From assembly GCA_037384205.1 (NCBI GenBank), contig JARROF010000010.1, positions 1,978-65,977 of the forward strand: DNA of 64,000 bases. The letters are read 5' to 3'. Made by a program: the position numbers and the translations under genes. Below are positions 1 to 64,000 of the stretch, in pieces. Below the pieces are notes generated by a model. That model was not told where the DNA came from, did not search any database, and was given only the letters and a program-made list of their open reading frames with translations. Source of the stretch: Novosphingobium sp. Lineage in GTDB: Bacteria > Pseudomonadota > Alphaproteobacteria > Sphingomonadales > Sphingomonadaceae. Every line of letters starts with the position of its first letter. Position 1 is the stretch's first letter.

Positions 1-2
1 AG

Positions 3-1328
3 CTGGTTGCGGCCAAGCTGGAAGAGGCGGGCATTCTGGACGAAGTGGAACTGATCGTGATCGACAATCTCGATCCGTTCCAGATCGGCCCGTTCGGTGT
101 GCGCTATGTGCCCCTGGCCCACTCGATCGCGGAGGGTAATGCGCTGGTGATCGAAACGCCCTATGGCCGCATCTTCCACACCGGCGACTGGAAGCTGGAC
201 GACGCGCCGCAGATCGGCACGCCCGCGACGGCCGGGGAACTGACCGCCATTGGCGACGAGGGCGTGCTGGCGCTCGTCTGCGATTCCACCAATGTCTTCA
301 ATAACAGCGCCTCTGGCTCCGAAGGCGATGTCTATGATGGCCTGCTGAAGGAAGTGAAGCGGCACAAGGGCAAGCGGGTGCTGGTCACGACCTTCGCCTC
401 CAACGTCGCGCGGCTGCAGACGCTGGGTGATGTGGCACGCAAGACCCGGCGCAGGCTCTGCGTGGCGGGCCGCTCGCTCGATCGCATCATCCGCGCCGGG
501 CAGGCCTGCGGTTACCTCAAGAACCTGCCGGAACTGGTCGATATCGAAGAGGCGATGGACCTGCCGCGCGAGGAAGTGCTGATCATTGCCACCGGCGGGC
601 AGGGCGAGCCGCGCGCGGCGCTGGGGCGTATTTCCGAAGGCAGTCATCCGATCAAGCTGGAAAAGGGCGATGTTGTGCTGTTCTCCAGCCGCCAGATCCC
701 CGGCAACGAGATCGCCATCGGCCGTATCCAGAACCGCCTTGCCGATGCGGGCGTGGAGATCATTACGGACCGCCCGAGCCTGATCCACGTTTCCGGGCAC
801 CCGGGACGCCCCGAACTCGAAGCGCTTTATGGCTGGCTGCGGCCGCAGATATTGATGCCGGTCCATGGCGAGGTGCGGCACATGAAGGAACAGGTCCGGC
901 TTGGCCTGTCCTGCGGTATTCCCAAGGCGGTGTTCCAGAAGAACGGCGATCTTGTGCGTCTCGCACCCGATCACCCGGGCAAGTTCGGCGAGGTGCGAGC
1001 CGGACGGCTCGTGCTCGATGGCGATATCATTTCCCCCGCCGATGGCGAGGCGATCGTAATGCGCCGGCGAATTGCCTATAACGGCGTCGTTTCGGTGGCG
1101 GCGGACCGCAAGGGCCATGTCGAGATCTCGGCCATAGGCCTGCCGTTGGACGAGGACTACGACGAGTTCATCGAAGAAGCCTGCCGCGACGTCGCCGAGG
1201 CTCTGGGGCGGACGAGGAAAGCCGAGCGGGACCAGCGCGTCGAGGCGGCCCGACTGGCAGCCCGCCGGGCCGCCACGCGCTGGTCGGGCAAGAAGCCGCA
1301 AGTGCAGGTTCTGCTGCTGGAGGATTAG
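3..1328 (+). CDS. rnj: Ribonuclease J (beta-CASP metallo-beta-lactamase family), 5'-truncated by the window edge
   Basis: The frame is open from nt 3 with no stop. The translation carries beta-CASP-type motifs 'VCDSTNVF', 'HVSGHPGRPEL' and 'MPVHGE'. The ORF-track start at 45 is an internal GTG. Confidence 0.8.
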   Translation: MVAAKLEEAGILDEVELIVIDNLDPFQIGPFGVRYVPLAHSIAEGNALVIETPYGRIFHTGDWKLDDAPQIGTPATAGELTAIGDEGVLALVCDSTNVFNNSASGSEGDVYDGLLKEVKRHKGKRVLVTTFASNVARLQTLGDVARKTRRRLCVAGRSLDRIIRAGQACGYLKNLPELVDIEEAMDLPREEVLIIATGGQGEPRAALGRISEGSHPIKLEKGDVVLFSSRQIPGNEIAIGRIQNRLADAGVEIITDRPSLIHVSGHPGRPELEALYGWLRPQILMPVHGEVRHMKEQVRLGLSCGIPKAVFQKNGDLVRLAPDHPGKFGEVRAGRLVLDGDIISPADGEAIVMRRRIAYNGVVSVAADRKGHVEISAIGLPLDEDYDEFIEEACRDVAEALGRTRKAERDQRVEAARLAARRAATRWSGKKPQVQVLLLED

Positions 1329-1333
1329 GCGCG

Positions 1334-1627
1334 ATGCAGATGAAGTGGTTCTCGATCCTTGCGATCTATGGTCTGCTCTGGATACTGAGCGCCTTTCTCG
1401 TCATGCCGATCGGCCTGCGCACGGCCGATGAATCGGGAGACGAGGTAGGCGAGGGCCATGCCGATAGTGCGCCGGTGAATTTCCGCCCGCGCGTGATCGT
1501 GCTGCGCGCCACGCTGCTCGCGGCGGTGCTGTTCGTGCTCTATTACGAAAACTACGTGAACGGGTGGATTTCGCTGGCCGATCTCAATTTCTTCGGCGAT
1601 CCGCCGGTGAAGGATCTGGGGTACTGA
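1334..1627 (+). CDS. Small membrane protein, DUF1467-like
   Basis: 97-aa ORF starting 5 nt after the rnj stop, with a GGAGGA Shine-Dalgarno just upstream. Two hydrophobic helices are present (ILAIYGLLWILSAFLVMPI; LRATLLAAVLFVLYY). The DUF1467 assignment is from memory. Confidence 0.6.
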   Translation: MQMKWFSILAIYGLLWILSAFLVMPIGLRTADESGDEVGEGHADSAPVNFRPRVIVLRATLLAAVLFVLYYENYVNGWISLADLNFFGDPPVKDLGY

Positions 1628-1653
1628 ACCGCAGGAAGCTATCCGGCGCGGAC

Positions 1654-2370
1654 TCAGACCAGCAGCGGGATGGCATTGCCGAAATTGTGCATGATGACCG
1701 GCAGCAGCACGCTGCCGGTGCGCACGCGCAGCCACACGGCGATGAATGCCGGAAATGCCGTCAGGGCCATGAACAACGGCTCGAACGCGAAGTGTCCATC
1801 CGAATAGCTGAAGGCATGGGCGAGGCCGAACAGGGTGCAGGAGAAGATCGCACCCCAGCCCCAGTCGACGCCCAGGAACCTTACGCGTGCCGTGAAGGCC
1901 CGGTCCAGTGCGAGCAGTAACAGCCCGCGGTAGAACGGTTCCTCCTCGAACCCCGGCATCGTCAGTTGGAAAGCCATGTCTTCGGCTGATCCGGGGCCGC
2001 TCGGGAAGGCGAGAGAGATGGCCAGAAAGAACAGGCCATAGAGCGCCAGAACCGGAATGGCGGACTTGAGGCTGCCGGGGATGAGCTTGAGCGTTAGCCC
2101 CGCATTGCGCCATTGGAAGGCTGGCAGCAGGGCAATCGCGTAGGTGGCTGCCATGGCCAGCACTTTACCCTGCCAGTTCCACTGCAATTGCGGCGCCACT
2201 TGCGGCAAGGCTCCGTAGAAACCGGTCAGCAGAGCGTCGTTGATAGCCACAAGCAACATCGCGGCAATCAGCCAGCGTGGTGCGAAGTGCTTTCTGTCCG
2301 CCAGACCGGCGGCACATCCTGCCAGCAGCAACAGGCCGAGAATGGCGCCTAGCGAGATCAGTCCGTCCAT
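1654..2370 (-). CDS. CPBP family intramembrane glutamic endopeptidase (CAAX protease-like)
   Basis: Polytopic membrane protein with CPBP motifs 'EEPFYRG' (EExxxR), 'FGLAHA' (FxxxH) and 'IMHNFGN'. ATG at 2370. Confidence 0.75.
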   Translation of the reverse strand: MDGLISLGAILGLLLLAGCAAGLADRKHFAPRWLIAAMLLVAINDALLTGFYGALPQVAPQLQWNWQGKVLAMAATYAIALLPAFQWRNAGLTLKLIPGSLKSAIPVLALYGLFFLAISLAFPSGPGSAEDMAFQLTMPGFEEEPFYRGLLLLALDRAFTARVRFLGVDWGWGAIFSCTLFGLAHAFSYSDGHFAFEPLFMALTAFPAFIAVWLRVRTGSVLLPVIMHNFGNAIPLLV

Positions 2371-2397
2371 GCGTGCTGCCAGTTGGCCGGTCCGAGG

Positions 2398-5295
2398 CTA
2401 TCCTCGCAGGCGCTCGATCCCCTGTGCCAGCGCGACATAGAGCTTGCCCATGTCGGACGAGAGCAGCGTCACGCCCAGCGCATTGCCGTCACGCGTGGAG
2501 AGAACCTGGCGCAGCACGGCTTCGAAATCGTGAATGTAGCGGCTGACATGTTCGCGGAAGCTGCTGTCGCGCTCGAAGAGTTGCTGGATGGCCTTGATTT
2601 CTGCGTTTTCGAGCAGACTGACGGCGCGGCGGGTGAAAATGCCACGGTCCCCACGCAAGTAAGCGGCCCATGCTGTATCCGAAACGTCGGTCGATAGCGC
2701 TCCGGCAATGTCGATCGCGTTGGAATTGAGCGATTCGGTAATGAGCGCGACGCGGCGCGAGAAGTCGTTGTCGACTTGCTCTTCGGCGCGCTGGCGGGCG
2801 TGAGAGACCCGGCTTTCGAGATTGCCGGCCAGTTCGTCGACTTTGGCAAGCTGATCGCGCAACTGGATCGTTGCTTCGCGCGTGACCCCGGCGGCATGGG
2901 CGACTGCCTGTTCGAGTTGGCCGGAGACTTCGGAAACTTTGTTGCGCATGGCCTTTTCTATGGCTTGTGCGCTCTCGTCGCCCAGATTGCGGGCAACCGT
3001 GGCGATGCGGGCCGGGCTGTCGGTCTCTATGGCTTCGACGGCTTCGCTCAGCGTCGTGCGCAATGCAGCAATTGCGGAGACCAGTTCGCCGCGCGCTTTG
3101 GCAGATGCGGTATCGGTCGCCCTGTCGATCTCGGCAAGCGTGGCGAGCATCTGCGCAAGCTGGGCCGCATGGTCTTGGCCTTGCCGGGTAACGCTATCCT
3201 GTGCGCTTGCCAGCTTTGTCATCAGGGCTTCGAGGTTGGCTCCCGACTGTTCGATGCCAGAGGCCAGATCCTCTCCGCCTTCGGCGGATTGATGCAGGAG
3301 CGCAAGCAGCGCCGTGACGCCGTTTTCCAGACGGGTCAGACGATCTTCCGAGACCGCGAGGGCTTCGGGCAGGGCGGTATGGCTGTGCTTGGCGCTGGCC
3401 TGGATCAGTTCCAGCAGGCGCACACTGTCGTTGGTGAGTTTTTCGACATCGCATTCGGTCGCCGCCAGCGTGGTGCGGGCGGCGGTAAGGCGGTCGGTGA
3501 GCGTTTGCAGGCTGCCGGTCAGACGGACTTCGGAATCACCACTTTGAGTCGCGATTTGGGCAAGGCGGGTTTCGAACCCGCTCAACCGCTCTGTCACGGC
3601 TTCCGCGCGCTCGCTCACGGCCGTCGCATGCTGGCGGTGGCGTTCGAGGCGTTCGGCGATCGTACCGTCCAGCTCGCCCAGCATATGTTCTATACGGGCG
3701 ATGGCGTGGCGTTCATGTTCGACCTGGCGGGCCTGTCTTTCCTCGGCTTCGATTGCGAGTTGCTCACCACGCTGGGTGAGAGCCTGATCCATGCGCTCGG
3801 CTTCGGCGACCAGCGTTGCAAGGCGACCGGCCAGCGAATCGATGGCGGTGTGCTGCGCTGCCGTAATGCCGTCGGCAGCGGCGGACTGTTCGTCGCGCAG
3901 GTTCGCTAGCGCGGCTTTGAGGTCATCGATAGTCTGGCGGTGGATGCCGGTGATGTTTTGGGCCGCGGCGGAATGCTCTGTTTGCAGAGCTTCCAGCGCC
4001 GTCTTGAGCGTATCGATTGCGGTACGCTGGGTACCGGCAAAGCTTTCCACGGTGGCGGATTGTTCGGCGCGCAGCGATTCGAGCGCAGCCTTGAGAGCAT
4101 TGACGGTCTCGGCCTGGATACTTGTAATGTTCTCTGCCGTTGCGGTTTGTTCAGCCAGCACGGTTGCGAGCGATGCTTTGAGATGTTCTTCCGCGCGTTC
4201 CTCGGCGTCGCGAAGGGCGCGCGAGACGACGTCGCTTTCGTCTCGCAAGGCGGTGAGGCGGGCTCGCAGCGAAGTGAGGCTTGCGGCCTCGTGATCGTCA
4301 AGCTGGCGGCGGGTCTCTTCGATTTCTGCCGCAAGCGCTGCGGCGCGTGTGCGGATGGCAGCAAGCGCATCGATTTCGTGCTTGTCGAGCTGGTTGCGGA
4401 ACTCTTCGCCGCGTGTGGCGAGCGCATTGAAGCGTTCGTCGGCAATGCTCTGGAACTGCTCGCTATGGCGCCGGAATTCGGCGAGCGTCTCGTTGACGCG
4501 GCCCCGAAGCGATTCGACCTGCCGTTCGCTGGCGGAACCGAATTCGTTGAGGCGATTGAAGCCCTGCACCATGTCCTCAAGCTGGGCATGGGCGGTACGG
4601 CCGGCGTTGGCGATATTGTTGGTGACGTCTTTGGCCGAGCTGGCGATCACCGGAAGCTGCCCGCGCAGCTTCTCCATGTTTTCAAGCGCGCTGATGCTGA
4701 CCGTGCTGATCGAATCCACGCGGGCGCCGTTGTCGCGCACGAGATCCTGCAGGCGCTCTGCATTCTGAGACAGGCGATCCGCCGCCACGCGGCCGAGCGA
4801 TTCCAGATCGCGAGACTGCGCGGCGATGAATTCGCGGGCAAGGCTGAGTTCGCGGTTCACCGTGGTCAGCCGCCGTTCGAGCTGGGCGGATTCAGTCGAA
4901 AGCAGGCGCGCGACATCGCCGAAACGCTTGCCCTCGCGTGTGCTGTGGCGCAGCGCCAGCAGCCAGACGAGACCGATCAGCAGCACCGGCACGCACCACT
5001 GCACGACAAGGCCTGGCATACCGGCCAGTGCTACACCGGTCTGCAATTCAGGCAGGTGGGCTGCGATGAACAGTGCGCTCCAGCCCACGACCGCAAGCCC
5101 GGCCATGACCGGGGCGACCCAGGCATGGGTCGGTTCGGGGGCGTCTTCACCTGCGAACCAGGCCTGGTCCCAGTTCTCCTGGGCTTCGGCCTCGGCTCCG
5201 GGCGCTGCCACGATTGTTTCCGTGACGGCGGTTTCTCCGGAGGGGTTTTCACCATTTCCCGCGCCGAACGCGATAATCCTGTTTTCCTCTGCCAT
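2398..5295 (-). CDS. Membrane-anchored long coiled-coil protein (965 aa), function unknown
   Basis: I chose ATG 5295 ('MAEENRIIAF'); the ORF-track start at 5559 would overlap the divergent gene's region. It has two N-terminal TM helices (WVAPVMAGLAVVGWSALFIAA; LVVQWCVPVLLIGLVWLLAL) followed by ~700 aa of heptad-like Q/E/R/A/L-rich sequence. That stretch includes 4 tandem 29-aa repeats. The C-terminal ~110 aa look globular. Confidence 0.7.
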   Translation of the reverse strand: MAEENRIIAFGAGNGENPSGETAVTETIVAAPGAEAEAQENWDQAWFAGEDAPEPTHAWVAPVMAGLAVVGWSALFIAAHLPELQTGVALAGMPGLVVQWCVPVLLIGLVWLLALRHSTREGKRFGDVARLLSTESAQLERRLTTVNRELSLAREFIAAQSRDLESLGRVAADRLSQNAERLQDLVRDNGARVDSISTVSISALENMEKLRGQLPVIASSAKDVTNNIANAGRTAHAQLEDMVQGFNRLNEFGSASERQVESLRGRVNETLAEFRRHSEQFQSIADERFNALATRGEEFRNQLDKHEIDALAAIRTRAAALAAEIEETRRQLDDHEAASLTSLRARLTALRDESDVVSRALRDAEERAEEHLKASLATVLAEQTATAENITSIQAETVNALKAALESLRAEQSATVESFAGTQRTAIDTLKTALEALQTEHSAAAQNITGIHRQTIDDLKAALANLRDEQSAAADGITAAQHTAIDSLAGRLATLVAEAERMDQALTQRGEQLAIEAEERQARQVEHERHAIARIEHMLGELDGTIAERLERHRQHATAVSERAEAVTERLSGFETRLAQIATQSGDSEVRLTGSLQTLTDRLTAARTTLAATECDVEKLTNDSVRLLELIQASAKHSHTALPEALAVSEDRLTRLENGVTALLALLHQSAEGGEDLASGIEQSGANLEALMTKLASAQDSVTRQGQDHAAQLAQMLATLAEIDRATDTASAKARGELVSAIAALRTTLSEAVEAIETDSPARIATVARNLGDESAQAIEKAMRNKVSEVSGQLEQAVAHAAGVTREATIQLRDQLAKVDELAGNLESRVSHARQRAEEQVDNDFSRRVALITESLNSNAIDIAGALSTDVSDTAWAAYLRGDRGIFTRRAVSLLENAEIKAIQQLFERDSSFREHVSRYIHDFEAVLRQVLSTRDGNALGVTLLSSDMGKLYVALAQGIERLRG

Positions 5296-5364
5296 CCTTG
5301 CAGAATACCACGTGCCCCGCAGCAATAAACCCCGGCTTAACGCTTTGGGCACTATCTTGGGGAA

Positions 5365-5667
5365 ATGGTTTACGAAGCAGGTGCCCTGGAAGAGACTCTC
5401 GCGGCGGCGGCGGGCGGTGATGCGGCGCTCCATGCCGAACTGCGCGCGTCTTACATCGAAAGTATCGGCCGGCAGGTGGACTTGCTTGAACGGTCCCGTT
5501 GCGACGGCAACTGGCACGTCGCGGCGATGCGCCTGAAGGGTATTGCGGCCAGCTTTCATTCCGCTGCACTATTGGCTCTGGCCGAGGAAGCGCTCGATAC
5601 CGCGCCGGGGGACCCGGCGGTGGTGCGTCGGCTCAAGGCTTATGTCACCGAGTTTTCCTTAGGCTGA
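5365..5667 (+). CDS. Small Hpt-like (histidine phosphotransfer-like) four-helix protein, non-canonical
   Basis: 100-aa ORF with good GC3 bias. 'HVAAMRLKGIAASFHSAAL' resembles the Hpt signature [A]H-x-LKG-[SA][SA], but Met sits at the canonical His position. Confidence 0.45.
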   Translation: MVYEAGALEETLAAAAGGDAALHAELRASYIESIGRQVDLLERSRCDGNWHVAAMRLKGIAASFHSAALLALAEEALDTAPGDPAVVRRLKAYVTEFSLG

Positions 5668-5756
5668 TTTATCCGCCCTGCTTGGCACTTGGTGCCGGGC
5701 CGCCTAAATCGGGTTTGCGGGGCTGGAGAAATGACTTGCGGATAGCATTGCTGGCG

Positions 5757-6935
5757 ATGACGGAGCCTGCGGGCGCGGGACAGCCGTCCCCTCGCGCGTT
5801 CCTGCGCATTGCCGGGGCAAGCCTTGCCCGGCACCAGCTGGGATTGGTGCTGGCGCTGGATTGCCAGCGGGTAATCTGCTTGGCGCGGGGCATGTCGCCC
5901 GACCTTATCGCGCTCCAGCATGCGGCCGAGGATACCGGGCTGCAGTTCGCGATCGTGACCAGCCCTCGCCAGTTGGCCGGACAGGTGACGGCGGCGGATG
6001 AACTTGTCGTGGTGAGCGAGGGGCTGTTCGTAGAGCCGGCTCATGCGGCGGCCTTGCTGGAAGACCGCAAGCCGGCGGTGCTGGTCCAGCCGGTGGAAGG
6101 TGCGCTGGCAGCCGGATACGAGCGGATCGACATCAACCGGGCCAGTGCCGGGCTGATGCGGGTACCAGGTCAGCTTGCCGAGCGTCTGCATGAACTGCCC
6201 GCCGATTGTGACGTTGCTTCCGCTCTGACCCGGATCGCGCTGCAATCCGGTGTGCAGATGCGCGAGGTTCCTGCCTTCGCGCGCACGGGTACGGATTGGC
6301 GCATGGTTCGCTCGGAAAGCGAGGCCATTGCGCTCGAAAACGAATGGCTGCGTGTGCGTTTCGCCGATGGACCGACCTCGGCCGGACGGGCCGTGGCACG
6401 TCTCGGCGTCATCAGCTTCGGTTCGTCGATGCTCCATGCAGGCAATGCCAGCAACGCCCTGTCGGCCGGGGTGTTGGCATTGCTGGCGATTGCCGGGGGG
6501 CTGGGCTGGTTCGGACTAGCGCCGGGCGGTTTCTTTTTTGCTGCACTGGCCTGGGTGCTGGCCGAGGCGAGCAGGATGTTGCGTTTGGCAGAGCGCCAGG
6601 CGCTGGGCTTGTTGCCGCCTGCGATTCCTCGTGTCGATGTGCTCGTCTGGTTGATCGATATGGTGCTTGCGGTCTTGATTTTGGCGGATACGCCGCGTTT
6701 TCCCGGCGAGCTTGTGCTGTCCTGGCTGTCGGTGCCGGCGGTGCTTTTGCTGTTGCTGGCTTTTGTTCCCCGTGTCGTGAAGCGCACGGCGGCGCGGTGG
6801 ATCGGAGACAGGCTGGTGTTCGGAGTGCTGTTGGGGATAGCGTCCACATTTGGCCTGTTGCTGCCTGCCGTGCAGATCGCTTCCATCGGGCTGGTCGTGA
6901 CGGGTCTGCTGCTGGCCGGACGCCGACCGGAATAG
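5757..6935 (+). CDS. Hypothetical protein: soluble N-terminal domain (~220 aa) plus C-terminal polytopic membrane domain
   Basis: Long ORF with GC3 bias. I chose ATG 5757 ('MTEPAGAG'); an alternative is TTG 5736, which has GGAGAA 6 nt upstream. The C-terminal half has 5-6 hydrophobic helices. No family recognised. Confidence 0.6.
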   Translation: MTEPAGAGQPSPRAFLRIAGASLARHQLGLVLALDCQRVICLARGMSPDLIALQHAAEDTGLQFAIVTSPRQLAGQVTAADELVVVSEGLFVEPAHAAALLEDRKPAVLVQPVEGALAAGYERIDINRASAGLMRVPGQLAERLHELPADCDVASALTRIALQSGVQMREVPAFARTGTDWRMVRSESEAIALENEWLRVRFADGPTSAGRAVARLGVISFGSSMLHAGNASNALSAGVLALLAIAGGLGWFGLAPGGFFFAALAWVLAEASRMLRLAERQALGLLPPAIPRVDVLVWLIDMVLAVLILADTPRFPGELVLSWLSVPAVLLLLLAFVPRVVKRTAARWIGDRLVFGVLLGIASTFGLLLPAVQIASIGLVVTGLLLAGRRPE

Positions 6936-6996
6936 GCATCGGACTGGGCAGAGCGCCCTAACCCGGATTTAACCAAACGGGAGGTAAACGAGACGG

Positions 6997-7956
6997 ATGA
7001 TCGACAAGACTGTCCATCCGGCAAGTGGAGAAAACGTGGAGGCCGTGCTGCGCGATGAGCTGGCGCGCGGCGATGCCATGGCGGAAACCGTTCTGCCGAT
7101 CCTGCGCCATCTGGTCGCGGCGGAGGACAGTTCCGTATTCAGCGACGAGATTCTTGCTCGGGTCCGGGGCATGCTGGCGGATATCGCCGCAAGCCTGCTT
7201 GGTGGGGCGCTTGGCGGCGATGAAGGGGCCGGAAGTGCCGCCGAGACCGACGAGACCGGGATTCTTACCCGCGCGCTGATAGACAATCCCGCACTGCTTT
7301 CGCACGTCCATTCCCTGGCGCTGGAGTGGCAGCTCACCGAACGCATGCAAGGGCGCTTCGCCATCGATCCGGTAGTCTCTCCGTTGTTGCAGGCGCTGAT
7401 TTCGTCGCCGGATGCAGAGACTCAGCGGCTGGCCATGACCTTCCTGGCCGCGCAGGCGCGCTGGTGCCAGGCGCAGCGGCGCATGCAGTTGCCCTTGCGT
7501 GAATTGCCCGGCGATTTGTTCCATGCGGTGTTGCTGACCTTGCGGGCGCTTGCCGTTCGCACGCCCGAAATAGCGCAGCGCGCGGCACAGGCCGAAGCGG
7601 CCATGCGCCAGTCCTACGACGAAGGCGCCGGCCGTCTCGGTCTTGCGTCGCGGTTGATCATGAGCCTGGGGGCCGGGGCGCAGGCCGCGTTATCCGTGAC
7701 CCATGGCGGCGTTGCACTGTTCCTGACCGCGCTCTCGCTCGGATCGGGGCAGGCGCGCGACGTGGTTGTGCTCTCTACCCATGAAGCGCAGCTGGCCCGG
7801 CTTGCTCTCGCGCTGCGGTCGGCGGGGCTCAAGCCTTCGGCCATCGAGGAGCAGTTCCTCGCGCTTCATCCCGAGGTGACATTGCCGCACGGTTTCGAGG
7901 GTGTCGGTCGTGACTTCGCCGCCGCCATTCTTGCGTCGGGGCGCTATTCCGGATGA
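6997..7956 (+). CDS. Hypothetical alpha-helical protein (319 aa)
   Basis: ATG 6997 with GGGAGG ~12 nt upstream. Its stop overlaps the start of the downstream kinase-like gene (ATGA at 7953-7956), implying translational coupling. No family recognised with confidence. Confidence 0.6.
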   Translation: MIDKTVHPASGENVEAVLRDELARGDAMAETVLPILRHLVAAEDSSVFSDEILARVRGMLADIAASLLGGALGGDEGAGSAAETDETGILTRALIDNPALLSHVHSLALEWQLTERMQGRFAIDPVVSPLLQALISSPDAETQRLAMTFLAAQARWCQAQRRMQLPLRELPGDLFHAVLLTLRALAVRTPEIAQRAAQAEAAMRQSYDEGAGRLGLASRLIMSLGAGAQAALSVTHGGVALFLTALSLGSGQARDVVVLSTHEAQLARLALALRSAGLKPSAIEEQFLALHPEVTLPHGFEGVGRDFAAAILASGRYSG

Positions 7957-9350
7957 TGGTGAAAGACGGCACCATACTGGCCCGCGCGCTCAGCGACGGT
8001 GAGGACCGTCTGCTTAGCGCGGACGCGCCCCTGTCCGGTCTGCAATTGCGTTGCGGCGGAGAGCTTCCCGGCACGATCGCGATTCCCGAACTGCTCGAAC
8101 TCGTAAGCAAGGCGCGGCGCTATGGTTTTCGCGTCGCGCGGGCGGTCAGCGCGCAGGATGGGGCGGAAACAGTCACGGCGTGGGTTGAAGTCGAGCCGCT
8201 GGGAGAGGCGGAAGGCTGCAATATCTGCGTGCGCAGCTGGCATGCCGTGCCGATTCCGGCGGAAGACAGCACGTCAGCGGAAAGCCGGCGCATGTTGACA
8301 GCGCGGCATCTTGCCGAACTGTCCGCACAGCTCGATGCCCGGCAACGCGTACTGGCGGTCGTTTCCGACAGTGAGGAACTGGCGGAAGCGGCTGCGGCAC
8401 TGGAGGAAGGGATCGGCCGGCTCTGGACCGACATCCTTTCGCTAAAGGACGTTGCGCACCAGCAGCCCCTGCACTGGCGTCTGATGGATGGTGCGAGCGT
8501 TACAGTGCCCGGCGCACAACGTGCCTGGCGCGTAACACTCATTCCGCACATGCAGCCGGGCTTTGATCCGGTCGGTTTCGAATTGCTGCTGCTGTCGGAC
8601 GAAGCCGCATCGGACCGGCTGGACATACTGCCTGTGCAAGCTGCTCCTTTGGTCCCCGCGCGGCGTAGTCTGGTCGGGCAGGACATCGCGCCTGTTCTCA
8701 AGCAGCCCATCTCGCGCATTATCGCCAATGCCGAAACGATTCGCACCCGGCTTGCCGGACCGCTGCCGGATGCCTATTCGGACTACGCGGGCGAGATTGC
8801 CAGTGCCGGCAAGCTGCTGCTCGAACTGCTCGACGACATGGCCGATCTCGAAGTGGTCGAATCCGAAGGGTTCAGTACAGCGCCCGATCGCATCGACTTG
8901 TCCGAAGTCGCGCGGCAGGCCGCCGGTATTCTGGGCGTGCGGGCGCGGGAGAAGGGCATCGTTATCGAGCCCCCGCACCAGACAGACCATCTTCGCGCTA
9001 TCGCCGAATTTCGCCGCGTGCTGCAGGTCCTGCTCAACCTGATCGGCAATGCGATCCGCTATTCGCCCGAAAACTCGCACATCTGGATCCGCCTTGAAGA
9101 CATGGGCGGGCAGGCCCGCGTGATCGTTGCCGATCAGGGGCCGGGGCTTTCGCAAGAGCAGCAGGCCCGGGTTTTCGAAAAGTATGAGCGTCTCGGCCGC
9201 AGCGGTGATGGTGGTACGGGGCTGGGGCTCTATATCTCCCGTAGTCTGGCCCGTGCGATGGGTGGTGAGCTCACGGTGGAAAGCGCGCCAGGGCAGGGCG
9301 CGCGCTTCATGCTCGACGTGCCTTCCGATCCGGACGCGCCGGAAAACTAG
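7953..9350 (+). CDS. Soluble histidine-kinase homologue with intact HATPase_c but a degenerate H-box (His replaced by Pro)
   Basis: The N, G1, F and G2 boxes are present ('LLNLIGNAIRYS', 'DQGPGL', 'FEKYERLG', 'GTGLGLYISRSLA'). The DHp region reads 'IAPVLKQPISRIIANAETI', which aligns to 'vSHELRTPLnaIlgyaElL'. No TM segments are evident. Confidence 0.8.
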   Translation: MMVKDGTILARALSDGEDRLLSADAPLSGLQLRCGGELPGTIAIPELLELVSKARRYGFRVARAVSAQDGAETVTAWVEVEPLGEAEGCNICVRSWHAVPIPAEDSTSAESRRMLTARHLAELSAQLDARQRVLAVVSDSEELAEAAAALEEGIGRLWTDILSLKDVAHQQPLHWRLMDGASVTVPGAQRAWRVTLIPHMQPGFDPVGFELLLLSDEAASDRLDILPVQAAPLVPARRSLVGQDIAPVLKQPISRIIANAETIRTRLAGPLPDAYSDYAGEIASAGKLLLELLDDMADLEVVESEGFSTAPDRIDLSEVARQAAGILGVRAREKGIVIEPPHQTDHLRAIAEFRRVLQVLLNLIGNAIRYSPENSHIWIRLEDMGGQARVIVADQGPGLSQEQQARVFEKYERLGRSGDGGTGLGLYISRSLARAMGGELTVESAPGQGARFMLDVPSDPDAPEN

Positions 9351-9556
9351 CGCGAACCGTTCCTGCGCAGGACCAGCCAGAGCAGAATGCAGCCGACTGC
9401 CGCCAGTACGGCGCCGCGTATGGCCCATGTCCGGTCCGACAGCATGAAGCTTTCGGCTGGCCACATCAGCACGCCCGTTCCCTGGCAGACCCAGAGCAGC
9501 CCCATGGCGATGGCGAGCGCGCCGAAAATAAAGGCAATGATTCTCAGAAACAGCAT
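9347..9556 (-). CDS. Small two-helix membrane protein (69 aa), hypothetical
   Basis: I chose the internal ATG 9556 ('MLFLRIIAFIFGALAIAMGLLW...'). The protein is strongly hydrophobic. It shares a palindromic CTAG stop with the convergent kinase-like gene. Confidence 0.4.
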   Translation of the reverse strand: MLFLRIIAFIFGALAIAMGLLWVCQGTGVLMWPAESFMLSDRTWAIRGAVLAAVGCILLWLVLRRNGSR

Positions 9557-9724
9557 TGTGTTGTCGCACCCCCGCTTGTGTAGGGAAAGGATGGGGTTCG
9601 GATACGGCGAGATTGTGGCCATCGGCGGCGGAATGTCCAGTGTTTCGGGCCCGGTTGAGGAAAGGTTCGTCATGCCCGCATCCGGTGCTATGAGAACGGC
9701 GCATGAGAAGCATTTGGCCTGGCG

Positions 9725-11848
9725 TTGAAAATGGGTGACTTGCGAAGCTTTTCTCCCCTCGACGCGGAAGGGGAGGATTTTGCGCTATCGCATGACGGTC
9801 CGGGGTCGGATGATGATGCGGCGCAGGAGACAGGGCACACGCGGCGCTGGTATGCCGTGCGCATTCTGGCGGTGCTGCTTCTGGGCTTTTTCCTGCTGAT
9901 CGGGTGGCTGGCAGTCACGGCGCCGCTGTCGAAATCGCTGCAGCCGATTTCTCCGCCCCAGATTACTCTGCTGACGGCCGGTGGCACGCCCATCGCGCGC
10001 AACGGGGCGATGGTGGAAGCGCCGGTAGAGATCGCGAAGCTTCCCGAACATGTGTCGCAGGCCTTTCTGGCGGTCGAGGACCGGCGCTTTTACAGTCACT
10101 GGGGCATAGACCCGCGCGGAATGACGCGGGCGCTATGGACGAACATGACCACCGGCCGAACCGAAGGCGGCAGCACGATCACCCAGCAGCTTGCCAAATT
10201 CACGTTCCTTTCGGCAGATCGCACTCTGGGGCGCAAGGCGCGCGAGATGCTGATTGCTTTCTGGCTGGAAGCCTGGCTGACCAAGGACCAGATTCTGGAG
10301 CGCTATCTCTCCAACGCCTATTTTGGTGACAACACTTACGGTCTGCGCGCAGCGTCGCTACATTACTTTCACCGCCAGCCCGAGAAGCTGACCGTGGCCC
10401 AGAGCGCGATGCTGGCAGGGTTGATGAGGGCCCCTTCCCGCCTCGCGCCCAGCCGGCACTATGACCGGGCCGAGCAACGCATGCGGGTGGTGCTGCACGC
10501 GATGGTTGAAGCAGGATACCTCTCGCCCGAACAGGCCCGGGCCCAGCGCGCACCGCGTCTGGATGTGCGGAGCAGGGCGGACCTGCCGACCGGCACGTAC
10601 TTTGCGGACTGGGCCCTGTCGCAAGCGCGCGACCTTGATGAAAACAGCTATTCCAAACGAACGTATACGACGACGCTGGATGCCCGCCTGCAGGCCGCCG
10701 CGCGCCGCGCCATAGGCCGCGCCAGGCTGGGCAAGGCGCAAGTGGCGCTGGTGGCGATGCGTCCCAACGGTGAAGTCGTCGCCATGGTTGGCGGCAAGGC
10801 CTATGCTGCTTCGCCGTTCAACCGGGCTACGCAGGCACAACGCCAGCCGGGTTCGACGTTCAAGCTGTTCGTCTATCTCGCTGCTTTGCGCGAAGGCATG
10901 AGGGCGTCCGACACGATTGCGAATACCCCGTTCGCTACCGGAACCTATCGCCCTGAGAACGCAGGTGGGCGCTATTCGCACACGATCACGCTGGAGGAGG
11001 CTTTCGTCCATTCCAGCAATGTCGCGGCGGTGCGGCTTTTCAATAAGGTCGGTGATATCGCGGTGGTCGATATGGCGCGGTCGCTGGGGGTCGCGTCCCC
11101 CTTGCCTGCGGGCGATCCCAGTCTGGCTCTGGGAACGGCGACCATGAATCTGCTGGAGCTGACCTCGGCTTATGCCGGGGTTGCCGGAAACCGCTTTCCG
11201 GTAAAGCCCACGGCATTTCGGGCGGAAGAGGAGGGCTGGTTCGACGGGCTTCTGGGGCGCAGGCACAGTCTGCCGGAGGGCGTCCATGCGGATATGGAAA
11301 AAATGCTTCGGGCTACCGTCAATCGGGGCACGGGCCGCGCCGCGATGCTACAGGCGCCGAATTACGGCAAAACCGGAACCAGTCAGGACAACCGGGATGC
11401 GCTGTTCGTCGGATATGCCCGCGATCTGGTGGTGGGTGTGTGGGTCGGCAATGACGACAATTCTCCGCTGAAGGGGGTCTCGGGCGGCACTGTTCCGGCC
11501 CGTATCTGGCGTGATTTCATGAAGCAGGCGCTGGGGGAAACGCCGGCTCCTGTCAGGCGGACGGATCCCGGCGGCCCTGTGCAGCCGCTCGACCTGCCCG
11601 ATCTTGGCGAAATACCGTTAGGCGATGCCGCAAACCTGCGCTTTGAAGACGGGCAGGCTGTCATCAGTGGGCAGATCGACGGACGTCCTATCGACTTGCG
11701 CATCGGCAACGGCGACTTGAGGCTCGGCGGCGAGCAGATCGCCAGTGAACGCGCGGAGGCGTTACAGGCTCTGGATCAGGCAGCGGAGACGAGACGCAAA
11801 GCCGTGAAGGACGCTCTGCACGAAGGGCCTAAGAAGACTGGCTTGTGA
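9725..11848 (+). CDS. Class A penicillin-binding protein (bifunctional glycosyltransferase/transpeptidase, PBP1 family)
   Basis: GT51 motifs 'EDRRFYSHWGIDPRG' and 'GGSTITQQLAK'. Transpeptidase motifs 'STFK', 'SSN' and 'KTGT'. An N-terminal TM anchor is present. The start is TTG 9725 or ATG 9731. Confidence 0.85.
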   Translation: MKMGDLRSFSPLDAEGEDFALSHDGPGSDDDAAQETGHTRRWYAVRILAVLLLGFFLLIGWLAVTAPLSKSLQPISPPQITLLTAGGTPIARNGAMVEAPVEIAKLPEHVSQAFLAVEDRRFYSHWGIDPRGMTRALWTNMTTGRTEGGSTITQQLAKFTFLSADRTLGRKAREMLIAFWLEAWLTKDQILERYLSNAYFGDNTYGLRAASLHYFHRQPEKLTVAQSAMLAGLMRAPSRLAPSRHYDRAEQRMRVVLHAMVEAGYLSPEQARAQRAPRLDVRSRADLPTGTYFADWALSQARDLDENSYSKRTYTTTLDARLQAAARRAIGRARLGKAQVALVAMRPNGEVVAMVGGKAYAASPFNRATQAQRQPGSTFKLFVYLAALREGMRASDTIANTPFATGTYRPENAGGRYSHTITLEEAFVHSSNVAAVRLFNKVGDIAVVDMARSLGVASPLPAGDPSLALGTATMNLLELTSAYAGVAGNRFPVKPTAFRAEEEGWFDGLLGRRHSLPEGVHADMEKMLRATVNRGTGRAAMLQAPNYGKTGTSQDNRDALFVGYARDLVVGVWVGNDDNSPLKGVSGGTVPARIWRDFMKQALGETPAPVRRTDPGGPVQPLDLPDLGEIPLGDAANLRFEDGQAVISGQIDGRPIDLRIGNGDLRLGGEQIASERAEALQALDQAAETRRKAVKDALHEGPKKTGL

Positions 11849-11851
11849 GTT

Positions 11852-12370
11852 ATGGCGTTCGGGATCAACATTCGCGCCTATGGCGATGCCGCACCGTACT
11901 GGGATCTTGTTAATCGTGTCTCCGCACTGGAGTCCGTGCCGTCGATGCGCAGCCTGGGATATCCGCCGCATCTTACGCTGGCCAAATACGATGCTCTGGA
12001 TGACGCGCATCTGAGGACAGGTCTCGACGCGTTAGGGGAATTTCCGAAGCTGACGCTTACGTTCGATCGCATGGGCCGGTTCGGTCCCGGTCCCCTGATT
12101 CTTTGGGTGGCGCCGAGGCCGGACGCCGCTCTCGACGAGATGTATGCCCGTGTACATGCGGCCATCGATCCTTCCCGTTGCAGGCCTGCTTACAGGCCGG
12201 GCGCTTGGGTGCCTCATTGCTCGATTGCTCTGCAGGTAGATGAGAATAACCGCGATCTGGCACATCGGATGGCGCAAGAGCCGATTACACCCTTTTCGCT
12301 TACGTTCGATGTTGCGGACTGTGTGTCTTCACCGCCGGTTTCGATTATTGCCGAACGCCTTCTTCGATAA
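11852..12370 (+). CDS. 2H phosphoesterase / 2'-5' RNA ligase family protein
   Basis: Two H-x-T/S-x motifs ('HLTL' and 'HCSI') at the spacing typical of the 2H superfamily. It starts 4 nt after the PBP stop. Confidence 0.7.
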   Translation: MAFGINIRAYGDAAPYWDLVNRVSALESVPSMRSLGYPPHLTLAKYDALDDAHLRTGLDALGEFPKLTLTFDRMGRFGPGPLILWVAPRPDAALDEMYARVHAAIDPSRCRPAYRPGAWVPHCSIALQVDENNRDLAHRMAQEPITPFSLTFDVADCVSSPPVSIIAERLLR

Positions 12371-12460
12371 GTCGCGGACGCGGAAGGGCCGGCGGACAGT
12401 TCCACATGCTTTCGTCTATATTCTACCAGATACAAATGCGCTATATCAGATAGCGACTCC

Positions 12461-12694
12461 ATGAACGCAGCGCGGAGCGCCATGCCGATATTTGCCAATC
12501 CTGACCGTTTGATCGCTCTGCTGCGTGAGTGGCTGGCCTATACGCAATGGAGCTACATGTCCGGCGGCTATTGGGACCATGATCGTAGGGTGGCCTTGTA
12601 CATGTTCGCAGCGGCAGGACAGGGGCTGATAATGGTAGCGGCGGGTCTGCCGCGCTTGATCAACTCGATGAACGCTATGTCCGCGGCGAAATAG
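12461..12694 (+). CDS. Hypothetical small protein (77 aa)
   Basis: It is the only ORF in a 385-bp gap. Codon bias is mixed, and no motif or SD was recognised. Confidence 0.3.
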   Translation: MNAARSAMPIFANPDRLIALLREWLAYTQWSYMSGGYWDHDRRVALYMFAAAGQGLIMVAAGLPRLINSMNAMSAAK

Positions 12695-12755
12695 ACCGCG
12701 AAGAATATTTGCAGCGCAAAAGGATATCATGGAACGCTGAAACCAGGAGGTTGGT

Positions 12756-13304
12756 ATGCGGACTTTGACGATCGGTGCCGTTCTCGTATTAGCACTCGCA
12801 GCCGGAGGCGCCGCCTATGCGGGATCGTCGCACGCGCCTTCCGCAGTCGGTCATGGCTCGAATGCCGGTCTGATGCAGATGGGGATGGGGCAAATGGGCA
12901 TGGGGCCCGGCCAACGTGGTTTCGGCCCCATTCCGCGCCATCGTGCCGCCATGATGCAGGGTGTTCCCGAGCCCTACAGATCGATGACCAATCCTTTGCC
13001 GGGAACGCCGGAGACGCTCAAACGCGGGGCCAAGGTCTATACCGCGAACTGCATGGCTTGCCACGGCGCACAGGGGCAGGGCGATGGACCTGCCGCTGCC
13101 AGCCTCACGCCGCCGCCTGGCAATCTTGCCTGGCTGGCAAACCGGCCGATGGGGCAATGGGGTCCCTTCATCTACTGGTCGGTGGCGGAGGGTGGGGCCC
13201 AATTCGGCTCCGCCATGCCCGCCTACAGGGACAATCTGACGCCGGACGAGATCTGGGCGGTGACGGCTTACATTCAGGCGCATTTCCCGCCAGAACCCAA
13301 ATAG
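12756..13304 (+). CDS. Periplasmic c-type cytochrome with Met-rich N-terminal segment
   Basis: AGGAGG SD 6 nt upstream of the ATG. It has a signal peptide (…LALAAGGAAYAGS), the heme motif 'CMACH', and a distal Met in 'GSAMPAY'. A Met-rich tract 'MQMGMGQMGMGPG' is also present. Confidence 0.8.
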   Translation: MRTLTIGAVLVLALAAGGAAYAGSSHAPSAVGHGSNAGLMQMGMGQMGMGPGQRGFGPIPRHRAAMMQGVPEPYRSMTNPLPGTPETLKRGAKVYTANCMACHGAQGQGDGPAAASLTPPPGNLAWLANRPMGQWGPFIYWSVAEGGAQFGSAMPAYRDNLTPDEIWAVTAYIQAHFPPEPK

Positions 13305-13351
13305 GCACGCCGCCGCGTGGTTGGATGATCCATTCCTTCGCGATCAGACCA

Positions 13352-13386
13352 AAGAAAAGCCCCCGCTTTCGCGAGGGCTTTTCTTT
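13352..13386. terminator. Bidirectional rho-independent terminator hairpin between convergent cytochrome c and gltA
   Basis: GAAAAGCCC(13354-13362)…GGGCTTTTC(13375-13383) forms a perfect 9-bp stem. A-runs and T-runs flank it on both sides. Confidence 0.6.
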
Positions 13387-13409
13387 CATGCGATCACTCG
13401 CGGATGCGC

Positions 13410-14693
13410 TCAGCGCTTGTCGAGCGGCACGTAGTCGCGCTGCGTCGGGCCCGTGTAGAGCTGGCGCGGACGGCCGATCTTCTGGCCGGGGTCCGAGATC
13501 ATTTCGTTCCACTGCGCTACCCAGCCCACGGTGCGCGCCAGCGCGAAGAGCACAGTAAACATCGTGGTCGGGAATCCGATCGCGTTGAGGATGATGCCCG
13601 AGTAGAAGTCCACGTTCGGGAACAGCTTCTTCTCGACGAAGTAGGGATCGCTGAGCGCGATTTCCTCAAGCCGCAGCGCGGTTTCGAACAGCGGATCGTC
13701 GACCTTGAGCGCCTCGAACACTTCGCGCACAGTGGACTGCATGACAGTCGCGCGCGGATCGTAGTTCTTGTAGACGCGGTGGCCGAAGCCCATCAGGCGG
13801 AACGGATCGTTCTTGTCCTTGGCGCGCTCGATGTAGTGCGGGATCTTGTCGGGCGTGCCGATTTCCTTGAGCATGTTGAGCGCGGCTTCGTTGGCGCCGC
13901 CATGCGCCGGGCCCCACAGGCAGGCAATGCCGGCCGCGATGCAGGCGAACGGGTTTGCGCCCGACGAGCCGGCGAGGCGCACGGTCGAGGTCGAGGCGTT
14001 TTGCTCATGGTCGGCGTGGAGGATGAAGATGCGGTCCATCGCCTTTTCGACGGCGGGGATCACTTCGTATTCCTCGGCCGGAACGCCGAAGGTCATGCGC
14101 AGGAAGTTGCCGGTGTAGGACAGACTGTTGTCCGGATAGAGGAAGGGCTGGCCGACCGAATACTTGTAGGCCATGGCCGCGATCGTCGGCATCTTGGCGA
14201 TCAGGCGATGGCTGGCGATCTTGCGCTGGAGCGGATCGGCAATGTCGGTGGAATCGTGGTAGAACGCCGAAAGCGCGCCGACCACGCCGCACATGATCGC
14301 CATCGGGTGCGCGTCGCGGCGGAAGCCCTGGTAAAACGTGCGCAGCTGCTCATGCAGCATGGTGTGGCGGCTGATGGTGAACTCGAAGGTTTTCAGCTCT
14401 TCCTTGTTCGGCAGTTCACCATTGAGCAGCAGATAGCTGACTTCCATGAACGAGGAGTTTTCGGCCAGCTGGCCGATAGGATAGCCGCGGTGCAGCAGCA
14501 CGCCTTCGCCACCGTCGATATAGGTCAGGGCGCTCTCGCAGCTCGCGGTCGAGGTGAAGCCCGGGTCGAACGTGAACATGCCGGTCTGGCCGTAGAGCTT
14601 GCGGATGTCGACAACGTCCGGACCCACGCTGCCCTTCAGGACAGGATAGTCGTATTCAGCGCCGCCGGCGCCCAGTTTGACCTGATCACCCAC
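13410..14693 (-). CDS. gltA: Citrate synthase (type II)
   Basis: 427 aa with full-length resemblance to proteobacterial GltA ('[18 protein letters not shown]', '[12 protein letters not shown]', '[14 protein letters not shown]'). GTG start with AAGGAG SD. Confidence 0.95.
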
Positions 14694-14705
14694 CAGTTCT
14701 TCTCC

Positions 14706-16148
14706 TTATACTTGATACCCGGCCCGAATCTCCACCTGCGCGCTGATGCGCGCAAGGCTCTCGTCCCTGCCGAGCAATACCAAAACGACGAAAATCCCTG
14801 GCGATGTCGTTTGACCTGTCAGGGCTGCCCGCAAGGGTTGTGCGAGCTTACCGAGTCCCACTTCCAGTTCCCCGGCCATTGCCTTCAGGTTGCTTTCCAG
14901 GCCTTCCGCGGTCCAGTCGGACTCTGCGAACAGACGCTCGTGAATCGCGGCAAGGCGCATACGCGCTTCGCCGGTCAGGAGCCCTTGCGCCTTCTCGGTC
15001 ATTGCGAGCGGGCGCTTGGCGAACAGGAAGGCGGCACCTTCTGCAAGATCGTTGAGGTCCTTGGCGCGGACCTTGAGTACGGGCATTGCGCGGGTCAGCA
15101 ACTCGGGATCCGCGTCGACGCCAAGGCGCGGCTGGATCAGGCCGGCGAGCCGGGCATCGTCAGCTTCGCGCAGGTAATGTCCGTTGAGATTCTGAAGTTT
15201 TGCAAGATCGAAACGTGAGGCGGACTTGCCGACATGCGCGATGTCGAACCATTCCACGGCCTGCTCGCGTGCAATGATTTCCTCATCGCCATGGCCCCAG
15301 CCGAGGCGGAGCAGGTAGTTGAGCAGGGCTTCGGGAAGCACGCCCAGCTCGTCACGGTAGGCATCGACGCCGAGCGCGCCATGGCGCTTGGAGAGCTTTG
15401 CGCCGTCGGCGCCATGAATCAGCGGGACGTGGCCATATTCGGGAATATCCCAGCCCATGCTTTTGAGAATGACCAGTTGGCGGAAGGCGTTGTTGAGATG
15501 GTCGTCGCCACGGATCACATGGGTGACGCCCATGTCATTGTCGTCAACCACGACGGCGAGCATGTAAGTCGGCGTGCCGTCACTGCGCAGGATCACGAAA
15601 TCGTCGATCTCCGCATTCTGGACCGTGACCGGACCCTGTACGAGATCTTCGATCACCGTCTCGCCTTCGCGCGGGGCCTTGATCCGTACCACATAGGGTC
15701 GATCTTCGGGCCAGGTCGCAGGATCGGCATCGCGCCATTCGCTATCGATTCGGAACGGGCGGCGCTCTTCCTGCGCCTTCTGACGGCGTTCGGCGAGTTC
15801 TTCCGGCGTCAGGTAACACCGGTAGGCATGGCGTTGCCGCAGCAGTTCTGCGGCGACTTCTGCGTGGCGGTGAGAGCGGGCAAACTGAAAGACCGGCGGT
15901 TCGTCGCCATCGAGTCCGAGCCAAGATAGGCCATCGAAAATGGCGTCTATCGCTTCCACTGTGGAGCGCGCGCGGTCGGTATCCTCGATGCGCAGCAGGT
16001 ATTTACCGCCGTGGTGGCGGGCATAGAGCCAGTTGAACAGCGCGGTACGCGCGCCGCCGATGTGGAGAAAGCCGGTGGGCGAGGGGGCAAAGCGCGTTAC
16101 GACGGGCTTTTTGCCGGTCGATCCGCCCGATGCACTGCCGCTTGCCAT
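14706..16148 (-). CDS. gltX: Glutamate--tRNA ligase
   Basis: Class I aaRS motifs '[13 protein letters not shown]' (HIGH) and 'KLSKRHG' (KMSKS). 480 aa. Confidence 0.95.
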
Positions 16149-16177
16149 TACTCGTACCTTCCTGTCCTATGCGGGGC

Positions 16178-18358
16178 ATGGCGAGCCATGCCGCACCATC
16201 CGAAAATCCGCGCCCGGACGGTGTCCGAGGCGCTGCACTGCAACATCGGCCATGGAACAGCAAACGCCTCTTGTCGAGGGGTTTGGGTGCATTTGAAGGA
16301 TTTCTTTCGAACGCTGGCTTTGATCGCGGTCCGTGGCTCGCCGTGGCGTTCGGCGCGGGGATCGCGGCCTGGTTCTCGCTGCCGTCTTCGCGGTGGTGGA
16401 TCGCGTGGTGCGCGGGGTGGCTTGTCCTGGCAGGGGCCGTGCTTGTCTTGCGATGGTCAAAAGAGGAATATCCCCATGTTATAATGTCATTTTCGGTAAT
16501 CCCGGTGCTTCTGGCCGCAGGGTGTCTGACAGCCTGGGGCAGGTCTGCGTTGGTGGGGCAAATGCCTATCGAGCGACCGATCTTCGGAACGTTTACAGGG
16601 CGGGTTCTCGATCGTGAGGAGCAGCCTGCCCAAGGGCGCGACAGACTGATTTTGGCGATGCGCGAACCGGGCACTGCACGTGCGATAAAAGTGCGGGTCA
16701 ATCTTCCAGGGCGCCCTGCTGCAACCGGTCCGCAGTCAGGGGATGTGATCCGCTTCAAGGCCCGACTGATGCCGCCGGCACCGCCGATGTTACCGGGGGC
16801 ATACAATTTCGCGCGAACGGCATGGTTTTCCGGCCTTTCTGCGACCGGAACCGTGCTGGGAGCGCCCGAAATCGTCACGCCGGGACGGGGGAGTGGCCAT
16901 CTGGCCAGGGTTCGGGCCTGGCTTTCGCATCATGTGCGGGATCGTCTCGCTGCTCACGACGCAGGGATCGCGGCCGCGCTCGTCACAGGGGACCGAGGCG
17001 CCATTGCCGAGGCGGACGCGCAGGCGATGCGCGATGCGGGGCTCGCGCATTTGCTGTCGATCAGCGGTCTGCATGTCAGTGCCGTGATTGGCGCGGTCTA
17101 CTTTCTGGTCCTGCGGTTGCTCGGGCTGATTCCCTGGCTGGCCTTGCGCGTGCGTCTTCCGGTCATGGCCGCCGCCGGGGGCGCTTTGGCGGGAATGGGC
17201 TATACGCTGCTGACTGGCGCGGAAGTGCCGACCGTGCGTTCCTGCATCGGTGCCCTGCTGGTGCTGGCAGCGCTGGCATTGGGGCGCGAACCGTTGTCCC
17301 TGCGCATGCTGGCGGTTGCCGCTTTCTGCGTGCTGTTGCTCTGGCCGGAGTCGATTGTCGGTCCGAGTTTCCAGATGAGCTTTGCGGCGGTTCTGGCTAT
17401 CGTATCGTTGGGGACAGCTGAGCCTGTCCGGCGTTTCCTGGCGCCGCGCGATGAAGGTGCTGCCATCCGGGTTTTGCGCTACCTGGCCATGCTGCTGCTG
17501 ACCGGGACAGTGATCGAACTGGCATTGATGCCGATCGGGCTTTACCACTTTCATCGCGCCGGGGTGTACGGAGCTCTGGCCAATGTCGTAGCGATTCCAC
17601 TGACAACGTTTGCCGTGATGCCATTGGTGGGTGCGGCGTTGGCGCTTGACATCATCGGGGGCGGCGCACCGGTGTGGTGGCTGGCGGGACGGGCGATCGA
17701 TTTGCTGATAGCCATCGCGCACGGGATCGCAGCTAGACCGGGCGCTGTTACGGTGATGCCTGCGATGGGCGGCGGGCCGTTCTTGCTTTTCGTCGCCGGT
17801 GGGCTGTGGTTGGGACTCTGGAGTGGGCGCATACGCTTGTGGGGACTGCTTCCCGCAGTTGCAGGAACACTGATTCTGGCACTGATGGCTCCGCCCGATG
17901 TATTGGTCACCGGGCACGGGCGGCATGTCGGTCTCGTCGACCCACGCGGAGAGCGGCTTTTCGTCTTGCGCAACGGCCGTAGCGACTATGTGCGAGACAA
18001 CCTGCTGGAGCTGGCCGGTATGGAAGGGGAACCGCTCCCCGTCGAAAATTGGCCGGGTAGCCGTTGCAACCGCGATTTCTGTACAGTGCCGGTCCGTCGC
18101 AACGACCACACTTGGCATCTTCTTGTCGCGCGCGGACGTGACGAAGTGCCGGAGCGTATGCTGGCGGCGGCCTGTGACAGGGCCGACATCGTAATCGCTG
18201 ATCGCTGGTTGCCCCGCAGTTGCCGTCCGAAGTGGCTCAAGGCGGATCGTTCAATGCTGCAGCGCACCGGCGGTCTGGCGATTGATTTGGCCCGAGGCAG
18301 AGTCAGTGCCGTTGCCGACGGGCAAGGTGACCACGGATGGTGGCGCCCCGGCCGATAG
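16178..18358 (+). CDS. comEC: ComEC/Rec2 family competence membrane protein
   Basis: Polytopic protein with the ComEC 'competence' domain signature 'DAGLAHLLSISGLHVS'. I chose ATG 16178 (or 16169) because the ORF-track start at 16130 would overlap the divergent gltX start. Confidence 0.85.
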   Translation: MASHAAPSENPRPDGVRGAALQHRPWNSKRLLSRGLGAFEGFLSNAGFDRGPWLAVAFGAGIAAWFSLPSSRWWIAWCAGWLVLAGAVLVLRWSKEEYPHVIMSFSVIPVLLAAGCLTAWGRSALVGQMPIERPIFGTFTGRVLDREEQPAQGRDRLILAMREPGTARAIKVRVNLPGRPAATGPQSGDVIRFKARLMPPAPPMLPGAYNFARTAWFSGLSATGTVLGAPEIVTPGRGSGHLARVRAWLSHHVRDRLAAHDAGIAAALVTGDRGAIAEADAQAMRDAGLAHLLSISGLHVSAVIGAVYFLVLRLLGLIPWLALRVRLPVMAAAGGALAGMGYTLLTGAEVPTVRSCIGALLVLAALALGREPLSLRMLAVAAFCVLLLWPESIVGPSFQMSFAAVLAIVSLGTAEPVRRFLAPRDEGAAIRVLRYLAMLLLTGTVIELALMPIGLYHFHRAGVYGALANVVAIPLTTFAVMPLVGAALALDIIGGGAPVWWLAGRAIDLLIAIAHGIAARPGAVTVMPAMGGGPFLLFVAGGLWLGLWSGRIRLWGLLPAVAGTLILALMAPPDVLVTGHGRHVGLVDPRGERLFVLRNGRSDYVRDNLLELAGMEGEPLPVENWPGSRCNRDFCTVPVRRNDHTWHLLVARGRDEVPERMLAAACDRADIVIADRWLPRSCRPKWLKADRSMLQRTGGLAIDLARGRVSAVADGQGDHGWWRPGR

Positions 18359-18385
18359 GATGGCCGGAGCGGGCCTGTCCCTGGG

Positions 18386-19069
18386 TCAGTGGTAGCGGCG
18401 TAGCAAACCGGCCAGCTTCCCCTGAACCTCGACTTCGTCGGGGCCGTAGATTTGCGGCTCGTAGGCCGCGTTGGCCGGGTCGAGCCGCACCATGCCGCTA
18501 TCACGGTGCAGATACTTGAGCGTAGCTTCCTCGCCGCGCACCAGGGCAACCACAATTTCCCCGTCCCGCGCGGTGTTGGTGCGCTTTACCAGCGCGAAAT
18601 CGCCGTCGAGAATGCCTGCATCGATCATCGAGTCGCCCGAGACTTCGAGCGCATAATGTTCGCCCGAGCCGAGCAGGGCGGCCGGAACCGGCAGCATCGA
18701 CTGGCCTTCCAGCGCTTCGATCGGAACGCCGGCGGCAATGCGCCCATGCAGGGGGATTTCGATAACGTCGTTCGCAGGCTCCTGCATTGCACGCGGTGCT
18801 GATGTCTCGTTACTGTTGGCGGGCGCGGGACGGGAAGCGGGCTTATTCGTCGCATCCTCGGGTTGACGCAGCACTTCGAGCGCGCGGGCACGGTTGGGCA
18901 GGCGGCGGATGAAGCCGCGTTCCTCCAGAGCGGAAATCAGCCGGTGCACGCCTGATTTCGACTTGAGGTCCAGCGCTTCCTTCATCTCCTCGAAGCTGGG
19001 AGAAATGCCGCTCTCCTCAAGCCGGGTCTGGATGAACCGGAGCAATTCGTGCTGCTTGCGCGTCAACAT
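18386..19069 (-). CDS. lexA: LexA repressor
   Basis: '[14 protein letters not shown]…' winged-helix N-terminus, an Ala-Gly cleavage site ('RIAAGVP'), the Ser ('GDSMIDAGI') and the Lys ('ATLKYL'). I chose ATG 19069 rather than the track start 19120. Confidence 0.95.
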
Positions 19070-19114
19070 GGTCGCTGCCTCTTGCTTGCCGTTCGCCGGA
19101 CGTGTTCCGGTTGT

Positions 19115-19129
19115 GAACATTGAGAGAAC
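19115..19129 (-). promoter_or_regulatory. Alphaproteobacterial SOS box (GTTC-N7-GTTC direct repeat) upstream of lexA
   Basis: The plus strand reads GAAC-ATTGAGA-GAAC, which is GTTC-N7-GTTC on the lexA strand. It lies 46-60 nt upstream of the lexA ATG. Confidence 0.75.
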
Positions 19130-19153
19130 AATTAAGCAACGAAATTTGTAACG

Positions 19154-20285
19154 TCAAGCAATACCGCCATTTTGGAGGAGGAACACGCGGATCTCGTCTC
19201 CCGGCATGCCTTCGGGAGCCGAAGCCTCGCGGTCGATCAGCACATTGCTGAGTGCTAGCGCGGAGACCGCGCCGCTGTCCTGAATGGTCTGGGGTACTGG
19301 GCAGGGCGTAGCGCGCGCCGAGCATCCGGCGCAGCAGCGGCAGCATGAAATGATAGGCGGTTACAAAGCTCGATACCGGATTGCCGGGAAGGCCCATCAC
19401 GATCTGCGGTCCCGTCCGGCGGTCACGGCGGGCCACAAGGATCGGTTTGCCTGGCTTGATCGCTACACGCCAGAAATCGAGCGAGGCGCCCCAAGCCTCC
19501 AGCGCCGGGCGCACCAGATCGTGCTCGCCGACAGAGGCGCCACCGCTGGTGACGATCACATCCGCATGGTGAGCAGCGTCGAATGCGCCGGTTAGTGCAT
19601 CGAGCGTGTCGGCGACCGGGCCGCTGCGCCAGGCATCGACGGGAAGCTTGCGCGCCATCGCAAGCAGCATCGCGCCATTGCTGGCGGGGATCTGGTGCGG
19701 CGCACACGTCTCGGGATCGGCGGAGAGTTCATCGCCGCTATCGATCACGGCCACGCGCGGCTTGCGGCAGACCGGCAAGTGCTTGTGTCCGGCGGCAATG
19801 GCCAGTGCGGCATCCGCCGGGCCGATCAGCGAGCCGGCGGCAATCACTTCGTTGCCCTGCATGAAATCGAGGCCGCAGCGCCGGATGTGCTTGTGCGAGG
19901 GAACGGGTGCCTCGCCGACCAGCGTGATATGATGGTCTTGGCGAGCAAGGTCTTCTTGCAGGATCACGGCCTCGGCACCTGCCGGAAGCAAGGCCCCGGT
20001 GGAGACCTGAACGGCCTGCCCGCTGCAGACTTCGCCTGTAAAGGGATGCCCGGCAGCACTTTCGCCTACGACTTTCCAGGGGCCCGCCATGTCATCGCCG
20101 GTCACGGCATAGCCGTCCATGGCGGAAAGATCGGCCGCGGGCTGGGTGCGGCGGGCCAGTAGCGGTTCGGCCAGATAGCGGCCAATCGAGCCCTCGATAT
20201 CGACGTGCTCGACCGGTAGCGGGGTGGCGAGGGCAAGCAGGTGGGCCTGCGCCTCTTCAAGCGGTACGGGCGGATCTTTGGTCAT
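19154..20285 (-). pseudogene. moeA: Molybdopterin molybdotransferase MoeA, apparently frameshifted with a shortened domain IV
   Basis: The N-terminal ~330 aa look like MoeA ('SAMDGYAV', 'VTSGGASVGEHD', 'GLPGNPVSS'). After '…LGARYALPSTP' the frame becomes R/P/S-rich nonsense that runs over the lexA promoter. A different frame encodes the expected C-terminus 'QDSGAVSALALSNVLIDREASAPEGMPGDEIRVFLLQNGGIA*', with its stop at 19154. Confidence 0.7.
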
Positions 20286-20767
20286 CAGGCGCGGGGCTCC
20301 CACGTCCAGTGTCCAGACTTGCCGCCGCGCTTTTCGATGAGGCGGATTTCGCCGATGACCATGGCTTTGTCGAGCGCCTTGGCCATGTCGTAGATAGTGA
20401 CGAGGGCCACGGACACCGCGGTGATTGCTTCCATTTCCACGCCCGTCCTGCCGGTGAGAGAAGCGGTGGCAGTGGCGCGGATCGCATTGTCCTCGAACGC
20501 GAAATCGATGTTTACCGCGTCAATGGCGAGCGGATGGCACATCGGGATGAGATCGCCGGTTTTCTTGGCGGCCATGATCCCGGCCACGCGCGCGGTGCCC
20601 AGCACATCGCCCTTGGGCGCATTGCCTGCGCGGATCGCTGCGAGAGCCTCGGCGCTCATGGCAATTAGGCCCGAGGCGACGGCGAGTCGCCGCGTCTCGG
20701 CCTTGGCGCCGACATCGACCATGCGGGCGGTACCCACGCTGTCGATATGCGTGAGGGACTGGCCCAT
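20285..20767 (-). CDS. moaC: Cyclic pyranopterin monophosphate synthase accessory protein MoaC
   Basis: 160 aa with typical MoaC sequence ('MVDVGAK', '[18 protein letters not shown]', 'IPMCHPL'). Its stop overlaps the moeA ATG (TGATG). Confidence 0.9.
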
Positions 20768-20769
20768 GT

Positions 20770-21558
20770 TTACCCTTCCAGTAGCGCGCGGGTGGCCGCC
20801 TCTACATCGGGCTGGCGCATCAGGCTTTCACCGACAAGGAACGTGCGCGCGCCGCAATGCGAAAGGCGTTCGAGGTCGGCATGGGTGTTGATGCCGCTCT
20901 CTGCCACCAGCAGGGCACCTTCGGGGGCCAGCGGGGCGAGGCGTTCGGTCGTGGCGATATCGGTGACGAAGGTCTTGAGATTGCGGTTGTTCACGCCGAT
21001 CAGCCGCGATTTCAGGCGCGCGGCGCGTTCCATCTCGGCTTCGTTGTGCACTTCGACGAGGCAATCCATCCCGCGTTCGAGCGCAGCAGCCTCGATCTCG
21101 GCCATCAGTGTATCGTCCAGCGCGGCGACGATGATCAGGATGGCATCGGCGCCGATGGCGCGGGCCTCGGCCACCTGCCAGGGATCGACCATGAAGTCCT
21201 TGCGGATCACCGGGAGGGATACGGCCTCGCGGGCCTCCATCAGGTAGTCCTCATGCCCCTGGAAATAGGGCGCATCGGTCAGCACCGAGAGGCAGGCCGC
21301 GCCGCCGCGTTCATAGGCCGCGGCATGATCCGCCGGGCGGAAGTCGGGACGGATCAGGCCTTTGGACGGGCTCGCCTTCTTGATCTCCGCGATCAGCGCG
21401 AAGTGATCGGCGGCCCTGCGGCGCAGCGCCGTTTCGAACCCGCGCGGCGCGCTCTGGTGGGCGGCGTGGCTATCGAGCGTGCCGATCGAGGCGACGGCCT
21501 TGCGTTCCTCGACTTCCTCGCGCTTGGTTTCGCAGATCTCGGTGAGTTTGTCGGACAT
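20770..21558 (-). CDS. trpC: Indole-3-glycerol phosphate synthase
   Basis: '[15 protein letters not shown]', 'LSVLTD' and '[11 protein letters not shown]' motifs. 262 aa. Confidence 0.9.
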
Positions 21559-21608
21559 GCCTGCGCTTTATGCGCGTGCGGGCATCAAGTCGAGAGGCGT
21601 GCGACGAT

Positions 21609-21691
21609 CCTTCGACAAGCTCAGGATTCGGCACCCCCCGTCGGCACCACGAGGCCTGTCTCCTCCCCGCTCACCCCGCGCCTGTCGAAGG
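21609..21691. repeat. Imperfect palindromic REP/MITE-like element in the trpD-trpC gap
   Basis: The terminal arms CCTTCGACAAGC (21609-21620) and GCCTGTCGAAGG (21680-21691) are inverted copies with one mismatch. The motif 'CCTTCGACA(A/G)GCTCAGG…' resembles a repeat family common in alphaproteobacterial intergenic DNA. Confidence 0.5.
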
Positions 21692-21700
21692 GGGTTGGCC

Positions 21701-22693
21701 TCAGGCCTGAACCGCGTCGATCCAGCAGTTGAGCAGGGCATTGGCAAGGCCCTTGTCGATAGCCTCTGCGGCTTCTTCCACGCCCTGCCGCCAGGTTTGC
21801 GCATCGCCCGCCACGATCAGCGCTCCGGCGGCGTTGAACAGCACGGCGTCGCGGTAGGGGCCGGGCTCGCCCTGGAGCAAGGCACGCAGTGCGGCGGCGT
21901 TGTATGTGGCATCGCCGCCCCGGATGGCCTCCACAGGGGCGGAAGGCAGCCCGGCATCCTGCGGGGCGATGCGGCGCATGGCCACTGCGCTTGCCTGTAC
22001 TTCGGCCAGTTCGTTGCCACCCGCGAGGCTGAGTTCGTCGAGCCCTTCGTCGCCCGAGACGACCATCGAATGGTCGGTGCCGAGGCGGGCGAGGGCTTCG
22101 GCGTAGATCGGCACATAGGCCGGGCGGGCAATGCCAACGAGTTGGCGGCGCACATTGGCTGGGTTGGCCAGCGGTCCCATCAGGTTGAAGATCGTGCGGC
22201 GGCCGATCGCCTTGCGGATCGGCATGATACGGCCCATCGCCGGATGGTGCTTGGCCGCGAACAGGAAGCAGATGCCGATGTCGTTCAGCGTCGCTTCGGC
22301 GGTTTCGGCGGCCCGATCGAGATTGAGGCCGAGCGCTTCGAGCGTATCGGCCGCCCCCGCCTTGGAGCTGGCAGCGCGGTTGCCGTGCTTGGCCACCGGC
22401 ACATCGCAAGCGGCCACGACCAGCGCCACGGCGGTCGATACGTTCAGCGTGTGGTGCCCGTCGCCGCCGGTGCCGCAGACGTCGATGGCGGTCGCGGGCG
22501 CTTCGACCGGGATCATCCGTGTGCGCATGGCCCGCGCGGCGCCGGCGATCTCGCTGGCGGTTTCGCCGCGCTCGGACAGGGCGATCAGGAACGCGGCGAC
22601 ATCGCTATCGGGCACTTGCCCGTCGAGAATCGCGCCGAATGCCGTTTCGGCCTCGGCTTCTTCCAGGGGATGAAGCGGATCGGGCAGGATCAT
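21701..22693 (-). CDS. trpD: Anthranilate phosphoribosyltransferase
   Basis: 'CGTGGDGHHTLNVSTA' and 'KHGNRAASS' motifs. I chose ATG 22693 ('MILPDPLHPLEE'). Confidence 0.9.
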   Translation of the reverse strand: MILPDPLHPLEEAEAETAFGAILDGQVPDSDVAAFLIALSERGETASEIAGAARAMRTRMIPVEAPATAIDVCGTGGDGHHTLNVSTAVALVVAACDVPVAKHGNRAASSKAGAADTLEALGLNLDRAAETAEATLNDIGICFLFAAKHHPAMGRIMPIRKAIGRRTIFNLMGPLANPANVRRQLVGIARPAYVPIYAEALARLGTDHSMVVSGDEGLDELSLAGGNELAEVQASAVAMRRIAPQDAGLPSAPVEAIRGGDATYNAAALRALLQGEPGPYRDAVLFNAAGALIVAGDAQTWRQGVEEAAEAIDKGLANALLNCWIDAVQA

Positions 22694-22704
22694 AGGCCCA
22701 TAGC

Positions 22705-23301
22705 TCACGCGGATAGCCGCTGCGGCAGCTTCGCGTCGATCCCGCACATCCGCAGGAAGTTCGCCAGCATGGCGTGGCCGTGCTCGGTCGCGATGCTTTC
22801 CGGATGGAACTGCACGCCGTGGATCGGCAGGGTTACATGGCGAAAACCCATGGCGTGGCCATCGTCCGAACGGGCATTGACCACCAGCGTCTCGGGAATG
22901 TCCTCGACGATCAGCGAGTGGTAGCGCGAGGCGGTGAAAGGAGAGGGTACGCCTTCGAACACGCCGGTATTGTCATGCGTGACCGGAGACGTCTTGCCGT
23001 GCATCAATCCGCCGCGCACGACCTTGCCGCCGAAATACTGGCCGATCGACTGGTGGCCGAGGCACACGCCGAGCAGCGGCTTTCCGGCATCGGCCGCTGC
23101 GCCCACCAGATCGAGGCTGATCCCCGCTTCATGGGGGGTGCAGGGGCCAGGCGAGATCAGGAAACCCTGCGCGCCGCTGGACAGGGCCTGCCCGGCGGAC
23201 ATGGCGTCGTTGCGCACGACTTCGACTTCGGCGCCCAGTTCCATCACGTAATGGACCAGGTTCCAGGTGAAGCTGTCGTAATTGTCGATGACGAGGATCA
23301 T
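22705..23301 (-). CDS. trpG: Anthranilate synthase component II (glutamine amidotransferase)
   Basis: '[16 protein letters not shown]' N-terminus, the catalytic 'GVCLGHQ', and 'HGVQFHPES'. Confidence 0.9.
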
Positions 23302-24134
23302 GAGCCGCCTTTCGCCGGTTTCTCGACAACGATCAAGGGGCCGAGCGGCGGACCGCCGTCAACGCGGCCGTGTTGCGGATCCCACAGCGAGGAAACGCTG
23401 CCATCGAGAAACAGCGCATTGGGGCAGTGCAGCGTGTCGCGGAAGTAGCGCGCGAGCTTGCCGAACGAAACCGGCTCGTCCGAAATCACGAAATGCGCGC
23501 GGCCCTTCGCGTCTACGCCGACCCCGTTGCGAAGCTTGAGCGATGTGCCGTCGGGGGCGATCTTCGGGTGCAGTTTGCCGTTTATCACCAGCATCGGGCC
23601 GGACTGCGTTCCGAAGTCCGGGCGGTTGGTGACTTTGGCGGCGAACGGACCGCTGGCAATCACGGCCCATGGCCCACCAGCCTTTCCGTAGAACACGCCG
23701 TTGGGCAGGACATGGAAATTGCCCGGCCCTTCATTGGTGTTGAGCTTTTTCAGCCTTTCGCCGTCCTCGACGTAATAGCCGATCGGTTGCCCATTGGCAT
23801 CGAACATCCCGCCGTTCATCGCGAAAGCGACGGCGTGGGCCTTGTCGGGCCGGTTCACCGCCAGCTGTGAAAGGCTGCGATAGGGCGCGCCGCCCTTGGG
23901 GCCGAGCACCATGTGGATCGTGTTGCGCCCCGGCACGGCGGTGCAATGGGTGAAGGCGGCGCCTTCGAAGGTGGCGCTTTCGCAGGGCGGCGGCGGGGCG
24001 GCTTTCTGCTCGTCGGAACTGGATGAGCAGGCTGTGAGGAGGACTGCTGATAATACGGCTGCTCTCCAGAACAGCAGCCTGCTTTTCCCATTTTCGTCAT
24101 CCCCGCGCAGGCGGGGGGCCAGTTGACGCATCAT
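23298..24134 (-). CDS. Phosphodiester glycosidase family (DUF2233/NAGPA-like) lipoprotein
   Basis: Lipobox 'LLTAC'. Motifs 'FAMNGGMF', 'GPMLVINGK' and '[10 protein letters not shown]'. The ATGA overlaps the trpG start. The start ATG (24134 or 24131) lies inside the loop of a palindromic repeat. Confidence 0.7.
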
Positions 24135-24183
24135 CAACACGAGATGGCGGGAGATGGGTTCCCGCCTGCGCGGGAATGACGAA
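24093..24183. repeat. Palindromic REP/MITE-like element between trpE and the DUF2233 gene
   Basis: The left arm TTCGTCATCCCCGCGCAGGCGGGG (24093-24116) and the right arm TTCCCGCCTGCGCGGGAATGACGAA (24159-24183) are near-perfect inverted copies. The 'GTCAT(T/C)CCCGCGCAGGCGGG' motif is a widespread proteobacterial repeat. Confidence 0.65.
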
Positions 24184-24210
24184 GATTTTTGGCGTTGAGC
24201 AGGGGTATGG

Positions 24211-25722
24211 TCACTGCCCGAAACCCGTTTCCCCTGCCACGCGCACCGCTTCGCGCGCTGCGGCGAACAGGGCGCCGCTCTTGGCTTCGCATTCGCGCTG
24301 TTCGTAGGCTGGTTCGCTGTCGGCGACGATACCGGCGCCCGCCTGCACGTGGAGCACGCCGTCCTTGAGAACACCGGTGCGCAGCACGATGCACGAATCC
24401 ACCGAACCGTCCGGCGCGAAATAGCCAACGCCGCCCGCATAAGCGCCGCGCGTTTCGGGTTCGAGTTCGGCGATGATCTCGCAGGCGCGGACCTTGGGCG
24501 CGCCCGAGACCGTGCCCGCCGGGAAGCCGGCGAAGACCGCATCGATGGCATCGTGCTTTTCCGTGTCGAGCTGGCCGACTACGTTGGAGACGATGTGCAT
24601 CACATGGCTGTAGCGCTCGATCGTGTAGCTGTCGGTGACTTCGACCGTGCCCTTGGCGGCCACGCGGCCAACATCGTTGCGGCCAAGGTCCAGCAGCATC
24701 AGGTGCTCGGCGCGCTCCTTGGGATCGGTGAGCAGACTGGCCTCGTTCGCCTTGTCCTCTGCAGGCGTCTTGCCACGCGGGCGGGTGCCCGCGATCGGGC
24801 GGATGGTCACTTCGCCATCGCGCACGCGCACGAGGATTTCCGGGCTCGATCCCACCAGCGCGAAGCCGGGCAGGTCGAGGAAATAGAGGAACGGCGAGGG
24901 GTTTACGCGGCGCAAGCTACGGTAGAGCGCCAGCGGCGGCAGAGGAAAGTCGCAGGTGAAGCGCTGGGCCAGCACGACCTGAAAGATATCGCCCGCCTCG
25001 ATGTAGTCCTTCGCCTTGAGGACCATCGATTCGTAGTCCCCGGCAGGCATGACCGGGTTTTGCACCGGCTCCGGCAAATCCGCGAGCAGCGGCGATTCCG
25101 GCACCGGTGCGGTGAGGCGGCGCAGGGCCTCGTCGATACGCTCGGCAGCGGCTTCCACCACGCGCTTGGGTGTTCCCGCATCGGGCCAGAGCGGCGCGAC
25201 GCAGAACATCTCGTCGCTCAGCCGGTCGAACACGAGGATCAGCGAGGGGCGCACGAAGAGCATGTCGGGGAGGTCGAGCGCGCTCTGCTGCGCACGCGGC
25301 AGCTTCTCGACAAGGCCGATCGTCTCGTAGCCGAAATAGCCGACAAGGCAGGCCAGCGCCTTGGGCAGTTCGGCGGGCACATCGATGCGGCAGGCTTCCA
25401 CCAGTGCGCGCAGTTCGGCGAGGCTGTCGCCGGGCAGGGGAGCGAAGGCCTCATGGTCGAACCGCCACTTGCGGTTGATCTCGCAGGTGTGGCTGCTGGC
25501 GCGGAACACCAGATCGGGATCGAGCCCGATCAAGCTGTAACGCCCACGCGTTTCGCCGCCTTCCACCGACTCGAGCACGAAATCGCCGCGCCCGTCCTCG
25601 AAGAGCTTGAGGGCAGCCGCCACCGGTGTTTCCGTGTCGGCGACAAGTTTGCGCCATAACAACGCCGGCTTGCCCTGTTCGAGCTGTTCGAGAGCACTCG
25701 TCCGATCCGATTCGCGTTGCAT
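24211..25722 (-). CDS. trpE: Anthranilate synthase component I
   Basis: 503 aa with chorismate-binding domain motifs ('LESVEGG', 'GAYAGGVGYF', 'IVADS'). Confidence 0.95.
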   Translation of the reverse strand: MQRESDRTSALEQLEQGKPALLWRKLVADTETPVAAALKLFEDGRGDFVLESVEGGETRGRYSLIGLDPDLVFRASSHTCEINRKWRFDHEAFAPLPGDSLAELRALVEACRIDVPAELPKALACLVGYFGYETIGLVEKLPRAQQSALDLPDMLFVRPSLILVFDRLSDEMFCVAPLWPDAGTPKRVVEAAAERIDEALRRLTAPVPESPLLADLPEPVQNPVMPAGDYESMVLKAKDYIEAGDIFQVVLAQRFTCDFPLPPLALYRSLRRVNPSPFLYFLDLPGFALVGSSPEILVRVRDGEVTIRPIAGTRPRGKTPAEDKANEASLLTDPKERAEHLMLLDLGRNDVGRVAAKGTVEVTDSYTIERYSHVMHIVSNVVGQLDTEKHDAIDAVFAGFPAGTVSGAPKVRACEIIAELEPETRGAYAGGVGYFAPDGSVDSCIVLRTGVLKDGVLHVQAGAGIVADSEPAYEQRECEAKSGALFAAAREAVRVAGETGFGQ

Positions 25723-25740
25723 GCCGTGTGCCTTGCCGGG

Positions 25741-27690
25741 TCAGTTCGCAGAGCCGGTGCCAGCAAGCTGATTGCGCACGGCCTTGATCGCATTGGGGTG
25801 CTCGGTCACGCCCACATCCTTGCGGATCGCCTTGGCCAGCGCATCGCCATAGGCCTGACCCAGCTGCTGGCCGAGTTCACGGCGCGCGCCTTTTATGAGT
25901 TCATCGGATTCGACTTTGCCGGGTTCGATCTTCTTGAGCTGAACGACGAACCACACACGGCTCTCTGCGGCCGACTGCACTTTCACCGTACCCGTGGCCA
26001 TATGGAACAGCAGTGAAACAGGCGGCGGCACTTGCCTGCCCTGACGCAGAGCGTCAGCCAGTGTCGGGCGCGACATCGTGACGTTCTGCACCGGCGGCAA
26101 GGGCTTGCCGACACCCGCCAGCGCCTGTTCGATCGTCTTGCCCTTGCCGATCTCGGCCTGCATCTTGACCGCAGCGGCCCGAGCGGCCTTTGAGCCGGTG
26201 TCGATCTTCCAGGCTTCCTTCACGTCATTCTTGATTTCGGCCAGGGGCGCAGGGGCGGACTGCATGATGTCGGCCACATCGAACAGTATGAAAGTCTGAC
26301 CCGGAACGGCAGGTGCAACCTGCGGTTCTTCCTGGTCCATGGTGAAGGCTGTCGCCAGCACAGGCCTGACGTCATTGGGGACAGCCTCGCCGGGTTTCAT
26401 ATAGACTTGCCCGTCCGCCGTGACGGGGCCGGTCTTCCTGACTTCCAGGCCAAAGGCCTTGGCGACTTCGGGCAGGCTGGAGCCGTTGTCGAACTGGTCC
26501 TCGATATTGCCGGCCATATCAGTGAAGGCCTTGCGGCGCTTCTCCGTCATGATTTTCTCGGAAAGCTCGTCCTTGACGTCGGCGAGCGAACGGGCGGGCT
26601 TCTTCTGCTCTTCGTCGACCCGGATGACGTGCCAGCCCAGCGGGCTCTTTTGCGGTGTCGCGAGTTTGCCTACCGGCGCGGCGAAAACCGCAGCGGAGAC
26701 CGCTTTCGAGAATTGGTTGGCAAGGTCTTCCCGGCTGAAAAAGGCAAGACCGGCTGCCTTGAGGCCCTTTTCGGCCGCGGCGGCTTCAAGCGTCTTGCCG
26801 CCTTCGACTTCGGCGACGACAGCCTTGGCCGCGGCTTCGGTGGGAACGATCGTCTGGGTGATCCGGCGCCGGTCCTGCGCGGCGTAAATCGCCTTGTCCG
26901 TTTCGTAGCGGGCAGCGATTTCGGCGTCGGTGGGAGCGGCTGGTTCCCTGACCGAAGTCTTGTCGAACGTGGCGTAACGGATCACCCGGCGTTCCGGCCG
27001 GATGAAGGCGTCGGTATGGTTCTTGTAAAACGTGGCGAGCTGCTTGTCGGTCGGGTCCTTGTCCGGCGCGAAAGCGAGAGAGGGCAGGGCAGCCACGGCG
27101 CCGGTGCGCGTCTCGGTGAGCAGGGCGCCGTATTGCTTGGCCGCGAATGCCGGCATCACCGTGCCGGTGGTTGCGGGGGCCATCAGTTCCTGCGCGGTAA
27201 GGTTATGCGCGATGTCATCGCGCAGCGCCTTTTCGGAAATGCCCTGCTGGGCCAGCGCCTGGCGAAAGGTGTTCTGGTCGAACTTGCCGTCCACGCCCTG
27301 GAAGGCCGGAATCTGGGCGATTTCGCTGTCGATCAGGCGCTCGCTGGGCAGAACCTTATGCTTCTTGCCGAAAACGTAGAAGGCAGTCCGGTCGACGAGG
27401 TCGCTCAGCACTTGCTCCACGCCGCCCTGCGTGACCAGCAGCTTCATTGTCGCGGTAGGCTGTCGCTGCTTGACGCGTTCCAACGCACGACGTGCGCCTG
27501 TCGTCAATGCGGAGGCGTTGATATCGTCGTCGCCAACGGTTGCAACCGCATCGCCTGCGCTCAGGCCTGCCGAATTGCGCATCCCGGCGATATCTCCGCT
27601 GGCAAAGGCAATGGCAATGAGAACCAGCGCCGCCAGCGCGATGGTCGCGCCGATCTTGGATTTGAAGAAGTTTCTGAAGAATGAGAGCAT
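25741..27690 (-). CDS. PpiD-like periplasmic chaperone / SurA N-terminal domain protein
   Basis: N-terminal TM anchor 'MLSFFRNFFKSKIGATIALAALVLIAIAF' followed by a long periplasmic chaperone-like region. It has a parvulin-like segment ('GWHVIRV'). 649 aa. Confidence 0.8.
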   Translation of the reverse strand: MLSFFRNFFKSKIGATIALAALVLIAIAFASGDIAGMRNSAGLSAGDAVATVGDDDINASALTTGARRALERVKQRQPTATMKLLVTQGGVEQVLSDLVDRTAFYVFGKKHKVLPSERLIDSEIAQIPAFQGVDGKFDQNTFRQALAQQGISEKALRDDIAHNLTAQELMAPATTGTVMPAFAAKQYGALLTETRTGAVAALPSLAFAPDKDPTDKQLATFYKNHTDAFIRPERRVIRYATFDKTSVREPAAPTDAEIAARYETDKAIYAAQDRRRITQTIVPTEAAAKAVVAEVEGGKTLEAAAAEKGLKAAGLAFFSREDLANQFSKAVSAAVFAAPVGKLATPQKSPLGWHVIRVDEEQKKPARSLADVKDELSEKIMTEKRRKAFTDMAGNIEDQFDNGSSLPEVAKAFGLEVRKTGPVTADGQVYMKPGEAVPNDVRPVLATAFTMDQEEPQVAPAVPGQTFILFDVADIMQSAPAPLAEIKNDVKEAWKIDTGSKAARAAAVKMQAEIGKGKTIEQALAGVGKPLPPVQNVTMSRPTLADALRQGRQVPPPVSLLFHMATGTVKVQSAAESRVWFVVQLKKIEPGKVESDELIKGARRELGQQLGQAYGDALAKAIRKDVGVTEHPNAIKAVRNQLAGTGSAN

Positions 27691-28065
27691 GGACCGTGCC
27701 GATCAGCGATTGCCAGGGCGAAGCCTTGCCAGCTTCGCATGAAACGGGCGCAGGCTTTAGGGGGCCTTGACGCATCCTGCAATGCCCCCTTGCAAATGAG
27801 CATCGCCAAGGTGGACAATTCTTTCCAGGATGACATTGGAATGGCTGGATATGATGCCGGATCGGGGCGGGCTCGCAGCCGATGGAGCGCCCCAGGGGCT
27901 GGTTCGCGAGCGGACCGGCGCATACTTTACCCACCATTAAAATACCGGACAATGACTTTTGACAGGCGGGCATGGCTGCCTTAGCAGCGCCGCGACAGCG
28001 ATGGTTCCGATTCCCTCAACAGCGGGAAGCGGGCGGATTTCGCGCCGGATTGATAAAGGTTTGAA

Positions 28066-28824
28066 ATGGCTGGACTGCCTTACATTGTCGGGAACTGGAA
28101 AATGAACGGCACGCGCGCGATGCTCAATGAGGCGCGCGCGATTGACCGGGCGGCCGCACGCTTTCCCAAGGTGCAGGTCGCGGTCGCGCCGCCGGCTACT
28201 CTGATCTACCGCACGCGCGATGCGGTCGATATCATCGGCGTGGGCGGGCAGGATTGTCACGCCAAGGAGAGCGGGGCTTTCACCGGCGATATTTCCGCGG
28301 TGATGCTCAAGGATGCCGGTGCGGATTTCACGATCGTTGGCCATTCCGAACGGCGCACGCTCCATGGTGAGGGTGATGCAGACGTGAAAGCGAAGGCCGA
28401 GGCCGCGCTGGCAGCGGGCCTGGGTGTGATTTTGTGCGTGGGTGAGACGGAAGCCGAGCGGGATGCCGGACGGGCCGAAGCGGTCGTTGGCAGCCAGCTT
28501 GAAGGTTCCTGCCCGCAGAGCGACGGAGCGCCGGAAAAGCTGTCTGTCGCGTATGAGCCGGTCTGGGCGATCGGCACAGGCCGGGTGCCTTCGGTCGAGG
28601 ACGTGGCAACCATGCACAAGTCCATCCGCGACAAGCTTGTTGCCATCTACGGCGAGGGCGGTGCGGAAGTACGCATTCTCTATGGCGGCTCGGTAAAGGC
28701 CGATAACGCGTCAGAGCTGCTTGCAGTTCCCGAGGTTGGTGGCGCGCTTGTCGGCGGTGCCAGCCTTACCGCCGAGAGCTTCCTCGCCATTGTCGGTGCA
28801 GCGGCTTCGCTGGCCGGAGACTGA
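28066..28824 (+). CDS. tpiA: Triose-phosphate isomerase
   Basis: 'GNWKMNG', 'GHSERR' and 'AYEPVWAIGTG' motifs. Confidence 0.95.
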   Translation: MAGLPYIVGNWKMNGTRAMLNEARAIDRAAARFPKVQVAVAPPATLIYRTRDAVDIIGVGGQDCHAKESGAFTGDISAVMLKDAGADFTIVGHSERRTLHGEGDADVKAKAEAALAAGLGVILCVGETEAERDAGRAEAVVGSQLEGSCPQSDGAPEKLSVAYEPVWAIGTGRVPSVEDVATMHKSIRDKLVAIYGEGGAEVRILYGGSVKADNASELLAVPEVGGALVGGASLTAESFLAIVGAAASLAGD

Positions 28825-28944
28825 GCGTATTTTGTGCCGGGAGAAGACCATGCGGTTTCTCCCGGTGTTGCGCGGAGGCTTTCTTGAGCCTATCTGCGCC
28901 GCGAGTAATGCGGGCATCAGGCCCGCTGGAAGGCTGAGACGAAG

Positions 28945-29328
28945 ATGTTCCTTTTTCTGACCGTGGTTCAGGCGTTGATTGCAGCGGCTCTTGTCGCCGT
29001 GGTTCTCATGCAACAGTCGGAAGGGGGCGGTCTTGGCGTCGGTGGCGGCAGTCCGTCGGGCTTGATGTCGGCGCGCGGCGCGGCCAATTTCATGACCCGG
29101 GCGACCGGAATTCTGGCGACCCTGTTTGTGGTGCTCAGCATCGTTCTGGCCGCGCTGGCAGTGGATCAGACCACCGGGCGCGATATCGACACTTCGCTTC
29201 AGCGCAACACTGCTCCGGCCGATCCGCTCGCCGGCTCGGCCGATCAGGGTGCCGTGACTGCGGACAAGTCAGCTCCTGCCGAAAAGGCACCCGCTGACGA
29301 TCCGCTTTCCGGGGCTGCCAAGCAGTAA
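28945..29328 (+). CDS. secG: Preprotein translocase subunit SecG
   Basis: Two TM helices flank 'QQSEGGGLG…GLMSARGAANFMTR'. The position between tpiA and pyrG is conserved. Confidence 0.9.
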   Translation: MFLFLTVVQALIAAALVAVVLMQQSEGGGLGVGGGSPSGLMSARGAANFMTRATGILATLFVVLSIVLAALAVDQTTGRDIDTSLQRNTAPADPLAGSADQGAVTADKSAPAEKAPADDPLSGAAKQ

Positions 29329-29460
29329 CCCTTTTCGCGTTTTACCGTAACCGGATTGCCTTCTGGCCCTGCCAGAGGGGCATTCCTTGTGTTTGATCTG
29401 TGGGATTCAGGCTCTGGGCACTTGCCCTAGGGCCCCCATGCAATTTAAGGCCCGAATCCC

Positions 29461-31089
29461 ATGGCGCGGCACATTTTCATCACCGGCGGCGTGGTTTCCT
29501 CGCTGGGCAAGGGGCTCATGGCGGCAAGCCTGGCAGCCCTGTTGCAGGCACGCGGATTCAAGGTCCGTATCCGTAAGTTCGATCCCTATCTGAACGTCGA
29601 TCCGGGCACGATGAGCCCGTATCAGCATGGCGAGGTCTTCGTGACCGACGATGGGGCCGAGACCGATCTCGATCTTGGCCATTACGAGCGCTTTACCGGC
29701 GTTTCGGCGCGTCAGGCTGATAACATCACTTCGGGCCGCATTTACCGCGATATCATCGCCAAGGAACGCCGTGGCGACTATCTGGGCGCGACCGTTCAGG
29801 TGATCCCGCATGTGACCGACGCGATCAAGGATTTCGCGCAGGCCGATACGGATGATCTCGATTTCGTGCTGTGCGAGATCGGCGGTACTGTCGGCGATAT
29901 CGAGGGGTTGCCTTTCATCGAGGCACTGCGCCAGATGCACAACGAGCTGGGGCGCGAGAACACCTGCTTCGTGCACGTCACGCTGGTGCCTTATATTGCC
30001 GCGGCCGGTGAACTGAAAACCAAGCCGACGCAGCACTCGGTGCGGGAACTGACAGGGCTGGGTATCCAGCCCGATATTCTCCTGTGCCGCTGCGACCGAG
30101 AGCTTCCGGAGAGCGAGCGCCGCAAGATCGCGCTGTTCTGTAACGTGCGCCCGCAGGCCGTGATTCAGGCGTTGGACGCACCCAATATCTATGCCGTACC
30201 CGAACAGTATCATCACGAAGGTCTTGATGCGGAAGTGCTGCATCACTTTGGTCTGACCTCGCCGGTGCCGGACCTTGCGCGCTGGGCCGATATCACCGAT
30301 CGTTATGAGCACCCGGAAGGGGAAGTGACGATCGGAGTCGTGGGCAAGTATGTCGGCCTGCCCGACGCTTACAAGTCGCTCAATGAAGCGCTGGTTCATG
30401 GCGGCATGGCGAACCGGGTCAAAGTTCATATCAAGTGGATCGACGCGGAGATCTTCGAGAAGGCCGATTCCGAAATCGCGGCCGCGCTTGAGCCGATGCA
30501 CGGGATCCTGGTGCCGGGCGGGTTCGGCGAACGCGGAACCGAAGGCAAGATTGCAGCCGTGCGTTTCGCGCGCGAGCGCAATGTGCCGTTCTTCGGCATT
30601 TGCCTGGGCATGCAGATGGCGTGCATCGAAGGTGCCCGGGCGGCCGGTATCGCCAAGGCCGCCTCGACCGAATTCGGACCGACCGATGAGCCTGTCGTCG
30701 GCATCATTACGGAATGGATGGGCAAGGACGGTCTTGAGCAGCGCGCGGCGGGCGGAGACCTTGGCGGCACCATGCGTCTCGGCGCCTATCAGGCGGAGCT
30801 GTCACCGAATAGCCATATCGCCGCGATTTACGGCGCGACATCGATCAGCGAGCGTCATCGCCACCGCTATGAAGTGAACGCATCCTATCGCGATGCGCTG
30901 GAGAGTGGCGGTCTGATCTTCTCGGGAATGTCTCCCGACGGGCTGCTGCCCGAGATCGTCGAGCGGCCGGATCATCCCTGGTTCGTCGGCGTGCAGTTCC
31001 ATCCGGAGCTGAAGTCCAAGCCGTTCGATCCGCACCCGCTGTTTTCCGGTTTTATTGCCGCCTCACTGCAGCAGGCGCGTCTCGTCTGA
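29461..31089 (+). CDS. pyrG: CTP synthase
   Basis: '[13 protein letters not shown]' N-terminus and GATase 'GICLGMQ…HRHRYEVN'. 542 aa. Confidence 0.97.
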
Positions 31090-31138
31090 TCCACAACTCT
31101 GATCAGCGACGTCTGATCGGGACAGCGCTGGAAAAACA

Positions 31139-31170
31139 AAGGGCTGGCTCCTCTCGGGGAGCCGGCCCTT
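31139..31170. terminator. Bidirectional terminator hairpin between pyrG and the convergent TonB-C gene
   Basis: GGGCTGGCTCC(31141-31151) / GGAGCCGGCCC form an 11-bp stem with one G·U pair. It is preceded by AAAAACAAA and followed by a T-containing tail. Confidence 0.6.
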
Positions 31171-31209
31171 CGCATTACCGGTGGCTTGCCGGAGCGTGCC
31201 CCGGATAGA

Positions 31210-31548
31210 TCAGATCAGTTTCCAGGTCAGCGGCAGAACAACCGAGTTGGTGCCGGCCGGCGGAGTGGGGACGCTGCCGACGCGGGACATCATATCAACG
31301 GCTTCCTTGTCGAGCGAGCGCGAGCCCGACGATTCGGCCAGCTCAGCCTTCTCGATCTTGCCCGAGGCGGAGATGTAGATCTTGACCTTGGCAGTGCCTT
31401 CCTCGCCGCGCATCTGGGCGGTGCGGGGGTAGGACTGCTTCGATGCAACGGTGCGCTTCACCGAGCTGAGCCAGTCGTTGGCAAAGGCCGGGTTGACGCT
31501 CAGCGCCAGTACGGAAAGCGCTGCGGAAATTTTCAGAATCGTCTTCAC
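31210..31548 (-). CDS. Secreted TonB C-terminal domain protein (113 aa)
   Basis: GTG 31548 with GGAG 7 nt upstream. It has a signal peptide '…ALSVNPAFA'. The TonB_C-like core is 'YPRTAQMRGEEGTAKVKIYISASGKIEKAELAESSGSRSLDKEAV'. Confidence 0.65.
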   Translation of the reverse strand: MKTILKISAALSVLALSVNPAFANDWLSSVKRTVASKQSYPRTAQMRGEEGTAKVKIYISASGKIEKAELAESSGSRSLDKEAVDMMSRVGSVPTPPAGTNSVVLPLTWKLI

Positions 31549-31617
31549 ACTTAGTCTCCATATCCGATGGGAGGCCGGATTGCAGGCCAGCCGTCCCGGG
31601 GGCACTCACTTCAAACT

Positions 31618-33504
31618 TCAGAATTCGCTCCAGTCGTCGACGGCGAGGGCGTTGGCCCCGGCCACGGCCGGCCGCGGCGCGAACTGGACAGGCTCTTCCT
31701 CGACCGGTTCCTCGGACACGGTCGGGCGCGGCGCGCTGAAACTCTGGGATGACGCCGCCAGTGACAGGCTGGAACCGCCTCCGCCAAGCTTGAACGCCGA
31801 CATCTGCGTCATCAGGCGCTGGGTCTCGTGCGAGAGGTTGCGGCTGCCGGCAGAGCTTTCCTCGACCATTGCGGCGTTCTGCTGAGTGAACGTGTCCATT
31901 CCGCCGACCATGGTCGAGATCTCGGTAATGCCTTCAGCCTGCTTTTCGGCTGCCCCGGCAATCTCTTCGACCAGACCGGCCACAGTCGCGACTTCGCCGA
32001 CGATCTGGCGCAGCGCGTCGCCGCTGCTTTCGACCAGAGAAACGCCGTCGCCGACCTGCTTGGTGCTGCGGTCGATCAGTTTGCGGATGTCGTTGGCCGC
32101 ATCGGCCGAGCGCTGGGCCAGCGCGCGCACTTCGGTGGCGACGACCGCGAAGCCCTTGCCGGCTTCACCGGCGCGGGCCGCTTCGACGCCTGCATTGAGC
32201 GCAAGAAGATTGGTCTGGAAGGCGATGCCGTCGATGACGTTGATGATCGCAGCCATTTCGCGCGAGGTCGCCTCGATACCGCGCATGGCGTCTACGGCGT
32301 CGTGAGCGATGCCTTCCACCTTGGTTGCGGTTTCACGGGCCACGATCAGCCGGGTGCTGGTCTGGCGGGCATTATCGGCAGTGACCTGAACGACGCTGGT
32401 GAATTCGCTTAGCGTGCGTGAGGTATTGGCAAGCGAACTGGCCTGCTGTTCGGTACGACCGGCAAGGTCGGACGTGGCCGCAGCGATCTCGTCGGTGCCG
32501 ACTTGAATCGAATTACAGCCGTCGACGAGTTCGCGCATCGTCTCGGAAAGGCGTGAGACGGCCAGATTATAGTCCACGGGGAGGCGGGCGAGTGCGCCTT
32601 TTCCGGTCTCCGCAAGACGGTTCGTCAGGTTGCCTTCGGCCAGCTGGGCAAGGCCATTCCCGATCGCTTCGACAGTGCGCTGCAGATCGCGTGCACGCTC
32701 CTGTTCTTCCTGAGCCCGTTCCTGATCGGAGCGAGCCAGTCCCTGAAAGCGCTCAAGCGCGCGGGCAAGGCTGCCCAGCTCGTCCTGGCGTTCAACGCCG
32801 GGGATCACTACACTGGTGTCACCGTCAATGAGACTGCGCACAGTGTCGTCGAGGCGCTTCACCGGGCGGGCCACGGAGCGCATCATGAAAACGAGAAGAA
32901 CGACAGCGCAAACCAGGCCGCCCAGCGCGGTTGCCGTTACGATCTTGCGGGCCTTTGCATAGATCGTTTCGCCGCGCTTGGCCGCGTCGCCGGCTGCCTT
33001 GGTGTTGAGATCGACCAGCGAGAGGAGGTGATCCTCCATGTTGTAGAAGCTGTCGAGGCCGTCGCCTTCGTATATTTCATGCGCTGCTTCCGGATCGGTC
33101 TGCGCGAGTTTCAGCATGTCGTCGTTTTGCGCGACATAGGTGTTCCAGTCTTCGCGAACCTGGCCCAGCGCGGCGATCTGATCCGCTCTGTGGATATGCG
33201 AGCCGTAATCCTTGAGAACCTGGTCTATCACGGCTCCGGAATTGCGCAGAACCTTGTTCTGTCGTTCCCATGCCGGCGTACCAGCCGCGTTCAGGGTGTC
33301 GTCCTGATGGATGCGGTACTGCGAGGCATAAGCGTGAAGATCACCAAGGGCCTGTGATGCAGGCAGCGAATCGGTCGTGAGCTCTCTTGTCAGGGCATTG
33401 ACGTCCCCGATCTGACGGATCGCAAAAATGCCCAAACCTGCCATGAAGGCAAGCAATAGGCTGAAGGCGAACACCAAGCGGTGGGCGATCTTCAAACGTT
33501 TCAT
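31618..33504 (-). CDS. Methyl-accepting chemotaxis protein with C-terminal DWSEF pentapeptide
   Basis: It has an N-terminal TM, a four-helix-bundle sensor, a second TM and a HAMP domain. The highly conserved signalling hairpin is '[40 protein letters not shown]'. It ends '…VDDWSEF*'. Confidence 0.9.
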
Positions 33505-33685
33505 TGGCTGGTTGAACTCCTGGGGGCGGGGGAATGCAGGAGCTTGTTTAGCCGGGTTTGGTTTGGGTCGTTTTAAGTGAGTTAAGGGGAAATACCGAAG
33601 CTGTTCAGGTGGGAAACGGTTAGGGTCTTTTACCGATGTCTCTCAGGTATTGGTTTATGGCGCGGTAAGGTTTGCATCGAAAGAC

Positions 33686-33715
33686 GAAAGGCGGCCCGGA
33701 TTTCCGGACCGCCTC
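33686..33715 (-). terminator. Rho-independent terminator of the hsp20 gene
   Basis: The minus strand reads AGGCGGTCCGG-AAAT-CCGGGCCGCCT followed by TTTCGTCTTTCG. It lies 35 nt downstream of the hsp20 stop. Confidence 0.6.
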
Positions 33716-33749
33716 CTTCAACGGTTTGAAATATTGTTGATTCTGGAAA

Positions 33750-34220
33750 TCAGGCCGCAGCCGTGTCCTCATCCGAGCCATTCTCGACAACCGTCAGCGT
33801 GTTGCCGCCGATAGCGATTTTCTTGGGCTTCATCGCTTCGGGTACTTCGCGGACAAGGTCGACGATCAGCAGACCGTCAGCCAGATCGGCGCTGTCGACG
33901 CGCACGTAATCCGCCAGTTCAAAGCGACGCTCGAATCCGCGCTGCGCTATGCCGACGTGCAGGAATTCACCGTCGGAGGAGTCCTCGGGCTTGTTACCCT
34001 TGACGATCAGCAGGTTGGCCTGGGCGGTAATGTCGATATCGGCCGGCTTGAATCCGGCGACAGCGAGCGTGATGCGGTAAGCATCCTGACCGCGGCGTTC
34101 TATGTTGAAGGGCGGATACTTGTCGCCCGCATTCGCGCGGCCCTGACTCTCGATCATGTCGAACAGCCGGTCAAAACCGACCATGGTGCGGCGATAGGGC
34201 GAAAAATCGATACGGTTCAT
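33750..34220 (-). CDS. Small heat-shock protein, Hsp20/IbpA family
   Basis: I chose ATG 34220 ('MNRIDFSPY…') with GGAGG SD. The alpha-crystallin domain is 'PPFNIERRGQDAYRITLAVAGFKPADIDI…LLIVDL'. Confidence 0.9.
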   Translation of the reverse strand: MNRIDFSPYRRTMVGFDRLFDMIESQGRANAGDKYPPFNIERRGQDAYRITLAVAGFKPADIDITAQANLLIVKGNKPEDSSDGEFLHVGIAQRGFERRFELADYVRVDSADLADGLLIVDLVREVPEAMKPKKIAIGGNTLTVVENGSDEDTAAA

Positions 34221-34317
34221 GACAAAAATCCTCCAATGAGCAATCTTCGTATTGATGAGGCCCGGGAAACCGGCACCTCGTGGACGAGCCATCCCCGATG
34301 CGGGCCATGACTCGTAT
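34221..34317 (-). promoter_or_regulatory. ROSE-like RNA thermometer candidate (5' UTR of hsp20)
   Basis: The minus-strand leader ends …CCUCAUCAAUACGAAGAUUGCUCAUUGGAGGAUUUUUGUC-AUG. The 'UUGCU…UUGGAGGAU' arrangement around the SD matches my recollection of the conserved ROSE hairpin IV. Confidence 0.5.
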
Positions 34318-34321
34318 CCCT

Positions 34322-34352
34322 AGATATGATAGCGGCCCGCCGTTTCAAGGGT
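34322..34352 (-). promoter_or_regulatory. Putative RpoH (sigma32)-type promoter for hsp20
   Basis: The minus strand reads CCCTTGAAA-CGGCGGGCCGCTAT-CATATCTA. The -35 element matches CCCTTGAA. The -10 element resembles CYTATNT / CCCCATNT, with 17 nt between CTTG and CATATCT. Confidence 0.45.
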
Positions 34353-34380
34353 CGTGAGACGCGCAGGAAAGGAACCGCCG

Positions 34381-34644
34381 ATGAGCCAGCCCAAGGTCGA
34401 AATCTATACCAAGTGGGGATGTCCCTACTGCGTAGCCGCCAAGGCGCTGCTCGATCGCAAGGGCGTGCCCTACGCGGAATACGATATCACCATGGGTGGC
34501 CCCAAGCGCGCTGAGATGGAAGAGCGGGTGCCCGGTGCTCGCACGGTGCCGCAAGTTCTGATCGACGATAAGCCCTACGGCGGTTTCGACGATATCAATG
34601 CGCTGGACAGACAGGGGCAACTCGATCCCGTTCTGGGGCTCTGA
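34381..34644 (+). CDS. grxC: Glutaredoxin 3
   Basis: 'VEIYTKWGCPYCVAAKALL' contains the CPYC active site, followed by 'TVPQVLIDDKPYGGFDD'. I chose ATG 34381. Confidence 0.9.
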   Translation: MSQPKVEIYTKWGCPYCVAAKALLDRKGVPYAEYDITMGGPKRAEMEERVPGARTVPQVLIDDKPYGGFDDINALDRQGQLDPVLGL

Positions 34645-34648
34645 CAGG

Positions 34649-35464
34649 ATGGCACTGGCTGCGATCCTGCAGATGACCACGGGCATAGATCCGGCCGTCA
34701 ATGCCGCGACGATCGTCAAAGCCATGGCAGAGGCGCGCGGGAAGGGGGCGGCTATGCTCTTCACGCCGGAGATGTCCGGCCTGCTCGATCGCAAGCGTGG
34801 CCGTGCCAGGGCTTCGATTCGTAGCGAAACGGAGGATGTTGTCCTCGCGGCCGTCTGCGAATCGGCGGTGCGGGATGGGATCTGGGTGCATCTGGGGTCG
34901 CTGGCCATTGCGCGCGAGGACGGCCGCTGGGCCAACCGGGCCTTTGTGATCGATGACAAGGGAGAAATTCGCGCCCGCTACGACAAGATTCACATGTTCG
35001 ACGTGGATCTCGCGACGGGTGAATCCTGGCGAGAATCCAATGCTTACGCAGCGGGTGAGGATGTGGTGACGGTGGAAACACCGCTCGGCCGCCTCGGGCT
35101 GGCGATTTGCTACGATATCCGTTTCCCGGCACTGTTCGAGGCGCTGGGACGCGCGAAGTGCGACGTTATCGCCATCCCCGCCGCGTTTACCGTGCCGACG
35201 GGCAAGGCGCATTGGCACCTGATGCAGCGCGCCCGTGCGGTAGAGGCCAGCGCATATGTGTTGTGCGCGGCGCAAGTCGGTCATCATGACGATGGGCGCG
35301 AGACTTACGGCCATTCGCTGGCGATCGATCCTTGGGGAGAGATACGGCTTGATATGGGCGGCGAAGTGCCCGGTCTCGGCTATGCCGAGATCGATCAGGC
35401 GCGTCTTGCTGAAGTGCGGGCACAACTGCCCAGTCTTGCCAACCGGCGCGTTATTGCCACATAG
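34649..35464 (+). CDS. Carbon-nitrogen hydrolase (Nit/nitrilase superfamily) protein
   Basis: The Glu-Lys-Cys triad contexts are 'LFTPEMS', 'YDKIHMF' and 'LAICYDIRFP'. I chose ATG 34649. Confidence 0.85.
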   Translation: MALAAILQMTTGIDPAVNAATIVKAMAEARGKGAAMLFTPEMSGLLDRKRGRARASIRSETEDVVLAAVCESAVRDGIWVHLGSLAIAREDGRWANRAFVIDDKGEIRARYDKIHMFDVDLATGESWRESNAYAAGEDVVTVETPLGRLGLAICYDIRFPALFEALGRAKCDVIAIPAAFTVPTGKAHWHLMQRARAVEASAYVLCAAQVGHHDDGRETYGHSLAIDPWGEIRLDMGGEVPGLGYAEIDQARLAEVRAQLPSLANRRVIAT

Positions 35465-35471
35465 GCTCTGT

Positions 35472-35990
35472 ATGATTGTCTATGATCTGGAATGCCGCAG
35501 CGGTTCGCACCGTTTCGAGGGGTGGTTCAAGTCTTCGGAGGATTTTTCCTCCCAGCGGGACTGTGGGTATCTGGCCTGCCCGATGTGCGGTCCGGTGGAT
35601 GTGATCAAAGCCGTGCAGGCACCGCGCCTGGGCCGCAAGGGCAATCAACTGGTAGATGCGGCTCCTGCCCGCAGCGAGGGGCAGCACACCGAGACAATTG
35701 TCGCTCCGGTATCGGCTCAGCCCGTTGCCCCCGTGGCCAACGCGCCCTTGCCGCCGCAAGCGATGGAATTGATTCATAAGCTTGCCCAAATGCAGACGGA
35801 AGCACTTAAGACCTCGCGCTATGTCGGCGAGTCTTTTGCGGAAAATGCCCGTGCCATGCACTATGGCGAGCGCGATGCCGAAGCGATCCATGGCGAGGCA
35901 ACGCCCGACGAAGCCCAGGATTTGCTGGAAGAAGGGATAGCGGTAATGCCGCTGCCGTTCCCGGTAACGCCGCCCGATCAGGCGAATTGA
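35472..35990 (+). CDS. DUF1178 family zinc-ribbon protein
   Basis: 'MIVYDLECRSGSHRFEGWF…LACPMCG' has the Cys/His arrangement typical of DUF1178. The grxC-nit-DUF1178 order is conserved in alphaproteobacteria. Confidence 0.7.
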   Translation: MIVYDLECRSGSHRFEGWFKSSEDFSSQRDCGYLACPMCGPVDVIKAVQAPRLGRKGNQLVDAAPARSEGQHTETIVAPVSAQPVAPVANAPLPPQAMELIHKLAQMQTEALKTSRYVGESFAENARAMHYGERDAEAIHGEATPDEAQDLLEEGIAVMPLPFPVTPPDQAN

Positions 35991-36153
35991 ATTCCTGCCG
36001 ACAGTCAAGTTGTGCTTTGAAGGAAATGATGCGCCTTGACGAAGAAAGTTTAAACTAACTTTTCGTCACCTTGGTTGATTGGAACCGGTCCCTCGCCGAC
36101 ATTTCGCCAAACCCGCTGGACGAACTACCTGGTTTGGAAGAATCGGAGCCGCC

Positions 36154-36170
36154 TGAACCGTGACGGTTCA
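36154..36170. promoter_or_regulatory. Perfect 17-bp palindrome TGAACCG-TGA-CGGTTCA (operator-like)
   Basis: Read directly from the sequence. It lies in an AT-rich intergenic region about 85 nt upstream of the 36253 ORF. Confidence 0.5.
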
Positions 36171-36176
36171 CGATTT

Positions 36177-36209
36177 TCCATAAATCCCATAAATTCCATA
36201 AATTCAATA
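36177..36209. repeat. Three and a half tandem copies of a 9-bp unit (CCATAAAT+N)
   Basis: CCATAAAT occurs at 36178, 36187 and 36196, with a degenerate TCAATA at 36204. The array is immediately downstream of the palindrome. Confidence 0.8.
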
Positions 36210-36252
36210 CTTTAACAGTGTATCACGCCTCGTCGACCGGAGAAGAAACGCG

Positions 36253-36507
36253 GTGCCCCCGTTTTGGCGCGTACCGGTCGCGACCATGGGCTTCAGCCCG
36301 CCGGGCACGGCCTTCAGCATGGTGACCGGTGGCTGGGTCACGGGGGCGGCCAACCACCTCAAGCTCATGCGCGAGCTCAAGGAGGAAGGACGGATGCTGC
36401 CGGGCAATTTCGATTTCCCCGAAAAGTATGAACTGATCGACCGGCCGTCCCACATGCCCGAACCATGCACCCTGACAGCCGGGCGCACAGGGTTTTACCT
36501 GGCCTGA
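36253..36507 (+). CDS. Hypothetical small protein (84 aa; or 73 aa from ATG 36286)
   Basis: GC3 bias is very strong in this frame. GTG 36253 has GGAG ~10 nt upstream. No family recognised. The 3' end overlaps the convergent peptidase gene by 13 nt. Confidence 0.55.
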   Translation: MPPFWRVPVATMGFSPPGTAFSMVTGGWVTGAANHLKLMRELKEEGRMLPGNFDFPEKYELIDRPSHMPEPCTLTAGRTGFYLA

Positions 36508-39353
36508 TCGGGGATGGGCACACCTTCGGGCAGCACCAGAACTTCCAGTCCGGCGCCGGGTGTAAGGTATCGCCGGGCCATCGCTTCCACATCGGCGGGT
36601 GTCAGCGCGAGCAAACGCGCCCGGGCCTTTTCGAATCGCTCGATCCGGTCGGCTTCGGTCTGCGCGCGATCGACCAGCGATAGCCAGCCGCCATTGCTCT
36701 TGAGCGCGTTCTGCAGCGCTTCGAGCAGGGGCTGGCGGGCACGCTGGAATATATCCTCGCTGACGGGCGCCGTGTTCAGTCCGGCAATGACCTTGCGGAT
36801 CGCGGCGCGCGTGGCGGCAACGTCGGCAACGTCGATGGAGGCATTCACCGCGAACAGGCCGTATCCCTTCCAGTGGCGTGAGAGCGAACTGCTGGCGGAC
36901 GGGGAATAGGTCTTGCCCAGCGCCTCTCGCAGTTCGTCGGTCAGTTCGATCCGTGTGATCCGTTCGAGCATTTCCAGCGTGAGCGTGGCCACCGGATCTC
37001 TATCGTCCCGTGTCGGCCAGACGATCCGCATCAGCGCCTGATTGGTCGCGCCGGTATGGCGGATCACCCGCAACGAGCGGTCCGCCGTGAAGGTGCGCGG
37101 AGGCTGGCTCGCGTAGCTTTGGAACGCCGGTTCGCGCGCAGGCAGGGAGCCCAGCGTTCTGGCGACGAGCGCGATGGCCTTGTCTTCATCCACATCGCCT
37201 ACGATTCCCACCTCGATGGCGCCATGGGCAAGCCGTCCGCCGATGTCTTCGCGCAGTCTGGCGAATGTCAGGTGGCGGTAATCCTGTGCAGGCTGGAGGC
37301 TGAAACGGGGATCGTTGTCCGAAATGATCGCTCCGAGATCCGCACGCAGCGCGGAAGCAGGCGTAGCACGTATCTGTGCGAAGTAGTTGTTCACCGACTG
37401 GCGATACTGAACTTCGCCTTCCGGACGATAGCCAGGATCGGATATCAGCGCCGTCATAAGATCGAGCTGCAGTTCCAGATCGCCCGGAATGGTAGTCGCC
37501 GCCGATTTGAATGTGGCTTCGCCCCGCGCTAGGTTCAGGCTGAGCGTGTGCCCTGCCAAAATAGTATCGAGTTCGTCACGGCTGTGTTTGCCGAGGCCGC
37601 CTTCGTCGAGATAGGGCGCCATTTCGCTGGCGGTCGGATTGACCTTGGTATCGAGCATGTCGCCGCCGTCGATGGCAAGGCTGACGCGGACTTTGTCCTT
37701 TTCGATATCGGTGTGCTTGATGTTGAGCATCACCCCGTTGGCAAAGCGCACTTCGCGGATGCCGAGCAGCGGTTCGCGCGTGTCGCTTGTCACCGTTCCG
37801 GGCGTGCCGAAGCTGGTATAGGCGAACTTTGCGGTGCTGGTGGCGGCCTGCTGTGCGATCGGCTCGCGCATGGCCTGGCGCCATGCCGCGCGCAGGGCCT
37901 CCTTGCCGCCTGCGGGCGCCTTACGCCCGCGAAAGCGGATCAGCGGCTGGTCAAGCGGCACTGCTTCGCGCTTCATCGCCACGAGGACGGCGGTGGGAGT
38001 TATGCGTGGAGCGAAGGCTTCGAACCGGGCCAGCGAGGACGCGGGCGTGGAGGGTACAGTGCCGTCATCCACCATCGCTAACGCGGCCCGGGCCAGCGCC
38101 ACGTTGGTGCGGGTTTGCGCGGAGCTTGCAGCGTTGGTGATCCCGGTGCGGATTTCGGCCACCTGTTCGGCCACTTCGTTTGCCGTGAACCCATGGGAGA
38201 GCGCACGCCGGTATTCGCGCACGGCGGCTTCCAGTCCCTTTCTCCAGTGGCCGTCCACGGTGTCGGCGATCAGGCGGGTGGAGCGCGCGGCTTCGAACAC
38301 GTCGCCGGTGCCGAAACCGGCGCCGCGGAAGGGCGGGTTTGCGCTACGGCCAAGGCGCTGCAAGCGGCGGTTGACGATCGCATAGCCGACCGAGCGGAGC
38401 AGGTTTTCCTGCCGCGTGGCGACGGAGTCAGGCTCATCGAGATAGCGCCCGTTTCGCAGCACCGTCACGCGTTCGGACAGCGCGGGATCTATATAAATTT
38501 CGGTGCGGTTTTTGTCCTTGCGCTCTACCGGCCCGGCCCCGGGTTGTTCCTCGGCCGGTGCAGGCATCCAATCGTTGAAATGGCGCACGATGCCCGCTTC
38601 GACCGACCGAACGTCGATATCCCCCACAACCACCAGCGTGACATGGGCAGGCACATATTCGCGCTTGTAGAACGCTTTCAGGGAGGCGCTGGTCGCTGCA
38701 TTCAGCGTTTCGGGAGTGCCGATCGCGAAGCGGTGGCCGTAACGGGCCTGCGGATAGAAGAAGTGCGTTGAATCGACGACATTGCGCAAGGCCCAGGTGT
38801 TGCGGTCGCGCATCTCCGACAGCACCACGCCGCGCTCACGATCCACCGCGCCTTGCGAGATGGTGAGATTGCTGGCCGTCTCACGCATCAGCATCAGCGC
38901 GGTGTCGAGCAGCACCGGATCATTGCGCGGCAGGTTCAGCTTGTAGACGGTGTGATCGAAACTGGTCGAGGCATTGGTATCGGCTCCGAAGGCCAGCCCG
39001 TCACGCTCAAGCAGCTTGACCATTTCGCCTTCGGGCACGCGCCTGGAACCGTTGAAGGCCATGTGCTCGACGAAATGGGCATAACCCTGTTCGCTGTCGC
39101 TCTCGTCGAGCGATCCGACGTTCACATCCATACGCACCACCGCCGTGCCTTTGGGCGTGGCATTGTGGCGGATGATGTAACGCATCCCGTTGGCGAGCTT
39201 GCCGAAACGGAAATCCGGATCGACGGGAATATCGCTCTTTTCGAAGGCCCAGCGGGGATCTTCAGGGTAGGGGGGCTGAGGGGAAGGGTTGGACCTCGCG
39301 GCCAGCGCCGTGGGCGCCAGCACAACGAGGAGGGCAATCAGGTAAGCTCTCAT
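36495..39353 (-). CDS. M16 (pitrilysin/insulinase) family zinc peptidase, secreted, ~950 aa
   Basis: Inverted zinc motif 'HFVEH' followed by 'E…' downstream. Signal peptide 'MRAYLIALLVVLAPTALAARS' from ATG 39353. It contains duplicated M16 halves. Confidence 0.9.
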   Translation of the reverse strand: MRAYLIALLVVLAPTALAARSNPSPQPPYPEDPRWAFEKSDIPVDPDFRFGKLANGMRYIIRHNATPKGTAVVRMDVNVGSLDESDSEQGYAHFVEHMAFNGSRRVPEGEMVKLLERDGLAFGADTNASTSFDHTVYKLNLPRNDPVLLDTALMLMRETASNLTISQGAVDRERGVVLSEMRDRNTWALRNVVDSTHFFYPQARYGHRFAIGTPETLNAATSASLKAFYKREYVPAHVTLVVVGDIDVRSVEAGIVRHFNDWMPAPAEEQPGAGPVERKDKNRTEIYIDPALSERVTVLRNGRYLDEPDSVATRQENLLRSVGYAIVNRRLQRLGRSANPPFRGAGFGTGDVFEAARSTRLIADTVDGHWRKGLEAAVREYRRALSHGFTANEVAEQVAEIRTGITNAASSAQTRTNVALARAALAMVDDGTVPSTPASSLARFEAFAPRITPTAVLVAMKREAVPLDQPLIRFRGRKAPAGGKEALRAAWRQAMREPIAQQAATSTAKFAYTSFGTPGTVTSDTREPLLGIREVRFANGVMLNIKHTDIEKDKVRVSLAIDGGDMLDTKVNPTASEMAPYLDEGGLGKHSRDELDTILAGHTLSLNLARGEATFKSAATTIPGDLELQLDLMTALISDPGYRPEGEVQYRQSVNNYFAQIRATPASALRADLGAIISDNDPRFSLQPAQDYRHLTFARLREDIGGRLAHGAIEVGIVGDVDEDKAIALVARTLGSLPAREPAFQSYASQPPRTFTADRSLRVIRHTGATNQALMRIVWPTRDDRDPVATLTLEMLERITRIELTDELREALGKTYSPSASSSLSRHWKGYGLFAVNASIDVADVAATRAAIRKVIAGLNTAPVSEDIFQRARQPLLEALQNALKSNGGWLSLVDRAQTEADRIERFEKARARLLALTPADVEAMARRYLTPGAGLEVLVLPEGVPIPDQAR

Positions 39354-39537
39354 TGCGCGGGAGTGCCCGAGAGGGGGGCACATAACAAGCGGTAACAAAG
39401 GCAAATCCTCCCTGCCGTGAAGCGGTGGGGAGGGGGATCGCCGACGCAGGCGGTGGTGGAGGGGGCTCCTGCCCCTCCGTCATTCGCTACGTGAATGCCA
39501 CTTCCCCATTGGCTCGCCAACAGGGAGGAGTTCTTGC

Positions 39538-40320
39538 TTACTTGCCGCGCAGCTTGCGGTGCTTGGACAAGTCGAAGACCTCGCTCGGCCCGTTGTCGTC
39601 CTGCAGCAGACCGAGGCGGCGGGCGACTTCCTGATAGGCTTCTTCCTCACCGCCCAGATCGCGGCGGAAGCGGTCCTTGTCGAGCTTTTCGCCGGTGGCC
39701 ATGTCCCACAGACGGCAGCCGTCGGGGCTGATCTCGTCCGCGAGAATCACGCGGCTGAAATCGCCGTCCCAGATGCGGCCGAATTCCAGCTTGAAGTCGA
39801 TCAGGCGGATGTTGATCGCGGCGAACATGCCGCACATGAAGTCGTTCACGCGGATCGCCATATCGGCGATGTCCTGCATCTCGTCGTGCCCGGCCCAGCC
39901 GAAGCAGCGGATGTGTTCCTCGGCGATCATCGGATCGCCCAGCGCGTCGTCTTTATAATAGTATTCGATCAGCGTGTGCGGAAGCATCTCGCCTTCGGGA
40001 ATGCCCAGCCGCTTGGAGATCGAGCCGGCCGCGACGTTGCGCACGACGACTTCGATCGGGATGATCTCCACCTGCCGTACAAGCTGTTCACGCATATTCA
40101 GGCGGCGGATAAAGTGGTTGGGCACGCCGATGTGGTTGAGGCGGGTGAAAACGTATTCGCTGATGCGGTTGTTGATGACGCCCTTGCCCTGGATCGTGCC
40201 TTTCTTCTGCGCATTGAACGCAGTGGCATCGTCCTTGAAATACTGGATCAGCGTGCCGGGCTCCGGGCCTTCGTAAAGGATCTTGGCCTTGCCTTCGTAG
40301 ATCTGGCGGCGACGGGACAT
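39538..40320 (-). CDS. purC: Phosphoribosylaminoimidazole-succinocarboxamide synthase
   Basis: '[12 protein letters not shown]' and '[14 protein letters not shown]' motifs. 260 aa. Confidence 0.95.
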
Positions 40321-40460
40321 GGTTTTCGTCCTTCAAACGGCAAAAAGAGCAAGCCCCGGCCCCTCGAGTCTTTGATGACTGTGCCGGTCGGGGAATTTTG
40401 GCGGGCATATAGTGAAAGCCGGGCCAAAAGCAAACCGCCCGCTCCGGAGTTGGTGGACAT

Positions 40461-41078
40461 GTGGTTCGTGGGCAGATTATCAATCCCGCCATGGCCGTTA
40501 CCGTCAAAGCCCTGACCGGAGAACAGATCCTTGCAGTGATCGACGATCTTGCTGCGCTGCGCATGGCGGTCTTTGCCGAGTGGCCTTATCTTTACGATGG
40601 CGATCCGGCCTATGAGGCCGGATATTTGCGGGAATTCGTGGAAGAGCCTGACAGCATTCTGGTGGCCGCCTGCGACGGAGACAGGGTGGTGGGGGCGGCC
40701 ACGGCTTCGCCTATGTCGGCGCAGAAGGCTCAATTCCGTGCCCCGTTCGAAGCGAGGAGACTCGATGTCTCGCGGCTGTTCTATTTCGGCGAATCCGTGT
40801 TGCTGCCCGAATATCGCGGCCAGGGCATCGGGCATGCCTTCTTCGATCACCGGGAGGCGCAGGCCCGCGAATGCGGAGCGAATGCAGCTTCGTTTGCTGC
40901 GGTTATCCGCCGGGCGGATCATCCGGACCGACCGGACGGCTATGTTCCGCTAGACGGGTTCTGGCGCAAACGCGGCTATGTGCCGGTGGACGGTTTTGTT
41001 ACGCAACTGGGCTGGAAGGACCACCGGGATGCCGGTGAAACGCCCAAGCCCATGCAATACTGGTTGCGGCGGTTTTAG
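40461..41078 (+). CDS. GNAT family N-acetyltransferase
   Basis: Acetyl-CoA binding motif 'LLPEYRGQGIGHAFF' (R/Q-x-x-G-x-G/A). The start is GTG 40461 or ATG 40491. Confidence 0.75.
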   Translation: MVRGQIINPAMAVTVKALTGEQILAVIDDLAALRMAVFAEWPYLYDGDPAYEAGYLREFVEEPDSILVAACDGDRVVGAATASPMSAQKAQFRAPFEARRLDVSRLFYFGESVLLPEYRGQGIGHAFFDHREAQARECGANAASFAAVIRRADHPDRPDGYVPLDGFWRKRGYVPVDGFVTQLGWKDHRDAGETPKPMQYWLRRF

Positions 41079-41554
41079 GTTCTTTCCTGCCGGATAGTCT
41101 CTGCCAGATGGCGTGCGGCTTCCTGTACTTGCCGCCAGGTTTGCGCGAATCCTTCCGGACCGCCGAAATAGGGATCGGCCACGTCCTGCCCGGTCATTCC
41201 CGGAATATGATCCAGTAGCAGGGACAGGCGTGCTTGCGGTGCGGGCGGTGCGATCCGTTTCAAGTCGGCCAGGTTCTGCCGGTCCATAGCGACGATCCGC
41301 TCGAAACGCATGAAATCGTCTGGGCCGACCTGCCGGGCGCGGTAGGCGGCGATGTCGATTTCGTGGTGCAGGGCTTCTGCACGGGCACGCGGGTCCGGGG
41401 GGCTGCCGGTATGCCAGGAACCGGTGCCGGCCGAATCCACGATCAGATCCACACCTGTCGCCTGCGCCGGATGGCGCAGCGCCGCTTCGGCGAGTGGCGA
41501 ACGGCAGATATTGCCGAGGCAGACGAACAGAACAGAGGGCAGGGCTGTATTCAT
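41075..41554 (-). CDS. Low-molecular-weight protein-tyrosine phosphatase
   Basis: P-loop 'VLFVCLGNICRSP' (C-X5-R-S) and a distal 'DPY' Asp. I chose ATG 41554. Confidence 0.85.
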   Translation of the reverse strand: MNTALPSVLFVCLGNICRSPLAEAALRHPAQATGVDLIVDSAGTGSWHTGSPPDPRARAEALHHEIDIAAYRARQVGPDDFMRFERIVAMDRQNLADLKRIAPPAPQARLSLLLDHIPGMTGQDVADPYFGGPEGFAQTWRQVQEAARHLAETIRQERT

Positions 41555-41871
41555 ATCGGGCTTTCTAGCCGTGTCCGGTTTCGGCGTCATCCGACTGTAT
41601 TCGGGCGCGATATCGTTCTTATCGCTTGTTTAACCAATAAGGTGCGAAAGGGGCCATGCCCGGCAGTCCGGGTACGAGGAGCAAACCTGCAGTGCCGGCC
41701 TTTCGGTGCGCGCGGCAGGCTGCCGATTTTTCGAGGTGAATTTTCGTTTACGCAAGGTCAAAAGGCTTTCTCGACCATTGCCAGTCAGTGTCGTGGGGTA
41801 ATTCGTTAAGGGGTTGGCGATATCCTCCGGCAAAATCGGCCGATTTTTCATCGAGCTAGCGTGGTTAACCG

Positions 41872-43839
41872 ATGCACCCAGTCAAAGGCTTCCTGAGACG
41901 CCTGTTCCGCGATGCCGCGGGTAACATATTGCCGCTTGCCGCGGTTGGCATGGTCGTTGCCGCCGCCGTTGTGGGATCGGCAATCGACATGAGCCAGGCC
42001 TATCGTATCGACAATCGCCTGCAGGCGGCGTGCGACGCAGCCGTGCTGGCCGGCCGGCATGCTGTGACCAACAATGGCCTGGACGACGCGGCAAAGACGG
42101 CGGCGAACAACTTTTTTGCCACAAACTTCAGCGACGATGCCGAAAAGACGACCGGCACGCAATTCACGCCTTCCTCGGATGATAACGGCGTGACTGTCAA
42201 GGGCGTGGCGTCCACGACTTATTCCACGCTGGTCATACGTCTGTTCGGCTATACATCGTTCCCGCTTTCGGTTTCCTGCACTTCGTCGATGGGGGTCGGC
42301 AATTCCGACGTAGTACTGGTGCTCGATACCACCGGATCGATGGGCAGCAACATCACTTACGGACAGACTCGTCTGCAGGCGCTGCAGGCGGCGATGAAGA
42401 ACTTCTACACGACCCTTTCGACGGCCACTTCGGGGTCGAATGCGCGCATTCGCTATGGCTTTGTGCCGTACAGCACGACCGTGAATGTGGGGCGCCTGCT
42501 CTATGCCCAGAATCCGGACTATATTGCGGACAAGCATACTTATTCGTCGCGTAAGGCAGTCTACAAGACGGTTGTATCGGGCACGCCGACATACAGTAAT
42601 GAACAGACCGGCAGCAGCTGGACGGACTATAAAGGCGGATACTGGCAAAGCAGCGATTGCCAGGACGATCTGCCTGCCGTGAGCAGCACTTATATCGACA
42701 AGGGTGCCGCGACGACGTCCTCACCCTCGACGACGACCAGCAGTTCCGGCCAAACGGTTACAACGGTAACGACCACGCAGCCGCAGATCCAGATCACGGC
42801 CGCGCAGTGCGCATCGTACACTGCGTCGTCCTGGTGGGGTGACTACACCGCTTACAAGATCCAGATAAAATACAACTCGCGCGACACGACGACTACGACC
42901 ACTTACGGGTACGATGCCGTGACAGGCAGTGTTTTCGATCATTTCGATTACATGCCGGTCGAATACGATACCAGCACCTACAAGACCTTCGCGTCGGTTT
43001 CGACGCTGACGGGAAATGCCTATGCAGGATCAAGTCGGCCCGGCACGGTGACGTCGACCTGGAATGGCTGCATCCACGAGCGCCGGACAGAATCCGCCAG
43101 CAGTTTTAGCTATTCAAGCCTGACCGGGATTTTGCCTTCCGACGCGCTCGATATCGATATCGATACGGCACCGGATATCAACGACGAGGGCACCAAGTGG
43201 GCGCCGATGTGGCCGCAGATCGTCTATAATCGCTATGCCACGACAACCGATGATTGGGGCAGGACGAGCCGTTCGGCCACTACCGGCACTGGCGACTATG
43301 GATACACGGTCTCATCTCCTTGCCCTGCTGCCGCGCAGGGGCTGAAGGAAATGGATCAGACCGATTTTGACGCCTATGCCGATTCGCTGAATGCAACGGG
43401 TAATACCTACCTCGATATCGGCATGATCTGGGGAGGGCGCCTGCTTTCGCCGGAGGGTATTTTCTCCGGCACTGTAAACGAAGCGCCCGCAAACGGGGGC
43501 AAGGTGTCCCGCCATATCGTGTTCATGACCGACGGCATCATGCAGCCGAACAACTCGATCAACGAGGCGTGGGGCCTGGAATGGTGGGACCGCAATGTCA
43601 CGGATGACGGCAGTTCCAATGACACCGCGCGTCATACGTCCCGGTTCCTGACTACCTGCTCGGAGATCAAGTCCAAGGGTATCCGGATCTGGGTAATCGC
43701 ATTCACCTCGGGTCTTTCGAACGATCTTAAGACCTGCGCGTCGGACGACAGCTCGTTTACCGCTGGCAATGCCGATGAACTCAACAATGCCTTCCAGGAA
43801 ATCGCCAAGCAGGTTGGCGAACTGCGAGTGACATCGTAA
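41872..43839 (+). CDS. TadG-like Flp-pilus-associated protein with vWA domain (655 aa)
   Basis: The N-terminal TadE/G-like hydrophobic segment is 'GNILPLAAVGMVVAAAVVGSAIDMSQAY'. The vWA MIDAS motif is 'DVVLVLDTTGSMGS', with 'IVFMTDG' and 'IRIWVIAF' further on. Ser/Thr-rich linkers are present. Confidence 0.8.
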   Translation: MHPVKGFLRRLFRDAAGNILPLAAVGMVVAAAVVGSAIDMSQAYRIDNRLQAACDAAVLAGRHAVTNNGLDDAAKTAANNFFATNFSDDAEKTTGTQFTPSSDDNGVTVKGVASTTYSTLVIRLFGYTSFPLSVSCTSSMGVGNSDVVLVLDTTGSMGSNITYGQTRLQALQAAMKNFYTTLSTATSGSNARIRYGFVPYSTTVNVGRLLYAQNPDYIADKHTYSSRKAVYKTVVSGTPTYSNEQTGSSWTDYKGGYWQSSDCQDDLPAVSSTYIDKGAATTSSPSTTTSSSGQTVTTVTTTQPQIQITAAQCASYTASSWWGDYTAYKIQIKYNSRDTTTTTTYGYDAVTGSVFDHFDYMPVEYDTSTYKTFASVSTLTGNAYAGSSRPGTVTSTWNGCIHERRTESASSFSYSSLTGILPSDALDIDIDTAPDINDEGTKWAPMWPQIVYNRYATTTDDWGRTSRSATTGTGDYGYTVSSPCPAAAQGLKEMDQTDFDAYADSLNATGNTYLDIGMIWGGRLLSPEGIFSGTVNEAPANGGKVSRHIVFMTDGIMQPNNSINEAWGLEWWDRNVTDDGSSNDTARHTSRFLTTCSEIKSKGIRIWVIAFTSGLSNDLKTCASDDSSFTAGNADELNNAFQEIAKQVGELRVTS

Positions 43840-44456
43840 TGGCTGGGCACCATCCATACAGTGCCAGGCTGCGCTGGCGTCTGGCCGGTTTGCACAAGGC
43901 CCGGGATGGTGCGACCATTGTTGAATTCGCGCTGGCCGCGCCGGTGTTTTTGATGGTGCTGATCGGCATCTTCGATGCCGGTTACATGGCTTATGCCACA
44001 GGTGTCCTGCATGGTGCGGTTCAGGAAGCGGGGCGTAATTCCTCGCTGGAAACGGCGGATACTTCTGCTGCCGATGCTTACGTTACGGGCGTCATGCAAG
44101 GCGTGCTGCCGGGCGCTGTGGTGACGACAGCGCGCACGAGCTACTACGACTTCAGCGACATCGCTCGGCCGGAAGCGTGGAACGATGCCAACAACAGCGG
44201 CACCTGCGACAACGGCGAGAGCTACACCGACGAGAACGGCACCGGGCAATGGGATGCCGATATCGGTGCATCCGGCAACGGTGGCGCCAACGATGTCGTT
44301 GTCTATACTGTGACCGTTACCTACACGCCGGTATTTCCGAACCCGTTCCTTCCCGGAACCGGAGGGACGCGCAAGCTGACAGCATCAACCGTGAAGAAAA
44401 ACCAGCCGTTTGCGAACCAGCAGGCCTATGGGGCGGCTGCCGGGACATGCAACTGA
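43839..44456 (+). CDS. TadE-like pseudopilin family protein
   Basis: TadE N-terminal motif 'DGATIVEFALAAPVFLMVLIGIFDAGY'. The start overlaps the upstream stop (TAATG). Confidence 0.75.
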   Translation: MAGHHPYSARLRWRLAGLHKARDGATIVEFALAAPVFLMVLIGIFDAGYMAYATGVLHGAVQEAGRNSSLETADTSAADAYVTGVMQGVLPGAVVTTARTSYYDFSDIARPEAWNDANNSGTCDNGESYTDENGTGQWDADIGASGNGGANDVVVYTVTVTYTPVFPNPFLPGTGGTRKLTASTVKKNQPFANQQAYGAAAGTCN

Positions 44457-45088
44457 TGCGTGCGCTCAGGAACCTGCTTCGTCGTCTGCGGCGTGACGAG
44501 TGCGGCATATCGTTGATCGAGCTTGCGCTTGCGATACCGGTGATGCTGTCACTGGGGCTCTACGGCACTGAACTGGCCTACATGACGATCGTGAACATGG
44601 AAGTCAGCCAGATCGCCATTTCCGTGGCCGATAACGCCTCGCGTCTCGGCCAGACGGACAACAGCTCGGTTACGCCAACCGTTAAGGAAATCCAGATCGA
44701 TTCCGTGATGGCGGGCGCGCTGGTGGAAGGGAACTCGTTCAATTTCAACGCGAACGGGCGGATCATTCTGTCGAGTCTGGAAAAGGATGGCACTACGGGG
44801 AACCAGTACATTCACTGGCAACGCTGCAGTGGTGACCTTGGAGTCAATTCTGCCTACGGGACGGCCCTGACGACGCTGGGCGGCATGGGGCCTAGCACGC
44901 ACCTGATCAAGGCAACGAGCAAGTCGGCCGTGATGTTCGTGGAAGTCTATTACAAGTACAAACCGCTTTTCGGTACAATTTTCGTAGGCGATACCATGTT
45001 TTCGCGAGAGGCCGCCTTTATCGTCAGGGACAATCGCAATCTGACAGCGGGCGTGACCGGATCGAACGGGCAATCGTCCTGTAGCTGA
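44447..45088 (+). CDS. TadE-like pseudopilin family protein (second copy)
   Basis: 'ECGISLIELALAIPVMLSLGLYGTELAY'. The start is ATG 44447 or ATG 44456; the latter gives a TGATG overlap with the upstream stop. Confidence 0.7.
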   Translation: MQLMRALRNLLRRLRRDECGISLIELALAIPVMLSLGLYGTELAYMTIVNMEVSQIAISVADNASRLGQTDNSSVTPTVKEIQIDSVMAGALVEGNSFNFNANGRIILSSLEKDGTTGNQYIHWQRCSGDLGVNSAYGTALTTLGGMGPSTHLIKATSKSAVMFVEVYYKYKPLFGTIFVGDTMFSREAAFIVRDNRNLTAGVTGSNGQSSCS

Positions 45089-45660
45089 TCCCTTCCAGGC
45101 ATCCGCCGGAGCGATCAGTCCTGTCGATCCGCACGACGTTGGGCGAGATATGCTGCATTTCATTCCCGTCTACGCGACTTCCGACAAAGACCATGGACGA
45201 TCCCACCGCGCTCTCCGCCAAAGGGCGCGACAAGCTGGTCAATCACGCGGAAAATCTGGCGTCTGCCACTCCATCGATCTTGTGCAACTGCGAAGAAGTA
45301 CTTGATCGGAGACCCTGCCGGCGGGGGTGTCCGGCGGTAGAAAAGCCCGATTTTCGGGCCCGTATTTGGGAAGTGACACGGCATCGCACTACCTCCTGGC
45401 ACCGGCCGGGCAGGTAGGGGCAGGGACAATGGCGCCGCGGATCAAGGAATTGGAACACGCAACGACAAAGTCCGGTTTGCCGGTGTGTTTGGCGGCGTGC
45501 GATATTCTTTACGACTGAAGCGATAGGTGTTCGTTTTTCTGCATTGCAACAAGGCTGCAATAATGCACGGTAATGGCAGTCGGGGGCTAGCCGGTGCAAC
45601 GCTACCGATTCTGCTGTCCGGAACTAAGCGGTCAAAGACTTGCCATCTCAGGGGAACGGC

Positions 45661-48600
45661 ATGAGCAACAATGTGTTTATCAACGAGATTCACTACGACA
45701 ACGCCGGTAGCGATACGGGCGAGGCCATTGAAGTCGCAGGTGTTGCGGGAACAGACCTGACCGGCTGGAGCCTGGTGCTGTACAACGGCAATGGCGGTAG
45801 TGCCTACTCGACGGTCAGTCTGACCGGCGTGCTCCCCGACCAGGATAGTGGTTATGGCACGCTGTCGTTCCCGATTTCCGGTATCCAGAACGGTGCGCCC
45901 GATGGTTTCGCGCTTGTCGATGCCGGCGGGAACGTGATCCAGTTTCTGTCCTATGAAGGCGCGTTTGCCGCTGTCGGCGGCGCCGCGGACGGGATGATGA
46001 GCACGGATATCGGCGTGGCCGAGACTTCGTCCACACCGGCTGGGTATTCGCTCCAGCTTACCGGAACCGGGACGCAGTATTCCGATTTCACCTGGGCCAG
46101 TGGGGCGGTCGATACGTTCGGCAGCATCAATGGCGGCCAGAGCTTCGGCACTGTTTCGGGCCCGCAGCCGGGCACACTTTCGATGGCCGATGCCTCGATT
46201 GCCGAGGGGGACAGCGGTTCGACAGACATGGTCTTCACCGTCACTCGCACCGGCGGCAGCGACGGTGCGGTTTCGGCCGACTGGTCGCTTACCCTGGGAA
46301 CGGCGGACAGTTCGGATCTAGGTGCCGGTGCTGCGCTTTCCGGCACCGTGAACTTTGCCGATGGAGAGATTTCCAAGGAAATCCATGTTCCCATCGCCGG
46401 TGATACCGCTTTTGAAGCAGATGAGACGTTCACGATCGATCTGGCGAACGCGCAGGGCGGAGCCGCGCTGGGGCAGGCAAGCGCGACCGGCACGATCATC
46501 AACGACGATACCGCCCCCGCCACGGGCCCCGCGAACCTGTGGGTCAACGAAATCCATTACGATAACTCCGGGGCTGACACGGGCGAAGCGATCGAGATCG
46601 CGGGCATCGCCGGTACCGATCTGACCGGGTATTCGCTGGTGCTCTACAATGGCAGCAATACGCCCGATGCCGCGCCCACATATGGCAGCCCGATCGCGCT
46701 GTCCGGCGTGATCGATGACGAAGGGCAGGGCTACGGCGCGGTGGCTTTCGATCTTCCGTCCAACGGACTTCAGAACGGCGCGGCGGACGGATTCGCGCTG
46801 GTCGCGCCCGACGGCTCGGTGGTGCAATTGCTCTCCTACGAAGGCACTTTCACGGCGGCTCCGGGAACACCGGCAGCGGGCATGACCAGCACCGATATCG
46901 GCGTTTTCGAAAGCAGCGGCCCTGTCGGTCAGTCGCTCCAGCTCACTGGCGCGGGCGCCGTCGCTGGGGATTTCGCCTGGCAGAATGACGCTGTCAGCAG
47001 CTTCGGTTCGCTCAATGCCGGGCAGACGATCATCGGCGATTTCGATACCGGACAGGTCTTCGTATCGGACGTAGCCGTGGCGGAAGGCGACAGCGGCGCG
47101 ACTGCGATGACTTTCACCGTGCACCGCGCGGGCGGCCTCGGCCAGAGTGCCGGGGTGGATTACCAGATCGCTCTCGACGGCACAGCCAATGCGGCCGATC
47201 TTGCCCCGGGCGCGGTGCTTGCCGGGCATGTCGATTTCGCCAAGGGTGTATCCGCCGTGACCGTCTCGGTGCCGGTACAGGGCGACACGCTGGGTGAGGA
47301 TAACGAGACGCTCTCGATCGCGCTCTCGAACCCGAACGGAAATATCGAGATCACCGGCGCCAGCGCTGTGGGCACGATTGTCAACGACGATCCGATTGCG
47401 CTTTCGATCATGCAGATCCAGGGCGCCGGGCATTATTCGGACTATGTGGGGCAGTCGGTCTCGACGACGGGCATCGTCACGGCCGTCGATAGCAACGGCT
47501 TCTACCTTCAGGACGCTTCGGGCGACGGCGATGCGGCAACGTCTGACGCTGTCTTCGTCTTCACCGGCAGCGCGCCTGTTGTGACCGTGGGCGATGGCGT
47601 TTCGGTGAGCGGTACGGTCAGCGAATACGCAGATGGCCTGACTTCGTTCGATCCGCAGCACGATGGCATCGACTTCTGGGAATCGCTGGAAGGCATGCGG
47701 GTGACGATCGAGGACGCGCAGGCGGTGGGCAACACCAACCGGTACGGCGAAACCTGGGCCGTCGCCTCTAACGGCGAAGGTGCCACCGGCATCAACGATC
47801 GCGGGGGGCTGACGCTTTCGGAAGGCGACAACAATCCGGAACGCGTGATCATCACCGCGGACAGCGGCATCTATGCGGGCTACAATCCCGATCACACGAT
47901 CGGCGATCAGCTCGGCGATGTCACCGGCATTCTGACTTACGGCTATGACACGTACCGTCTGGCCGTGACCGAGGATGTCACGGTGCAGAACGACACCACG
48001 CTGACGAAGGAAGTGACCGATCTCGTCGGAGACAGCAACTTCCTCAGCCTCGCGACCTTCAACCTGGAAAACTACGATCCGGGCGACCAGAAGGACGGCG
48101 TGCTGGCCGGCGAGATCGTCAATCACCTCGGCGCGCCGGACATTATCGCCGCGCAGGAAATTCAGGATGCCGATGGTTCCGGTTCGGGCTCCGATCTGTC
48201 GGGCACGGTCACGGCGCAGGGCCTGATCGATGCGATCTATGCGCAGTCGGGCCTGCACTATGCCTATGTCGAAGTCGCGCCCGACGAGGCCAATTCGACC
48301 GGCGGCGAGCCCAACGGCAATATCCGCAGCGGCTATTTCTACAATGTCGACCGGGTGAACTACGTCGATGGCAGCGCCGCGCTGATCCCGGGCGATACTT
48401 ATTACCACAGCCGCAGCCCGCTGGTGGCGCAGTGGGAGTTCGCCGGTTCGACAGTCACGACCGTGGACGTGCACTTCTATTCGCGCGGAGGCAGCGATCC
48501 GGCATGGGGCGATACCCAGCCTGCTGCCGATGCCGGAGATGACCGCCGCACCGCGCAGGCGGCCGGGGTGAAGGACTATGTCAGCAACCTGCTGGCGGAC

Positions 48601-50058
48601 GATCCCTCGCGTAATATCGCGATTCTGGGGGACTGGAACGGCTTCTCCTGGGAAAATGCCCAGACCCAGCTCACCGATCCCGCGCAGGGCGGGGTGTTCA
48701 CCAATCTCAACACGCTGATCCCCGAAGAAGAGCGCTATTCCTACTACTATCAGGGCAATTCGCAAGAGATCGACCACATCCTCGTGACGGGCGGGCTGCT
48801 GCAGAACGCGCAGTACGATTCGGTTCACCTTAATGCCGAGTTCGACAACACCGACCGGCCGACCGATCACGATCCGCAACTGGCACTGCTAATGCTGGGT
48901 CAGGCGCCTTCCGATCTTGTGCTCTCGAACGCTGATGTCGCTGAGAACATGGTGGCAGGCACTATCGTCGGCACGCTTTCGGCCACCGACACTGCGAACG
49001 ATACGCTGACTTATGCGCTGACCGACGATGCAGGTGGGCTGTTCGCGGTCGATGCCGCCTCCGGCGTGATCACCACGACGGCGGCGCTCGATCACGAAGC
49101 ACTGGCCGCCTACACGATCACCGCAACGGCCACCGATACCGGCGGGTTGAGCACCAGCAGCGATTTCGGCATCGCCGTCACCAACGTCAATGAAACGCCA
49201 GTGGGTGAAGCGGATGCCGTTGCCATCGACGAGGATGCGGTAAGTCCCAATTTGTGGACGCAACTGCTAGGCAACGATCACGATCCGGATGCGGGCGATA
49301 CGCTGGCGATCAGCGCGGTCGATACCGCCGGGACGCTGGGCACGGTCACGTTCGACGCGGCGACGCAGACGCTGACTTATGCCGCCGACAACGACGCCTT
49401 CGACTACCTCGCCACCGGCGATACCGCGACGGACACTTTCACCTATACCGTGACCGATGCCGACGGGCTGACCAGCACGGCAGTTGTCACGATGACAGTC
49501 ACTGCGATTGCCGACGGCGTGGTCAAGCACGGCGGCTGGCGCTGCGACACCCTCTACGGCACCGCCGGTGAGGACAAGCTGTTCGGCGGCTTCGGCAAGG
49601 ACAAGCTCTACGGTCTTGACGGGCATGACGAGCTGCATGGCGGTTTCGGTTCGGATCTGCTCGATGGCGGCACGGGCAACGATGCGCTTTATGGCGGCAC
49701 GGGCAACGACACCATGATCGGCGGGGAGGGGCATGACACCTTCCATTTCGGCTGGCTGGGCGGCCACGATACCGTGACTGATTTTAACACCAGCGAGGAT
49801 ACGATCGTTCTCGAAGACGGGGAGTGGATTGCCCATTCGCGGGTCCGCGACGTCAATCACGACGGCGTGAAGGATCTGGTCCTGACGCTGGGGCTCGGCA
49901 CGTCTGTAACGTTGCTGGGCGTCAGCGATATCGATCAGGTCTCGATCGAAGGCGACAATGGCCATCATGGTCATAATGGCCACCACGGTTTCTCCTTCGG
50001 TGGCCTGTTCGATCATATCGGGCTTGGCCGGGCGTTCGATTTTAGCCACGGCTTTTGA
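45661..50058 (+). CDS. Giant RTX-type secreted multidomain protein with ExeM/NucH-like endonuclease/exonuclease/phosphatase (EEP) core
   Basis: No signal peptide is present. The domain order is as follows. LTD-like 45670-46132 ('FINEIHYDN…GEAIE'). Calx-beta 46171-46509. Second LTD 46534-47025. Second Calx-beta 47048-47391. OB-like region 47395-48009. EEP domain 48037-48897 ('ATFNLEN', 'IIAAQEIQD', 'TDHDPQ'). Cadherin-like 48916-49200. Second Ig/cadherin-like 49201-49509. Seven GGxGxDxUx nonapeptides 49552-49740. I chose ATG 45661. Confidence 0.85.
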   Translation: MSNNVFINEIHYDNAGSDTGEAIEVAGVAGTDLTGWSLVLYNGNGGSAYSTVSLTGVLPDQDSGYGTLSFPISGIQNGAPDGFALVDAGGNVIQFLSYEGAFAAVGGAADGMMSTDIGVAETSSTPAGYSLQLTGTGTQYSDFTWASGAVDTFGSINGGQSFGTVSGPQPGTLSMADASIAEGDSGSTDMVFTVTRTGGSDGAVSADWSLTLGTADSSDLGAGAALSGTVNFADGEISKEIHVPIAGDTAFEADETFTIDLANAQGGAALGQASATGTIINDDTAPATGPANLWVNEIHYDNSGADTGEAIEIAGIAGTDLTGYSLVLYNGSNTPDAAPTYGSPIALSGVIDDEGQGYGAVAFDLPSNGLQNGAADGFALVAPDGSVVQLLSYEGTFTAAPGTPAAGMTSTDIGVFESSGPVGQSLQLTGAGAVAGDFAWQNDAVSSFGSLNAGQTIIGDFDTGQVFVSDVAVAEGDSGATAMTFTVHRAGGLGQSAGVDYQIALDGTANAADLAPGAVLAGHVDFAKGVSAVTVSVPVQGDTLGEDNETLSIALSNPNGNIEITGASAVGTIVNDDPIALSIMQIQGAGHYSDYVGQSVSTTGIVTAVDSNGFYLQDASGDGDAATSDAVFVFTGSAPVVTVGDGVSVSGTVSEYADGLTSFDPQHDGIDFWESLEGMRVTIEDAQAVGNTNRYGETWAVASNGEGATGINDRGGLTLSEGDNNPERVIITADSGIYAGYNPDHTIGDQLGDVTGILTYGYDTYRLAVTEDVTVQNDTTLTKEVTDLVGDSNFLSLATFNLENYDPGDQKDGVLAGEIVNHLGAPDIIAAQEIQDADGSGSGSDLSGTVTAQGLIDAIYAQSGLHYAYVEVAPDEANSTGGEPNGNIRSGYFYNVDRVNYVDGSAALIPGDTYYHSRSPLVAQWEFAGSTVTTVDVHFYSRGGSDPAWGDTQPAADAGDDRRTAQAAGVKDYVSNLLADDPSRNIAILGDWNGFSWENAQTQLTDPAQGGVFTNLNTLIPEEERYSYYYQGNSQEIDHILVTGGLLQNAQYDSVHLNAEFDNTDRPTDHDPQLALLMLGQAPSDLVLSNADVAENMVAGTIVGTLSATDTANDTLTYALTDDAGGLFAVDAASGVITTTAALDHEALAAYTITATATDTGGLSTSSDFGIAVTNVNETPVGEADAVAIDEDAVSPNLWTQLLGNDHDPDAGDTLAISAVDTAGTLGTVTFDAATQTLTYAADNDAFDYLATGDTATDTFTYTVTDADGLTSTAVVTMTVTAIADGVVKHGGWRCDTLYGTAGEDKLFGGFGKDKLYGLDGHDELHGGFGSDLLDGGTGNDALYGGTGNDTMIGGEGHDTFHFGWLGGHDTVTDFNTSEDTIVLEDGEWIAHSRVRDVNHDGVKDLVLTLGLGTSVTLLGVSDIDQVSIEGDNGHHGHNGHHGFSFGGLFDHIGLGRAFDFSHGF

Positions 50059-50177
50059 TCCGGCTCTTTCAGCCGTCTGGAAATCGGCAGGGCCGCGCGG
50101 TACATTATCGTGCGGCCCTGGCTTGTTTTCCGGACTTGTCTCACGGCCTCTGATCCCGCCTACCAGGACTTCGTTTT

Positions 50178-51938
50178 GTGACGTTTCTTGAACCCGCCGG
50201 CGAAGCGCTGAGCAGCGCGCTGTCGTCCTGCCGCCGGCATCTCGGCGCGGTCGCCCTGTTCAGCGCGCTGGTAAATCTGCTCTACATCGTACCCACGCTC
50301 TACATGTTGCAGGTCTATGACCGCGTGGTGCCGACCGGTGGATTGCAGACGCTGGCGTTCCTCACGCTGGTGCTGCTGCTGGCGCTTGGTACGCTGGCGC
50401 TGCTGGACCGGCTGCGCAACCGGCTGCTGGTGCGGGCCGGGCTGCAACTCGACATCGATCTGGCCCCGCGTATTCTCGATGCCTCGTTCGCCCGCCCGCA
50501 GATGGCCGAGGCCCGTGCGGCGCTGCGCGATTTCGATACCTTGCGCGGTGCGTTGTCCGGTCCGGCGTTCATTGCGCTGTGTGATGCGCCCTGGCTGCCG
50601 GTCTATATCCTCGTCTGCGTGGTGATGAGCCCTTGGATCGGTCTTGTCGCGCTGCTTGGCTGCGTGGTGCTGCCGTTGATTGCCTGGGCCAACGAGCGTG
50701 CGACCGGCGCACGGCTGGCACAGGCGCGCACGATCGCCGGGCTCACCAACCTGCATCAGGATGCCGCGCTCGCGGGCGGAGAAGCGGTGCGCGCCCTGGG
50801 CATGCGCCGTGCGCTGGTGGCGCGTACGATGCGACAGCGCCGCGCGATGCTGACCAGCCAGACCGAAGCGGGTTTCGCGGCGGGCAATTATGTCACGCTC
50901 ACCAAGTTCGTGCGCCTCTCGCTGCAATCGCTGGCGCTGGGGCTGGGCGCACTGCTGGCGGTGGAAAAAGAGATTTCGCCCGCAGCGATTTTCGCGTCTT
51001 CGTTCCTGATCGCCCGCGCGCTTTCCCCGATCGAACAGCTTATCGCCCACTGGAAGACCGTTCATGCCGCGCGCGCGGCATGGCGCGATCTTGACGTGCT
51101 GCTGGCCTCGGCGCCGAAGATGCAGGCCCCTACGGCCTTGCCTGAGCCCAAGGGCACGGTGGCGCTGGAGAGCCTCGTCGTGCTTGATCCCTCGCGCAGC
51201 GCTGCCGTGCTGCAAGGGCTTTCGCTGAATATTGCGGCAGGGGAAACTCTGGCGGTAATCGGTCCCAGCGGCGCGGGCAAGTCCACACTCGTGCGTGTGC
51301 TTTCCGGCGCCGTGCGGCCCGACCGCGGCGTCATCCGCATCGACGGGGCGGATATGGCCGACTGGGATGCAGAGCGGCTCGCTGTGCATATCGGCTATGT
51401 CCCGCAAGCGCCGACGCTGTTTGCGGGAACGGTCGCTGAAAACATCGCGCGCTTTTCCGGAGAAACCGGCATGGCGCGCGATGCTCTGGATGCAGCCGTG
51501 GTCGAAGCGGCGCAGAAGGTGGGTGCGCATGACATGATCCTGTCGCTGCCGGGGGGCTATGATCACCGGCTGGGCGCCGATGGCAGCGGGCTGTCGGCCG
51601 GGCAGGCCCAGCGGGTGGCGCTGGCCCGCGCCGTCTTCGGCAATCTTGCGCTGCTCATTCTGGACGAGCCGAATGCTCACCTTGATTCCGAAGGTGACGC
51701 GCAGCTTATCGAAGCGCTCGGCGCGCTTAAGCAGGCGGGCACGACGATTGTCGTCGTATCGCACAAGATGGGAATCTTGCCGGTGGTGGATCGTATCCTT
51801 GTGCTGCGTGAAGGCCGTGCGGCCCTGCTTGGCCCGCGCGAGGAAGTCATGGCCAAGCTCGCGCCGCCGTCACCGCGCCCGCGCATGGTTGGCGGGCAGG
51901 ATAATGCGGGCAGCCTTAATATCGGGGGCGGCGCATGA
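50178..51938 (+). CDS. Type I secretion system permease/ATPase (PrtD/AprD type, no C39 domain)
   Basis: The TM domain has 'LYMLQVYDRVVPTGG'. Walker A 'GPSGAGKST', signature 'LSAGQAQRVALARA', Walker B 'LLILDEPNAHLD'. GTG start. Confidence 0.9.
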   Translation: MTFLEPAGEALSSALSSCRRHLGAVALFSALVNLLYIVPTLYMLQVYDRVVPTGGLQTLAFLTLVLLLALGTLALLDRLRNRLLVRAGLQLDIDLAPRILDASFARPQMAEARAALRDFDTLRGALSGPAFIALCDAPWLPVYILVCVVMSPWIGLVALLGCVVLPLIAWANERATGARLAQARTIAGLTNLHQDAALAGGEAVRALGMRRALVARTMRQRRAMLTSQTEAGFAAGNYVTLTKFVRLSLQSLALGLGALLAVEKEISPAAIFASSFLIARALSPIEQLIAHWKTVHAARAAWRDLDVLLASAPKMQAPTALPEPKGTVALESLVVLDPSRSAAVLQGLSLNIAAGETLAVIGPSGAGKSTLVRVLSGAVRPDRGVIRIDGADMADWDAERLAVHIGYVPQAPTLFAGTVAENIARFSGETGMARDALDAAVVEAAQKVGAHDMILSLPGGYDHRLGADGSGLSAGQAQRVALARAVFGNLALLILDEPNAHLDSEGDAQLIEALGALKQAGTTIVVVSHKMGILPVVDRILVLREGRAALLGPREEVMAKLAPPSPRPRMVGGQDNAGSLNIGGGA

Positions 51939-53308
51939 GTTCGGAGCTTCCCGTGACGGGAGATGTCGTGGCTGCTGTCCATGATCCGGCGCGCGCGGCT
52001 GCGATCGCCGATCCCCGGCGGGATATCCGCATCGGTGTTGTAATCGCCTTTGTGTTCTTCGTCCTGTTTCTGGGCTGGGCAGCCTTCTTCCGGCTCGACG
52101 CGGCGGCGACGGCGCCCGGTGTGCTGGTTGTTTCCGGTGAGCGCCAGACGGTGCAGCATCGCGATGGCGGTGTGGTCGGCGCCATTCACGTGCATGAAGG
52201 GCAGATGGTGAGGAAGGGCCAGCTCCTGATCGAACTGTCCGCCCCTGAAGTGGCCGCGCAGGCTCATGCCTTGCGCGCGCAGGCAACGCAGCTTCTGGCG
52301 GAGCGGGCGCGGCTTGAAGCGGAGCAGGAAGATGCATCGAAGATCGTCGCGCCGTCTGAATTCGCGGCGCTTGGCGGTGCTGAAAAACGGGAAGCCGATG
52401 CCGCGCTGGCCCGCCAGCAGACCGAACTGCGCGAACGGCGTGCGGTACTGTCTGCCCAGCGCAGCGCGCTTCGCGAACGCATCGGGCAGTCCGGTCAGCA
52501 AGGGCGCGGCTACAGCGATCAGGCCGATGCGGCACGCGAGCAGATCCGCCTGATCAGTGAGCAGATCGCGGCCATGAAACCGCTCGCCGAGAAGGGGTTC
52601 GTCTCCAAGAGCCGGATGCGTGAACTGGAACGCGCGCGGGCGGCGCTGGAAGGGCAGCAGGGGCAGTACAGCGCCAGCGTTGCCAGCTCGCATGGTGCTG
52701 CCAGCGAGACGCGGCTGCAGATCCTTGAGGCGGAGCGCAGCTTCCACGAGCGTGCCGCTGCGGATCTGCGCGATGTCGAAACCCGTCTTGGCGATGTCCT
52801 TCCCAAGCTGGCCGCCGCTCGCGAACAGCTGGCCCGCACTCAGATCCGTGCACCGGCCTCGGGCGCCGTGGTCGGCCTCAGCGTCTTCACGCCGGGCGGG
52901 GTGATCGGTGCAGGGCAGCGATTGATGGATGTGGTTCCCGAGCGTCAGCCGCTGCGCATTGAAGTGCGAGTTGCGCCCGAGGATGCTGATGACCTGCAAG
53001 TGGGCAACAAGGCACTGGTGAAGTTCCCCGGCCTGCATGACCGCTCGCTGCCAGATCTGGAAGGCACGCTCACGCGTTTTTCCGCCGATAGCCTGACCGA
53101 TGAGAAGACCGGAACCCGCTATTTCACCGGAGAGGTGACAGTGCCCACCGATCAGCTCGACATCATCCGCAAGGCGCGCGGGCCGGATTTCGCGCTGCGG
53201 GCCGGATTACCGGCGGAGGCCTTGTTCCCGCTGCGCAGGCGCACGGCACTGGACTATGCGCTTGAACCGCTCGTAGGCAGTTTCTGGGGTTCGTTTCACG
53301 AACATTGA
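51935..53308 (+). CDS. HlyD family type I secretion membrane-fusion (periplasmic adaptor) protein
   Basis: ATGA overlap with the ABC gene. It has an N-terminal TM, long coiled-coil hairpin segments and a lipoyl/beta-barrel region ('IRAPASGAVVGLSVFTPGGVI'). Confidence 0.9.
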   Translation: MSSELPVTGDVVAAVHDPARAAAIADPRRDIRIGVVIAFVFFVLFLGWAAFFRLDAAATAPGVLVVSGERQTVQHRDGGVVGAIHVHEGQMVRKGQLLIELSAPEVAAQAHALRAQATQLLAERARLEAEQEDASKIVAPSEFAALGGAEKREADAALARQQTELRERRAVLSAQRSALRERIGQSGQQGRGYSDQADAAREQIRLISEQIAAMKPLAEKGFVSKSRMRELERARAALEGQQGQYSASVASSHGAASETRLQILEAERSFHERAAADLRDVETRLGDVLPKLAAAREQLARTQIRAPASGAVVGLSVFTPGGVIGAGQRLMDVVPERQPLRIEVRVAPEDADDLQVGNKALVKFPGLHDRSLPDLEGTLTRFSADSLTDEKTGTRYFTGEVTVPTDQLDIIRKARGPDFALRAGLPAEALFPLRRRTALDYALEPLVGSFWGSFHEH

Positions 53309-53823
53309 CGCCCGGCCTGCTTCAGGGTGAGCGGCAGTCCGGCTGCTACCAGCACCACTTCTTCCGCCAAAGCGGCGATGTGCTGGTTGAGACGCCCGGC
53401 CTCGTCGCGAAACCGACGCGCGAGGGCGTTTTCGGGGACGATTCCCATGCCCACTTCATTGGCGACCAGCGCGACAGGGATGGAATAGTCCTGCAAGGTG
53501 GAGACGAGGTCTTTCGTCATCGCTTCTACATCGCACTCCGCCAGAACGAGGTTTGATAGCCATAACGTGAGGCAATCGACCAGCACGGCGTTGGCGGACT
53601 GGGCGGCGTTGCGGATGGCACCGGGCAAGTCGACAGGCGCTTCAAATGTTTCCCAACGGGGACTGCGATCAGCCCGATGGCGGGCGATGCGGTCCTCCAT
53701 CTCCGCGTCGAACGCCTGGGCCGTGGCAATGAAGGCCAGTTGACCGGGCAGGGCTTCCATACGCGCCTGGGCATGGCGGCTCTTGCCCGACCGCGCTCCT
53801 CCGATAACAAACAGCACACCCAT
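53296..53823 (-). CDS. cobU: Adenosylcobinamide kinase / adenosylcobinamide-phosphate guanylyltransferase
   Basis: P-loop 'VIGGARSGKS' and 'ATAQAFDAEMEDRIARHR'. 175 aa. Confidence 0.9.
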   Translation of the reverse strand: MGVLFVIGGARSGKSRHAQARMEALPGQLAFIATAQAFDAEMEDRIARHRADRSPRWETFEAPVDLPGAIRNAAQSANAVLVDCLTLWLSNLVLAECDVEAMTKDLVSTLQDYSIPVALVANEVGMGIVPENALARRFRDEAGRLNQHIAALAEEVVLVAAGLPLTLKQAGRQCS

Positions 53824-53842
53824 GGGCCGGTCTCCTACAGCA

Positions 53843-54790
53843 TCACATCAGTGAGGCAACGACTCCGGTTGCGATCCATGCGAGCAGGCAGGCTCGCAGA
53901 TAGATTTTCCGGGCTTGCTCCACAGCGCAGAAATCCACCTTTCGCCCGTCCCCGATCCATGGTTTTTCCGACAGAATGCCGTCATAGCGAACGGGCCCTG
54001 CGAGACGGATGCCGAGCGTTCCTGCCATCGCCGCTTCGGGCCAGCCGGCATTGGGCGAGGCGTGCCGTCCGTGATCGCGCCACAGGATGCGCCAGCCGTT
54101 TCGTCCTGATCCCATGCCGGCAAGGCAGATCAGGATCCCGCTCAGGCGGGCCGGAATGAAGTTGGCGGCATCGTCGATCCGGGCGGCGGCCCAGCCATAG
54201 TCGCGCAAGGGTTCTTCCGGGTGGCCGATAAGGCTGTCGGCGGTATTGACGGCCTTGTACAGCCATATGCCGGGCAGGCCGAGCACGAGTAGCCAGAACA
54301 GCGGAGCGATTACGCCGTCGCAAAAACTTTCCGCAAGACTTTCAATCGCGGCGCGGGCCACGCCGGGCCGGTCGAGCGCGGCGGTATCGCGGCCGACGAT
54401 CATGCCCACGGCCTTTCGCGCGGCGGGCAGGTCGTTGCTGCCCAGGGCCTTCGCAACAGGTATGTAGTGGTCATATAGACTGCGCTGCGCCAGTGCGGGC
54501 CAGGCCATGAAGGCAAGCGGAATCCACGCCCAGGGCCCGGCCAGGGCTCGGATCATGTGTTCAACGGCAAACGCTGTCCCGCCGCTGACCAGTATCAGCA
54601 GCGCCATCGTGGCCACGCCGGACCGGCGCCGCCGGCAGGCCGCGTGGATGGGGCGGTTCCAGCGGGTTTCGCATGTCGCAATGATCCGCGCGAAGGTGCC
54701 GACCGGATGGCCGATCCGGCGGTAGAGCCAATCCGGCCAACCCAGCGCGCTGTCCAGTACCAACGCGCAAAGGGCAACAGGTTCAACCAT
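53843..54790 (-). CDS. cbiB: Adenosylcobinamide-phosphate synthase
   Basis: Polytopic membrane protein. 'LDSALGWPDWLYRRIGHPV' and 'PNAGWPEAAMAGTLG' are typical of CbiB/CobD. Confidence 0.9.
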   Translation of the reverse strand: MVEPVALCALVLDSALGWPDWLYRRIGHPVGTFARIIATCETRWNRPIHAACRRRRSGVATMALLILVSGGTAFAVEHMIRALAGPWAWIPLAFMAWPALAQRSLYDHYIPVAKALGSNDLPAARKAVGMIVGRDTAALDRPGVARAAIESLAESFCDGVIAPLFWLLVLGLPGIWLYKAVNTADSLIGHPEEPLRDYGWAAARIDDAANFIPARLSGILICLAGMGSGRNGWRILWRDHGRHASPNAGWPEAAMAGTLGIRLAGPVRYDGILSEKPWIGDGRKVDFCAVEQARKIYLRACLLAWIATGVVASLM

Positions 54791-55760
54791 AGCGGGCCCG
54801 GAAGGCCAGAGCAGCCCCCAGCCGGTCCAGCTGCGCGTTGTCTGCAGGCACGCCGAAGCGCATGAGATGCGGATAGTCCGCGAAAGGACGCGTCAGGATC
54901 TGCGCGCGGGCGAGTGAGGCAAATAGTTCCGCAGCACAGGGCGTGGCAGCAAGCCGGAACAGCGGGCAGGCACCTGTGGGGCGTAGTCCATGGTCCGCCA
55001 GAAGGGCGTCGAGCCGCGCTGCCCTTTCCGGCAGTCTGGCCCGGGTGGCTGCAATCCATTCGCTGTCGGCATAGGCTTGCATTCCAAAGGCCAGTGCGGC
55101 GGAGCAGACCGGCCAGTCGCCCTGCAGCTTGCGCAGTTCGGTCAGCAGCGGTTCGGGTGCGAGCACGAAGCCGAGCCGCACGCCGGCAAGTCCGAAGAAC
55201 TTGCCGAACGAGCGTGTCACGGCGAGGTTGCGGCCGTTCGCAACGAGGTCAGCCACGCTGGATTCGGGATGGCAATCGGCAAAGGCCTCATCCGCGATCA
55301 GCCATCCGCCGGAGTGCTGCTGCTGCCCCAGCGCGGAAACAAGGTATTCGCGCTGAAAGAGCCGTCCGTCCGGGTTATTGGGGTTGGTGACGATAAGGGC
55401 GTTCGGTCCGGTGTGGCCCGGTGGCGGGCTGCTGAAGGCCTGCGCATAAGCTCCGTATGTCAGGGGGACATGGCGGGCGGGAAGGTCGAGGATGCGGCCC
55501 AGCGCGCGCAGACCCGCCTCACTGCCCGGAACCGCACAGCACAGCGCCGGATCGACGCCGAAATAGCCGGCTGCGGTTTCTTCCAGGCGCATGAGCGCGT
55601 GCGGATCGGGCAGGGCGCGCCAGTCGGGCCGGACCGCGTCGGCACCAGGCCAGGGGCAGGGATTGATACCGGTAGAAAGATCGAGCCAGTCAGCGGGATT
55701 GCCGCCGAAGCGGGCACAGGCCTCGTTCAGACGGCCGCCGTGGGTGACGAATGAACTCAC
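54783..55760 (-). CDS. cobD: Threonine-phosphate decarboxylase (class I/II aminotransferase fold)
   Basis: 'HGGRLNEA…DLSTGINP' N-terminus and 'TNPNNPDG' motif. The PLP-Lys context is 'SFGKFFGLAGVRLG'. I chose GTG 55760 (GTGA overlap with the cobS stop). The 588-aa track ORF fuses it to antisense sequence. Confidence 0.85.
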   Translation of the reverse strand: MSSFVTHGGRLNEACARFGGNPADWLDLSTGINPCPWPGADAVRPDWRALPDPHALMRLEETAAGYFGVDPALCCAVPGSEAGLRALGRILDLPARHVPLTYGAYAQAFSSPPPGHTGPNALIVTNPNNPDGRLFQREYLVSALGQQQHSGGWLIADEAFADCHPESSVADLVANGRNLAVTRSFGKFFGLAGVRLGFVLAPEPLLTELRKLQGDWPVCSAALAFGMQAYADSEWIAATRARLPERAARLDALLADHGLRPTGACPLFRLAATPCAAELFASLARAQILTRPFADYPHLMRFGVPADNAQLDRLGAALAFRARYG

Positions 55761-56470
55761 CGGACGAGGACCAGCGCGGCCAGTGTAGCGGTTTCGACCA
55801 GTTCGATCCCGGCGCCGTGCCCATCGCCCGAAATGCCGCCGATCCTCCTGTGCAGCCAGAAGCCCCAGAAAGCCATGGCCGCCGTGGCCAGTAATAGCGC
55901 AGGCCCGGTCCACCATGCTGCGGCCCCGAGAAGGAATAGCCAGGCGGCGCAGACTGGCCAACTGGCCCCTGCGCCGAAGCTGGTTCCCATGCCCCTGTGC
56001 AGCGGCGGCAGGGTCAGCGCCCAGACCAGCGGCGCGATCCTTGCGGCCACCGGGATGGCGATCAGCGTTGTAACCGGAACTTCGTCCATAGCCAGACGCA
56101 GCAGGATCAGCTTGGCGATCAGTTGCAGGGCGATGGCGGTGACACCGAAGCTGCCTATATGCGGGTCCGCCAGAACCGCGGACAGCCGTTCCCGGTCGCC
56201 ATGGGCAGCCCCGGAAGCGTCGGCGATGTCGCCCAGACCGTCGAGATGCAGCGCCCCTGTGATCCCGATCCAGACCAGTAGCGCCGTCAGGGCACCGGTC
56301 CAGGGGGCATGGCGCAGGCCAATCCATGCCGCCCCGGCGAGACAAAGGCCCACCACGAAACCGGCTGCGGGGAACCAGCGTATCGCCCGCGCAAAGTCCT
56401 TTTCGCTCGCGGCGATGGCGGGGAGCGGCAAGTGCGTCATGAACTGAATCGCGAGGATCAGGGGTTTCAT
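55757..56470 (-). CDS. cobS: Adenosylcobinamide-GDP ribazoletransferase (cobalamin synthase)
   Basis: 'MKPLILAIQFMTHLP' N-terminus and 'HLDGLGDIADA' motif. Polytopic membrane protein. ATG 56470 overlaps the upstream stop (ATGA). Confidence 0.9.
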   Translation of the reverse strand: MKPLILAIQFMTHLPLPAIAASEKDFARAIRWFPAAGFVVGLCLAGAAWIGLRHAPWTGALTALLVWIGITGALHLDGLGDIADASGAAHGDRERLSAVLADPHIGSFGVTAIALQLIAKLILLRLAMDEVPVTTLIAIPVAARIAPLVWALTLPPLHRGMGTSFGAGASWPVCAAWLFLLGAAAWWTGPALLLATAAMAFWGFWLHRRIGGISGDGHGAGIELVETATLAALVLVR

Positions 56471-57045
56471 TCGCGGTATCCCGTTTCGAGAGCGATGATC
56501 TGGCCGGATAAGGGCTCTTCGGGCCAGATGCGCAGCGAGAGGAGCGCACGATAGGGAAGGTCGATGGCCCACCCTCCGCGATGATCCAGCCCGGTCACGA
56601 CCGAAAGCGCTGCCCGCATGGTTCCCGCATGAGTGACCACAAGCGTATCGCTTTTCAGGCCGGACAGGCCTGCGTGGACTCGTCGGCACAGGTCCGACCA
56701 GCGCTCGCCTTGCGGGGGCGGGTAGGTGTCAGGGTCGGCCCAGAAGCGGGAGAGGGCGGTCCTGTTGATCGCATCGGAGGCAAGGCCGTCCCAGGCGCCG
56801 AAATAGAGTTCGCGCCAGCACGGATCGCGCGTGAAGGGCACGTCGAGTTGCGCGGCGAGATACGCGGCCTGCATGCCGGTGCGGCGCAAGTCGGAACTGA
56901 CGATCCACCGCACCGGCAGATGGGCCACGCGTTCCAGCATGACAGGGCACTCTGCCAGCCGCGGCGGCTCGTCCAGATGGCCCAGCAGCAGGCCGGTCCT
57001 CTCGGGCGGCCCGTGCCGTAGCAAGTGGATGATGCGGGGGATCAC
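56467..57045 (-). CDS. cobC: Alpha-ribazole phosphatase (histidine phosphatase family)
   Basis: 'LLRHGPPE' contains the RHG catalytic motif, and 'VTHAGTMRA' is also present. GTG 57045 overlaps the cobT stop. Confidence 0.8.
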   Translation of the reverse strand: MIPRIIHLLRHGPPERTGLLLGHLDEPPRLAECPVMLERVAHLPVRWIVSSDLRRTGMQAAYLAAQLDVPFTRDPCWRELYFGAWDGLASDAINRTALSRFWADPDTYPPPQGERWSDLCRRVHAGLSGLKSDTLVVTHAGTMRAALSVVTGLDHRGGWAIDLPYRALLSLRIWPEEPLSGQIIALETGYRE

Positions 57046-58058
57046 GCGCCGCTGGCCACGGCAGCTTCAGCGAATGTCGCCATCTCGTTGTGCGCGGCGA
57101 GTGCAGCGCGTACGATGGGAACGGCGGCGGCGGCGCCCGATCCCTCGCCCAGCCGCATGTGCAACTGCAGCAAGGGCTCCAGCCCGAAATGGCCGAGCAG
57201 GCGGACATGACCGGATTCGGCGGAGCAATGCGCGGCGAGGCAATGGGCGGTGAGCTCTGGTACCCCCACCACCAGCGGGGCGATGGACGCGCAGGCGATG
57301 AAGCCGTCCAGCAGCACTGGAATGCGCATCAGCCGCGCGGCCAGGATCGCGCCTGCCATGGCCGCGATTTCGCGCCCGCCCAGGCGGCGCAGAGTCTCGA
57401 AGGCATCGCCGCAATCCGGCAGGTGCCGCGCCAGCGCCTGCTCCACGGCGCGGACCTTGCGGGCCACGCCTTCGCTGTCCAAGCCCGAACCCTTGCCGCA
57501 CCACAGCGCCGCCTCGCCGCCGAACGCGGCCGCGCACAGGGCGGAAGCGGGCGTGGTATTGCCGATCCCCATTTCGCCCACGAACAGAAGGTGCGTGTCT
57601 GGGCTGACAGCCGCGGCACCCGCATCGAGCGCGGCAAGGCATTCCGTCTCGCTCATGGCGGCTTCTGCGGAAATATCGCCGGTAGGCCGGTCGAGATCGA
57701 GCGGCACGACCGAAAGGTCCGTGCCGGACAAACGGCACAGGGCATTGATGGCAGCGCCCCCGGCCCGGAAGTTGGCCACCATCTGCTCCGTGACTTCCAC
57801 CGGAAAGGCGCTGACACCCTGTGCGGCGACGCCGTGATTGCCTGCGAAGACCACGGCCTGCACCCGGTCGATCCGGGGGCGCGGCGTGTCCTGCCATCCG
57901 GCCATGAACACCGCGATGTCCTCCAGCCGTCCGAGCGAGCCGGCGGGCTTGGTCAGTTCGGCCTGCCGTGTACGGGCGAGGGCGATGGCGGCGGCAGCGG
58001 GTTCGGGCAGGGAGGAAAGGGCCGCCGTGAAGGCGGTGCGATCGGCAAAGCGGATCAT
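57042..58058 (-). CDS. cobT: Nicotinate-nucleotide--dimethylbenzimidazole phosphoribosyltransferase
   Basis: 'LTKPAGSLGRLE', 'FAGNHGV' and 'GEMGIGNTT' motifs. I chose ATG 58058. Confidence 0.9.
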   Translation of the reverse strand: MIRFADRTAFTAALSSLPEPAAAAIALARTRQAELTKPAGSLGRLEDIAVFMAGWQDTPRPRIDRVQAVVFAGNHGVAAQGVSAFPVEVTEQMVANFRAGGAAINALCRLSGTDLSVVPLDLDRPTGDISAEAAMSETECLAALDAGAAAVSPDTHLLFVGEMGIGNTTPASALCAAAFGGEAALWCGKGSGLDSEGVARKVRAVEQALARHLPDCGDAFETLRRLGGREIAAMAGAILAARLMRIPVLLDGFIACASIAPLVVGVPELTAHCLAAHCSAESGHVRLLGHFGLEPLLQLHMRLGEGSGAAAAVPIVRAALAAHNEMATFAEAAVASGA

Positions 58059-58462
58059 GTGCAGAGGTATCCTTCGGGCGGCGTGCGGGTGATGAAGTGG
58101 CCCTTCACGCCATCGGGCCAATCGGCATAGCGCACCATGCCTTCCTTGCTGGCGGCATGGCGGGCGGCATATTCCAGAATGGCGCGGGCAGCCTCGCGGC
58201 CGGGCGTGAAATCGCCCAGCACGTAGCCGACCTTGCCCGCCGCGCGGATATGGATGACGCAATGGCGCTTGCAGGCGAAAAGGCAGGGCATTTCCTGCAC
58301 TGCCACGCCTGCAAGGTCCGGCTCTTCCTTCTGCACTGCCCGCAGGGTTTCGGCGAGCAGCGCACCGCCGCGCTGCCCGCTTTCGTCCTCGCGCGCGGCA
58401 GCGTTGAAACGGCAGGTGGAGCAGACCACCACCGCCGCTCCGGGCTCGACCGCGCGCAGCAT
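58055..58462 (-). CDS. DUF1636 family metal-binding (thioredoxin-like [2Fe-2S]-type) protein
   Basis: The 'VVCSTCRF…MPCLFACKRHC' cysteine pattern is present. Start and stop overlap btuB and cobT on either side. Confidence 0.7.
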   Translation of the reverse strand: MLRAVEPGAAVVVCSTCRFNAAAREDESGQRGGALLAETLRAVQKEEPDLAGVAVQEMPCLFACKRHCVIHIRAAGKVGYVLGDFTPGREAARAILEYAARHAASKEGMVRYADWPDGVKGHFITRTPPEGYLCT

Positions 58463-60396
58463 CAGAATCGGCTCCTCAGGCCCAGATAGAACGTCCGCCC
58501 GAGCGCGGCATAGCCGCCCGCCGTCTGATAGGATTTGTCCGCCACGTTCTCCACGCGGCCCTGCAACATCAGCCCTTCGGTGACCGGCCATTGCGCACGC
58601 ACATCGAACAGCCAGTAGTCCTTCAGCCTGGTCGTGCCCGTGGCCCGGTCGAACGTCCGGCCCGAATAGCGCGCGGCCACGCTGCCTCGCAGGCCCGAAG
58701 GCAGTTCCACGCCCGCCTCCGCATTGGCGAGATGGCGCGGTACGCGGGCAAGTTGGCGGCCATAGGTGCTGCTATCCGGTGTGCGGTCTTCCGCGTCGAT
58801 CCAGCTGTAGTTGGCATTGGCGAAGAGCACTTTCCAGCGCGCGGCCGCGGCCAGTTCGAGACCACGCGTATGGCTCTTGTCGACATTGGCGTAATAGCCG
58901 AAGCGCGTGGTGGCGGTGCCCGGGATGTAGCAGACATCGGGCAGCGGACTGCTGGCGGGGCAATAGGCAAAGTCGATCAGGTTATCGGTATCGCGCTCGA
59001 ACCAGGTGGCGGACACGCGCAGGATCTGCCCCAGGCTCTGTTCCGCGCCCACTTCCCAGCCCTTGGCCTTTTCGGGGTTCAGGTCCGCCACGCCGTAGGC
59101 GCTGAACATCTGGTAGAGCGAAGGCGCCTTGTACCCCTCGCTATAGCTGGCACGCAGCACGGTGGCGCCGTCATTGGGCGTATAGGCCGCGCCGGTGCTC
59201 ACCACGGTATTGCCGCCGAAGCGGGACTGGTGATCGTAACGCACGCCGCCATCGAGCGTGAGGCCCGTCACCGGCGTCAGGCGAAGCTGCCCATAGACGC
59301 TGTCGGTATCCACCTTGTAGGGCGTTTTCGCATAGGCTGCCGTGCTGTTGGAGGGCGAGGCGGTGGTCATCCGCTGCTCCTCGCGCTCCGCTCCGAACAG
59401 GAGCTGGATTGCATCGGAAAAGTTGTACGTGCCCTGATATTCGAAACGGCGGACCCGGCCGTGGGCATCGAAATTGAGCGGGCGGACATCGCGGGTGGGG
59501 TCGTAGTTTTCCCGATCGGTCACCGATTGCGTCATCGCGAGACGGTTGGTGAAGTGCCCGTCGAGCAGGCTGAAATTGAGCCCGGCATAGCCCGACCATT
59601 CCTTGGTCAGCCCGAAGCTGGGCGAATCCCCGGAGAAACCGTCGAAATCGTTGCGCGCGTCGGAATGGTATCCGCGCAAGTCCAGCGAGACCTGCGGGGC
59701 CAGGCGCACGGTCACGGTGCCGCTGGCGGCGCTGCGGCGGTATCCGTCATCCTCGGTGCCATTGGCGCGCGCGGAGATGCCGTCCGTGGTGAATGTCGAA
59801 CCGGCGAGGCGCCAGTCGACGGCTTTGCTGGTGCCGCCCACGCCCGCACGGGCGGAGAACGTCTTGTGGCTGCCGCCTTCGGCCGCGAAGCTGCCTTCCA
59901 GCGGCTTTTCGGGCTTGCGGGTGGTGACGTTGACCACGCCGCCGATGGCATCGCTGCCCCACAGGATCGACTGCGGCCCGCGCAGGATCTCGATCCGCTC
60001 GGCATCGTCGAGGAACAGGTTGGCAAAGCCGAAACCGCCTGCGGTGGAGGAGGGATCGGACAGGCGCATGCCGTCCAGTACCATCACCGTCTGGCCGCTA
60101 TCCGCCCCGCGAATGCGCAGGGAAGTGACAGCGCCATATCCGCCGTTGCGCGATAGACTGATGCCGGGCGTGCGCAGGAGGATATCGGTCAGCGCGATCG
60201 GCTGGTTTTCTACGATGGTCGCTTCATCGAGCACGGTAACGCTGGAGGACACACGCTCCTGTGCGACCGGCGTGCGCAGGACAGTGACGACAATGCTGCT
60301 GTCAGGCGCTTCATCGGCGAAGGCGGGGGTGGCAAGAGCGGTGGAAAGAAGAACGGGAGCGGCCGGAATGGCGGCCAGGCGGATCAATTTGGACAC
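58462..60396 (-). CDS. btuB: TonB-dependent receptor, vitamin B12 transporter BtuB type
   Basis: Signal peptide. The TonB box/plug region is 'DSSIVVTVLRTP…VTVLD' with 'LRIRGADSGQTVMVLDGMRL', and the C-terminal beta-barrel ends '…LGLRSRF'. It lies downstream of a cobalamin riboswitch. Confidence 0.9.
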   Translation of the reverse strand: MSKLIRLAAIPAAPVLLSTALATPAFADEAPDSSIVVTVLRTPVAQERVSSSVTVLDEATIVENQPIALTDILLRTPGISLSRNGGYGAVTSLRIRGADSGQTVMVLDGMRLSDPSSTAGGFGFANLFLDDAERIEILRGPQSILWGSDAIGGVVNVTTRKPEKPLEGSFAAEGGSHKTFSARAGVGGTSKAVDWRLAGSTFTTDGISARANGTEDDGYRRSAASGTVTVRLAPQVSLDLRGYHSDARNDFDGFSGDSPSFGLTKEWSGYAGLNFSLLDGHFTNRLAMTQSVTDRENYDPTRDVRPLNFDAHGRVRRFEYQGTYNFSDAIQLLFGAEREEQRMTTASPSNSTAAYAKTPYKVDTDSVYGQLRLTPVTGLTLDGGVRYDHQSRFGGNTVVSTGAAYTPNDGATVLRASYSEGYKAPSLYQMFSAYGVADLNPEKAKGWEVGAEQSLGQILRVSATWFERDTDNLIDFAYCPASSPLPDVCYIPGTATTRFGYYANVDKSHTRGLELAAAARWKVLFANANYSWIDAEDRTPDSSTYGRQLARVPRHLANAEAGVELPSGLRGSVAARYSGRTFDRATGTTRLKDYWLFDVRAQWPVTEGLMLQGRVENVADKSYQTAGGYAALGRTFYLGLRSRF

Positions 60397-60599
60397 GGGA
60401 ATACAGTCCCTTCAAGCAAACGGCGTTTGCCCGTCGGTTGCATCCGGACGAAGGAACGGTCCCCGCTTGCCCGTGGCCGGGCCCGGCTGACGCCCCTCGC
60501 ACGGATCTGGCCGGCAAGGCGGTGGCTGTCGTTGCGCGAGGGGTGACCCTGCTTTTCGCAGGGCCCTCGAACACCCGGTGCACCCTGCCCGGATGAAGA

Positions 60600-60780
60600 A
60601 CGACTGCGTCAGGCAGGTCTCCTGGCTTGCGGGTCAGGGCCGGTCCGGCCGCCTTCTCGGGACCGTATGGTCCCAATGGCATGATGGCCGGATGGCTCGC
60701 CGCTTACAGTTGCAGGGGCAGCCCGGGTTTCTCACCCGGTTCCCTTTTGATCCCTTGTCGGGGAACCTGTCGCGGCGTGG
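60600..60780 (-). promoter_or_regulatory. Cobalamin riboswitch (leader of the btuB-cob operon)
   Basis: The minus strand reads …GGTTCCCCGACAAGGGATCAAAAGGGAACCGGGTGAGAAACCCGGGCTGCCCCTGCAACTGTAAGCGG…GCCATTGGGA…GAGAAGGCGG…GCAAGCCAGGAGACCTGCCTGACG. It contains the B12 box (plus-strand coordinates 60611-60627) and the GGGAA/GGTG core. Confidence 0.85.
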
Positions 60781-60854
60781 CAACTATCGTGCAGGCGGAG
60801 CGTATGCAAGTGCAACATGCTTGCAGACCGTGGCGCCCTCGCTTAATCGTGGGG

Positions 60855-61040
60855 GCGTATCGGGTGCCCGCAAGGGCTTAATCGGGAAGTCCGGACGGTG
60901 GCGCAAGCCGCCGGAACCGGCACTGCTCCCGCAACTGTGACCGGTGAGCGCGCCGTCAAATGCCATTGGGAAGTCTCTTCCCGAGAAGGCGGCGGCAAGC
61001 GTGATGAACTGGGTAGTCAGGAAACCGGCCCGATGCCGTC
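60855..61040 (+). promoter_or_regulatory. Cobalamin riboswitch (leader of the BtuM-like/cobO/cobB operon)
   Basis: The plus strand reads GGTGCCCGCAAGGGCTTAATCGGGAAGTCCGGACGGTGGCGCAAGCCGCCGGAACCGGCACTGCTCCCGCAACTGTGACC…GCCATTGGGAAG…GAGAAGGCGG…AGTCAGGAAACCGGCC. The B12 box is at 61015-61030. Confidence 0.8.
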
Positions 61041-61258
61041 GTTCCTTCGCGCGGGCGGGATGAACCGGGCGGACGAGGGCCGCGCCGATACGGCGTAATC
61101 CCTTGGCGGACGGCATTCGTGTGTCGCGTCGAAGGGAGCCAATGAAGCCAAACCCAGCAGTTGAACTTTCCAGGGCTGTGGCCCCCGGCTCCCGCGCATG
61201 CCGCACTGGCCTGCGCACCCCGACGCATTCCTCCCGACCTTATCCGGAGATACCGACG

Positions 61259-61843
61259 ATGACTCGTTCCACCGCTTTACAATTCAGCCGCTTCGAACTG
61301 ACGGTTCTTGGCATTCTGGCCGCCGTCATGCTGCTGACGCGCTCGCATGCCGTGACGCATCTGGTCCACATCCCGAGCACAGCGCTCGCCAGCTTCTTTG
61401 TGCTGGGTTATTTCGTGCGCCGCTTCACCGGGTTCGTAGGGCTGTTCGCACTGGGCTATGCGATCGATGTCGTTTCGATCTCGATGCTGGGCGTCTCGAA
61501 CTTCTGCTACACGCCGGCTTACGCCATGCTGGTTCCCGCTTACGCGACGATGTGGCTGGCGGGCCGCTATGCCGCGCGCATGCCCGAACGCCTGCAATCG
61601 CTGCCCGGCATGGCCGTGCTGCTGGTGGCCGCGACGTTCGTTTCGCACCTCTTTTCCAGCGGCGGGTTCTATTTCCTCGGCGGCCGCTACCCCGATCCCA
61701 CGATCGCGGAATTCCTGCCGCGCATCGCGCGCTATTTCCCGTTCTCGCTGATGTCGAGCCTGATGTGGTCGGGTGTCGTGGTGGCGTTCTGGGCATTGCT
61801 GCTTACGGCTCGTCCCGATCTGCGGCGTGAGCGTCCGCAGTGA
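61259..61843 (+). CDS. Riboswitch-controlled polytopic membrane protein (194 aa), candidate BtuM-like/ECF-S-like corrinoid transporter
   Basis: ATG 61259 with GGAGA ~10 nt upstream. It has about 6 hydrophobic helices and a single Cys ('SNFCYTP', residue 83). It is the first gene after a cobalamin riboswitch, and its stop overlaps the cobO GTG. Confidence 0.55.
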   Translation: MTRSTALQFSRFELTVLGILAAVMLLTRSHAVTHLVHIPSTALASFFVLGYFVRRFTGFVGLFALGYAIDVVSISMLGVSNFCYTPAYAMLVPAYATMWLAGRYAARMPERLQSLPGMAVLLVAATFVSHLFSSGGFYFLGGRYPDPTIAEFLPRIARYFPFSLMSSLMWSGVVVAFWALLLTARPDLRRERPQ

Positions 61844-62457
61844 GCGACACGCAAGGTCTGACCGAGGAAGAACGCCGCCACAAGGAACGCACCCGCAAGC
61901 ACAAGGCGGTGGTCGATGCGAAGATCGCCGCCGCCAAAGTGGACAAGGGGCTGGTGCTGGTGCTCACCGGGAACGGCAAGGGCAAGTCCTCCAGCGCCTT
62001 CGGCATGGTCGCGCGCATGCTCGGCTATGGCCGCACGGCAGCGGTGTTCCAGTTCATCAAAGGCAAGGAGGACGTGGGCGAGCGCGCTTTCCTCTCCCGC
62101 CAGCCCGGCGTGACATGGGAGAACTGCGGCGAGGGCTTCACCTGGGAAACGCAGGACCTGCGCCGCGATATCGCCACCGCCCGTGCCGGGTGGGAGAAGG
62201 CGAAACAGGCGCTGGCCGATTCCACTGTGTCGCTGGTGGTGCTCGATGAACTGACCTACCTCGTCAACTACCGCTATCTCTCGCTGGACGAAGTGCTGCC
62301 GCCGATCCGCAACCGCCCGGAGATGCAGCATGTCGTCATCACCGGCCGCGCCGCGCATGCCGATCTCGTCGAACTGGCTGACACGGTGAGCGCGATCCGC
62401 GACGAGAAGCACGCCTTCCGAGCGGGCGTGCGGGCACAGGCGGGCATCGACCTGTGA
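61840..62457 (+). CDS. cobO: Cob(I)yrinic acid a,c-diamide adenosyltransferase
   Basis: P-loop 'TGNGKGKSSSAFG', plus 'VFQFIKG' and 'VVLDELTY'. Confidence 0.9.
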   Translation: MSDTQGLTEEERRHKERTRKHKAVVDAKIAAAKVDKGLVLVLTGNGKGKSSSAFGMVARMLGYGRTAAVFQFIKGKEDVGERAFLSRQPGVTWENCGEGFTWETQDLRRDIATARAGWEKAKQALADSTVSLVVLDELTYLVNYRYLSLDEVLPPIRNRPEMQHVVITGRAAHADLVELADTVSAIRDEKHAFRAGVRAQAGIDL

Positions 62458-62467
62458 CGAGCGACCT

Positions 62468-63775
62468 GTGACTCTGGCGGCGCACTGCCCGGCCGTTCTG
62501 GTCTCCGCCCCGGCTTCGGGGCAGGGCAAGACCCTGGTGACGGCCGCGCTCGCGCGGCTGCACCGCAAGGCCGGGCGGCGCGTGCGCGTGTTCAAATGCG
62601 GGCCGGATTTCCTCGACCCGATGATCCTCGAACAGGCAAGCGGCGCCCCGGTGCACCAGCTCGACCTGTTCATGGTGGGCGAGGACGAATGCCGCCGCCT
62701 GTTGCACGAGGCGGCCGGGCAGGCCGATGTCATCCTCGTGGAGGGCGTCATGGGCCTCTACGACGGCAATCCTTCCGCCGCCGATCTTGCCGCCTGCTTC
62801 GGCCTGCCAGTGCTGGCGGTGATCGACGGATCGGCGATGGCGCAGACGTTCGGGGCGCTGGCCCACGGGCTCGCCGGCTACCGCGAGGATGTGAATCTCG
62901 TGGCCGTGCTGGCCAACCGCGTGGGCAGCGCGCGCCACGCGCAGATGCTCGAGGAGAGCCTGCCGCCGTCCATCACATGGCTGGGGGGCTTGCCGCGCGA
63001 TACCGAAGCGGCTCTTCCCGAACGCCACCTGGGCCTCGTGCAGGCGAGCGAGATCGCCGATCTCGATGCCCGGCTGAACAAGGTCGCAGCCAATCTACCC
63101 GCCAGCGCGGCATGGCTGCCCGAGCGTATTGCGTTCGAGCCTCTTTCCGGCGGTGTGGGGATTGAGCGCCTGCTCGACGATGTGCGCATAGCCATTGCCC
63201 GCGATGCAGCGTTTGGTTTTATCTATCCGGCAAATCTCGCCTGCCTTGAGACAATGGGCGCGCGCCTTTCGTTCTTCTCTCCGCTCGAAGACGATTGCCT
63301 GCCGGAATGCGACGCGCTCTGGTTGCCGGGGGGCTATCCCGAACTCCATCTGGAAGCGCTGTCGTTGAATCAGGCCATGATGGAGGCTGTGCGAACTCAT
63401 CATGCCTCGGGCAAGGCCTTGCTCGCCGAATGCGGCGGTATGCTCTATTGTTTGGACACGCTGGGGAGCACGGACGGGGCGTGCGCGCCGATGGCCGGAC
63501 TGATCGCGGGCAAGGCCAAGATGCAACCGCGCCTTGCCGCGCTCGGATTGCAGCAGGTGGACATGCCGGGCGGAACCTTGCGCGGTCATACGTTTCACTA
63601 TTCCCGTATGGAAACCGGACAGGCTCCGTTCGCCCGGGCAACAACCGCCGACGGGCGCGAGGGAGAGCCCGTCTACCGTTCAGGGTCTCTCACTGCGAGT
63701 TACATGCACTTCTACTTCCCTTCTGCGAGCCGGGCGGTAGCGCAAATCTTTCAGAGGCAGCCTGTCGCTGTCTGA
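62468..63775 (+). CDS. cobB: Cobyrinate a,c-diamide synthase
   Basis: 'SAPASGQGKTLVTAAL' and 'KCGPDFLDP' motifs. The GATase Cys is in 'AECGGMLY'. GTG start. Confidence 0.9.
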   Translation: MTLAAHCPAVLVSAPASGQGKTLVTAALARLHRKAGRRVRVFKCGPDFLDPMILEQASGAPVHQLDLFMVGEDECRRLLHEAAGQADVILVEGVMGLYDGNPSAADLAACFGLPVLAVIDGSAMAQTFGALAHGLAGYREDVNLVAVLANRVGSARHAQMLEESLPPSITWLGGLPRDTEAALPERHLGLVQASEIADLDARLNKVAANLPASAAWLPERIAFEPLSGGVGIERLLDDVRIAIARDAAFGFIYPANLACLETMGARLSFFSPLEDDCLPECDALWLPGGYPELHLEALSLNQAMMEAVRTHHASGKALLAECGGMLYCLDTLGSTDGACAPMAGLIAGKAKMQPRLAALGLQQVDMPGGTLRGHTFHYSRMETGQAPFARATTADGREGEPVYRSGSLTASYMHFYFPSASRAVAQIFQRQPVAV

Positions 63776-64000
63776 TATGCTTTCACGGCAGACACGCTAT
63801 CTATGTCAGCCCCTTCCAGAAAATCACCGGCAGACGTTCCACATATCGGGCGCCAACCTCTGGCCAGACCAAAACGGCCAACTCTAATTGTGCTGTTTAT
63901 TTGCGATGCAATTTGTCATCTTCCCTTTCAGCAGAAAAGGGGACAATGATACGCCATGAATGGAGCGGATTTACCTGTTTACTCGACCGATTTGTTCATC

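Follow-up and report, generated by a model that had tools for sequence, protein, structure and literature searches.

The window, which is the whole 64-kb stretch of DNA analysed, contains three genes on the same strand that code for a large RTX-tailed nuclease, a type I secretion system (T1SS) ABC permease/ATPase and a periplasmic adaptor of the HlyD family (MFP), together with two non-coding elements (Table 1). The ORF of the nuclease spans positions 45640-50058. Its ATG at 45661 is preceded by the Shine-Dalgarno-like AGGGGA, and the start peptide MSNNVFINE is the consensus N-terminus of the homologue family; a stop codon just 5' of 45640 rules out an N-terminal extension. Within residues 1-75 the best 15-aa hydrophobic window reaches only 1.07 (Kyte-Doolittle), and the protein is therefore without a signal peptide. 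It opens directly in an LTD-like module, as stated in the first-pass annotation of this DNA. Two consecutive units of an LTD-like and a Calx-beta domain are followed by OB folds, an EEP nuclease domain, two cadherin-like Ig domains, seven RTX repeats and a 103-aa tail; this order, derived from Pfam, NCBIfam, self-comparison and AlphaFold2 models, is the one first proposed. The label 'giant' given to the protein of 1465 aa is a relative term. The nuclease is highly acidic (204 D+E vs 30 K+R, net charge about -174) and contains a single Cys.

Table 1. Coding, domain and non-coding features of the nuclease locus.
Feature	Position	Strand	Evidence
Conserved upstream block (TTTTTCTGCATTGCAACAAGGCTGCAATAATGCACGGTAATGGC)	45533..45578	+	Sole 5'-region stretch kept between window and L004
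Nuclease CDS	45661..50058	+	1465 aa; ORF list, translation, Pfam/NCBIfam
LTD-like domain 1 (aa 1-165)	45661..46155	+	Pfam LTD 28.7 bits, under domain cut-off
Calx-beta domain 1 (aa ~172-285)	46174..46515	+	Pfam above cut-off; Foldseek
LTD-like domain 2 (aa 291-455)	46531..47025	+	Pfam LTD 17.3 bits; duplication
Calx-beta domain 2 (aa ~465-578)	47053..47394	+	Pfam 29.3 bits (cut-off 27); duplication
OB-fold region, YhcR/SpnA OB3-OB4-like (aa 581-790)	47401..48030	+	NF033681; SpnA alignment; AlphaFold2
EEP nuclease catalytic domain (aa ~795-1075)	48043..48885	+	SpnA/ExeM comparison, Pfam, AlphaFold2
Cadherin domain (aa 1085-1165)	48913..49155	+	Pfam Cadherin 46.6-50.1 bits
Bacterial Ig/cadherin-like domain (Big_9, Cadherin_4/5; aa 1171-1281)	49171..49503	+	Pfam above cut-off
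Seven RTX nonapeptides (aa 1300-1362)	49558..49746	+	Pfam HemolysinCabind 60-62 bits; regex
103-aa C-terminal tail	49747..50055	+	Homologue family consensus
Terminator-like hairpin between nuclease and ABC genes	50088..50130	+	Folding scan
PrtD-type T1SS ABC permease/ATPase, 586 aa	50178..51938	+	TIGR01842 582 bits (cut-off 510)
HlyD-family T1SS periplasmic adaptor (MFP), 457 aa	51935..53308	+	TIGR01843 349 bits (cut-off 209)

The N-terminal part of the nuclease is an internal duplication, residues 1-290 and 291-580 being 52% identical (E 1e-86), which confirms the duplicated LTD/Calx array described in the first pass. The LTD assignment made there holds for the whole protein (Pfam LTD 37.5 bits, cut-off 34.3), but the single copies are weak and fall under the cut-off. 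LTD was matched by 24 of 24 LTD-like segments from the nuclease and its relatives, with one stray weak match to another family. In the AlphaFold2 model of residues 1-290 (pLDDT 90) the first LTD-like domain is all-beta, and the model resembles the Calx-beta domains of NCX1/CALX (TM about 0.8); with Foldseek, Calx-beta domain 1 matched NCX1 CBD1 at 32-33% identity and a TM of 0.74-0.82.

The OB-fold region is beta-barrel-rich in the AlphaFold2 model of the OB/EEP part (pLDDT 83.5), which matched TDP2 and DNase I in Foldseek. The motifs FNLEN, AAQEIQD and DHDP, read earlier from the letters, are all present. The key positions of the EEP core (N801/E803/N804, E833, R918, H938, D991/N993, D1038 and D1069/H1070), with roles assigned from SpnA (PMC13601614) and ExeM (PMC6085458), are invariant in 33 homologues, and the catalytic residues are intact. 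By pairwise alignment all seven functional residues of SpnA (catalytic, metal- or substrate-binding) are identical in the nuclease, and these counterparts are likewise invariant across the 33 homologues. The PDB entry of SpnA (9sf9) matches across OB folds and EEP with E 2.7e-64. The proposed ExeM/NucH likeness is supported by the NCBIfam model ExeM_NucH_DNase (NF033681; E 6e-42, residues 602-1059, nearly the whole model), although the score of 144 bits lies under the NCBI curated naming cut-off of 300. Pfam matches above cut-off were obtained for both Calx-beta domains, Cadherin, Big_9/Cadherin_4/5 and HemolysinCabind; those for LTD and EEP are weaker, the EEP matches being marginal (23.5-27.6 bits).

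The two cadherin-like Ig domains, the seven RTX repeats and the tail of about 100 aa had been recognised correctly in the first pass. Exactly seven RTX nonapeptides were found by regex, all in register, starting at residues 1300, 1309, 1318, 1327, 1336, 1345 and 1354. The tail comprises a post-RTX cap that is conserved (DTVTDF..DTIVL..DLVLTLGLGTSVTLLGVS), a stretch rich in His and Gly, and the terminal FDFSHGF; the terminal motif is common to the T1SS-linked homologues, and the tail is presumed to be the T1SS signal. The nuclease is the sole RTX ORF within the window.

The match of the ABC protein to the PrtD model begins at residue 15, which leaves no room for an N-terminal extension (C39/CLD). 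Its best PDB match is 5L22 (Aquifex PrtD; 375 bits vs 168 bits for HlyB), with which it aligns end to end, whereas HlyB aligns only from its residue 159. The start of the MFP gene overlaps the stop of the ABC gene in ATGA, indicating translational coupling, and the best PDB match of the adaptor is 5NEN (Serratia LipC). Both genes are thus of the types originally named, a PrtD-type exporter without C39 and an HlyD adaptor coupled to it in translation. No OEP/TolC gene and no candidate inhibitor or immunity gene was found among the window ORFs that were scanned, in agreement with the statement that neither an inhibitor nor an outer-membrane factor gene is adjacent.

The upstream block was delimited by comparing two sequences, that of the window and that of L004 (a relative of 81% identity), and is tentatively regarded as a promoter or operator candidate for the nuclease operon. 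No Pho box consensus was found upstream of the nuclease gene, so regulation offers no support here for a role in phosphate scavenging. The hairpin between the nuclease and ABC genes has a 15-bp stem with 10 G-C pairs and a T-rich tail, and is exceptionally stable (z = -4.77); of 9136 windows of 50 nt taken across the 64 kb, only four fold as stably, three of them being the hairpin itself. An equivalent hairpin is present in all seven other linked loci examined.

More than 120 full-length homologues of the nuclease are found in Sphingomonadaceae. The order nuclease-ABC-MFP recurs in L001, L004, L006, L062, L086, L087, L089 and L090, where the flanking genes differ and at least four distinct genomic contexts are represented, and short RTX-less relatives (L008-L010) also adjoin an ABC-MFP pair. 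An adjacent T1SS is absent in 9 of 18 full-length homologues examined; a dedicated exporter is therefore not obligatory for the family. Where it is present, the linkage tracks a conserved ...D-x-x-H-G-F C-terminus. This coupling and the hairpin that lies between the nuclease and ABC genes are new in the present analysis. RTX tails occur in about half of the OB-EEP nuclease clusters closest to this one (Alpha- and Betaproteobacteria, Cyanobacteria) and in many of the cyanobacterial relatives retrieved. Of the 150 top-ranking cluster representatives, 84 have four or more RTX motifs, and a hydrophobic N-terminus occurs in 1 of 80 RTX-bearing vs 15 of 46 RTX-less proteins.

The three genes probably constitute an operon devoted to an extracellular nuclease that is secreted by a type I system. 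A T1SS-exported, Ca2+-dependent DNase of the ExeM/SpnA type, as proposed in the first-pass annotation, is the best reading of the RTX block, the acidity, the conserved exporter linkage and the intact catalytic residues. The protein, lacking a signal peptide, would be synthesised in the cytoplasm, recognised by the PrtD-type ABC/HlyD pair through its post-RTX cap and terminal ...FDFSHGF, and passed unfolded through a TolC-like outer-membrane channel encoded at an unlinked site. Folding would take place outside the cell as the RTX block, both Calx-beta domains and the cadherin linkers take up Ca2+; it is plausible that such Ca2+-triggered folding could make an inhibitor unnecessary. The OB folds would then hold the nucleic acid and the EEP domain cut it by the two-metal mechanism of DNase I, SpnA and ExeM, with E833 binding Mg2+, H938, D991 and D1038 acting in catalysis, R918 and N993 contacting the substrate, and D1069/H1070 also taking part. 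The hairpin probably acts by stabilising the transcript of the nuclease gene or by attenuating read-through, so that more cargo than transporter would be made. The nuclease may be released from the cell or retained at its surface, and its likely role would be the turnover of extracellular DNA, for nutrients or biofilm-matrix remodelling.

A main function as an RTX adhesin or biofilm-matrix protein retained at the surface is unlikely; in that reading the LTD, Calx-beta and cadherin modules would bind matrix or cell surfaces and the nuclease-like module would bind eDNA, catalysis being secondary or absent. About 55% of the protein is indeed accounted for by the two cadherin-like Ig domains together with four other beta-sandwich modules, a gene for a giant cadherin/He_PIG protein comes after the T1SS genes in L001 and L002, and ExeM is cell-associated and not released (PMC6085458). 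However, the invariance of catalytic and metal-binding residues in 33 homologues indicates selection for nuclease activity, and the N-terminus opens in LTD with no retention module. The ABC protein is of the PrtD type without CLD and reaches only 329 bits, far under the cut-off of 693, with the LssB-type model TIGR03375; the short relatives L008-L010 keep OB-EEP and T1SS without cadherin modules. An antibacterial, bacteriocin-like toxin exported to kill competitors would likewise be a nuclease with a dedicated T1SS, and accessory modules could bind receptors, but no result points specifically there. With no immunity or inhibitor gene adjacent in the window or conserved in related loci, an upstream region unconserved save for the promoter-like block, no bacteriocin-typical translocation or receptor-binding domain detected, and closest relatives (ExeM, SpnA) that act on extracellular DNA, this reading is very improbable.

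Still less probable is hydrolysis of a non-nucleic-acid phosphoester, as by a sphingomyelinase, phospholipase C or phosphatase, rather than of DNA. The strongest matches are characterised nucleases (SpnA and the ExeM/NucH model), the match extends over the OB folds in front of the EEP domain, which ExeM needs in order to be active (PMC6085458), and the substrate-binding R696 and N769 of SpnA are kept as R918 and N993; these points stand against the marginal Pfam EEP scores and the functional breadth of the EEP superfamily, within which Foldseek also matched nocturnin (deposited structure with NADPH as substrate). Least probable of all is that the ABC/MFP pair serves another cargo and lies beside the nuclease gene incidentally. 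The unlinked half of the examined homologues would fit this, but the window has no other RTX ORF, the three-gene order is kept amid unrelated flanking genes in at least four contexts and also beside short RTX-less nucleases, and a specific C-terminal motif tracks the linkage.

In comparison with known systems, the nuclease shares an N-terminal LTD, YhcR-like OB folds and an EEP domain with ExeM of Shewanella oneidensis, NucH of Aeromonas and Xds of Vibrio cholerae. ExeM (871 aa) requires Ca2+ plus Mg2+/Mn2+ and both its OB and EEP domains for activity; it carries a Sec signal sequence, ends in a hydrophobic anchor of the GlyGly-CTERM type and was detected in the membrane fraction (PMC6085458). 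Its E521, H642, N699, D822 and H823 (metal/phosphate binding) correspond to E833, H938, N993, D1069 and H1070. Unlike ExeM, the window nuclease has neither Sec signal nor anchor, and possesses a duplicated LTD/Calx-beta unit, two cadherin-like domains, an RTX tail and an adjacent T1SS. The closest solved structure is that of the Gram-positive SpnA of Streptococcus pyogenes (PDB 9SF8/9SF9), which its authors regard as a virulence factor interfering with complement (PMC13601614). Its OB3, OB4 and EEP domains align, and E592, R696, H716, D767, N769, D810 and D842 are all conserved. SpnA is anchored to the cell wall and is not a T1SS cargo, and it lacks the LTD, Calx-beta, cadherin and RTX modules of the window nuclease. 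The cyanobacterial NucH (Synechocystis sll0656, phoA-nucH operon) is an extracellular nuclease induced by phosphate limitation (PMC1906773); upstream of the window gene no Pho box was found. The class of the window nuclease was already predicted in silico, as RTX nucleases, in the 2010 review of Linhartova et al. (PMC3034196), the part of which considered here holds no domain-level description, experiments or mention of Sphingomonas. The first-pass view that the architecture is not a characterised one stands in that no experimental study of the family was found in the literature; as a claim of novelty it was overstated, given this prediction, the abundance of homologues in Sphingomonadaceae genomes and the wide occurrence of RTX OB-EEP nucleases. 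The exporter resembles the PrtDEF/AprDEF/LipBCD systems for serralysins and Serratia/Pseudomonas lipases in its PrtD-type ABC protein without C39/CLD and its LipC-like adaptor, but the operon is without an outer-membrane factor gene. Like other RTX exoenzymes the cargo is an acidic hydrolase with few Cys, a C-terminal RTX block and no signal peptide; unlike them it is a nuclease, and its modules other than RTX amount to about 1300 aa. The substrates of these systems typically have an extreme C-terminus that is acidic plus hydrophobic, with D followed by hydrophobic residues, vs ...D-x-x-H-G-F in the window nuclease. The gene arrangement is also that of Caulobacter rsaA-rsaD-rsaE, in which an RTX S-layer protein, not an enzyme, is the cargo of a PrtD-type ABC protein and an MFP, and the outer-membrane components are encoded elsewhere.

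The open reading frames of the window were chosen by greedy selection of the longest; GC3-based calling failed to tell real from spurious frames. The ATG of the nuclease gene is preceded by the ribosome-binding sequence AGGGGA, and the product of 1465 aa begins with MSNNVFINEIHYDN, as does the consensus sequence of its homologues. Judged by sequence, the protein is clearly homologous to the ExeM/NucH extracellular nucleases, though it falls below the curated naming cut-off of NCBIfam NF033681 (ExeM_NucH_DNase; 144.2 vs 300 bits); residues 602-1059 align to positions 1-508 of the 546 in the model (E 6.2e-42). The closest solved structure is nuclease A of Streptococcus pyogenes (SpnA; 9SF8/9SF9), with an alignment spanning OB3/OB4 and the EEP domain (E 2.7e-64). 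Residues 581-1085 were modelled with AlphaFold2 (pLDDT 83.5, pTM 0.81), and the model retrieved TDP2, DNase I, DNase1L3 and EEPD1 in Foldseek at E ~1e-13. In SpnA, E592 is a Mg2+ ligand, H716, D767 and D810 are catalytic, R696 and N769 bind substrate, and D842 is also listed (PMC13601614). The corresponding residues are E833 (E592), H938 (H716), D991 (D767), D1038 (D810), R918 (R696), N993 (N769) and D1069 (D842), identical at 7/7 positions, with H1070 also identical; the spacing was checked by hand against the pairwise alignment. None of the seven varies across 33 homologues of 54-84% identity, and neither do N801, N804 and H1070. The EEP core proposed in the first-pass annotation is thus borne out both by the TDP2/DNase I-like model and by the presence and invariance of the catalytic residues. 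ExeM of Shewanella oneidensis is described as an endonuclease dependent on Ca2+ plus Mg2+/Mn2+, that requires its OB and EEP domains, the LTD being dispensable in vivo (PMC6085458).

The absence of a signal peptide, also noted in the first-pass annotation, was confirmed by translation from ATG 45661, by a peak 15-residue hydropathy of 1.07 over the first 75 aa, and by a stop codon just 5' of position 45640, which leaves no hidden upstream signal peptide. Neither a Sec signal peptide nor a GlyGly-CTERM or other membrane or cell-wall anchor was found in the protein by hydropathy, and the C-terminus is without a hydrophobic segment. Calx-beta (two stretches), Cadherin, Big_9/Cadherin_4/5 and HemolysinCabind (60 bits vs a cut-off of 23) exceed their Pfam cut-offs. 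Over the whole protein LTD scores 37.5 bits (cut-off 34.3), and the single copies score 28.7 and 17.3 bits, so that of the domain order read at first the Calx-beta, cadherin-like and HemolysinCabind assignments stand and the individual LTD copies stay below cut-off. All 24 of the LTD-like segments taken from the nuclease and its relatives matched LTD, with one stray weak match to another family. A profile search of the PDB with these segments returned no match, and in the fold search with residues 1-290 the Calx-beta domain prevailed; the evidence for LTD is therefore a set of Pfam matches that are weak but consistent. The AlphaFold2 model of residues 1-290 (pLDDT 90.3) resembles the Calx-beta domains of NCX1/CALX at 32-33% identity and TM ~0.8, and the acidic clusters of Calx-beta are nearly invariant across the family. 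Residues 1-290 and 291-580 share 52% identity (E 1e-86), and the LTD/Calx-beta unit is therefore a tandem duplication. Relatives carry one (L007), three (L011, L033) or up to four (L020, a Rhizobium MAG) such units, a variation that, by sequence comparison, is a modular expansion of the N-terminal array. The seven RTX nonapeptides are in exact register (residues 1300, 1309, 1318, 1327, 1336, 1345 and 1354; block 1300-1362) and are followed by a 103-aa tail with a conserved cap, a candidate secretion signal, in agreement with the seven repeats and ~100-aa tail counted earlier. No other frame in the 64 kb has three or more RTX motifs. The protein contains 204 D+E against 30 K+R and a single Cys; strong acidity and few Cys are usual for cargo of type I secretion systems (T1SS). 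The tail also contains a His/Gly-rich stretch, which may be an unusual metal-binding feature; it is not conserved in L004, the locus of a metagenomic relative with 81% identity. Coordinates are collected in the table.

Positions of the nuclease locus, its neighbours and the compared loci, with the C-terminal ends of linked nucleases
Feature	Locus	Position	Remarks
Nuclease ORF	window	45640-50058 (+)	ATG at 45661
Conserved upstream block	window	45533-45578	TGCAA repeated, 11-nt spacing
His/Gly-rich stretch of tail	window	49951-49989	aa 1431-1443, GDNGHHGHNGHHG
Terminal motif	window	50035-50055	FDFSHGF, last 7 codons
Hairpin	window	50088-50130	15-bp stem and T-rich tail, between nuclease and ABC genes
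ABC gene	window	50178-51938 (+)	586 residues
MFP gene	window	51935-53308 (+)	
Coiled-coil-like ORF	window	2398-5559 (-)	1053 aa
ComEC/Rec2 gene	window	16130-18358	Competence + DUF4131
Tad-pilus accessory genes	window	41872-44456	TadG-like (Tad + VWA, 655 aa), TadE-like (205 aa)
Cobalamin cluster	window	53296-63775	CobU to TonB-dependent receptor (through 60396) on the opposite strand; amidotransferase 62468-63775 (+)
Short nuclease	L008	8993-11797	S. trueperi
Short nuclease	L009	8996-11887	Sphingomonas sp. TREG-RG-20F-R18-01
Short nuclease	L010	8996-11914	S. mollis
Giant DUF4347 protein	L001/L002	16214-20629	Sphingobium limneticum, after MFP gene
Serralysin-like RTX protein	L091	10148-12478	Peptidase_M10_C + HemolysinCabind
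Linked-nuclease end	L004		VDLAHGF
Linked-nuclease end	L001		FDSGHGL
Linked-nuclease end	L006		LDLAHGF
Linked-nuclease end	L062		IDSLHF
Linked-nuclease end	L086		VTLGHGF
Linked-nuclease end	L087		VDFGHGF
Linked-nuclease end	L089		PLLAHGF
Linked-nuclease end, exception	L090		IDTGWF

The exporter is a PrtD/LipBC-type type I system. Its ABC and HlyD-family adaptor (MFP) genes are co-directional with the nuclease gene and start 119 nt downstream of it. The ABC protein scores 582 bits against TIGR01842 (PrtD; cut-off 510), and the match begins at residue 15, so that this TMD + NBD half-transporter has neither a C39 nor a C39-like domain. In the PDB it is closest to Aquifex PrtD (5L22; 375 bits), which aligns end to end (over 9-561); the alignment to E. 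coli HlyB (168 bits) begins only at HlyB residue 159. The MFP scores 349.1 bits against TIGR01843 (HlyD family; cut-off 208.65), its nearest PDB structure is Serratia LipC (5NEN), and in the sequence ATGA its start codon overlaps the stop of the ABC gene. With both proteins above the curated cut-offs and this overlap in place, the pair originally described as a PrtD-type ABC exporter without C39 and a translationally coupled HlyD adaptor is confirmed, as is the lack of an adjacent outer-membrane factor gene, since no OEP/TolC match was found among the window frames scanned.

The nuclease-ABC-MFP order recurs in Sphingobium limneticum (L001/L002), the 81%-identical metagenomic relative (L004/L005), S. 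psychrotolerans (L006), S. koreensis (L062), S. gei (L086), S. naasensis (L087), Sphingomonas sp. LM7 (L089) and an uncultured Sphingomonas (L090). The genes flanking these linked loci and that of the window fall into at least four unrelated sets. The conserved linkage argues that the nuclease is the cargo of the exporter. No T1SS was found adjacent to nine full-length homologues (L003, L011, L013, L016, L019, L020, L021, L088, L091). The nucleases of three further loci (L008-L010) are only 935-973 aa long and consist of a ~210-aa N-terminal domain without a Pfam match, one Calx-beta, the OB and EEP domains and a 55-93-aa tail; no RTX motif, cadherin domain or hydrophobic N-terminus/signal peptide was found in them. 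They directly precede ABC and MFP genes whose products score 704-734 and 595-602 bits against those of the window, and are candidates for T1SS cargo without RTX repeats. Directly after the MFP gene of Sphingobium limneticum comes a gene for a giant (>1900 aa) DUF4347/cadherin-like/He_PIG protein, which the same T1SS may export as a second cargo. One unlinked homologue (L091) lies beside a serralysin-like RTX protein, a cluster of two RTX cargo genes with no transporter.

The nuclease-ABC intergenic RNA has a folding z of -4.77, and its hairpin is among the two most stable local RNA structures of the 64 kb: 4 of 9136 50-nt windows over the whole stretch reach -31 kcal/mol or lower, three of them at this hairpin. 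Equivalent hairpins (-24 to -38 kcal/mol) stand 3' of the nuclease stop in 7/7 other linked loci examined. We infer attenuation or transcript stabilisation that favours the cargo over the transporter; the arrangement recalls the terminator between hlyA and hlyB. Upstream of the nuclease gene, the window and L004 share a single conserved block, which may serve as a promoter or be bound by a regulator. A search with an E. coli/Sinorhizobium-type Pho-box consensus, from which the sphingomonad PhoB motif may differ, gave matches at chance level only, none of them near the operon, so phosphate regulation is unsupported for the window operon. Cyanobacterial NucH is reported to serve phosphate scavenging (PMC1906773), a role that the window nuclease may or may not share.

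A C-terminal H(G)[FL] ending ([D/E]-x-x-H-G-F or a close variant) is present in 8/9 linked and 0/9 unlinked nucleases by raw counts, relatedness included; because the genomes are related, the association is a correlation and no independent test. The unlinked nucleases end differently (ADFVL, PALLF, FGLFL, LEYLA, AEVHAWP and others), and a His-type ending was found in 46 of the 120 closest homologues.

Homologues with the full architecture form more than 120 clusters at 50-81% identity, nearly all from Sphingomonas, Sphingobium and Allosphingosinicella; this survey of the domain order, which the first-pass annotation had proposed, places it mostly in the Sphingomonadaceae. Their database names are generic ('cadherin domain-containing', 'Ig-like', 'Calx-beta'), and one entry from JGI is called 'predicted extracellular nuclease/Ca2+-binding RTX toxin-like protein'. 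In a collection of one genome per species, at least four RTX motifs follow the EEP domain in ~41 of the best 80 OB-EEP relatives; these RTX-bearing relatives include Rhizobium, Methylobacterium/Methylorubrum, Phenylobacterium, Rubrivivax, Inhella, many Nostocales, other cyanobacteria and one Pyrinomonadaceae MAG, and no RTX motifs were found in the actinobacterial relatives. A search of 1.84 billion cluster representatives with the OB-EEP fragment gave 1711 relatives at E <= 1e-30, and 84 of the best 150 have at least four RTX motifs. Among these 150, a hydrophobic N-terminus occurs in 1 of 80 RTX-bearing and 15 of 46 RTX-less proteins, so RTX tail and signal peptide seem to be two alternative means of export. 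The characterised enzymes of the ExeM/NucH/SpnA type are, to our knowledge, Sec-exported and cell-anchored; the large RTX branch (much of the Sphingomonadaceae, other Alpha- and Betaproteobacteria, many Cyanobacteria) is predicted to use type I secretion in place of Sec. The claim that the architecture is not a characterised one holds for experiment and does not hold for novelty in databases, where it is abundant and has been predicted in silico. A literature search on RTX/T1SS nucleases and Sphingomonas yielded no experimental study of an RTX-tailed nuclease and one relevant match, a remark in Linhartova et al. (PMC3034196) predicting RTX nucleases in silico.

Several other readings of the locus were weighed. 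A giant RTX adhesin of the LapA type was rejected: the ABC protein scores 329.5 bits against TIGR03375 (LssB; cut-off 693) and is without the N-terminal extension, and the nuclease begins directly in the LTD-like module with no retention module. A bacteriocin and a non-nuclease EEP protein were considered and ranked low. Tad-pilus accessory genes lie just upstream of the nuclease gene, and a ComEC/Rec2 competence channel gene lies 27 kb upstream; both were rejected as partners, neither being conserved beside homologues. Downstream of the exporter is a cobalamin salvage/biosynthesis cluster (CobU, CobD, an aminotransferase, CobT-like DBI_PRT, a TonB-dependent receptor and a CobQ/CobB-like amidotransferase). 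Near the start of the window is a frame without a Pfam match; it has a single hydrophobic segment, and its long repeats, rich in Ala, Glu and Arg, resemble a coiled coil.

The preferred reading, a T1SS-exported, Ca2+-dependent DNase as the first-pass annotation had it, is supported as an interpretation by the intact core, the RTX tail and the conserved PrtD/HlyD linkage. The nuclease would leave the cell unfolded and C-terminus first, through the PrtD/HlyD pair and an unlinked TolC-like channel; extracellular Ca2+ would then fold it by way of its RTX block, its cadherin linkers and the acidic clusters of Calx-beta, after which it would cut extracellular nucleic acid. Extracellular nucleases mould biofilm matrices, recycle DNA phosphorus and affect gene transfer. 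Low cytoplasmic Ca2+ may make an inhibitor needless, a proposed self-protection that fits the absence of any conserved small neighbouring gene (inhibitor candidate) in the window and the related loci compared.

A further-reaching proposal, which we consider rather unlikely, is that nuclease and exporter are a co-evolving pair in which ...[D/E]-x-x-H-G-F is a private address tag, that the RTX-less nucleases of L008-L010 use the same system, and that Ca2+-gated folding replaces an immunity or inhibitor protein. If true, the tagged pair would amount to a defined code by which a T1SS selects its specific cargo, and Ca2+-gated folding of the whole protein to a self-protection strategy for exported nucleases. 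The exporter-carrying Sphingomonas subgroup offers a compact three-gene system for studying PrtD-type cargo recognition, with its terminal HGF and RTX-less variants, and for asking if Ca2+-gated folding keeps an exported DNase harmless in its producer. The possible tail-to-exporter specificity code and the RTX-less cargo variants are its most interesting aspects. The locus as a whole joins two well-known kinds, a nuclease of the ExeM/SpnA type and an RTX exoenzyme with a PrtD-type exporter, and extends known principles, adding no new one.
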